Below, piece by piece: positions 1 through 32,000 of a stretch of 32,000 nucleotides of DNA. A program made the translations under genes and the position numbers. The notes under the pieces are model-generated. The model had not been told where the DNA came from. It saw nothing but the letters and a program-made list of their open reading frames with translations, and searched no databases. Positions within the stretch are counted from its first letter, which is position 1; each line of letters opens with the position of its first letter. Origin of the DNA: Ferroglobus placidus DSM 10642 (GTDB lineage: Archaea > Halobacteriota > Archaeoglobi > Archaeoglobales > Archaeoglobaceae); NCBI RefSeq assembly GCF_000025505.1, contig NC_013849.1:1470001-1502000 (forward strand), in the 5' to 3' direction.

Positions 1-161
1 CCTCTGGAGGATTCAACTACATCTGGTGTACGCTTGATTATGGGGAAATACTGAGACTTTGCAATGAGGTGCGTTATCGTATCTGAATAAACTCCAAAAC
101 GTAGCCGCTCAGAAATACGATTTTGCTTCTGATCTAAACTCCTATCGACTGATATTTTCAT
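1..161 (-). CDS. Partial ORF of unknown function (N-terminal ~53 codons, continues past the left edge)
   Basis: Hand translation of the minus strand. ATG at 161-159 is followed by MKISVDRSLDQKQNRISERLRFGVYSDTITHLIAKSQYFPIIKRTPDVVESSR with no stop before position 1. Absent from the ORF track because it is edge-truncated. No family recognised. Confidence 0.25.
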   Translation of the reverse strand, partial: MKISVDRSLDQKQNRISERLRFGVYSDTITHLIAKSQYFPIIKRTPDVVESSR

Positions 162-344
162 TCCACGTACTTTCTTTAACGAGTTCGGAATAATCGAAAG
201 CCATTTAGACAGCGCCTTTTAATTTTTTGGTGAATTTAGTGATTATAATTGTGATAGTATTAATTATGTTCTGGAAACTATAAATATGAAAAATTTTAAA
301 TCTGTAGTCAAAGAAATTTATTTTTGCTGGTGGAGGGTTTCTAA

Positions 345-590
345 ATGATCAAGAGATCTAAATGGGAAATAACTTATGCGATTCTTAAATCCATTCAAAA
401 CGGCGAAAAGTCGAAGACTCGCATAATGTACGAGGCGTACTTAGACTGGAGAAATTTTAGCAGATATATAAAATTTTTAATTGATAAAAATCTCGTCGTC
501 GAAAAGAACGGAGGAAAGCTGGAGATAACGCAAAAAGGAGAAAAGATTCTGAAAATCATGGAGGAGCTAATCGAACTTATAAAAGACTAA
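345..590 (+). CDS. Small winged-helix DNA-binding protein (archaeal wHTH regulator, COG3432/HTH_45-like)
   Basis: 81-aa ORF with GGTGGAGGG 7 nt upstream of the ATG. KWEITYAILKSI..SKTRIMYEAYLDWRNFSRYIKFLIDKNLV..EITQKGEKIL has the HTH-plus-wing layout of small archaeal wHTH proteins (recalled family resemblance). Confidence 0.7.
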   Translation: MIKRSKWEITYAILKSIQNGEKSKTRIMYEAYLDWRNFSRYIKFLIDKNLVVEKNGGKLEITQKGEKILKIMEELIELIKD

Positions 591-674
591 TTTTATATAA
601 TTATTTTTAAAATATCCACTTTTTTAATATGTTTTAAACACATGTAAAAACCACAGAGAAATGTCTCATCTGGA

Positions 675-685
675 TTTATATATTA
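675..685 (+). promoter_or_regulatory. TATA-box-like element TTTATATATTA, candidate native promoter of the downstream TasA-like operon, now separated from it by the IS
   Basis: AT-rich TATA-like 11-mer lying 1 nt to the left of the left target-site duplication. If the IS and one duplication copy are removed in silico it sits ~44 nt upstream of ATG 1491, leaving room for a short leader carrying GAGGTG. Confidence 0.3.
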
Positions 686-693
686 GCATTTTG
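686..693. repeat. Target-site duplication, left copy (GCATTTTG)
   Basis: Identical 8-mer GCATTTTG abuts both outer ends of the inverted repeats (686-693 and 1452-1459). Confidence 0.8.
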
Positions 694-716
694 GGTAGTG
701 TCACTATAATGTTGAT
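694..716. repeat. IS1-family terminal inverted repeat (transposase-distal end): GGTAGTGTCACTATAATGTTGAT
   Basis: Matches the reverse complement of 1429-1451 (GGTAATGCCTCAGTAATGTTTAT) at 17 of 23 positions by hand alignment. Confidence 0.75.
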
Positions 717-1150
717 AAATTATAGTAATGAATCCACAATTTAAAAGAATTTTCGAGCATTTCCGAGGATTTTGAGAATCTGATTGATTTTCTTGCGAAT
801 CTCGGATTATCATTTCTCAGAGTTAAGAATAACCTTTCAACGTGGTTCGTTCCTCCTCTTCTTACGATTCTCTGCCTGTAAGGAATCAAATTATAAGCGT
901 CCCAGCGATCCGTGTAGAAAATTGCTTTCCGCTTTATTTCATCGCCAATTCCGTCCCACAATTTCTTGAAAGTATCCACAGAACGATCTCCTATTGCATA
1001 ACTTATTATTTTTCGGGAATTTCTCTCTAAAGCAATCCAAATCCAGATTTCGTTTTCCTTTTTCTTAACAAAACTCCAAGCTTCATCTAACTCGATAACA
1101 GGCTTTTCCGATCTAATCTCATTTCTCAGGTCTTTTTTTAGAAAATTCTC
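704..1150 (-). CDS. IS1-family transposase, DDE catalytic part (InsB-like frame with no start codon of its own at the frame opening)
   Basis: Open frame from 1150 reads ENFLKKDLRNEIRSEKPVIELDEAWSFVKKKENEIWIWIALERNSRKIISYAIGDRSVDTFKKLW..FYTDRWDAYN..GTNHVERLFLTLRN..FSKS. It carries the IS1-type D..D..E signature (ELDEAWSF / TDRWDAY / HVERLF). The track lists only the GTG-initiated tail 704-979. Confidence 0.8.
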   Translation of the reverse strand, partial: ENFLKKDLRNEIRSEKPVIELDEAWSFVKKKENEIWIWIALERNSRKIISYAIGDRSVDTFKKLWDGIGDEIKRKAIFYTDRWDAYNLIPYRQRIVRRGGTNHVERLFLTLRNDNPRFARKSIRFSKSSEMLENSFKLWIHYYNLSTL

Positions 1151-1418
1151 TTACCCAAGCTGTCACAGTGTTAGGAGAAAGCTTGAAAATTCTGCTCGCT
1201 TGTCTTATCCCTACACCCTCCTTCACAACAGCTCTAACTACCATCTCCTTAAATTCCTCGGGATAATTCCTCGGCTTTATCGGATTCAAAACGAAAGTTC
1301 TCCCGCAGCTCTTGCATTTGTATCTCTGCCTCCTCTCACCAGATTTCGTGTAATAACAGCCCATTTTCACAGTTTTTATCGATTTGCAATGCGGACACAT
1401 CATCACCGATTTATCCAA
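1119..1418 (-). CDS. IS1-family transposase, N-terminal zinc-finger + HTH part (InsA-like)
   Basis: MMCPHCKS..x..YKCKSCGRTF zinc ribbon followed by an HTH (GIRQASRIFKLSPNTVTAWV). The likely true start is the ATG at 1403 (MMCPHC). Ends at TGA 1121-1119, just after an A7 run. Confidence 0.85.
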   Translation of the reverse strand: MDKSVMMCPHCKSIKTVKMGCYYTKSGERRQRYKCKSCGRTFVLNPIKPRNYPEEFKEMVVRAVVKEGVGIRQASRIFKLSPNTVTAWVREFSKKRPEK

Positions 1419-1428
1419 CTAATTGAAT

Positions 1429-1451
1429 ATAAACATTACTGAGGCATTACC
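1429..1451. repeat. IS1-family terminal inverted repeat (transposase-proximal end): ATAAACATTACTGAGGCATTACC
   Basis: Reverse complement pairs with 694-716 (17/23). Confidence 0.75.
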
Positions 1452-1459
1452 GCATTTTG
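1452..1459. repeat. Target-site duplication, right copy (GCATTTTG)
   Basis: Identical to 686-693 and immediately outside the IR. Confidence 0.8.
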
Positions 1460-1490
1460 TAACGTATTTTATCGAAACGAGGTGTGGAGT

Positions 1491-2087
1491 ATGAGGTGGG
1501 TAGTTAGTTTGTTGGTTTTGGGAGTGGTAGGAATACTACTCGGAAGCGGAACACTCGCGTACTTCAGCGACACTGAGACAAGCGAGGACAACTACATAGC
1601 GGCTGGAACGCTTGAGCTCAAGCTTGGAGACGGTGACAACACGTGGTATGACGATCCAGACATACCAAACTACACCATCAGCGATGTCTACCCAGGATGG
1701 AGTGACTGGGTTGACTTCTACGCGAAGAACTTTGGAAGCATCGACGGTGACCTTTACATGAAGGTCACATACACGGAGAACAGTGGGGACAACCCCGAGG
1801 CTGAAGGTTCTCCGGATGATGCAGTTCTTGACGACTACCTATGCGTTGCAATTACTGTTGGTGGAAGTTCTCTTAACCTCAACACCTACGATGAAAACAA
1901 TGATGGATGTGTTTCCCTTTCAGAAATTGCTGATCAGTACATTTCGCTTGGTGACTTAGCTGCAAACGACATGGTTAACATCCGAATCGATGTGAACATC
2001 CCAACAGACGTTGGGAACGAGATTCAGGGAGACACTGTAACTGTTGACGTTGAGTTCAAGCTAATGCAGGACGGAGCATCTCCATAA
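1491..2087 (+). CDS. TasA/camelysin-like secreted protein, paralogue 1 (SipW-type signal peptide; candidate major fibre subunit)
   Basis: GAGGTG lies 7 nt before ATG 1491 (the track starts at GTG 1482). N-terminus is MRWVVSLLVLGVVGILLGSGTLA|YFSDTETSEDNYIAAGTLELKL, the SipW-cognate junction seen in TasA. It also has a PGW..FYAKNFGS core and a C-terminal GNEIQGDTVTVDVEFKLMQ motif. Acidic protein, with mostly C-ending Asp/Asn/Tyr codons. Confidence 0.8.
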   Translation: MRWVVSLLVLGVVGILLGSGTLAYFSDTETSEDNYIAAGTLELKLGDGDNTWYDDPDIPNYTISDVYPGWSDWVDFYAKNFGSIDGDLYMKVTYTENSGDNPEAEGSPDDAVLDDYLCVAITVGGSSLNLNTYDENNDGCVSLSEIADQYISLGDLAANDMVNIRIDVNIPTDVGNEIQGDTVTVDVEFKLMQDGASP

Positions 2088-2126
2088 CACTCCTATCCCA
2101 ACTAAATTTTTTAAGAGGTGCCAGAG

Positions 2127-2903
2127 ATGAGAAGTGTTGCACTGAGCATCATTGTTGTATGCATAGCACTTTCAGTAGCTACCCTCGGCACATGGGCAGT
2201 CTTTTATGACGAGGAGGTCAGTGAGGGAAATTACATTGAGGCAAGCACCCTCGATATTCACCTTGAGAACCACGACGAAGATGCTGACCAACAGTGGCTT
2301 GTCTTAAATTCATATCCTGGAACCGATGAGGATAATCCAGGACAAAGCAATTGGATGGGGAGTGGACAGATAAAAATATTTAATGACGGGAGTCTCAGGG
2401 GCGACCATTTGGAAATTGCCTTTGAGTTCAGGTGCTACGAAGATGATGATGGTGATGTGTTCAACAGCGCGGTATATCCCTATGATTTCACATACAACTC
2501 CTCCAAGCACCGCATAGGTCCAGAGTCGGATACAAACCAGAGTGGTATAGGGTACTGGCTCAAGGAGATAAAACTAGTCAAGCTCAACTACGGTCTTTCC
2601 TCAAACCGGATGGGCACATATAACCTCCTCAATGACTTGTGCTCCGCAGATGGAGATCCAGAGTGCACAATGAACGATCTCGCAAATTCAGTAATAGTTC
2701 TACCAGCAGACTATACCCCACTAGTTGGGGGCAGTGAGTACGGTCTAATTCAGATGGACTTTGAAATGCCTGACACAGGACAACCTCAAAACGACTGGCA
2801 GGGCGATGTCTGTGAGATGATCGTCCACGTGGCACTTGCGCAAGATTCAAGCCAGCAAGTACTCAGCCCGGGTGGAGTTACCGTCAACCTTCCATCGAGC
2901 TAA
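2127..2903 (+). CDS. TasA/camelysin-like secreted protein, paralogue 2 (SipW-type signal peptide)
   Basis: AAGAGGTG lies 6 nt before ATG 2127 (track start is GTG 2118). Signal junction ..SVATLGTWA|VFYDEEVSEGNYIEASTLDIHL, core IKIFNDGSLRGD, C-terminal QNDWQGDVCEMIVHVALAQ. Confidence 0.75.
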   Translation: MRSVALSIIVVCIALSVATLGTWAVFYDEEVSEGNYIEASTLDIHLENHDEDADQQWLVLNSYPGTDEDNPGQSNWMGSGQIKIFNDGSLRGDHLEIAFEFRCYEDDDGDVFNSAVYPYDFTYNSSKHRIGPESDTNQSGIGYWLKEIKLVKLNYGLSSNRMGTYNLLNDLCSADGDPECTMNDLANSVIVLPADYTPLVGGSEYGLIQMDFEMPDTGQPQNDWQGDVCEMIVHVALAQDSSQQVLSPGGVTVNLPSS

Positions 2904-2921
2904 TAATTAAGCTGACCAAAA

Positions 2922-3509
2922 ATGTCCAACCTTAAAATTTTTTTATTCCTCTTTTTGCTTTCTTCTCTTGTAGTTTATCTCATTCCGAATGTTCTCTCTG
3001 CGTATGCTCTTCCAATTGATGAAAAGGAAAAGGAAAAAGCTGTAAAATTCTGCTTTGAAACCGGAGAAACTCCTCCACCTTTTCTTCAAGCCTCGAACTT
3101 CGCTCCGGGAAATGTGGCTGAAGGGACTTTGAAGATAGCGAACTGCGGAGAGAAGAAGTCGAAGCGATTCGGATTGTCTTTAAGCTATAGTTTCTTCGAT
3201 CCGAAAGGAGATAGCGAGGCGGAAAGCTTTTTGTCAAACATCACGTTGATCGAACTCAAAATAGGAAAGGAGAACGACTTACTTTATAGGAACTTGCTAA
3301 GCGAAGTGGAGGATTTGAACGGAAACGGAGTCAAAGACCTTCACGACCTCTCACTCTCGCCCGTTTCGGTGAAGTATAAGGTGGAACCTTGCGGGGAGGA
3401 ATCATGTGAGTACCACTACCTTTATATTAGAGTAAAGTTTGATGAGAGTGCCGGTAACGAATTTCAAGGAGATAGGGTTGAGCTGAACTTCACTCTGATG
3501 CTCGGGTGA
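2922..3509 (+). CDS. TasA-like fold protein, paralogue 3 (ordinary signal peptide, no SipW-type junction)
   Basis: Signal peptide MSNLKIFLFLFLLSSLVVYLIPNVLSA. Core APGNVAEGTLKIANCGEKK and C-terminal GNEFQGDRVELNFTLML match the motifs of paralogues 1 and 2, but the N-terminal A-x-F-x-D-x-E junction is absent. Confidence 0.6.
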   Translation: MSNLKIFLFLFLLSSLVVYLIPNVLSAYALPIDEKEKEKAVKFCFETGETPPPFLQASNFAPGNVAEGTLKIANCGEKKSKRFGLSLSYSFFDPKGDSEAESFLSNITLIELKIGKENDLLYRNLLSEVEDLNGNGVKDLHDLSLSPVSVKYKVEPCGEESCEYHYLYIRVKFDESAGNEFQGDRVELNFTLMLG

Positions 3510-3513
3510 TGCT

Positions 3514-3975
3514 ATGAGGTTTGCGTTAACTCTAATCCTGGTAGCCGGAGTACTTTTAGCTCTCTCTTTTCACACCGCTGCATTTTTCTACGACATAGAA
3601 AAAGTTACGGCGGAAATTTACGCCAACTGGCACACTCAGGCCGACGATTTGAAAGTAACCGAAGTTAATTTTTGTGAAAAAATCGAAGAGCTAAAAGACG
3701 ATTTCAAAGTCTTGAAGCTTGAAAACGTCGGAAGCAATGAAATAACTGTGTGGAAGATCAACGCGAATTCAAGCTTTATCGGAGTGCTATCGATAGGTGA
3801 CGACACCGTTGACGTGCAATGGTATTGTGACGAAGAAGGGGAGTTTATTGTGGATTTAGCCATCTCCCCCTACGATCGATCTTTCGTCGCATTAAAACTC
3901 GAATGTCCGGCTGATGTAACTTTTATTATGGAAGATCTTTCGAAGAAAACTTGGAGGTGTGTTGTTGAGGATTAA
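3514..3975 (+). CDS. Small secreted protein, paralogue 4, with SipW-type junction (divergent, lacks the QGD C-terminal motif)
   Basis: MRFALTLILVAGVLLALSFHTAA|FFYDIEKVTAEIYA resembles the junctions of paralogues 1 and 2. A KLENVGSNEITVWKI core-like strand is present. The ATG lies 4 nt after the upstream stop. Confidence 0.55.
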   Translation: MRFALTLILVAGVLLALSFHTAAFFYDIEKVTAEIYANWHTQADDLKVTEVNFCEKIEELKDDFKVLKLENVGSNEITVWKINANSSFIGVLSIGDDTVDVQWYCDEEGEFIVDLAISPYDRSFVALKLECPADVTFIMEDLSKKTWRCVVED

Positions 3976-4822
3976 GCTTGCAATTTTAATCGTCGTCGCC
4001 TCCGTACTTGCTTACCAAATACTATCTGGAGAAATAATACCTCTCGTAGTTTTGAGCGGTAGCATGGTTCCCTACATGTATCCGGGGGATTTAATACTCG
4101 TTAAGAAAATCGATCCGAACGAAATATCTGTTGGAGACGTAATATGCTTTAAAGATCCTTCGGGGAGAGAAAACGTTCTGATAACGCATAGAGTTGTTAA
4201 CGTAACCGAAAGAGACGGAAAACTCGTGTTCAAAACTAAAGGAGATGCGCTTGAGGAAGTGGATTTTTTTGAGGTTAAAGAAGAAGATATTGTTGGTACA
4301 CCAGTTCTTTTGATTCCTATGATCGGCTATCTGCACGAAAATAAAAAACTCGTTTACTTTTCAATGATCTTGCTTCCCTCCATCCTCATTCTTTTCGTTG
4401 AGGTTAAAAATCTAAAAAATCCTGAAGTCGTGGAGAGGTTGGAGGAAAAGAAGAAGAGAGTTAGGCAGTTTCTCAAGCGAAGACAGTCGATTAGCTTTAA
4501 AAGAGCAGTACTGACCATAATTGTTTCTTACGTGCTTATTTACGTTCTCTTGCATCAGGACTTCGTTCCCGTTCAGAGAGTAACTATTGGAGAAGGAAAA
4601 GTTCGAATACAAGAAAATTTCGACCCGTATGATGTTTACTTCCTCATTCCACCTTTTTACATCGAAAATCTTTACAGAATAAATCCGGTGTTGCCGGAAG
4701 TAGCAATCGTTTTATATCCGCTAATGCTCTCATTACTTCTATCACCCCTCTGGAAAACTTACGGCGGGAGTGGTAAAATATGGGGAAAAAGGTTTTACTT
4801 GCGGTCGTTGTTGCGATTTTAG
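3959..4822 (+). CDS. Signal peptidase I, ER/archaeal (SipW-like, S26B) type, with a C-terminal multi-TM extension
   Basis: Catalytic boxes VLSGSMVPYMYPGDLILV (Ser), LITHRVV (His general base rather than Lys) and TKGDALEEVD. N-terminal TM anchor. Residues beyond ~130 add three hydrophobic segments and a KKKRVRQFLKRRQ loop. The start overlaps paralogue 4 by 17 nt. Confidence 0.85.
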   Translation: MLLRIKLAILIVVASVLAYQILSGEIIPLVVLSGSMVPYMYPGDLILVKKIDPNEISVGDVICFKDPSGRENVLITHRVVNVTERDGKLVFKTKGDALEEVDFFEVKEEDIVGTPVLLIPMIGYLHENKKLVYFSMILLPSILILFVEVKNLKNPEVVERLEEKKKRVRQFLKRRQSISFKRAVLTIIVSYVLIYVLLHQDFVPVQRVTIGEGKVRIQENFDPYDVYFLIPPFYIENLYRINPVLPEVAIVLYPLMLSLLLSPLWKTYGGSGKIWGKRFYLRSLLRF

Positions 4823-5757
4823 TTTTTTCGTCAGCCTTTGCTACTTACAGCGCCTACAACGATTTAAAACCTAAGAAGGTTACGGTAAAAAGAAACGTAA
4901 CTATAGGAACTTACGAACTTTACTACGACTATTACTCCACTGTGTCGAAAGAAAATCCTCTGTGGGGCGAGGGAATGAAATTGTTTAACAAAGACGTTTA
5001 TTTTTCGAGTGTCTCACCCGTTCTAAATATCACGTTTAACTTAATTCTTCCGGAAAGCAACTTTGAAGTTGAATACGAAACTAAGCTTTTGATCACCTCG
5101 TCAACCTCAGACAAGGTGTTTTGGGAACTTGAAAGAGTTATTGGCTCGGGAGTAACGGTTTTAAATTCGAGTAAATTCAGCTACTCATTTTCTTTGAACA
5201 TTCTTGAACTTGAAAGGGAAATAGAAAGCATAGAGCGAAGCCTCGAATTTAAAGGCGGTTCTAAAACGATAAAAGTCGTTACAAACGTTTACGCAAAAGG
5301 ATCGGAGAAGGAAATTAAGGATAGCGTTGAAATGACGATAAAACCTTCTGGGAGCTACTACACGGTTTCTTCTTCGGGAAAGAAAAAGACAGTTGAAAGA
5401 ACGGTAAATGAAGTAAAAAAAGTTCCTCCTTCTCAGAGGGAGTACATTTTCGCATTATCTAAAGTAGCGTTGCCGATTCTCGGTATTATTGCGAGCGTTT
5501 ACGTTTATAGAATATCTTCTCTCTCGGAAGACGAAAAAGCTCTCAGGAAATTTAGGAAGTGGATAAGCAAAGGAAAACTTCCGGAGGTTAGGATGACGAC
5601 GATTGAAATTGAATCCCTCGAAGACCTTGTTGATGCGGCAATCGATATGAACGAAAGAGTTATTCACGATGCCGAGAAAAACGCATTCTTCTTCGTACAC
5701 GATGGAATTCTTTACATTTATAAAGGAAAAGCGAGGCAGGGTGAAGAGGAGACATAG
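4780..5757 (+). CDS. Bitopic membrane protein, DUF5305-like SipW-associated accessory protein
   Basis: N-terminal TM (VLLAVVVAILVFSSAFA), a ~200-aa beta-rich external domain, a second TM (ALPILGIIASVYVY) and an ~80-aa cytoplasmic tail ending ..FFFVHDGILYIYKG. Architecture and gene context match my recollection of DUF5305. Overlaps the peptidase gene by 43 nt. Confidence 0.5.
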   Translation: MGKKVLLAVVVAILVFSSAFATYSAYNDLKPKKVTVKRNVTIGTYELYYDYYSTVSKENPLWGEGMKLFNKDVYFSSVSPVLNITFNLILPESNFEVEYETKLLITSSTSDKVFWELERVIGSGVTVLNSSKFSYSFSLNILELEREIESIERSLEFKGGSKTIKVVTNVYAKGSEKEIKDSVEMTIKPSGSYYTVSSSGKKKTVERTVNEVKKVPPSQREYIFALSKVALPILGIIASVYVYRISSLSEDEKALRKFRKWISKGKLPEVRMTTIEIESLEDLVDAAIDMNERVIHDAEKNAFFFVHDGILYIYKGKARQGEEET

Positions 5758-5829
5758 CGGGGCGTGGATTTGAACCACGGATCTGCGGGTTATGAGCCCG
5801 CCGGGATTACCTGGCTACCCCACCCCGCT
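5755..5829 (-). tRNA. Initiator tRNA-Met (CAT anticodon)
   Basis: Minus-strand sequence AGCGGGGTGGGGTAGCCAGGTAATCCCGGCGGGCTCATAACCCGCAGATCCGTGGTTCAAATCCACGCCCCGCTA folds as a cloverleaf. It has an A1:U72 pair, three G:C pairs closing the anticodon stem (GGG/CCC) and a CTCATAA loop, which are archaeal initiator hallmarks. No encoded CCA. Confidence 0.9.
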
Positions 5830-5852
5830 TCGATTAGTTGTTGTCGAATGCG

Positions 5853-5869
5853 ATATATAAACTTTTTTC
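5853..5869 (-). promoter_or_regulatory. BRE/TATA promoter of the initiator tRNA gene
   Basis: On the minus strand GAAAAAAGT-TTATATAT is a purine-rich BRE followed by a TATA box. The TATA centre is ~28 nt upstream of the tRNA 5' end at 5829. Confidence 0.55.
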
Positions 5870-5907
5870 TCGGAAAAAGTTTTTGAAAAGCTTTTTTCCA
5901 GAAAAAG
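5860..5907. repeat. Cluster of overlapping A5/T5-6 tract palindromes (AACTTTTT-TCTCGG-AAAAAGTT; AAAAGCTTTT; CTTTTT-TCCAG-AAAAAG). Probable oligo-T terminator region for the upstream + strand operon and/or bent DNA.
   Basis: Read directly. Alternating T6/A5/T5/A4/T6/A5 runs form three nested inverted repeats. On the + strand the T6 runs are the first oligo-T signals after the stop at 5757. Confidence 0.4.
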
Positions 5908-6064
5908 TCTATTTTAAGAGCTTTAAATCGCCCTTCTCCTTTCTTTTTTATTCAAGCTAATCTCAAAGTCGAGCTCCTTCATCTTAACCTTTTTATATCG
6001 TTCGATCGTGATAAATATTTTCCGAGCTCCTAATAAATGCGCAATTGTTCTGTTAAATTTAGCA

Positions 6065-6075
6065 AAATTTATTTA
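6065..6075 (+). promoter_or_regulatory. TATA box (AAATTTATTTA) of the fqo operon, implying a leaderless or near-leaderless fqoJ mRNA
   Basis: The TATA-like element is centred ~27 nt upstream of ATG 6097. No Shine-Dalgarno-like sequence lies between them. Confidence 0.45.
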
Positions 6076-6096
6076 CCTTACAAATAACTCGAAACC

Positions 6097-6549
6097 ATGT
6101 CAGATCTTGTGGTCATTCTACTTTCCGCCTTATCAGTTGCCATGGCTTTGGGCGTTGCGAAAAGCAGGGACAACTTCTACTCAGCCTTGTACATGTCGGC
6201 AACACTTCTTGCTGTGGGCGGAACTTACGCTTATCTTGGCGTTCATTCCGTTCTCGCTTTAATAGCTTTCATATTTATCGGAGCTGTCGGCATAATAACG
6301 ATAGCTTTAGCAGCGACTTACAGATTTATCAACCCGGTAAGGCACAGCGGATACTGGGCGCTGTTTTCAGCTTTCGTCGCTGTTTTTCTTGGAACGACTC
6401 TCGCTGTTTTCTCGGTTTCCCTTCCAAAATTTAAAGACGCTTTCAGGGAATTCATGGTCGATTATCAGACTTACGTTTTCCTTCTCGTAGTTATGGTTAC
6501 CCTCCTCTTGTTGTCTGCGGTAAGCATGGTTAGGAGGGATGCGGAATGA
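6097..6549 (+). CDS. fqoJ: F420H2:quinone oxidoreductase subunit J (NuoJ/ND6 homologue)
   Basis: 150-aa polytopic membrane protein, first gene of an operon whose order J-K-M-L-N-A-BC-D-H-I-F matches the Archaeoglobus fqo cluster as I recall it. Overlaps the next gene by 4 nt. Confidence 0.8.
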   Translation: MSDLVVILLSALSVAMALGVAKSRDNFYSALYMSATLLAVGGTYAYLGVHSVLALIAFIFIGAVGIITIALAATYRFINPVRHSGYWALFSAFVAVFLGTTLAVFSVSLPKFKDAFREFMVDYQTYVFLLVVMVTLLLLSAVSMVRRDAE

Positions 6550-6851
6550 TCGCTTCTACTCTTGCAGCTTCAGTTATAGTGCTGATGATCGGCTACTACA
6601 CCTTGATAACTTCGAGGGATCTGATAAGGTTACTAATATCTTTAGAACTGATGTTCGCGGCTGTCTTCCTCTCTCTTTTACCTCTCTTTGCGATAGATGC
6701 TCTCACAGCGGAGGGAATGGTTGTAATGGTCGCTTCCCTTTTCACGAGCAGTAGCGAGCTTCTCGTTTTAATCTCCGCGATCATACTCTTCGATAGAAAA
6801 TTCAGAGGGGTTGCGATGGAAAAAGTATCGAGCGGAGGGGATGAGCTGTGA
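6546..6851 (+). CDS. fqoK: F420H2:quinone oxidoreductase subunit K (NuoK/ND4L homologue)
   Basis: 101 aa with 3 TM segments and the NuoK-like LIRLLISLELMFAAVFL helix containing the conserved membrane Glu. Confidence 0.85.
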   Translation: MIASTLAASVIVLMIGYYTLITSRDLIRLLISLELMFAAVFLSLLPLFAIDALTAEGMVVMVASLFTSSSELLVLISAIILFDRKFRGVAMEKVSSGGDEL

Positions 6852-8281
6852 TCGCATTGCTTTTACCTTTGATAGCGGTAATAGTTGCCCCTTTCTTTAA
6901 GCCGAGGGAAGCTGCAGTATTATCGGCTGTAGCGTTTTTCGCGTCTTTCGTCGCTCTTATTATTGACGCCTTCACCGGAGCTTACTACAGAATTGACATC
7001 GTTCAGGCAGCTGAGCCAGTTGGAAACATCTACATGTTCGGAGATGCGGTAAGCCACGCTTTCGGATTTACGATAGCATTTGTCTCTGCGATGGTCGCTT
7101 TGTACTCCTATCCCTACATGGCTCACAGATTCGAGGAGATGGGGCTTGGAGAGGACGAGTTCAAAAAGTACTGGTTCCTCTACAACCTGTACGCTGCTTC
7201 CATGCTCTGGCTTGTTTATGCAGGCAACCTAATTCTCCTCTACGTTTTCCTCGAAATCTCCCTCGTTACTTCGTTCCTTCTGATATACTTGTACGGCTAC
7301 GGTAATAGACAGTGGGTCGCTTTGCTGTACTTCGTCTGGACCCACATAGCCGGAGCTTTGGCGTTAATAGGATTCCTGCTCATAGGCTTTGAAAACAAGA
7401 CTCTCGCGTTGGACAGCATAAAGACAGTCTCTTTCCTCGCTTGGCTCCTCGTGTTTTTGGGAATGATCGTAAAGTTGCCCGGATTTGGGGCTCACATCTG
7501 GCTTCCGTGGGCTCACGCTGAAGCCCCAACGCCGGTTTCAGCTTTACTGAGTCCCCTCACTGTTGGATTGGCTGCCTACGTCTTGCTCAGAATTTACTTC
7601 ATAGAGCCGTCGTTCATAATCGACCACAGAATCCCGATATTTGCCTACGGCGTCTTAACGAGCGTTTATGCTGGTTTAGCGGTCTTTAAGCAGGACGACT
7701 ACAAAAGGCTTCTCGCCTATTCTACCGTCTCTCAGATGGGTTACATACTCATAGCCTTCACCCTCGGAGCTGCCGGAATACTCGGAGTCGTCATTCAGTA
7801 CATTTCCCACGCTTTCGGAAAGTCCATATTGTTCATGACCGCCGGAGCTATCATAGCGACCTTCCACGGTTTGAGAGATCTTAAGAAGATGAGCGGAATG
7901 CACGAATTCGTTCCGACGATTTCTAATGCGGCTTTATTAGGCTTCATGAATTTGAGCGGAATTCTCACGATAGGTATGATCGGGGAGTTCTACATACTGA
8001 AAGGTTTAACAGATACCTTCGGATTGCCGAGTGCGATAAACAGCATTGCCATGGCGACGATGCTTTCTGTAGTGGTCGTCTTCATAATTTCCGGACTCTA
8101 CAGCTTCTACACGATGAAGAGAATCTACTACGGAACTCCGGCAGACTATTCAAAAGTTTCTGTTCACAGGATGTTAGACTCACATCTCTACATCATAGCA
8201 GCCTTATCAATCCTGTTGCTTCTTCCTCCGTTCGCTACTTGGTTTATAGACACTCTCGTAAAATTCTTGGGGGTGGCGTGA
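6848..8281 (+). CDS. fqoM: F420H2:quinone oxidoreductase subunit M (NuoM/ND4 antiporter-like)
   Basis: 477-aa polytopic protein with GAHIWLPWAHAEAPTPVSALLS, the NuoM/ND4 signature. GTG start overlaps the fqoK stop. Confidence 0.85.
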   Translation: MIALLLPLIAVIVAPFFKPREAAVLSAVAFFASFVALIIDAFTGAYYRIDIVQAAEPVGNIYMFGDAVSHAFGFTIAFVSAMVALYSYPYMAHRFEEMGLGEDEFKKYWFLYNLYAASMLWLVYAGNLILLYVFLEISLVTSFLLIYLYGYGNRQWVALLYFVWTHIAGALALIGFLLIGFENKTLALDSIKTVSFLAWLLVFLGMIVKLPGFGAHIWLPWAHAEAPTPVSALLSPLTVGLAAYVLLRIYFIEPSFIIDHRIPIFAYGVLTSVYAGLAVFKQDDYKRLLAYSTVSQMGYILIAFTLGAAGILGVVIQYISHAFGKSILFMTAGAIIATFHGLRDLKKMSGMHEFVPTISNAALLGFMNLSGILTIGMIGEFYILKGLTDTFGLPSAINSIAMATMLSVVVVFIISGLYSFYTMKRIYYGTPADYSKVSVHRMLDSHLYIIAALSILLLLPPFATWFIDTLVKFLGVA

Positions 8282-8282
8282 A

Positions 8283-10160
8283 ATGTGGCTATGGTTAGTC
8301 CTCTTGCTTTCACCAATAATCGCAAGCGTACCGATAGCGATAGCTTGGGAATTCAACAGAAACCTCGGAAGGAAGTTGCCCGTGATTTCAGTTGCTGGCT
8401 TATTCGTCTCATTCGTAATCACGCTCTACATCTTACTTTTCGTCGAAGAGGGAAGATTTTCTTATCCTTGGCTTCCCGGGATTGAAATAGCATTCATAGT
8501 CGATTACCTCAGCAAGTACATGGGTGTTTTAACGGGCTTCATAGCCTTCGTCATAGGAGTCTATGGACTCGAGTACATGAAAGACGACTACAGGCTCGGA
8601 TGGTACTGGTTCTTCTTCAACCTCTTCACGGCTTCGATGCTAATGGTCGTCTACAGCGACAACTTACTCTCTCTGCTCATAGGATGGGAGGGGCTTGGAA
8701 TAGCTTCTTGGGGATTAATTGGGCACTGGTTTAGAGACGACGACGAGCTGAGCTATGTAGGTGTGATTAACAGAAAGGTTGGATTTTTGAAGATGTTCTG
8801 GAGCCCGAGCACCGGAGGGTGGAGAGCTATATCGACGATAAGAATTGGAGACATGCCTATGTTTTTCGCTGTGGCAGCGATATTCGCTTTCGCCGGAACT
8901 CTCAACATTTCCCAGATAAACTGGGAGCTTTTGATTGAGAGAATTGGCAGCTTTGGTGTTGCCGTCCTTCTCTTAGCATTTTTAATGGGTCCCTTCACGA
9001 AATCGGCACAGCTCCCCTTCAGCGAGTGGTTGATGACAGCTATGACAGGTCCAACGACAGTTTCAGCTTTGCTACACTCTGCTACGATGGTTGCAGCGGG
9101 AACTTACCTCTTCATGAGGATAAGCTGGTACGTAGAACCTTGGAAGATTCACGATGCCGGAATAGAATTCGTTTACCTCCTCGTCCTCTTCTTAGGTTTG
9201 ATTTCCTCCCTCTACGGAGCTCTTGTTGCTTTGGCGAGTAGAGAGAGAAAGGTTTTGCTTGCAGCCTCGACGATGTCGAGCCTCGGACTCATGTTCGCTG
9301 CGGCAGCTGCAAGCAAGTGGATTGGAGAGTTCGCAATAGTCGTGGCTTTCTGGTACTTGATAACCCACGCCTTCGCTAAAGCTACGCTGTTCCTCGTTGC
9401 CGGACACTTGATCCACGAAACCCACGACAGGTTCCTCTGCGGAGACTTAGAAGTAGCGAAGAAGATGAAGCTGACTTTTGTCGTGACGATCATAGCAACC
9501 GTGATGCTCGCTGGAATTCCGCCATTAACGGCTTACTGGGTAAAGTCTGCTATGGACGAAGTCATGCATTCTCTGCATGAAGTGGGAGAAGCTCCGCTCT
9601 TCTTGCTGATAATAATCTCAGCAGTTTACTCAGCATTCTTAGCTAAATTCCTCAGCATGAACTTCGTTAAGGGAAGGCACGTGCATCTCCACTTGCACGG
9701 CGGAGGTTTGATGAAGACCGGCTACACGCTAATGGTTTCTATGCTCTTCTTACTTCTTGCTGTCATACTGCTCGGAATTGATGAGCACGTCGAAGAATTC
9801 GTTAAAGCTGGATTCCACGCAACTTCTTTCATGGTCGGTGTGCTCGTTACAGTAACTTACGCGATCGGTTTCGTCAAGCCGACTCTCGAAACAAAGATTG
9901 GACAAGTTCTCGCGGACAGATTCTATTTAATGGCTCTCAACGACTTCATAGTTCCCAAAATAGGTTGGGCTTTCGTTACGGCTGTGGATTACGGGAACAA
10001 AGCTATCGACTTCTTCGCCCACAGAGCAATTCCGGGATTGTTTGAGGTTGTTAGTAAAGGAATTAGAGCTCTTCAGACTGGTAGGCTTACCCACTACGTT
10101 CAGCTCGCCCTCGGAGCTTTAATGCTGTTGCTGATAGCGGTTTCCGTGGCGGGGTGGTAG
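8283..10160 (+). CDS. fqoL: F420H2:quinone oxidoreductase subunit L (NuoL/ND5 antiporter-like)
   Basis: 625 aa with FSEWLMTAMTGPTTVSALLHSATMVAAGTYL, the NuoL/ND5 signature. A long C-terminal extension is consistent with the lateral helix. Confidence 0.85.
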   Translation: MWLWLVLLLSPIIASVPIAIAWEFNRNLGRKLPVISVAGLFVSFVITLYILLFVEEGRFSYPWLPGIEIAFIVDYLSKYMGVLTGFIAFVIGVYGLEYMKDDYRLGWYWFFFNLFTASMLMVVYSDNLLSLLIGWEGLGIASWGLIGHWFRDDDELSYVGVINRKVGFLKMFWSPSTGGWRAISTIRIGDMPMFFAVAAIFAFAGTLNISQINWELLIERIGSFGVAVLLLAFLMGPFTKSAQLPFSEWLMTAMTGPTTVSALLHSATMVAAGTYLFMRISWYVEPWKIHDAGIEFVYLLVLFLGLISSLYGALVALASRERKVLLAASTMSSLGLMFAAAAASKWIGEFAIVVAFWYLITHAFAKATLFLVAGHLIHETHDRFLCGDLEVAKKMKLTFVVTIIATVMLAGIPPLTAYWVKSAMDEVMHSLHEVGEAPLFLLIIISAVYSAFLAKFLSMNFVKGRHVHLHLHGGGLMKTGYTLMVSMLFLLLAVILLGIDEHVEEFVKAGFHATSFMVGVLVTVTYAIGFVKPTLETKIGQVLADRFYLMALNDFIVPKIGWAFVTAVDYGNKAIDFFAHRAIPGLFEVVSKGIRALQTGRLTHYVQLALGALMLLLIAVSVAGW

Positions 10161-10161
10161 T

Positions 10162-11385
10162 ATGGAGCTCACGATACCTCTAATAATTTTAGCTCTCGGA
10201 GCTGCATTCGGGATAAGAAAGCCGGAGATAAGCTTGGTTACTGCTTTGGTAGCTTTAGCGTTGTCCATAGTCGTTGAAGAGGCGATACTCGTTTCGGCTA
10301 TGATCGCCTTCGTAGCGATATTGAACATAGCGGCGCTCGTGCTGATGAAGAAGAGCTATTTGAGGGGAGTTGACTACGCTTTAGTATCTCTAATGCTTAT
10401 CGCTACGATACTCGCTCTGTATTCAACGAGCTTTGCCATGTTGGTTTTAGCTTTCATCCTCGTAAGCACTCCTACCTATATGCTCGTCATGGCTTCGGAA
10501 AGCGGAGCTAAGGTGGATGTCGGTGTGAAGTACATAACTTTCATGGTCGTAGCTACGATACTCTTCATAATAGGAGCCGCTCTAACGATTTACGGAGGAA
10601 GCGTAAATTCTGAGAGCATTCAAACAATTGGTATTTGCTTGCTAATTCTCGGCATCGCGATGGAGGTCGGAGCGGCACCTCTCCACTACTGGGTTCCCGA
10701 CGTTTTCGACACAGCCGATCCCGTTCCGGCTTCGATTATAGCAAGCCTTGCGAAATTCGTTCCGTTCGTCATAGCTTTCAAGATACTGTTTACTGTGAAC
10801 ACAGAGAGAGCTCTGCTTTTCATAGGAGTTGTAGCTGCGATATCAATGTTTGCCGGAAACATAGGGGCTTTAACTTCTAACAAGCCCGCGAGAATCCTCG
10901 CTTATTCGACAGTTGCTAACATGGGCTACGTAATTGCAGCTCTCACAGTCTTTTACAAGCCGGAATTCGTTTACCTGGCTTTTGCCGGAGTCCTGCTTCA
11001 ACTCTTCGCCAACGCATTCGGAAAAATAGGATTTTTCACGGCTATAAGAGAAGAGGGGACGAACAGCGTGTTCTCTTACTTAATGGCTCTTTCCTTCATC
11101 GGACTTCCACCTCTCCTCGGCTTCTGGGGGAAGTTTTACATTCTCGCTGCTTTAATTTACGCTAACGTCATCTGGCTTGCAGTTCTTTTGGTCATAAATT
11201 CGGCGATGTCGGTGCCTTATTACATAAGGTTAGCAAACACTCTTTCAGGAAAACCGAACAAGGGGTTGGCACTGTGCATAATAGGGATTTCAGCGGTAGT
11301 AATGCTTCTCACAGTCGTTCCGCCTAACTGGCTTATAGACTCTTCGAAAGCTTTAGTTAGCTACTTCAAATTGGGAGGTGTCTGA
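10162..11385 (+). CDS. fqoN: F420H2:quinone oxidoreductase subunit N (NuoN/ND2 antiporter-like)
   Basis: 407-aa polytopic protein with APLHYWVPDVFDTADPVPASIIASLAKF, the NuoN/ND2 signature. Confidence 0.85.
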   Translation: MELTIPLIILALGAAFGIRKPEISLVTALVALALSIVVEEAILVSAMIAFVAILNIAALVLMKKSYLRGVDYALVSLMLIATILALYSTSFAMLVLAFILVSTPTYMLVMASESGAKVDVGVKYITFMVVATILFIIGAALTIYGGSVNSESIQTIGICLLILGIAMEVGAAPLHYWVPDVFDTADPVPASIIASLAKFVPFVIAFKILFTVNTERALLFIGVVAAISMFAGNIGALTSNKPARILAYSTVANMGYVIAALTVFYKPEFVYLAFAGVLLQLFANAFGKIGFFTAIREEGTNSVFSYLMALSFIGLPPLLGFWGKFYILAALIYANVIWLAVLLVINSAMSVPYYIRLANTLSGKPNKGLALCIIGISAVVMLLTVVPPNWLIDSSKALVSYFKLGGV

Positions 11386-11386
11386 A

Positions 11387-11749
11387 ATGGAAGGAGCAAT
11401 TGTCGTAGCATTCGTCATAGTTCTCAGCTTAATTGTCGACGTTTCCATATATTTGCTTTCTAAAATTCTGCCGAAGAAGAAACCCACTCCTCTAAAGTAC
11501 GAGCGCTGGGAGTCCGGAAACATCTCTGTAGGTTTTCCAAAGTACACCTTGCCAATGCAGTATTACGGTTTCCTCATGCTTTTCATGGCTTTTGAACCGG
11601 TTGTCGTTCTCATGCTGCTATTCGCGATGTTCCCTGGAGTAACCTATCTCGAATTCCTGATCTTCGTGCTCGTGGTCATGCTTCCCGCATTTTACTTCGC
11701 TTATAAGATAGCGGACGAGGTTTCTCACAGGAGGGATGTGTATGGATGA
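11387..11749 (+). CDS. fqoA: F420H2:quinone oxidoreductase subunit A (NuoA/ND3 homologue)
   Basis: ~120 aa with 3 TM segments and a YERWESGN loop (compare NuoA YECG). ATG 11387 follows GGAGGTG and the fqoN stop. The track's GTG 11378 is the alternative start. Confidence 0.8.
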   Translation: MEGAIVVAFVIVLSLIVDVSIYLLSKILPKKKPTPLKYERWESGNISVGFPKYTLPMQYYGFLMLFMAFEPVVVLMLLFAMFPGVTYLEFLIFVLVVMLPAFYFAYKIADEVSHRRDVYG

Positions 11750-12812
11750 GATGATCGAGTTCTTACATAAAGGTCCACTCGCACCCCTCAAAAAGTGGGG
11801 TACGAAATTCAGCATATGGCCAACTCACCTCGTTACAGCTTGCTGCGGTGTTGAATTGGCTCACGCGTTTGCAAGCGGTTATGATGGAGAAAGGTTGGGC
11901 GTTCTGAACTTCGGAATGGCGAGACAGACGAACTGCATAGTGGTTGAAGGTGCCATCACGAGAAAGATGGCGAGAGCTTTGAAAATAACTTACGAGCAAA
12001 TGCCGGATCCGAAATTCGTGATCGTGATGGGTGCCTGCGGTATTAAGGGAGGAATATTCTGGAACGGATACAACATGGTGAAGCCGTTCGAGGTTGTTCC
12101 AGTAAAGTATTTCGCACCGGGATGCCCTCCAACTCCTGAATCCTTGCTTAGGTGCTTCAGATCGTTGCAAAAGGAAATCGATACTGGAGAAGCGAAAAAC
12201 TCGATAGTTTATCCGGAAGTTAAGAAGGTTGAGGAAGGTAAGAAGAGAGCCAAAAGAGTCCCTCCGTCGCCGAAGTACGTGGCGAATAATCCGTCTGTTA
12301 TCGTCGACATGCCGAGGGAGGAAAAATGGGCGGAAGGAAAGGAAGTTGTAGCGAAACTTTCTGAAATTCTCGGAGAGCTTTGCGAAAAAATAAAGATAAC
12401 CGGGAAGAACAGAGTTGCTATTAGAATTAAAAAGGACAACTTCGTTGAAGCTGCAAAGAAAATGCTCGAAGCCGGATTTGACCACGTCAAATCAGTTAAT
12501 GTTGTTGACGTTCCTCACGAAAATAAATTTATCGTGGAGTACGTGACTTCGAGCTACCTAAATCCGGAATACAGATCAATTCTCGTCACGTTGATATCGG
12601 AAATAGAGAGAAGCGATCCGGTATTTCCGAGCTTAATCGAAGTCTGGCCATCCGCAGATTACCTCGAAAGGGAACTTCACGAGCTTTTCGGCGTTTGGTT
12701 CGAAGGCAATCCTTGGATGGGTAGGAAGTTCCTCTTAGCTCCCGACACCCCGGAAACTCCGCTCAGAAAGGATTTCAAGCTTCAGGAGGAAGTTTACGCT
12801 GGAGGTGAGTGA
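11736..12812 (+). CDS. fqoBC: F420H2:quinone oxidoreductase fused subunit B-C (NuoB/PSST + NuoC/30 kDa)
   Basis: The N-terminal half has the cluster-N2 cysteines (TACCGVELAHA, MGACGIKGG, APGCPPTPE). The C-terminal half has the NuoC motif WPSADYLERELHELFGVWFEGNP. The two are joined by a Lys/Glu-rich linker in one frame. Confidence 0.85.
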   Translation: MCMDEMIEFLHKGPLAPLKKWGTKFSIWPTHLVTACCGVELAHAFASGYDGERLGVLNFGMARQTNCIVVEGAITRKMARALKITYEQMPDPKFVIVMGACGIKGGIFWNGYNMVKPFEVVPVKYFAPGCPPTPESLLRCFRSLQKEIDTGEAKNSIVYPEVKKVEEGKKRAKRVPPSPKYVANNPSVIVDMPREEKWAEGKEVVAKLSEILGELCEKIKITGKNRVAIRIKKDNFVEAAKKMLEAGFDHVKSVNVVDVPHENKFIVEYVTSSYLNPEYRSILVTLISEIERSDPVFPSLIEVWPSADYLERELHELFGVWFEGNPWMGRKFLLAPDTPETPLRKDFKLQEEVYAGGE

Positions 12813-12813
12813 G

Positions 12814-14049
12814 ATGGAAGAGTACGCTCTCGACCTTGTTGTGGAACCTCCTAAAGAGTATCAATCTTACTTTGTTCCGGTCCCGAAGGAATTACTTGAA
12901 GACGCATACAAAAGCGATGATTTCGTCGTCTTTGTCGGACCGCAACACGGTGGAAGCGGACATATGAGACTTATAGTTAGAGTGAAGGGCGACTTCATCG
13001 TTGAGGTCATTCCCGATCCCGGCTATGTTCACAGATCCATGGAAAAGCTCGCGGAGACAAGGCTTTACATTCAAAACATTCCACTCTTCGAAAGACCTTC
13101 CATAATCGATTTCGGAAACTACAATCTCGGTTACGTGAGGGCGATAGAAGATGCGCTGGAAATTGAAGTTCCCGAGAGAGCGAAGTACATCAGAACTATT
13201 CTCGCTGAGCTCGGGAGAATCGGAACTCATCTCTACGATGCCGGAATTCTTGCCGTTTTCATCGGACACACGACCGGGTTTATGTGGCCTTTTGCGATGA
13301 GAGAATTCATAGTTGAAATTTTCACGAGAATTACCGGAACGAGGATAACCGGCTCTTTCATAGTGCCCGGCGGGGTCAGGAGAGACGTCGACGAGAAAAC
13401 TCTGAACATGATTAAGAGAATGCTGGAAGCTTTAGAATACAGGATAAAGAAGTTTGAAAAGGTGTTCATCAAGAACCCAACGACTATTGCGAGGCTGAGA
13501 GAAGTGGGCGTGCTTAGTAAGGAGGATGCGGTAAAATACGGAGTGGTGGGTCCTTTCCTCAGAGCGTCGGGAGTGGAATACGACGTTAGAAAAGTTGAAC
13601 CGTACGAAGCTTACGATGAGGTGGACTGGGAGATGGTCGTTGGTGATGACGGGGATGGATACACGAGACTCCTCGTGAGAGCGGAGGAAATATATCAGAG
13701 CATGAACATAGTGAGGCAGCTCGTCGACAACATTCCGGAAGGAGACGTTTTGAGCGACGACATTATAGCGTTTAACAAGAAAGACATCAGGGGTAGCTTT
13801 TTCGAAGCTTATTCGAACTTAGTTCTCCCGGAAGGAGAATACACGACAATAACTGAAGCTGCAAGAGGCACTTTGCTTTACACAATCGTGAGCGATGGAG
13901 AGTCAACGACTCCCTACAGAGTAAGATTTGTAACTCCGAGCTGGATGTACCTCAAAGGATTTATGGAAGCTTGCAAGGGACACAGACTTGCTGATCTGCA
14001 AGCCATTTACGGAAGCTTCGGGTATTTCCCTCCGGAAGCGGATAGGTGA
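12814..14049 (+). CDS. fqoD: F420H2:quinone oxidoreductase subunit D (NuoD/49 kDa homologue)
   Basis: GPQHGGSGHMRLIV, HRSMEKLAE and a C-terminal RVRFVTPSW are NuoD-type motifs. ATG 12814 follows GGAGGTGA (alternative GTG 12805). Confidence 0.85.
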   Translation: MEEYALDLVVEPPKEYQSYFVPVPKELLEDAYKSDDFVVFVGPQHGGSGHMRLIVRVKGDFIVEVIPDPGYVHRSMEKLAETRLYIQNIPLFERPSIIDFGNYNLGYVRAIEDALEIEVPERAKYIRTILAELGRIGTHLYDAGILAVFIGHTTGFMWPFAMREFIVEIFTRITGTRITGSFIVPGGVRRDVDEKTLNMIKRMLEALEYRIKKFEKVFIKNPTTIARLREVGVLSKEDAVKYGVVGPFLRASGVEYDVRKVEPYEAYDEVDWEMVVGDDGDGYTRLLVRAEEIYQSMNIVRQLVDNIPEGDVLSDDIIAFNKKDIRGSFFEAYSNLVLPEGEYTTITEAARGTLLYTIVSDGESTTPYRVRFVTPSWMYLKGFMEACKGHRLADLQAIYGSFGYFPPEADR

Positions 14050-14059
14050 GGTGTAGGTT

Positions 14060-15163
14060 ATGATGCCTGAGTTCGTGTCTTCGTTGCTTGAAAGGATTTT
14101 GAACGTCTTTACCTCGGAGATGATAAACATTCCAGCGATACAGCCGATCGTAGATAGGCTGATGGAAATTCCTTTAGTAAATTTAATTGTGGCGTTCCTT
14201 CTCTGGAAGCCGATATTTCACATAGTCTTCTTCCCGGGATTAGTGGGTATAATGCTCGTGCTTTTGTGGATCGTTTACTTCGAAAGAAAGCTCACCGCCA
14301 GAGTGCAGTGGAGAGTCGGTCCGAAAGAGGTTTCGAGAAGAACTGGAGGAATTCTCCAAACTCTTGCCGACGGTATGAGGTACTTCTTCCAGGAGGCAAT
14401 AGTTCACAGAGGCGCCGACAAGTTCTACTTCATGCAGTTCCCGCTCCTTTCTTTCTTGCCAGTTCTTCTTCCCATCCTCTTCATACCAGCCGGAGGGTCT
14501 TACGGCATTGACACGCCTTACGCAATTCCGATAGCGGTAGCTCTTATCTCCCTCATCCCGGTCTTCATAATGGGTATGGGATGGGCGTCCAACAACAAGT
14601 TCGCGTTCATCGGAACAGTGAGGGAAGCTTTCCTTTACGTGGCTTATGAGCTGCCATTTATTTTAGCTGTGGCTTCGATGCTTCTGATTTATCAGACGCC
14701 CAATCCCTTCGAAATCGTAGCGAAGCAAACTATTCCGGGGATTTTTCTGAATCCTATAGCTTTCTTGGTGTTCCTCATAACCACGCTAATAGCTACAGGC
14801 AGACTTCCCTTCGACATAGCGGAAGCTGATCAGGAAATCGCCTTTGGACCCTACGTTGAGTATTCCGGAATACTTTTCGGTCTCGTTATGACCGTGCCTT
14901 ACGAAAAGCTCTACATCCTCTCCATGCTGATGACTCTGCTCTTCTTCGGAGGGTGGAACGGACCTTACATAGCGCCACTCGGAGAGTTCTCCTACGTTCT
15001 CTGGTTCTACATCAAGACGTTCGTTATCGTAAGCGTAATAGCACTCGCAAGATCGATTTACGCAAGGTACAGACTCGATCAAACTTTAAGGCTCGGATGG
15101 AGCATTTTGTTTAGCCTCTCATTGATAAGTCTCTTAATTTCGGCGGGGTGGGCGGCATGGTGA
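14060..15163 (+). CDS. fqoH: F420H2:quinone oxidoreductase subunit H (NuoH/ND1 homologue)
   Basis: Polytopic protein with FERKLTARVQWRVGPKE and RLPFDIAEADQEI, the NuoH/ND1 signatures. Confidence 0.85.
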   Translation: MMPEFVSSLLERILNVFTSEMINIPAIQPIVDRLMEIPLVNLIVAFLLWKPIFHIVFFPGLVGIMLVLLWIVYFERKLTARVQWRVGPKEVSRRTGGILQTLADGMRYFFQEAIVHRGADKFYFMQFPLLSFLPVLLPILFIPAGGSYGIDTPYAIPIAVALISLIPVFIMGMGWASNNKFAFIGTVREAFLYVAYELPFILAVASMLLIYQTPNPFEIVAKQTIPGIFLNPIAFLVFLITTLIATGRLPFDIAEADQEIAFGPYVEYSGILFGLVMTVPYEKLYILSMLMTLLFFGGWNGPYIAPLGEFSYVLWFYIKTFVIVSVIALARSIYARYRLDQTLRLGWSILFSLSLISLLISAGWAAW

Positions 15164-15900
15164 AGAGAGTTAAAGCTCCTGAAAAAAACCTCATAAGAAG
15201 TGCTATCGGACACTTAAGAGCCATTAGCGAAGTAACGAAGCAAGCGATAAAACCCGGGACGATAACGATAAGCTACCCTCACGAGAGGAGAAAGCTTCCG
15301 GATTACTTCAGAGGATTCATTCTTTTTGAAAAAGAGGAATGCATAAGCTGTTTCAGATGCGCACACATATGTCCGGCTAACGCTATTCAGATGTACGCCG
15401 ATCAGGAAGGTAGATACTATCCCGGAGTAGATTACGCGAAGTGCATCTTCTGTCACTTCTGCGTGGATTCCTGCCCGACGGCAGCCTTAAAACCGTCTAA
15501 GATTCACGACGTCGCGTTTAAAGACGTTGAGTCGATGATGATTACTCCGGAGCAAATGGAGCAAGTTCCCGAAATTGAAAGAGAAGATAAAGTTACTGTC
15601 GAGTACGATTTCGACGGAGATGTTAAGCTGATAAGAAGGAAGGAAGTTGAGGAGCTTACGGTTAAGTTCGATAAGCCTAAAAGACCGAGGTTCGTGGCTG
15701 CTCCGCTGAATGCTGAAAATTGCATCGGATGCAGACTTTGCATGTTTTCGTGCCCAGTAGATGCGATAAAGTCGAAAGTCGAAGAGGTTAAAGTTACCTT
15801 GGAGACCGACTACGAAAAATGCACAGGCTGCGGGATATGCGTGAGAATTTGCCCGACCGAAGTTCTCAAGCTTACTCCGGTTAAGGGAGGTGAGGTTTAA
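15148..15900 (+). CDS. fqoI: F420H2:quinone oxidoreductase subunit I (NuoI/TYKY-like) with an additional C-terminal 2x[4Fe-4S] ferredoxin module
   Basis: Four CxxCxxCxxxCP motifs: CISCFRCAHICP, CIFCHFCVDSCP, CIGCRLCMFSCP and CTGCGICVRICP. Alternative start at ATG 15157. Confidence 0.8.
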   Translation: MGGMVKRVKAPEKNLIRSAIGHLRAISEVTKQAIKPGTITISYPHERRKLPDYFRGFILFEKEECISCFRCAHICPANAIQMYADQEGRYYPGVDYAKCIFCHFCVDSCPTAALKPSKIHDVAFKDVESMMITPEQMEQVPEIEREDKVTVEYDFDGDVKLIRRKEVEELTVKFDKPKRPRFVAAPLNAENCIGCRLCMFSCPVDAIKSKVEEVKVTLETDYEKCTGCGICVRICPTEVLKLTPVKGGEV

Positions 15901-16970
15901 TGGCATTACCCAAAGAATGGGTTTCCATAGAAGTCAAGGAGCTTGAGGATCTTCCATGCCTAAGATATGCGGAAAAACCTGATAGAAGAAGTAGCTGGAG
16001 GTTACTCAAGGAAAGGGTCGTTGAGGCTGGAATATGCAGTCACTGCGGAACCTGCACGATCTGTCCCGTCGATTTAATAATCCTCGAAGACAGACCACTG
16101 GATTTCGATCCTAAAAAAGGGTGTATGGGATGTGGCGTTTGCGTTGCGGTTTGTCCGAGGTACAACTACTCCCCGCTTAGCGGAATCGGAGATTATATCG
16201 AAGCTGTTGCGGGAAAGTCGAAGAGGTTCGTCGGACAGGACGGAGCGATGGTGTCCGAGTTCATGGCAACCGCCCTCGAAATGAAGGAAATTGATGTGGC
16301 TTTGTTCGTTGCGAGAGACGAAATGTTTAGACCATACGTCGTGCATGTAAGAAGTGCTGAGGAGCTTTACGACACGAGAATTACCGGCACAAAGTACAGC
16401 TTCGCTCCAGTGATGCCGGAGCTTCACAGGATAATTAAGAGATTCGACAAAATTGGGTTTATAGGAACTCCCTGCATGATCTCTGGCTTAAGAAAGCTTC
16501 AGAAAAAAGTGCCCCTTTACGAAAAGAGAGTCAGGCTTGCCGTCGGTTTGTTTTGCACAGAGAATTTTTACTGGCACCAGCTTTACGACTTCCTGAAAAG
16601 CAGGGGTGCTGATTTAAAGAACGCTGTGAAAACCGACATAACCAAGGGTAACTTCATAGTCACATTTAAGGACGGCTCCGAGTTTGTTATACCCGTCAAA
16701 GAAATGGAACCTATCGTTCCGGAAGGTTGTCACGTCTGTCAGGATTTTTCGGCAGTTGAAGCCGATGTTAGCGTCGGAAGCGTAGGTAGCGATCCTGGAT
16801 TTTCTACAGTGCTGATAAGAAAGGAGAACGCTAAGAAAATATTCGACTACATGGTCGAAAAAGGATACGTAGAGACGGGAAAGGCGAAAATCAAAGTCGT
16901 TCAGAGACTGTGCGACTACAAGGTTAAGATACACCCCTACCCGCCGAAAGAGGAAAAGTCGCAAGAGTAA
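15900..16970 (+). CDS. fqoF: F420H2 dehydrogenase input subunit F (FrhB-family flavoprotein with N-terminal 2x[4Fe-4S] domain)
   Basis: CSHCGTCTICP and CMGCGVCVAVCP motifs are followed by an FrhB-like body (..IGFIGTPCMISGLRKL.., LAVGLFCTENF, CHVCQDFSAVEADVSVGSVG). It occupies the last position of the operon, where NuoEFG would be absent. Confidence 0.85.
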   Translation: MALPKEWVSIEVKELEDLPCLRYAEKPDRRSSWRLLKERVVEAGICSHCGTCTICPVDLIILEDRPLDFDPKKGCMGCGVCVAVCPRYNYSPLSGIGDYIEAVAGKSKRFVGQDGAMVSEFMATALEMKEIDVALFVARDEMFRPYVVHVRSAEELYDTRITGTKYSFAPVMPELHRIIKRFDKIGFIGTPCMISGLRKLQKKVPLYEKRVRLAVGLFCTENFYWHQLYDFLKSRGADLKNAVKTDITKGNFIVTFKDGSEFVIPVKEMEPIVPEGCHVCQDFSAVEADVSVGSVGSDPGFSTVLIRKENAKKIFDYMVEKGYVETGKAKIKVVQRLCDYKVKIHPYPPKEEKSQE

Positions 16971-16971
16971 A

Positions 16972-17017
16972 CTTTTTAATCTTTTTTGAAAAATATCTAC
17001 TGACCGCCGTTGCGGTC
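16972..17017. terminator. Convergent-gene terminator region: T5 and T6 runs after the fqoF stop, plus hairpin GACCGC-CGTT-GCGGTC
   Basis: CTTTTTAATCTTTTTTG lies immediately after TAA 16968-16970, an archaeal oligo-T termination signal. A perfect 6-bp stem with a 4-nt loop sits at 17002-17017, between the convergent fqoF and phosphodiesterase genes. Confidence 0.5.
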
Positions 17018-17063
17018 GGAGAGAGCAGAAGCTTTCGATGATAGACCGTCGGCAAGCCGCCAA

Positions 17064-17588
17064 TTACACTTCAAACTTGTACGCTTTAACTTTCAGAGTT
17101 TCTTCCAGCTCGCAGATCTGAACGTTCAGCGTTTCTTCCACGTTGATTACCGCGAAGCTCGGAATTCCTTTTCCTCCGCCTCCACCCCACGCTCCGGTTG
17201 CGGAGCCGGGGTTTATTATAATTATTTTCCCTTTATGAACGGAAGGCGAATGTGTGTGCCCGGTAATCAAAACATCCACTCCCATTTCCTCTCCGATTCT
17301 CTCCAGCTCCTTTACGTTTCCTCTCGGATAAATTCCGTATCCGTGTATAACTCCAAATTTCAATTTTCCGGCTTTGAAGGTCTCCTCTTCCGGCAAATCG
17401 ACGAAGTCCATGTTTCCCATTACAGCAACAAGCTTCCCGTAACTTTTTATTTCCCTGTAAGCTCTTTCGCTGGTGAAATCTCCGGCGTGAACTATGAGAT
17501 CGGCTTGCTGGAGAAATTTTACGATAACGCTCGGTATCTTAGAAGCTCTGTCGGGAATGTGGGTATCGCTTATAGCGACGATTCTCAT
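17064..17588 (-). CDS. MJ0936/YfcE-type metallophosphoesterase (phosphodiesterase)
   Basis: Calcineurin-like motifs in order: ISDTH, HAGDF, GNMD, HGY, GHTH, NPGS. Confidence 0.85.
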   Translation of the reverse strand: MRIVAISDTHIPDRASKIPSVIVKFLQQADLIVHAGDFTSERAYREIKSYGKLVAVMGNMDFVDLPEEETFKAGKLKFGVIHGYGIYPRGNVKELERIGEEMGVDVLITGHTHSPSVHKGKIIIINPGSATGAWGGGGGKGIPSFAVINVEETLNVQICELEETLKVKAYKFEV

Positions 17589-17612
17589 GGATAATACTTA
17601 CGAGAGTTCTGT

Positions 17613-18356
17613 TTATAAGCCAGTTGGAATGTCGATGAACTCCGCTTCAATTCCAAGCTCGCTTCTTGCCAGATTTACGAGCTTTTTCAACCCGAGGGTT
17701 TCGCTTTGATAGTGTCCGATGAATATCACGTTTATCTCGTTATCCTTAGCGAGGTGGTAAGCTGAATGCTCCATCTCCCCTGTTATGAGCAAATCCACGT
17801 TATTTCTCTTGGCTTCGTCTATTGCGAAAGCTCCCCTCCCGGAGATGGCTGCGACCTTTTCCACTTTATCTTTCCCGAATTTTAGGTAGCCTATGTTTTC
17901 GAAGTTTTCCTCCAGCACTTCGAGTATTTCCTCGAATTCCTTATCGCAGTAGCCTGCGTAGCCTATTTTGTACCCCTTGTACTCACCGAAAGGTTCTTCA
18001 GGCTCAACTTCGATAAGCCTTAAGAGGCAGGCATTATTTCCTACCTCTCTGTGAGCGTCCAGAGGAAGGTGAGCGGAGTAAAGAGATAGTTCGTTTTCGA
18101 GTAGGAACTTGAGCCTCTTCCTCAGAATACCGTCCACTCTTCTTATTCCTCCCCAAATTAAACCGTGGTGGCAGAACACCATATTCGCTTCCGCTTCCAG
18201 CGCTCTAACGAAACTCTCCATGGAGGCATCGACGCAAAAAACGATTTTCTCAACCTCTTCTTCTCCTTCAACCTGAAGACCGTTCACCGCATCTTCTTTG
18301 AATTCGTTTACTCTCAAATAGGTATCAAAAAAATCGACGACCTCGCTTAATTCCAT
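17613..18356 (-). CDS. NIF3-family dinuclear-metal-centre protein (YbgI/GTP cyclohydrolase 1 type 2 homologue)
   Basis: 247 aa with NGLQVEG, VFCHHGLIW, SAHLPLDAH and ITGEMEHS.. motifs typical of NIF3. Confidence 0.8.
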   Translation of the reverse strand: MELSEVVDFFDTYLRVNEFKEDAVNGLQVEGEEEVEKIVFCVDASMESFVRALEAEANMVFCHHGLIWGGIRRVDGILRKRLKFLLENELSLYSAHLPLDAHREVGNNACLLRLIEVEPEEPFGEYKGYKIGYAGYCDKEFEEILEVLEENFENIGYLKFGKDKVEKVAAISGRGAFAIDEAKRNNVDLLITGEMEHSAYHLAKDNEINVIFIGHYQSETLGLKKLVNLARSELGIEAEFIDIPTGL

Positions 18357-18437
18357 GGAAGCTTAAGGTGGCAATCGCTTATTAAACTTTATCAAAAAAC
18401 AAAACACTTATCTTTGAGCACATACAAAAATTAGTTG

Positions 18438-18944
18438 ATGATTGACGAAATCGACCTCAAAATAATATTTGCACTTATGGAAAATTCGAGGTTGAGCTTT
18501 TCAGAACTTGCAAAATCACTCGGAATTAGCAGACCCACTCTCAAGAAGAGAGTTGAAGAGCTCGTAAAAAACGGCGTAATCGAAAAATTCACGGTAAAGA
18601 TAAGTGAAAAAGTTCTGAAGAGGAGTTATTCCGCTTTTGCAATCGTGGAGACCGATAAACCGGAAGAGATAGTAAAGTTGAAGTGCGTAAACGAAGTTTA
18701 CAAGCTCTGCGGAAACAAATACCTGGTTTCGATGAAGTTCTGCTCGATGGAAGGAATTAGAGAAACTTTCACGAAACTCACAGAATTTTCCGACTCTGTC
18801 GAATTTTATCCTTGCCTCACGAAGATTAAAGAAAATAATGGGCTTCAGCTAAATGTTGAGGTTAAATGCGAGGTATGCGGAAGAAAAACTGATGATTTCT
18901 CTTTTGTCGATGGAAAAATCGTCTGCAATTTGTGCAGAGAATGA
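18438..18944 (+). CDS. Lrp/AsnC-family transcriptional regulator with C-terminal CxxC..CxxC zinc ribbon
   Basis: AsnC-type HTH (DLKIIFALMENSRLSFSELAKSLGISRPTLKKRVEELVKNGVI), a RAM-like middle domain and a C-terminal CEVCGRKTDDFSFVDGKIVCNLC. The track starts at TTG 18435. Confidence 0.8.
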   Translation: MIDEIDLKIIFALMENSRLSFSELAKSLGISRPTLKKRVEELVKNGVIEKFTVKISEKVLKRSYSAFAIVETDKPEEIVKLKCVNEVYKLCGNKYLVSMKFCSMEGIRETFTKLTEFSDSVEFYPCLTKIKENNGLQLNVEVKCEVCGRKTDDFSFVDGKIVCNLCRE

Positions 18945-18986
18945 CCAAAACTTTCATAAGCAAATTTAAATAGAACATTTACTGCT

Positions 18987-19069
18987 GCCGGGGTTGCAGA
19001 GAGGCACTGCGCCGGCCTGGAGAGCCGGTGCCCGTCAAGGGCTCCTGGGTTCAAGTCCCAGCCCCGGCG
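18987..19069 (+). tRNA. tRNA-Ser (GGA anticodon), long variable arm
   Basis: GCCGGGG acceptor pairs with CCCCGGC. Anticodon stem-loop is CCGGC-CTGGAGA-GCCGG, the variable arm is 16 nt (TGCCCGTCAAGGGCTC) and the T arm is CTGGG-TTCAAGT-CCCAG. An AAATTTAAATA TATA-like box lies ~20 nt upstream. Confidence 0.9.
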
Positions 19070-19125
19070 CTTGTTCTTTGTTAGTCCCTTTCGAATTCTC
19101 GGCGTTGAATAAAAATATTAGGAAA

Positions 19126-20130
19126 TTACTGCTCCCCCTCAGAAAGGTTCTCTCCTTCCTTTTCTTTTGTTAAAGCAGCCACGAGACACCCTCTCGCAAC
19201 AGAATAGAGAGGATCTCTCGCTATTTGGATTTTCGTGATGTCTATGGGTAGATTTGCTTCGATTAGCCTTTTTTCGAACAGTTCGATAAATCCTTTCGGT
19301 TTCGTGCTTCCTCCTACGATAGCTACAGGAAATTCGGCTTCCGGAGGTGTCACCTCTGAAAGCTTCCTTTTTAAGTTTTGAATGATGTAGGTTATGAGAG
19401 CATCGTAGTATATTGAAAGTGCACCTTCTACACTTCCAAGTTCGTATTCGGAATCGAGTGAGAACGACGACTCTTTTATGGCTGTAACCCTCTCCTTCGG
19501 AACTCCGGTTGCTATTGAAACTTGCTCGTCTATCCAGTCCCCACCCCTTGCGATACTAAAGGAGATGACTGGCGTTGCAAGGTAAGCAACCGTTACATTC
19601 GTTAAACCAGCTCCAACACTTACTCCCACTCCAGTAAAATCGTACTTCCCGAGCTCAGAGTATACTGCCGCAAGACCTTCATCGATCACATAAGTTTCGT
19701 AACCAAATTTTCTCGTCAGAGCTTCAATTGTTTTCTTGTGATACAAAACGTTGACATTCAGATCTACCGGGTTTGCGGGAGAAGACACGTATAACACTTC
19801 TTTATTATTTGAATTACCGAGCAATCTTTGGAGAATCAACCTTATTATCGGAATCGATTCTTTTTCTTCCGGACTTATTATTCCGTGCTTCATGGGTCTT
19901 CTAACTGGTCTCCTAAAAACGTTGGCAAACTTAAAAGCGTCTTCACCGAGAATATATATTTTGTCGTCCTTCTCGACGTATAGCACCTTTGCGGTTTCAA
20001 GCATGTTCTTTGTTAAATCGCTCGCTTCCAATTCCAAGAAAGCGTTTCTCTGCTTCGTAAAAGAAACCACTTCACCCTTCTTTTCCGCACAGACGATATT
20101 CATAGTCCCTACATCCAAACCTTTAGCCAT
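19126..20130 (-). CDS. MreB-like actin-fold ATPase
   Basis: Phosphate-1 GLDVGTMNIV. RPMKHGIISP (compare MreB RPMKDGVIAD), EGLAAVY, phosphate-2-like GVSVGAGLTNVTV, ARGGDWIDEQV, adenosine motif VAIVGGSTKPKGF and DPLYSVARGC. Confidence 0.7.
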   Translation of the reverse strand: MAKGLDVGTMNIVCAEKKGEVVSFTKQRNAFLELEASDLTKNMLETAKVLYVEKDDKIYILGEDAFKFANVFRRPVRRPMKHGIISPEEKESIPIIRLILQRLLGNSNNKEVLYVSSPANPVDLNVNVLYHKKTIEALTRKFGYETYVIDEGLAAVYSELGKYDFTGVGVSVGAGLTNVTVAYLATPVISFSIARGGDWIDEQVSIATGVPKERVTAIKESSFSLDSEYELGSVEGALSIYYDALITYIIQNLKRKLSEVTPPEAEFPVAIVGGSTKPKGFIELFEKRLIEANLPIDITKIQIARDPLYSVARGCLVAALTKEKEGENLSEGEQ

Positions 20131-20131
20131 C

Positions 20132-20866
20132 TCACCACCACCTAAACAACCTGCTCTTTTTATCCTTACTTTTCTCTTTCTCCCTCATCGTTTCCCTCAA
20201 CAGTTTCGAATTTTCATCGATTTCCCTATCCTCAACTTCAACTTTATTTGTAATGATTCTTTTTAAAATTTCTGCTTCTTCGATATCGTCTTTCTCCACA
20301 ACGATCTCTTTCCTTTCAAAAAACGATCTGCTCGGCTTAAATCCGTCAATTTTAATGTCCTTGAATTTTAAGTCGCTTTCGGAGAGCTTGACGATCTTAT
20401 CCATGGATTCGCTGATTACTTTCTCCACTTCCCTCTCTATTTCCTCCTCGGTAAGTTGTTTCGTTTCTATTACCGGCTTACCCTCAATTAAATTAAGAAT
20501 GGAGTTGGCGAATGCGTTCCCTATAAGTAAAGCTGAGCCGATTACGTATGGAAAAACAACGTACGACACGTAGGGATACCTCCAGTTTTGGGGAAAGAAG
20601 AAGATGAATTCAAGTAAGCCAAAAATACACAAAAGCAGTCCGGAAATTACTACGTAGCTCGAATATTGAATTCTTCTTTTAACCATCTGATTTAAACCGA
20701 AAAGCGCCACTGCAAATCCGAAACCAACAAGACCGTACGTGAGCTTTATCTGATACGGCTCGGAGTACCTCGTTAATTTAACTGAAATAGCAAAAATTAT
20801 TCCCGCAAAAACGACGATAATTCCGAATATAAACGTTAGAGAGCCCATGTAATATTTAGACTTCAC
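20132..20866 (-). CDS. Polytopic membrane protein (4 predicted TM) with a highly charged cytoplasmic C-terminal domain, translationally coupled to the MreB-like gene
   Basis: Four hydrophobic segments lie in residues ~8-127, followed by an ~115-aa Glu/Lys-rich tail ending KSRLFRWW. The stop TGA is 1 nt from the downstream ATG, and AGGTGGTG within its last codons acts as the SD for that gene. No family recognised. Confidence 0.6.
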   Translation of the reverse strand: MKSKYYMGSLTFIFGIIVVFAGIIFAISVKLTRYSEPYQIKLTYGLVGFGFAVALFGLNQMVKRRIQYSSYVVISGLLLCIFGLLEFIFFFPQNWRYPYVSYVVFPYVIGSALLIGNAFANSILNLIEGKPVIETKQLTEEEIEREVEKVISESMDKIVKLSESDLKFKDIKIDGFKPSRSFFERKEIVVEKDDIEEAEILKRIITNKVEVEDREIDENSKLLRETMREKEKSKDKKSRLFRWW

Positions 20867-20949
20867 AGGTTTTGTTTCGTCGTAAACCCTATATAAATCT
20901 TTCAGGAAACTGAGAAAACCCTTTAAGTTGTAAAAATTTTAATGGTTCT

Positions 20950-21156
20950 ATGGAAGAGGAACTCGTGGAATTTCTCAAAAAAGCTTTGAGAGGTCTTGAA
21001 AAAGACAATCCAAAGCTACTTGACCTGAAAAAACTCTCGGATTTGGCTGTTGAAGCCGGACTGGATGTGGGAGATGTAATTAGAGTTGGAGAGGTAGTGA
21101 ACAAGCTTATCGAGGACAAAGTTAAGGAATTGAGAGGGGAGGACAACTTACCTTAG
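20950..21156 (+). CDS. Small acidic helical protein of unknown function (68 aa)
   Basis: ORF with a plausible helical heptad composition, MEEELVEFLKKALRGLEKDNPKLLDLKK... Divergent from the membrane/MreB pair. No family recognised, and coding status rests on length and composition only. Confidence 0.4.
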   Translation: MEEELVEFLKKALRGLEKDNPKLLDLKKLSDLAVEAGLDVGDVIRVGEVVNKLIEDKVKELRGEDNLP

Positions 21157-21191
21157 AAAAGCTTTTTTAGCAAAGGTCGAGTTGTTGGTTT

Positions 21192-22043
21192 ATGGCAAAA
21201 CCCCTCGAAAGGAGGTCAGCGAAGCTACTGGCTTTCTTTCTCGCATTGATAATGATAGGATCGGCTTTAGCCATAGCTTTGAGAGGAGCGAACACGACAC
21301 CGAAGAGAGAAGTCAAGCTCAGCTTCGACGACTTCACAGCTGTAACGAATCTCCCAGATACGCCGAGCGAAATATATTACTTCAACTTTAGAGTTAACGA
21401 CACGAACCTTCTCAACTTAATTCAGGCTTACGCTAAATTAGTTATGAGGGATCCGGTCTTCAGATACGTCAAACTTACCGGTTTCGATTCCGCCGCTTTC
21501 GCCTACTATCCGAAAACGAACTCTTACGTTTACCTCTTCAACACCTCTTCAAAAATCTTTGCAAGCTACGACAGAAAGATGAAGGTAGGAGAATTCGACG
21601 TTAAAGTTAAGGATTTTTACGCTTTCTGCGATCAGGTAAATCCGGCTTTGATAGGCACGAGCGACGTCGTTTTTAATTACCTCGAAAACGTTGGAAAGGA
21701 AAAAGAAAATCTGTTGAAATACGTCCCCGAGAAGAATTACGCTTTCTTCAGAGCTTTTCAGGGGGAAATCGTGAAGCAGCTTATAAGGCTGAACGATTCG
21801 AATATAACCGTCGCTGACTTCTACTTTGAAGGATACGCTTTGAACGGAAGCAAGTACGAGAAGGTTGTTGCGATGAACTTCACCTCGAACACTTTCTTCG
21901 TGGAAGAGAGCAACGTCACAGAAGAGTACTACGTCTTCGAAAAAGGAACGCTGAGCGTAGCGGTATTGATAGATTCGAACTTTACGAAGCTTTTGGAAGC
22001 TCAGCCGGAGATGAGAAGCGTTATTATAAAGATGGAGGAATGA
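21192..22043 (+). CDS. N-terminally anchored extracellular protein with nine N-x-S/T sequons (putative glycoprotein), unknown function
   Basis: Signal-anchor AKLLAFFLALIMIGSALAIAL followed by a soluble domain. Sequons NTT, NDT, NTS, NDS, NIT, NGS, NFT, NVT and NFT were counted by eye. Its stop overlaps the next start (ATGA). Confidence 0.6.
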   Translation: MAKPLERRSAKLLAFFLALIMIGSALAIALRGANTTPKREVKLSFDDFTAVTNLPDTPSEIYYFNFRVNDTNLLNLIQAYAKLVMRDPVFRYVKLTGFDSAAFAYYPKTNSYVYLFNTSSKIFASYDRKMKVGEFDVKVKDFYAFCDQVNPALIGTSDVVFNYLENVGKEKENLLKYVPEKNYAFFRAFQGEIVKQLIRLNDSNITVADFYFEGYALNGSKYEKVVAMNFTSNTFFVEESNVTEEYYVFEKGTLSVAVLIDSNFTKLLEAQPEMRSVIIKMEE

Positions 22044-23191
22044 TCGAGGGAAATACGACGATCTTACTTGAGAACGGCAAAATTGAAGTTCTGAAAGGCG
22101 AAGCAGAAGTATTCGGTTGTAGAGGTAAATATTTCGAAGCCCCTAAAGGCAAAGTTCTGCCAGTTTACTTTCCCGAAGATAGCGAAGCGAGAATCGAAGG
22201 CAACTACATAGCTGTAAACGGAAGCACGATTCCGAAGAGCTGGGAGAAGTTTGTGGAAGAAGATTGGAACAGAATTTTTCTCTACGGAGCTGTAGATACG
22301 GGAAAAAGCAGTTTTTGCGTTTTCGTCTCTCACAAGCTCGACATAGACTACGTTCTCGACGCGGACGTTGGACAGGCTGATATATCTCATCCGGGAAGCA
22401 TGGCTTTGGGGAAGAGAAGAGAAAATGCTTACTTGCTAAGCATGTTTCAGTTAATTTCCTGCGAATTCGTCGGAAGCATTTCTCCGATGAACAGAGAAGC
22501 GAGATGCTTGAGAGCTTTTAAAAAGCTCGTTGATAGAGCTGGAGAAAATCTTGTTATCGACACCACCGGATGGATCCACGGAAAGAGAGCTGTGGAGTAC
22601 AAGCTTGCGAAAATAGAAATTGCGAAGCCGGACGTGATTGTTTGCTTTTCCGATCCGCCGAGAGAGTTTTCCGACTACGAAGTCTTTGAAGCTGAGAGTT
22701 TTGTGATAAAGAAGAGGGACAGAGAAATGAGAGCGTACATCAGAGGTAAGTCTTACGAAAAGTGGTTCGAAAATGCGAGAGAAATTGAAGTTAGCGTTGA
22801 TGAAGTAAAGCTTTACTTCACTTCACTGTTTTCCGGAGAAAAAGTTGAAGACGAAATCCTATTTTCTTTCGGTGACGTGATTTACGCGGAAAAATGCGGA
22901 AGCTCGTTGAACATCTACTCTGAAAACTTCGACATAGGTGGAGAGGGGTTAAAAGCTTTGAAAGAGTACTACAACGTAGTGGAAGTTAACGTCGTAAGTC
23001 CGAAAGATTTTGAAAACCTTCTCGTAGGTCTTTATTCTGACGAATACCTCTGCCCCGGGTTGATAAAAGAGGTGGACTTCGAAGAGAAAAAAATAAAGGT
23101 TCTCGCGTCGACGAGCGAAAAACCTAAAAGGATAGAGTTCGGAGAATTTAAGATAGAAAACGGAAGAGAAGTTTTCGTAAGGATACCATGA
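22040..23191 (+). CDS. Clp1/Grc3-family polynucleotide 5'-hydroxyl kinase
   Basis: P-loop YGAVDTGKSS, DADVGQADI (Clp1 D-x-D-x-GQ motif) and Walker-B-like LVIDTTGWI, with N- and C-terminal flanking domains as in Clp1. Confidence 0.8.
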   Translation: MIEGNTTILLENGKIEVLKGEAEVFGCRGKYFEAPKGKVLPVYFPEDSEARIEGNYIAVNGSTIPKSWEKFVEEDWNRIFLYGAVDTGKSSFCVFVSHKLDIDYVLDADVGQADISHPGSMALGKRRENAYLLSMFQLISCEFVGSISPMNREARCLRAFKKLVDRAGENLVIDTTGWIHGKRAVEYKLAKIEIAKPDVIVCFSDPPREFSDYEVFEAESFVIKKRDREMRAYIRGKSYEKWFENAREIEVSVDEVKLYFTSLFSGEKVEDEILFSFGDVIYAEKCGSSLNIYSENFDIGGEGLKALKEYYNVVEVNVVSPKDFENLLVGLYSDEYLCPGLIKEVDFEEKKIKVLASTSEKPKRIEFGEFKIENGREVFVRIP

Positions 23192-23577
23192 TAGTGGTTG
23201 AAACTAAGAGAAGAAGCGAAGTTGTGGACATAACCGATGAGGTTAGGAGGAAAGTTAGAGAAAGCGGTGTGAAGAGCGGAATCGCTTTAGTTTACACTCC
23301 CCACACAACCTCCGGCATAATAATCAACGAAGCTGAAAGCGGATTGGTTGAAGATATCGTCGAAGCTCTAGACGAAATAGTTCCGAAAATCTCTTACAGG
23401 CATAACAGAATAGACAACAACGCAGACGCCCATATAAAGGCATCGATCGTCGGGAACTCGGTAATCGTGCCGGTGGAGAATTCGGAACTTGTTTTGGGAA
23501 CCTGGCAAAGAATATTGTTCGTAGAATTCGACGGACCGAGAAAAAGAAAGGTTTACGTGAAAGTTTATGAAGGATAG
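23188..23577 (+). CDS. YjbQ/UPF0047-family protein (secondary thiamine-phosphate synthase-like)
   Basis: YTPHTTSGIIINEAESGL, DNNADAHIKASIVG and LVLGTWQRILFVEFDGPRKRKVYV match the UPF0047 family pattern. Confidence 0.8.
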   Translation: MIVVETKRRSEVVDITDEVRRKVRESGVKSGIALVYTPHTTSGIIINEAESGLVEDIVEALDEIVPKISYRHNRIDNNADAHIKASIVGNSVIVPVENSELVLGTWQRILFVEFDGPRKRKVYVKVYEG

Positions 23578-24160
23578 GCAGGATTACTACTACTGGAAGG
23601 CTAAGAAGGAAGGATACAGAAGCAGAGCAGCTTACAAGCTCAAGCAGATAAATGCGAAGTTCGAGATAATCAAGAAGGGTTACCACGTTCTCGATCTCGG
23701 CGCCTCTCCCGGAGGATGGAGTCAGGTAGCTGTAGAGCTCGGAGCTGACGTTGTTGCCGTGGATTTGAATCCGATGAAACCCATCGAGGGGGTTGTTTTC
23801 ATAAAAGGAGACATAACGAAAGAGGAGACGAAAGAGGAGATCAGGAAAATCAGAGACAAGTTCGATGTCGTTTTGTGCGACGCTTCTCCGAAAATAACCG
23901 GGAAATGGGATCTTGACCACTTCCTTTCAATGGAATTGGCGAAAGCCGCTTTCGACATTGCAAAAGAGTTCTTAAAGCCCGGAGGAAACTTCGTCGTTAA
24001 GTTGTTTCAGGGAGCGGAGTTGGAAGAAGTGGTGAGAGAATTTAAGAAGTATTTCAGGTTCAAAAAGCTTCACGCTCCTCCAGCTTCGAGAAAAAGGAGT
24101 GCCGAAATCTACTTCATAGGAAAGGGATTCGGAGGGAAGTTCAGACCGAAAAGAGACTAA
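23567..24160 (+). CDS. rlmE: 23S rRNA 2'-O-ribose methyltransferase RlmE/FtsJ
   Basis: YYWKAKKEGYRSRAAYKLKQI, the SAM motif VLDLGASPGGWSQVA, and DVVLCDASP and VVKLFQG motifs. Confidence 0.85.
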   Translation: MKDRQDYYYWKAKKEGYRSRAAYKLKQINAKFEIIKKGYHVLDLGASPGGWSQVAVELGADVVAVDLNPMKPIEGVVFIKGDITKEETKEEIRKIRDKFDVVLCDASPKITGKWDLDHFLSMELAKAAFDIAKEFLKPGGNFVVKLFQGAELEEVVREFKKYFRFKKLHAPPASRKRSAEIYFIGKGFGGKFRPKRD

Positions 24161-24576
24161 ATCAACCTCTTCTTACCTTCTCCCGGCTTGAGAGAGTACA
24201 CTTTTTCCGGATAAACGACTATCGCAGCTTTCGGGCTCCTCCTTCCACCGCTCTCTTTCTCGACGAACTCTTTTATTTCTTCAAAGAATTCTCCTTTTTC
24301 GTGTATTTCAGCTCTTCCTTTAACAAGGTAACCGTCGAAACCTCCTTCGACTTTTTTCGCAACTCCTACAGCAACCTTCGGATTCTTTTTAATGTTTTCT
24401 ACGGTCTTTTTCACAAAATTGTAAGCGATTACGAGCTTATCTTCTCTGCTTAAAACGAAGCAAACCGGTGCTAAGTGCAATTCTTTGCCGTAGCTTGCTA
24501 TCCACACCAAAAAGTCCTTTTTGCAGTTGTTTTCGAAAAATTTTAAAATCTCACTTAGCTTTGGCATACCTCTCAA
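24157..24576 (-). CDS. Pyridoxamine-5'-phosphate-oxidase-like FMN-binding split-barrel protein
   Basis: ~135 aa with alternating beta-strand pattern LHLAPVCFVLSREDKLVIAYNFVKKTVENIKKNPKVAV..GYLVKGRAEI typical of the PNPOx-like fold. Alternative start at MPKLSEIL. Confidence 0.6.
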   Translation of the reverse strand: MRGMPKLSEILKFFENNCKKDFLVWIASYGKELHLAPVCFVLSREDKLVIAYNFVKKTVENIKKNPKVAVGVAKKVEGGFDGYLVKGRAEIHEKGEFFEEIKEFVEKESGGRRSPKAAIVVYPEKVYSLKPGEGKKRLI

Positions 24577-24907
24577 TAGCTTCTAAGATCTTCGTCCTAT
24601 TTAACGGTTTTTCGATAACTTCCTTAGCTCCAGCTTTAAGCATAGCCTCTTTTTTCGCTGCGGCAAATGCGGTAATCCCTATTATCACCGCATTCTCGTC
24701 CTCTTTGAGAATTTCTTCCGTAGCTTGTATCCTGTCCTTGTCCGGAAGAACTATGTCCATTAAAACAACATCCGGCTTGTGGTACTTGTAGAGTTTAACT
24801 GCCTCCTCGCCGTTGTCCGCTTCGATAACGAAATGATCTTTTAAAATAGTTTTCAGAATTTCCCTCACCACGGGGTCGTCTTCTACTACGAGCACTTTTA
24901 AACCCAT
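24551..24907 (-). CDS. Single-domain response regulator (CheY-like receiver)
   Basis: KVLVVEDD, the phospho-acceptor context PDVVLMDIVLP, ITAF and a conserved Lys (EKP). Confidence 0.85.
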   Translation of the reverse strand: MGLKVLVVEDDPVVREILKTILKDHFVIEADNGEEAVKLYKYHKPDVVLMDIVLPDKDRIQATEEILKEDENAVIIGITAFAAAKKEAMLKAGAKEVIEKPLNRTKILEAIERYAKAK

Positions 24908-24963
24908 ACATTAACTGATAGTGATAAGAATTATAAATATGCTTCGCACTACATCATATCGTA

Positions 24964-26811
24964 ATGGTGGAGTTCATCGTCGATTTGAATGGAAATGTAG
25001 TTTGGAAGGACAAAAAATTTGCGGTGGTGTTTGATGATAAAAAGAAATGTTACGAGTTGATCCACAAATCCGAGGAAAGACCATTTTTTTGTCCAGCTCT
25101 AAGGAATGAAGAAAAAGTCTTCTTTTGCGAATACGCTGGAGAGGATAGAATTTTCGAAGTTACGAGAATCGAGCTTGAGGGTAAGGTTTACTACCACCAC
25201 AGGATGAAAACTCTGAAAGAAACTATCTCGGAATTCGTTGAATGCGAGTTAATATCAAGCAAAGCTGGAGTCGGCTACGCTTTAATAATTGACAACAAAA
25301 TCTTGAAATCTCACAATTGTGAAGCCGGAAGCTACGAGGAGATTAAGAGTAAGTACAAGCTTCTTGCCGAGATTGGGTGTTACTTCGGAGATCAGACTGG
25401 TAAGGTTTTAGTTTTCTCTAAGGAAGACTCGCTAACTTCAAAAGTCGACGAAGCTTTCAAAATCCTGAGGGTTATTGAAAACTCCGAAGTAGTTGGCATG
25501 CTGATATATCAGGACGACTACTTCGTCTACGTAAACAGAGGTGCAGAAAAAGTCACTGGATTTAGCAAGGAAGAGTTGATGTCTAAACCCTTCTGGGAGT
25601 TCGCCCACGAGTCTGTCAGGGAAGTTGTCAAGGAAAGAGGTAGGAGAAGGCAGAGAGGAGAAAAGGTTGAGCCGAGAGTTTACGTAATTCCCTTTATCAC
25701 GAAGGCGGGCGAAGTAAAATACGGACTGTTTTGGTTCGACAACATAATTTACAATGGGAAACCTGCGGGAATAACGATTTTCTTCGACGTAACGGAAAGA
25801 ATTGAAAGCGAAGAACTCTTCAAGAGTCTTTTCTTCTCCTCTCCAATTGGACAGTACATTCTCGTCGACAAAAAGTTCGAGATAGTCAACTCTACTTTCG
25901 AAAAAATTACCGGATACTCTCTGGAAGAGCTTAGAGGCAAGTACTGGTATGAGCTCGTTCACGAAGAGGATAGGGAGAAGGTCAGAAGGTGTGCCGTTGA
26001 AATGCTGAAAGGTTTGAGGAATGAACCCTACGAGTATCGAGCGGTACGTAAAGACGGAAAAGTCAAGTGGATTCTCGAGAGCGTCGTTCCTATAAGATAC
26101 AAAGGAAAAAGAGCAGTGTTGGGGAACTTTATGGACATAACCGAAAGAAAAGAGCTCGAAGAACTCAATGAAAGGCTTTTAGAATACACGACGCACCTAA
26201 ACAGAATGCTCAGGCACGATCTTAAGAATGTCCTCTCCGCAATCTCTCTTTCAACTGAGCTTCTCAAAGAGCAGAAAGTTAACGAGAAGCTCACGGAGCT
26301 GATAGAGAAATCCGTAAGTAAAGGGTTTGAAATCATAGAATCGGCGAAAGAGTCGGAGGAGGTATTAAAAACTGGAAAGCTTAAGGAAATTAACCTTAAG
26401 GACGTTTTAACGAAAATTGAAGAGTGCTACGAGAACGTGGAAATTAACGCTGAAGAAGTGGTTGTTCTGGCTGACAACACTATTTTCAACGTGCTAACCA
26501 ATTTGGTTGAGAACGCATTCAAACACGGAGGAGCGAAGAAGGTGAGAATTTCGGTGAGAAAAGAGGACGAATTTGCCGTGATAACTGTGGAAGACGACGG
26601 AAAAGGAATTCCCAAGGAGATTAGAGAAAAAATATTCGACTACGGTTTCAGCTACGGAGAAAAAGCCGGTAATGGTATGGGGTTGTACGTCGTTAAAAAA
26701 GCCGTTGAGCGGTGGGGAGGAAGAATAAGCGTGAGCGATAGCGACCTCGGCGGAGCCAAATTTGTAATAATGCTCGGGTGCGTCGAATGCCTACGGAAAA
26801 AGCACTCTTAA
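24964..26811 (+). CDS. Sensor histidine kinase with Cys-containing N-terminal domain, two PAS domains, H-box and HATPase_c
   Basis: PAS cores (..YVNRGAEKVTGFSKEELMSKPFWEF.., ..NSTFEKITGYSLEELRGKYWYELVHEED..), H-box LNRMLRHDLKNVLSAI, N-box LVENAFKHG, G1 VEDDGKGIP and G2 GNGMGLYVV. Confidence 0.85.
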   Translation: MVEFIVDLNGNVVWKDKKFAVVFDDKKKCYELIHKSEERPFFCPALRNEEKVFFCEYAGEDRIFEVTRIELEGKVYYHHRMKTLKETISEFVECELISSKAGVGYALIIDNKILKSHNCEAGSYEEIKSKYKLLAEIGCYFGDQTGKVLVFSKEDSLTSKVDEAFKILRVIENSEVVGMLIYQDDYFVYVNRGAEKVTGFSKEELMSKPFWEFAHESVREVVKERGRRRQRGEKVEPRVYVIPFITKAGEVKYGLFWFDNIIYNGKPAGITIFFDVTERIESEELFKSLFFSSPIGQYILVDKKFEIVNSTFEKITGYSLEELRGKYWYELVHEEDREKVRRCAVEMLKGLRNEPYEYRAVRKDGKVKWILESVVPIRYKGKRAVLGNFMDITERKELEELNERLLEYTTHLNRMLRHDLKNVLSAISLSTELLKEQKVNEKLTELIEKSVSKGFEIIESAKESEEVLKTGKLKEINLKDVLTKIEECYENVEINAEEVVVLADNTIFNVLTNLVENAFKHGGAKKVRISVRKEDEFAVITVEDDGKGIPKEIREKIFDYGFSYGEKAGNGMGLYVVKKAVERWGGRISVSDSDLGGAKFVIMLGCVECLRKKHS

Positions 26812-27860
26812 AAGAAGTTATAGAGCTGCTTAGAGAGAGCGAGGAGAAGTACAGGAGGATTTTTGAGAATTCGAACCTCGCAATAATCCTGGCTGATAAG
26901 GACGGAACAATAAAAGAAGCGAACGCAAAAGCGGAAAGAATTTTCGGAAAGGTAATGGGCAAGAACATTAGAAGGCTGAGCGAGAGAATGTTTTCTGCTG
27001 TAAATAGAAGCATATACGAAGACAGCTTGATAGAGTTTGAAGAGAGAATTCTGAACAGGTTTCTCAAAGTCCTCGTAGCGCCTGTGGAGATAGGTGGAAG
27101 AGCAGAGGCTATCGTGATATGCGACGACATAACCGATCTCGTAACTTACCAGCGACTCTTAAAAGCGCTTCTCGAAGTTGAAAGGAAAATTCTCTTGGAA
27201 AGAGATTTGAACGAGATTTTCGAGTTTGCTGAAAACGTTCTCGTTAGTAGCATAGGCTACGAGAAAGTTCTCGTCGGAGAGCTAATTAAAGAGAAAATAA
27301 AATTCGTAGATTTAACGGTTGATGATTACCAAAAGCTGGGAATGAAGTGCGTGGAAACTGCTTTGAAAACGAAAAAACCGGTTGTTGCCAATACGGAGAA
27401 GAGCAAAGCTTGTAAAAATTGCATGTTCGCGGATGATAAGGGTCTCGTGACAATGGTTTTTCCAATTTTTGGAGGCGATAAAAACTATTTACTCTTCATA
27501 TTTTCGAAAAGAGAGCCAACGAGCGAGGAAGTCGATCTTCTGCTTACGACGAGCGAAAGCATATCCTTTAAAATAAAAGCTCTGAAAATGGAAGAAGAAA
27601 AAGAAGAAGCTCTAAAAGCAGTTCTTGAAAGCATAAAAATTTACAGCGAACTGGTAGATCAAATAAGAAATTACATCACGGTAATAAAAGGTCTCGTAGA
27701 GTACAAGGAAGACTTCTTAAGGAAGTTCGGAGAGAAGTTCTACGAAATAATCGCCGAAAGAGCTGACATGATTGACGAGCTGTTAAAAGAGATAGATAAA
27801 GATTGGGTAGAATTGGAAAAACTAATTGAAAAAATTACTCCTCCTTCTTCTCAAGAGTGA
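26787..27860 (+). CDS. PAS + GAF-like + degenerate H-box protein (pseudo-histidine-kinase lacking the ATPase domain)
   Basis: PAS core [33 protein letters not shown], a GAF-like middle region and a C-terminal helix ..[17 protein letters not shown].. that resembles an H-box without His. No HATPase_c domain. Overlaps the kinase gene end (alternative GTG 26778). Confidence 0.65.
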
Positions 27861-28113
27861 TCTCTATCGTCGAGACGTTTACTTTCCTTCCCTGTTCGCT
27901 TTCGAGCTCTTCCGTGTCTATTTTTATGCTCGTCACGTCCACGTTTGGCAAAAACCTGTTTCTGACTATCTCTGCAACGTCAACAGCTCTGCTTATCGCC
28001 TTTCCCCTCGCCTTGATAACAACCTTCGTTGCCCCCTCATTGAATTGCGTTAATGTCGCGAGCACATAGTTCATTATCGGCTTTGTCCCGACGAATACTG
28101 TTCCCTCGCTCAT
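27835..28113 (-). CDS. albA: Alba chromatin / RNA-binding protein (Sso10b family)
   Basis: [54 protein letters not shown].. is a near-textbook Alba sequence. The alternative upstream ATG 28119 adds MN. Confidence 0.9.
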
Positions 28114-28158
28114 GTTCATGCGGAAAGCATTTCGTTATTTAAGTTTTGCTTAAGGTGG

Positions 28159-29505
28159 ATGGTTAACTTCGAAAGCTATTTCCTCCGAAATCACTCAGTA
28201 AAACTGAAAAACATATTTATAGCGATAGCCGAAGTCCCTATTGTGAGGCTCCTCTCCCTCCTACTGATCTTAAGTTTAAGCTTGATCGGAGCTGCTAATG
28301 CTCAAGTGATAGTTTCGATTAACGCGGAATACAGAATGAGCGATCTGAATTCCGGTAAAGACGTTTTCATTCTCAGATTCAAGAATATCAACGAGACGAC
28401 GAACATGCTTTTAAGCTTGGATCTCCCTCCAATAAGACTTTACGGAGATTATTCAGTTAGAAGCATTCCTTCCGGTGGAATAGATTACAGAGTGGTTGAG
28501 GTTAACAACACTCCATACTTGCTCGTGAGCGTAAGGAAAGTCCTAACGCCTTTGGAGGAGTACGAGGTTATTGTTGAACGGGAAATCGAAAGCCCCTTTG
28601 TGAAGCTCGACGGCATTTACAGATTCGTCGCAATGGAGTATCCCGACTTCTTCTTAGCCAGCGGAATTCATGTTTCTTCCATAAAGATCGCTCTCGACTT
28701 TCCTGACAGAATTTACATGAATTACAAAGTTATATCCCTCAGCTCCAATTCGAGGATAATCTACGGAGCTCTTGACACCATCGACAGAATAGAGTGGACT
28801 TTCAGCGATCCAAAAACTCAGTCTGTTGCGATAGTAGAATTCGTCGAAACTCCAAACTACTTCTTCATAAACGTCCTCGGAGCTTCTCTAACGGCTTTAG
28901 CCTTCGTCGGTTTGTTCATTTTAAACGCGAGGCTCGAAAGAAAGCTGAAATCTCACGAATTTATAGCTTCTCCACCTTTCAGCGGAGAAATTCTGACGAG
29001 GATGAAGGAGATGATAAAGAGGGCTGAAAAGGAAGTTCTCCTAACTTCCCCCCACATCTACTACACCGATTGGCTAACAGCGGAACTTCAACCCCTCTTC
29101 TCAAAAGGTGTGGATGTGAAAATAATCACGTGGCCGGGTTACGAAAGAAGACAGTTCAAGAGCGTTGAAGAAGTTTACGAAGATAAGAAGCAGCTTTTCA
29201 CGCTGAAAAGATTTCTGGAGATGTTTCCGAGGGGAAGCGTTAAACTTAACGACAACATACACTCCAAAGTTTTAATAGTTGATGAAAGGGAGGTGCTGCT
29301 AACGACAGCCAACCTAACTCAGACCGGACTGTTCGAAAACTACGAATCTGGAATTTACGCCAAAAATGAGGAACTCGCCAAGGCTGCGAGAAACTACTTT
29401 TACCAGGTGTGGAATTCTGAAGAGTCCGTCTTTCTTTCGGAAGAGATGCTCGACGTTAAGAAGTGTTGGGAGGAGATAATGAAGAGGAAGGAGGCGAGGA
29501 GATGA
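28159..29505 (+). CDS. Membrane-anchored protein with extracellular N-terminal domain and cytoplasmic single-HKD phospholipase-D/nuclease-fold domain
   Basis: Signal-like RLLSLLLILSLSLIGAANA and an internal TM FINVLGASLTALAFVGLFIL. HKD motif NIHSKVLIVDEREVLLTTANLTQTG. The start may instead be GTG 28243, ~26 nt downstream of a CATATTTATAG TATA-like box. Confidence 0.7.
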   Translation: MVNFESYFLRNHSVKLKNIFIAIAEVPIVRLLSLLLILSLSLIGAANAQVIVSINAEYRMSDLNSGKDVFILRFKNINETTNMLLSLDLPPIRLYGDYSVRSIPSGGIDYRVVEVNNTPYLLVSVRKVLTPLEEYEVIVEREIESPFVKLDGIYRFVAMEYPDFFLASGIHVSSIKIALDFPDRIYMNYKVISLSSNSRIIYGALDTIDRIEWTFSDPKTQSVAIVEFVETPNYFFINVLGASLTALAFVGLFILNARLERKLKSHEFIASPPFSGEILTRMKEMIKRAEKEVLLTSPHIYYTDWLTAELQPLFSKGVDVKIITWPGYERRQFKSVEEVYEDKKQLFTLKRFLEMFPRGSVKLNDNIHSKVLIVDEREVLLTTANLTQTGLFENYESGIYAKNEELAKAARNYFYQVWNSEESVFLSEEMLDVKKCWEEIMKRKEARR

Positions 29506-30455
29506 TATTCGACGACATCGGCAGTTTTCCCCTCCCTGAGGGGATTTCGAAGGATTGGGTTGAGAAAAATTACCTAAGCAAGGAGTACGCTGAGATGGTG
29601 AAAAGAGCGTTTATAATGAAGCAGAAGGCTGGGGTTGAGCTACCGAATTATCCCCAGTTCAGGGACATGAACGAGATGTTTCTGGAAATAATCAGAGACG
29701 AGAAAAAGCAGGAGGAGCCTTTCGTTGTAAAAAAAGATGAGGCGGTAATTGTTGAACTCGAAGTTTTGAAGGAAATGAAAGTTGAAGCGGTTAGGGTTTG
29801 CGTAACCGGACCCTTTGAACTATACTACAGAGAGTTCGGAACTAAAATTTACGATGACGTTCTGGAAGCTTTTGGAAAATCCGTTGCGAGGTTCGTTGAG
29901 AAAGCCTGTGAGTGGGATGCCGTTAAATGCGTTAGCTTGGACGAGCCGAGCCTTGGAACTAATCCGGAGCTTCAGCCAAGTCTTGATCAGATTCAGATTG
30001 CCTACGAGAAGATTAAAGCAAATGTTGACGTTCAAATTCATCTTCACTCTCCGGTCTTCTACAGAGAAGTCCTCGAAGTTGAGAACATTAACGTCATAGG
30101 GATAGAAGCTGCGAGAGATGAAAAAGCCATGGATTTCGTTGATGTTGAAGAGATAGAAAGTTACGATAAATTCCTCAGAGTTGGTGTTGCGAGAAGCGAT
30201 TTCGACGCGATGATTGCAGAATACAACGCTAAAACCGGAGAGAACGTCTGGGGAGATGTTGAAAAAATGGAGAGAGCTCTGGATGAAATAGAAAGCGTCG
30301 AGAAGATAAGGGGAAGGCTGAAAAAGGCTGTAGAAAAGTTCGGAGAAAGGTTGAAGTACGTTGGAGCAGATTGCGGGCTTATGAGCTTTTACTCACAAGA
30401 GCTTGCTTTCAAACACCTGAGAAAAATAAAGGAAGCTAAGGAGGGATTGAAATAG
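29502..30455 (+). CDS. Cobalamin-independent methionine synthase (MetE C-terminal-domain)-like protein
   Basis: ATG 29502 overlaps the upstream stop (ATGA). MIFDDIGSFPLP.., IHLHSP, IGIEAARDE and GADCGLMS resemble the Meth_synt_2/UROD-like barrel motifs (recalled). The function is not certain. Confidence 0.5.
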   Translation: MIFDDIGSFPLPEGISKDWVEKNYLSKEYAEMVKRAFIMKQKAGVELPNYPQFRDMNEMFLEIIRDEKKQEEPFVVKKDEAVIVELEVLKEMKVEAVRVCVTGPFELYYREFGTKIYDDVLEAFGKSVARFVEKACEWDAVKCVSLDEPSLGTNPELQPSLDQIQIAYEKIKANVDVQIHLHSPVFYREVLEVENINVIGIEAARDEKAMDFVDVEEIESYDKFLRVGVARSDFDAMIAEYNAKTGENVWGDVEKMERALDEIESVEKIRGRLKKAVEKFGERLKYVGADCGLMSFYSQELAFKHLRKIKEAKEGLK

Positions 30456-30526
30456 ACTATCTAAGTTTCTTTTTCACGGCTTTAACGACTCTATTCGTCA
30501 TAGTCGATCCCCCCGGAAACATCCCG

Positions 30527-31069
30527 ATGTTCATAGCTTTAACAGAAAAACTCGATAAAGATTTGGTGGACAGAATTTCGAAGAAGGCTGTAACGATAGC
30601 CTCGTCGATCCTCATAATTTTCGTTTTTGGCGGTTACGCAGTCATGGAATTCTTCAGAATATCGATAGAATCGTTGAAAGTGGCTGGAGGGCTTTTGCTG
30701 TTTATAGTCTCGGTGGACATTTTACTCGGAAGAAAAACGAGGGAGTACTACTTCCAGAAGGGGCTTGAAAGCGTCGATGTCGATTCTATAGCAGTCTTTC
30801 CTCTCGCGTTACCCCTTTACACGGGTCCCGGAGCGATAACGGCAACGATAGTCTTAGCCTCGGAAGCTGATATCGTAGGAAAAATAATTTTGGTTCTTGC
30901 GATACTCGTCGTTTACGGAATAGTCAGACTCACGCACGTTTACAGCGCAGCGATAATCTCCCTTCTCGGAAAGAGCGGCTCTGATATAATCGCCAGAGTT
31001 ATGGCGATTTTCCTCGCTTCGATAGGGGTTGAGTATATATTTGACGGAGCGCTATCTATTCTGAGGTGA
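30527..31069 (+). CDS. MarC/UPF0056-family integral membrane protein (N-terminus probably lies upstream of the first ATG)
   Basis: Polytopic protein. The in-frame upstream codons encode ..LSFFFTALTTLFVIVDPPGNIPMF.., the conserved family N-terminal motif, but no ATG, GTG or TTG lies between the in-frame stop (30437-30439) and 30527. Confidence 0.75.
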   Translation: MFIALTEKLDKDLVDRISKKAVTIASSILIIFVFGGYAVMEFFRISIESLKVAGGLLLFIVSVDILLGRKTREYYFQKGLESVDVDSIAVFPLALPLYTGPGAITATIVLASEADIVGKIILVLAILVVYGIVRLTHVYSAAIISLLGKSGSDIIARVMAIFLASIGVEYIFDGALSILR

Positions 31070-31073
31070 GAGC

Positions 31074-31811
31074 ATGCATAGAGCAATCGCCGAAAAAATT
31101 CCAGAGGGAAAAAAGATCGCTATCGGAATTTACAGGGAAAGAGAAGGTTACGACAAGAAAGTTATGAAAGCCGCGAAACTCTGCAACTTTGCCGAAGTTG
31201 TTGTCGTTGACGAGGGAGAAGAGACCGAAAAAAAGCTCTTAGACATGGTTGAAAAGGGGGAAGTTGATGCAGCAGTTAGAGGAACTGCGAGAGCCTCGAA
31301 GATGATCGCTGAGCTAAAAAGGAGAGGCTACGAGTTTGTGAGAATCGCTTTACTCGAAACCTTCTACGGAAAACTCTTCTTGCTCTCACCGGTCGGGGTT
31401 GACGAAGGAAAAACTTTGGCTGAGAAGATCGTGATTGCTGAAGAAGCTAAGAAAATGGCTTTAAAGCTTGGCATGAATGATAGAGTTGCTTTTTTAGCCG
31501 GAGGAAGGCTCGGGGATATTGGTAGGAGCGAGGAGGTCGACAGAAGTCTTGCTGAGGCTGAACTTCTCGCAAAAATTTGCGGGGGCGTAAATAGAGAGAT
31601 TCTACTTGAGGACGTTGAAGAGGACATAATAATTCCGCCGAACGGGATGATAGGAAACTACATATTCAGGGCGATGTGCTACCTCGGTGGAGGAAAAGAA
31701 TACGGAGCCTATTACGCTAAGCTACCCTTCACTCTGATAGACACGAGCAGAGCTCAGAGTGCCGAAGGCTATTTAAGAGCTTTAGCTTTGGCAGCGGTGA
31801 TGTCGGAATGA
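31074..31811 (+). CDS. Phosphate acyltransferase-fold protein, MtxX / methanogenesis-marker-4-like
   Basis: IAIGI.., DAAVRGTA.., FLAGGRLGDIGRSEEVDRSL and PPNGMIGNYIFRAM resemble the PTA_PTB-fold MtxX family as I recall it. Confidence 0.4.
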   Translation: MHRAIAEKIPEGKKIAIGIYREREGYDKKVMKAAKLCNFAEVVVVDEGEETEKKLLDMVEKGEVDAAVRGTARASKMIAELKRRGYEFVRIALLETFYGKLFLLSPVGVDEGKTLAEKIVIAEEAKKMALKLGMNDRVAFLAGGRLGDIGRSEEVDRSLAEAELLAKICGGVNREILLEDVEEDIIIPPNGMIGNYIFRAMCYLGGGKEYGAYYAKLPFTLIDTSRAQSAEGYLRALALAAVMSE

Positions 31812-32000
31812 GAGAGTATCCGAAAAGACCGGTAATCGGTGTCGGAGCTGTAATAGTAGAGGACGGGAAAATCCTACTTGTCAGAAGAGCTAACGAGCCG
31901 AACAAGAATATGTGGTCGATTCCCGGCGGGTTGGTCAGAGTAGGGGAATCGCTCCACGAAGCTTTGAAAAGGGAAATTCTCGAAGAAATCGGCGTTGAGA
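31808..32000 (+). CDS. NUDIX hydrolase (partial, runs off the right edge)
   Basis: ATG 31808 overlaps the upstream stop (ATGA). Hand translation gives MREYPKRPVIGVGAVIVEDGKILLVRRANEPNKNMWSIPGGLVRVGESLHEALKREILEEIGVE, which contains the Nudix box start GGx5Ex7REx2EE. Confidence 0.8.
   Translation, partial: MREYPKRPVIGVGAVIVEDGKILLVRRANEPNKNMWSIPGGLVRVGESLHEALKREILEEIGVE

Follow-up and report, generated by a model that had tools for sequence, protein, structure and literature searches.

A candidate TasA-type extracellular fibre module with its own signal peptidase in Ferroglobus placidus

The gene cluster and its upstream region

In Ferroglobus placidus DSM 10642, six intact open reading frames, with no frameshifts or premature stops, occupy positions 1491-5757 on the forward strand of the window, a 32,000-nucleotide stretch of contig NC_013849.1 to which all coordinates refer. 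The first encodes P1 (1491..2087), a TasA-family protein with a SipW-type signal peptide that is the candidate major subunit. It is followed by genes for P2 (2127..2903, or from a GTG at 2118), a larger TasA-family subunit with the same type of signal peptide, P3 (2922..3509), which has a TasA-family jelly-roll body behind an ordinary signal peptide, and P4 (3514..3975), which is small and secreted and resembles TasA in its signal peptide and donor motif. P5 (3959..4822) is a dedicated ER/archaeal-type signal peptidase I with TafD-like topology, and P6 (4780..5757) is a TafG-like DUF5305 protein. The spacings from P1 to P6 are +39, +18, +4, -17 and -43 nt, exactly the range given in an earlier note that described six tightly packed genes on one strand as an operon. 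All six are where that note placed them, but six is not the full count, as the HTH_45 winged-helix regulator gene at 345..590 on the same strand (Pfam HTH_45, 93.8 bits) is the conserved first gene of a seven-gene unit. A Shine-Dalgarno-like GAGGTG is found 6 nt 5' of the P1 ATG, and a convergent tRNA-Met(CAT) gene on the reverse strand (5755..5829, detected by ARAGORN) overlaps the P6 stop codon and marks the downstream boundary. As the note had observed, no ATPase, prepilin peptidase or usher is encoded within the cluster or adjoining it.

In Geoglobus and Thermococcus, about 150 bp separate the HTH_45 orthologue from the P1 orthologue downstream of it, and an HTH_45 gene also lies upstream of P1 in four further loci (L006, L011, L013 and L032). 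In DSM 10642, a 758 bp IS1-family insertion sequence (694..1451, reverse strand) intervenes. It contains a DDE_Tnp_IS1 reading frame (68 bits) and a second, InsA-like zinc-ribbon/HTH frame, has terminal inverted repeats that match at 13 of 18 positions, and lies between the two copies of an 8-bp target duplication, GCATTTTG (686-693 and 1452-1459). Two read sets yield assemblies with a break 46-70 nt 5' of P1. A TATA-like box, TTTATATA, lies 11 bp before the element, and the P1 ATG 39 nt after it. The insertion separates the operon from both its regulator and its probable TATA box, and expression in this strain may therefore have been lost or rewired.

It is thus conceivable, if somewhat improbable, that the cluster survives in DSM 10642 as a remnant, silenced or in decay, which the insertion uncoupled from its promoter and regulator and which yields no product in this strain. 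The position of the insertion is consistent with such a history, as are the orientation of the transposase genes, which face away from P1, and the presence in Geoglobus of an insertion-free TTTATA at a similar distance from the ATG. However, all six reading frames are intact, between the element and P1 there is a second A/T-rich box (TTTTAT), 24 nt from the ATG, and the promoter was assigned by inspection of the sequence only. A remnant in DSM 10642 would be compatible with fibre production by the intact orthologous clusters elsewhere.

Four differentiated secreted proteins

P1, P2 and P3 all belong to the Pfam family of TasA, Peptidase_M73/TasA (PF12389; cut-off 22.5 bits), with scores of 28.8, 27.1 and 27.5 bits respectively, the last over residues 54-192. 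Cleavage of P1 is predicted after Ala23 (...GTLA↓YFSDTE...), and the corresponding junctions are ...GTWA↓VFYDEE... in P2 and ...HTAA↓FFYDIE... in P4. The earlier note had read all three as SipW-type junctions. The peptides are indeed present, and P1 (45.6 bits) and P2 (26.8 bits) score above the cut-off of 19 bits for the SipW-cognate signal model TIGR04088 (NCBIfam), but P4, at 14.4 bits, falls below it. Conservation within the cluster is strongest for P2, which shares 76% identity with its Geoglobus orthologue and 70% with that of Thermococcus sp. 5-4. A PG...N-x-G strand and an N-[ED]-x-QGD motif, previously proposed as common to P1-P3, are invariant or nearly so among 18 P1 relatives and the P3 family; the trailing [FV]-x-L follows at a spacing of x7 in P1 and P2 and x5 in P3, rather than at the x6 suggested.

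The description of four paralogues applies in full to P1-P3 only. P3 is homologous to the P1 family over its whole body (hhalign probability 98%, E 3e-13, 163 columns) and lacks the YFSDTE donor-strand motif in the family alignment. P4 aligns with the P1 family (hhalign probability 96%) over residues 1-38 only, the stretch that comprises the signal peptide and donor motif. Its fast-evolving body is unrelated to those of P1-P3, has no relatives among 1.84 billion representative sequences, and has no demonstrable jelly-roll (AlphaFold2 pLDDT 47.5).

When the AlphaFold2 model of P1 (pLDDT 81.7) is searched with Foldseek, TasA takes the first two places, as a fibre (8aur; E 1e-5, probability 1.0) and as a monomer (5of1), with modest TM-scores of 0.45. 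Residues 18-34, which run across the signal-peptide junction into the beginning of the donor segment, are modelled at low confidence and do not dock in cis. When a profile of P1 relatives is compared with all PDB sequences, TasA is likewise matched (5of1, E 3e-5; 8aur, E 7e-5), followed by AbpX (9sj2, E 1.6e-3).

The subunits are very acidic, with pI values of about 4 (4.05 for mature P1, which contains no histidine). P1 carries an EF-hand loop, DENNDGCVSLSE, and P3 an EF-hand-like loop, DLNGNGVKDLHD. The loop in P1 is an insertion that is absent from the Thermococcus orthologues, and calcium thus cannot be essential for the family. No twin-arginine (Tat) motif is present in the four precursors, and no membrane or cell-wall anchor is recognisable in any subunit.

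P1-P4 could in principle be secreted without forming a fibre, as monomers at the surface or in a matrix or as camelysin-like metalloproteases, given that Peptidase_M73 bears camelysin's name and that distant relatives are annotated in one source as [quoted passage not shown]. This is very improbable, however: P1 has no histidine at all, an HExxH motif occurs in none of the four proteins, and the solved superfamily members that the P1 profile matches, TasA and AbpX, are donor-strand fibres. Furthermore, a division of labour among donor-plus-groove, groove-only and donor-only proteins suits a polymer and not a set of enzymes.

The peptidase, its presumed partner, and conservation of the cluster

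P5 matches the archaeal signal peptidase I model TIGR02228 (NCBIfam) at 97 bits (cut-off 51.85) and Pfam Peptidase_S26 at 30.8 bits, which bears out its original assignment, and scores 83.7 bits against the SipW equivalog, below the cut-off of 190. Four transmembrane segments are predicted (1-19, 131-149, 180-198 and 244-262), with a second ectodomain of only about 45 residues. The predicted catalytic residues S35, H77 and D96 lie in the motifs SGS35M, ITH77R and KGD96, which recur in the four-helix peptidases of related clusters with the exception of a Thermococcus MAG (L011), in which the histidine motif as searched was not found. P6, with predicted transmembrane helices at 5-23 and 222-240, was correctly recognised as DUF5305-like (PF17231, 176.8 bits, E 5e-52) and is presumed to be the partner of P5. 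All of the model families proposed for checking, namely the SipW-type signal, M73, archaeal signal peptidase I and DUF5305, are thus matched within the cluster.

The order of HTH_45 gene, TasA-like genes, four-helix peptidase gene and DUF5305 gene recurs, far beyond chance, in at least nine further archaeal genomes or MAGs. These include Geoglobus, two Thermococcus genomes, an Archaeoglobaceae MAG, ANME-1, Hadarchaeota and two further archaeal MAGs, and the regions flanking the clusters are unrelated among genomes. The DUF5305 gene lies directly 3' of the long peptidase gene in all nine of the other archaeal clusters of this type, and an S26 peptidase adjoins TasA-like genes in 72 of 86 scanned sequences. 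No homologous cluster with a different demonstrated function was found.

Relation to known fibres and a proposed assembly

The cluster was first compared with both TasA of Bacillus subtilis and AbpA of Pyrobaculum calidifontis, and of these it is TasA proper that is closest. In addition to family membership, P1 and P2 share with TasA the SipW-type signal peptide and the start of the mature protein (A↓xF-x-D), P1 matches TasA best by both sequence profile and fold, and both operons include a gene for an ER-type Ser/His signal peptidase. TasA and TapA are reported to be substrates of SipW (background in PMC9245690), and the donor-strand structure of TasA is solved (PMC9674648); complementation of this kind requires no usher or ATPase, and similar assembly can be proposed here from the gene content. 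Unlike the Bacillus system, the archaeal cluster encodes four differentiated subunits and no TapA homologue, EF-hand loops in P1 and P3, a DUF5305 partner and an HTH_45 regulator, and its four-helix peptidase is not a SipW equivalog. AbpA/AbpB also form an archaeal TasA-superfamily fibre by donor-strand complementation, and AbpA is related to TasA at the profile or structure level only (PMC9245690). AbpA is absent from the P1 profile matches and the top 50 fold matches, however, and its operon differs from that of F. placidus in having no dedicated peptidase and in including the TapA-like AbpB.

The earlier claim that the layout is unprecedented was overstated. The combination of multiple pilins with a four-helix peptidase, DUF5305 and a regulator is known from the haloarchaeal Tafi and the taf-like loci (PMC11821415, PMC12337348) and from AbpX loci (bioRxiv 10.64898/2026.01.04.697558), in literature spanning 2023-2026, and a 2022 catalogue already listed PF12389 homologues in Archaeoglobales (PMC9245690). 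The literature contains no experimental study of PF12389-type fibres in Archaeoglobales or Thermococcales.

The shared accessory module (a four-helix signal peptidase, TafD; DUF5305, TafG; and an adjacent small regulator, beside Sec-dependent pilin genes) might suggest that the cluster is a described taf-like cluster, and so a member of the Tafi family (TafA-G) instead of a TasA-type system. Such modules are described at AF_2076-2083, TSIB_1247-1254 and TK_1701-1707 (PMC11821415), and non-halophilic taf-like versions in Archaeoglobus, Thermococcus and Pyrococcus use Sec signals, as proposed for P1-P4 (PMC11821415, PMC12337348). Nevertheless, this assignment is unlikely. Tafi and taf-like pilins are TafA/TafE or DUF1102 proteins, and P1-P4 have no DUF1102 match even at E <= 1; instead, P1-P3 pass PF12389, P1 and P2 score above the cut-off of the SipW-type signal model, and the best PDB matches are to TasA and not TafE. 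Haloarchaeal Tafi uses the Tat pathway, whose motif the F. placidus precursors lack, and Ferroglobus is missing from the genera listed with TafD homologues (PMC11821415). The two systems also differ in their regulators, TafB not being of the HTH_45 type, and in the second ectodomain of the peptidase, where TafD has an Ig-like domain and P5 only its short loop.

AbpX loci, from Pyrodictium abyssi and relatives, share TasA-superfamily membership, minor subunits, signal peptidase I and a DUF5305 accessory protein. The AbpX donor-strand structure is solved with Ca2+, which is involved in assembly, and the AbpX-linked peptidases are reported to have ten transmembrane helices, against four in P5 (bioRxiv 10.64898/2026.01.04.697558). 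The P1 profile is closer to TasA than to AbpX, and the putative calcium sites in F. placidus are EF-hand loops within the body and not at the donor-strand groove.

The reading of the cluster as a TasA-like fibre operon with its own peptidase is supported, and none of the refutation tests named in the note, each run in some form, went against it. In Haloarcula, deletion of tafD blocks TafA processing and fibre formation (PMC11821415), the TafE donor-strand structure is solved (PMC12337348), and the published Tafi model joins tip, adaptor, shaft and terminator subunits via donor strands (PMC11821415, PMC12337348). For F. placidus, the analysis shows family membership, motifs, predicted topology and a conserved gene order; polymerisation, the cleavage site and dependence on P5 and P6 are proposed by analogy with these systems. 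The four precursors would be exported by Sec, as suggested by the missing twin-arginine motif, and P5 with P6 would cut after a small residue preceding [YVF]-[FY]-x-D-x-E. The freed N-terminal strand could then fit into the groove left open in the next subunit's jelly-roll, as in TasA, Tafi and AbpX, to build a shaft of P1, or of P1 and P2. P3, with a groove and no donor strand, is probably an acceptor-only cap that could terminate the chain solely at its donor end. P4 might be a donor-only functional analogue of TapA that fills the first groove and nucleates or caps the opposite end, although this is a guess. The acidity of the subunits and the EF-hand loops suggest that calcium may stabilise or trigger assembly outside the cell, and the HTH_45 protein would regulate the operon. 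We infer that the seven-gene module is probably a self-contained kit for a chaperone-free, TasA-type extracellular fibre.

Subunit family, fold and processing module

The cluster in Ferroglobus placidus DSM 10642 consists of six genes on the forward strand, recovered at exactly the coordinates at which the earlier note had placed them. Four encode secreted proteins, P1 (1491-2087), P2 (2127, or from a GTG at 2118, to 2903), P3 (2922-3509) and P4 (3514-3975), and these are followed by a peptidase, P5 (3959-4822), and a DUF5305 protein, P6 (4780-5757). All of the open reading frames are intact, and the intergenic spacings from P1 to P6 are, in order, +39, +18, +4, -17 and -43 nt. The start of P1 is placed at the annotated ATG at 1491 and not at GTG 1482, because a Shine-Dalgarno-like GAGGTG lies 6 nt ahead of that ATG and the orthologues likewise begin MRW or MK; the version starting at GTG 1482 found no match in an exact look-up.

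P1, P2 and P3 score 28.8, 27.1 and 27.5 bits, respectively, against the Pfam family PF12389 (Peptidase_M73, TasA/camelysin family; gathering score 22.5 bits), which P4 does not match. The NCBIfam model for SipW-dependent-type signal peptides (TIGR04088, cut-off 19 bits) recognizes P1 (45.6 bits) and P2 (26.8 bits); P4 stays under the cut-off at 14.4 bits, and P3 gives no match to this model. Against the equivalog model for Bacillus subtilis TasA (NF046066), P1 reaches 18.7 bits with a cut-off of 450, and it is a member of the TasA family but not an orthologue of the B. subtilis protein. The Pfam name might also suggest a camelysin-type metalloprotease, a reading that was rejected: P1 is without histidine, and HExxH is absent from P1-P4.

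A profile built from 18 relatives of P1 and searched against all PDB sequences matched only TasA (5of1, E 3e-5; 8aur, E 7e-5) and, less strongly, AbpX, the fibre subunit of Pyrodictium abyssi and its relatives (9sj2, E 1.6e-3; 9rhp, E 5.8e-3). TasA is reached by the profile alone; the single P1 sequence gave only weak EF-hand matches in a phmmer search of the PDB. The AlphaFold2 model of P1 is beta-rich, with a mean pLDDT of 81.7 and low confidence at residues 18-34. In a Foldseek search of the PDB, the TasA fibre 8aur (E 1e-5, probability 1.0, TM 0.45) and the TasA monomer 5of1 come out as its two best matches, and a Sulfolobus thread subunit is third. A TasA-like jelly-roll fold is present as judged by the model for P1, and by alignment to P1 for the body of P3. 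On family, profile and fold, the results gave none of the outcomes that the earlier note had named as contrary to its proposal of a TasA/AbpA-like fibre operon with its own SipW-type peptidase.

P5 is a Peptidase_S26 protein (Pfam) that passes the NCBIfam archaeal signal peptidase I equivalog TIGR02228 with 97 bits; its 83.7 bits against the SipW equivalog NF046067 lie under the cut-off of 190. It carries the ER/archaeal-type motifs SGS35M, ITH77R and KGD96, which recur in the long peptidases of related clusters save for the His motif in one Thermococcus metagenome-assembled genome (MAG). Four membrane helices are predicted; outside lie the catalytic domain and, after a basic loop in the cytoplasm, a second, short loop. 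P6, whose gene overlaps that of P5 by 43 nt, matches DUF5305 (PF17231, Pfam) with 176.8 bits and is predicted to have two helices around a large outside domain, with a cytoplasmic C-terminal domain. In Haloarcula, which forms the haloarchaeal Tafi fibre, deletion of tafD leaves TafA unprocessed and the cells without fibres, and TafG has been proposed as a helper of TafD (PMC11821415, PMC12337348). In the AbpX preprint, DUF5305 is termed a signal peptidase accessory subunit, and natural fusions of both are described (bioRxiv 10.64898/2026.01.04.697558). Within the reach of sequence, profile, fold and synteny evidence, the functional reading as a fibre system has support, and the cluster is probably a TasA-type system with a dedicated peptidase, in which the N-terminal strand of one subunit would fill the jelly-roll groove of the next (donor-strand complementation).

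Division among the secreted subunits

P1 and P2 are full paralogues, each with a signal peptide, donor motif, jelly-roll body and C-terminal N-E-x-QGD strand. The P3 and P1 families can be aligned across the entire body (hhalign, 98%, E 3e-13, 163 columns); the signal peptide of P3 is of the ordinary type (..SAYA/LPIDEKE..), and the P3 alignment contains no YFSDTE-type segment. The P4 family aligns with the P1 family (96%) over residues 1-38 only, which comprise the signal peptide and an FFYD-x-E motif. A word-indexed search with P4 retrieved its own copy alone, and a profile search added 13 further relatives, of which the named ones are from Thermococcus; the AlphaFold2 model made from these profile relatives had a pLDDT of 47.5 and was excluded from the fold search. 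When the P4 body was compared by phmmer with 1.84 billion representatives, no relatives beyond its own copy were found, the other four matches being to short, multiple stretches of proteins of 1,274-1,935 aa.

This pattern reads naturally as a set in which P1 and P2 would supply both donor strand and groove, P3 a groove only, and P4 a donor strand joined to a foreign body. Because of this distribution, it may be proposed that P3 terminates the chain at its donor end and that P4 fills the first groove in the manner of TapA, which is reported to fill the first groove for TasA (PMC10151520; cited in PMC11821415). The chance that the individual subunits have just these roles is put at somewhat short of even.

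Conservation within the cluster is uneven. Between Ferroglobus and Thermococcus sp. 5-4, P2 (2127-2903) is 70% identical, P1 52%, the regulator 35%, the peptidase 31% and the DUF5305 protein 29%, and BLASTP detects no similarity between the P4 proteins. The pattern suggests that P2 is under strong constraint or, alternatively, that horizontal transfer within the cluster was mosaic. Mature P2 has four conserved cysteines in comparison with two related loci (L001, from Thermococcus sp. 5-4, and L002). At the third position of the Thermococcus sp. 5-4 cluster (L001, 9417-9755), the place of a P3-like protein is taken by one of 112 residues that combines a signal peptide with a C-terminal transmembrane helix and could be a membrane anchor, a component absent from the Ferroglobus cluster.

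Mature P1 and P2 are extremely acidic (pI 4.05, 17-21% Asp plus Glu), and mature P1 would begin Y-F-S-D given the predicted cleavage after Ala23. No RR occurs within the first 25 residues of P1-P4, and since the twin-arginine motif is absent, export would be by Sec. P1 also contains a canonical EF-hand loop, DENNDGCVSLSE (1890-1925, residues 134-145), with weak calmodulin/polcalcin matches; it is an insertion common to Geoglobus and two metagenomic relatives and missing in the Thermococcus orthologues. An EF-hand-like loop in P3, DLNGNGVKDLHD (3309-3344, residues 130-141), has Asp residues and a Leu that are invariant throughout the P3 family, including one bacterial (Dehalococcoidia) member. 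Both are putative Ca2+-binding loops of the canonical EF-hand or dockerin-like type, located within jelly-roll subunits. The assembly of AbpX and of cannulae depends on calcium, at sites other than EF-hand loops (bioRxiv 10.64898/2026.01.04.697558).

An isopeptide triad of the BsaA type was also considered. In 21 of 22 cases, a lysine before the N-x-G strand is accompanied by the donor-strand Asn, but this co-occurrence is uninformative, as the Asn is present in 100 of the 129 sequences regardless of the lysine.

A conserved module and an inserted IS1 element

A gene encoding an HTH_45 winged-helix protein (345-590, 93.8 bits) belongs to the unit as well. The order HTH_45, P1-like, P2-like, P3-like or another small gene, P4-like, long peptidase and DUF5305 is also found in Geoglobus acetivorans and Thermococcus sp. 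5-4, with unrelated flanking genes, and the cluster is a conserved seven-gene module that includes the HTH_45 gene. A scan of one genome per species yielded 80 loci with P1-like genes, which, with five loci obtained earlier and the window, make up 86 sequences; the open reading frames of the loci were labelled by HMMs from the three clusters, with a Pfam check on a sample. In 72 of the 86, the TasA-like genes have an S26 peptidase as neighbour. Among the bacterial loci (Dehalococcoidia, Bacillota), most encode a short SipW-like enzyme with two transmembrane (TM) helices and lack DUF5305, and one Dehalococcoidaceae locus has DUF5305 with a short peptidase. The pair of long peptidase and DUF5305 occurs in Ferroglobus, Geoglobus, two Thermococcus genomes and an Archaeoglobaceae MAG, as well as in a Methanobacteriota MAG, an unclassified archaeon, ANME-1 and Hadarchaeota. 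In four archaeal clusters (L010, L013, L032 and L035), genes for a short two-TM SipW-like peptidase and a long four-TM peptidase lie side by side, the long one being ahead of DUF5305. Such paired peptidases hint at labour divided between substrates.

The 900-bp gap between HTH_45 and P1 in Ferroglobus exists because an IS1-family element of 758 bp (694-1451) has inserted there. Its transposase open reading frames, DDE_Tnp_IS1 and InsA-like, are on the reverse strand, its terminal inverted repeats share 13 of 18 positions, and it is flanked by an 8-bp target duplication, GCATTTTG (686-693 and 1452-1459). With the element removed, the spacer measures 134 bp, similar to the 150 bp in Geoglobus and Thermococcus, and a TTTATA box stands 50 nt before the P1 ATG, compared with 42 nt in Geoglobus. 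The element follows this TATA-like box by 11 bp and precedes the ATG by 39 nt; it therefore separates the likeliest TATA box from the start of the operon. Its transposase genes are directed away from P1. It is possible that the insertion impairs expression of the operon in DSM 10642, although this is considered the less probable outcome. Short-read assemblies from two independent read sets break off 46-70 nt upstream of P1, the behaviour expected where a repeat is present in several copies.

At the other end, a tRNA-Met(CAT) gene on the reverse strand (5755-5829) is convergent with the operon and overlaps the stop codon of P6; a scan for intrinsic terminators past P6 found nothing. Beyond the tRNA gene lies an operon for a complex-I-like F420H2 dehydrogenase of the Fqo type (6097-16970), including an FrhB-like subunit, and a gene for volactin, of the archaeal actin family, is found at 19126-20130 on the reverse strand (430 bits). 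These, like the further genes downstream of the Fqo-type operon, are unrelated to the cluster, and no ATPase, prepilin peptidase or usher was found in its surroundings.

Relation to known fibre systems

The Bacillus tapA-sipW-tasA operon has SipW, whereas P5 fails the SipW equivalog and passes TIGR02228 instead; it also has TapA, to which none of the six proteins has a Pfam or NCBIfam match, and P4 is at most its functional analogue. In Tafi and taf-like systems, a four-TM peptidase of the TafD type is accompanied by a TafG-type DUF5305 protein. P5 resembles the former, as described, in its four hydrophobic segments and S26 motifs, and P6 resembles the latter. However, the pilins of these systems are TafA/TafE or DUF1102 proteins, and P1-P4 have no DUF1102 match at E <= 1; haloarchaeal Tafi proper also uses Tat signal peptides, unlike P1-P4. 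AbpX is an acidic subunit (pI about 4) in whose donor strand position 2 is aromatic and position 4 acidic, features that P1 would share if cleaved as predicted. AbpX is matched by the P1 profile, though less strongly than TasA, and lies outside the top 50 fold matches; the signal peptidase of its clade is reported to have about ten TM helices, compared with the four predicted in P5. AbpA, of the Pyrobaculum bundling pilus, is absent from both the P1 profile matches and the top 50 fold matches, and its system has a TapA-like AbpB and no dedicated peptidase.

The earlier note knew of no such fibre characterised in Archaeoglobus-type organisms and took the layout to be neither that of Bacillus nor that of Pyrobaculum; the cluster is less new than it assumed. 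PF12389 homologues in Archaeoglobales and Thermococcales were listed in 2022 with their function left open (PMC9245690), and Tafi has been shown experimentally in haloarchaea (PMC11821415, 2023 preprint and 2025 paper; PMC12337348, 2025). Taf-like clusters, in which DUF1102 pilins are accompanied by a TafD-like peptidase, DUF5305 and a regulator, are reported by the same two sources from Archaeoglobus, Thermococcus, Pyrococcus and one Geoglobus species. Besides a signal peptidase I and DUF5305, AbpX loci contain minor subunits and a tip protein (bioRxiv 10.64898/2026.01.04.697558), and a survey of the BsaA/TasA family describes multi-paralogue operons and homologues in Thermococcus (PMC11580942). 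In RefSeq, the orthologues from Geoglobus and Thermococcus already bear the name 'TasA family protein'. The literature search found no paper linking Ferroglobus with TasA and no experiment on a PF12389-type cluster in Archaeoglobales or Thermococcales. The combination of TasA-proper pilins with SipW-type signals, Tafi-type peptidase/DUF5305 maturation, and groove-only and donor-only subunits is notable, not categorically new.

A fuller joint reading would make this a distinct archaeal fibre subtype: a heteropolymer of PF12389/SipW-signal subunits matured by a Tafi-type four-TM S26 peptidase and DUF5305, with P4 as donor-only nucleator and P3 as groove-only terminator, made stable at 85 C by EF-hand Ca2+ loops, perhaps also by a BsaA-like isopeptide lock between molecules (N34 to K79), and perhaps serving mineral-surface attachment in iron-reducing Archaeoglobales. 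In its entirety, this is unlikely.

The biology of biofilms and surface fibres is nearly unexplored in hyperthermophilic Archaeoglobales and Thermococcales, and the cluster offers a compact and concrete candidate for a protein fibre that is heat-stable and self-assembling. It joins two published lines, Bacillus-like TasA-type pilins and Tafi/AbpX-type processing by a four-TM peptidase and DUF5305, which argues that peptidase and DUF5305 together form a portable unit for the maturation of different pilin families. Given the IS1 insertion, the type strain of F. placidus may be the wrong choice for shearing and mass spectrometry; the clusters of Geoglobus acetivorans and Thermococcus sp. 5-4 are uninterrupted. 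The set of subunits, with donor plus groove, groove only and donor only, provides a directly testable model of how a fibre may start and stop.
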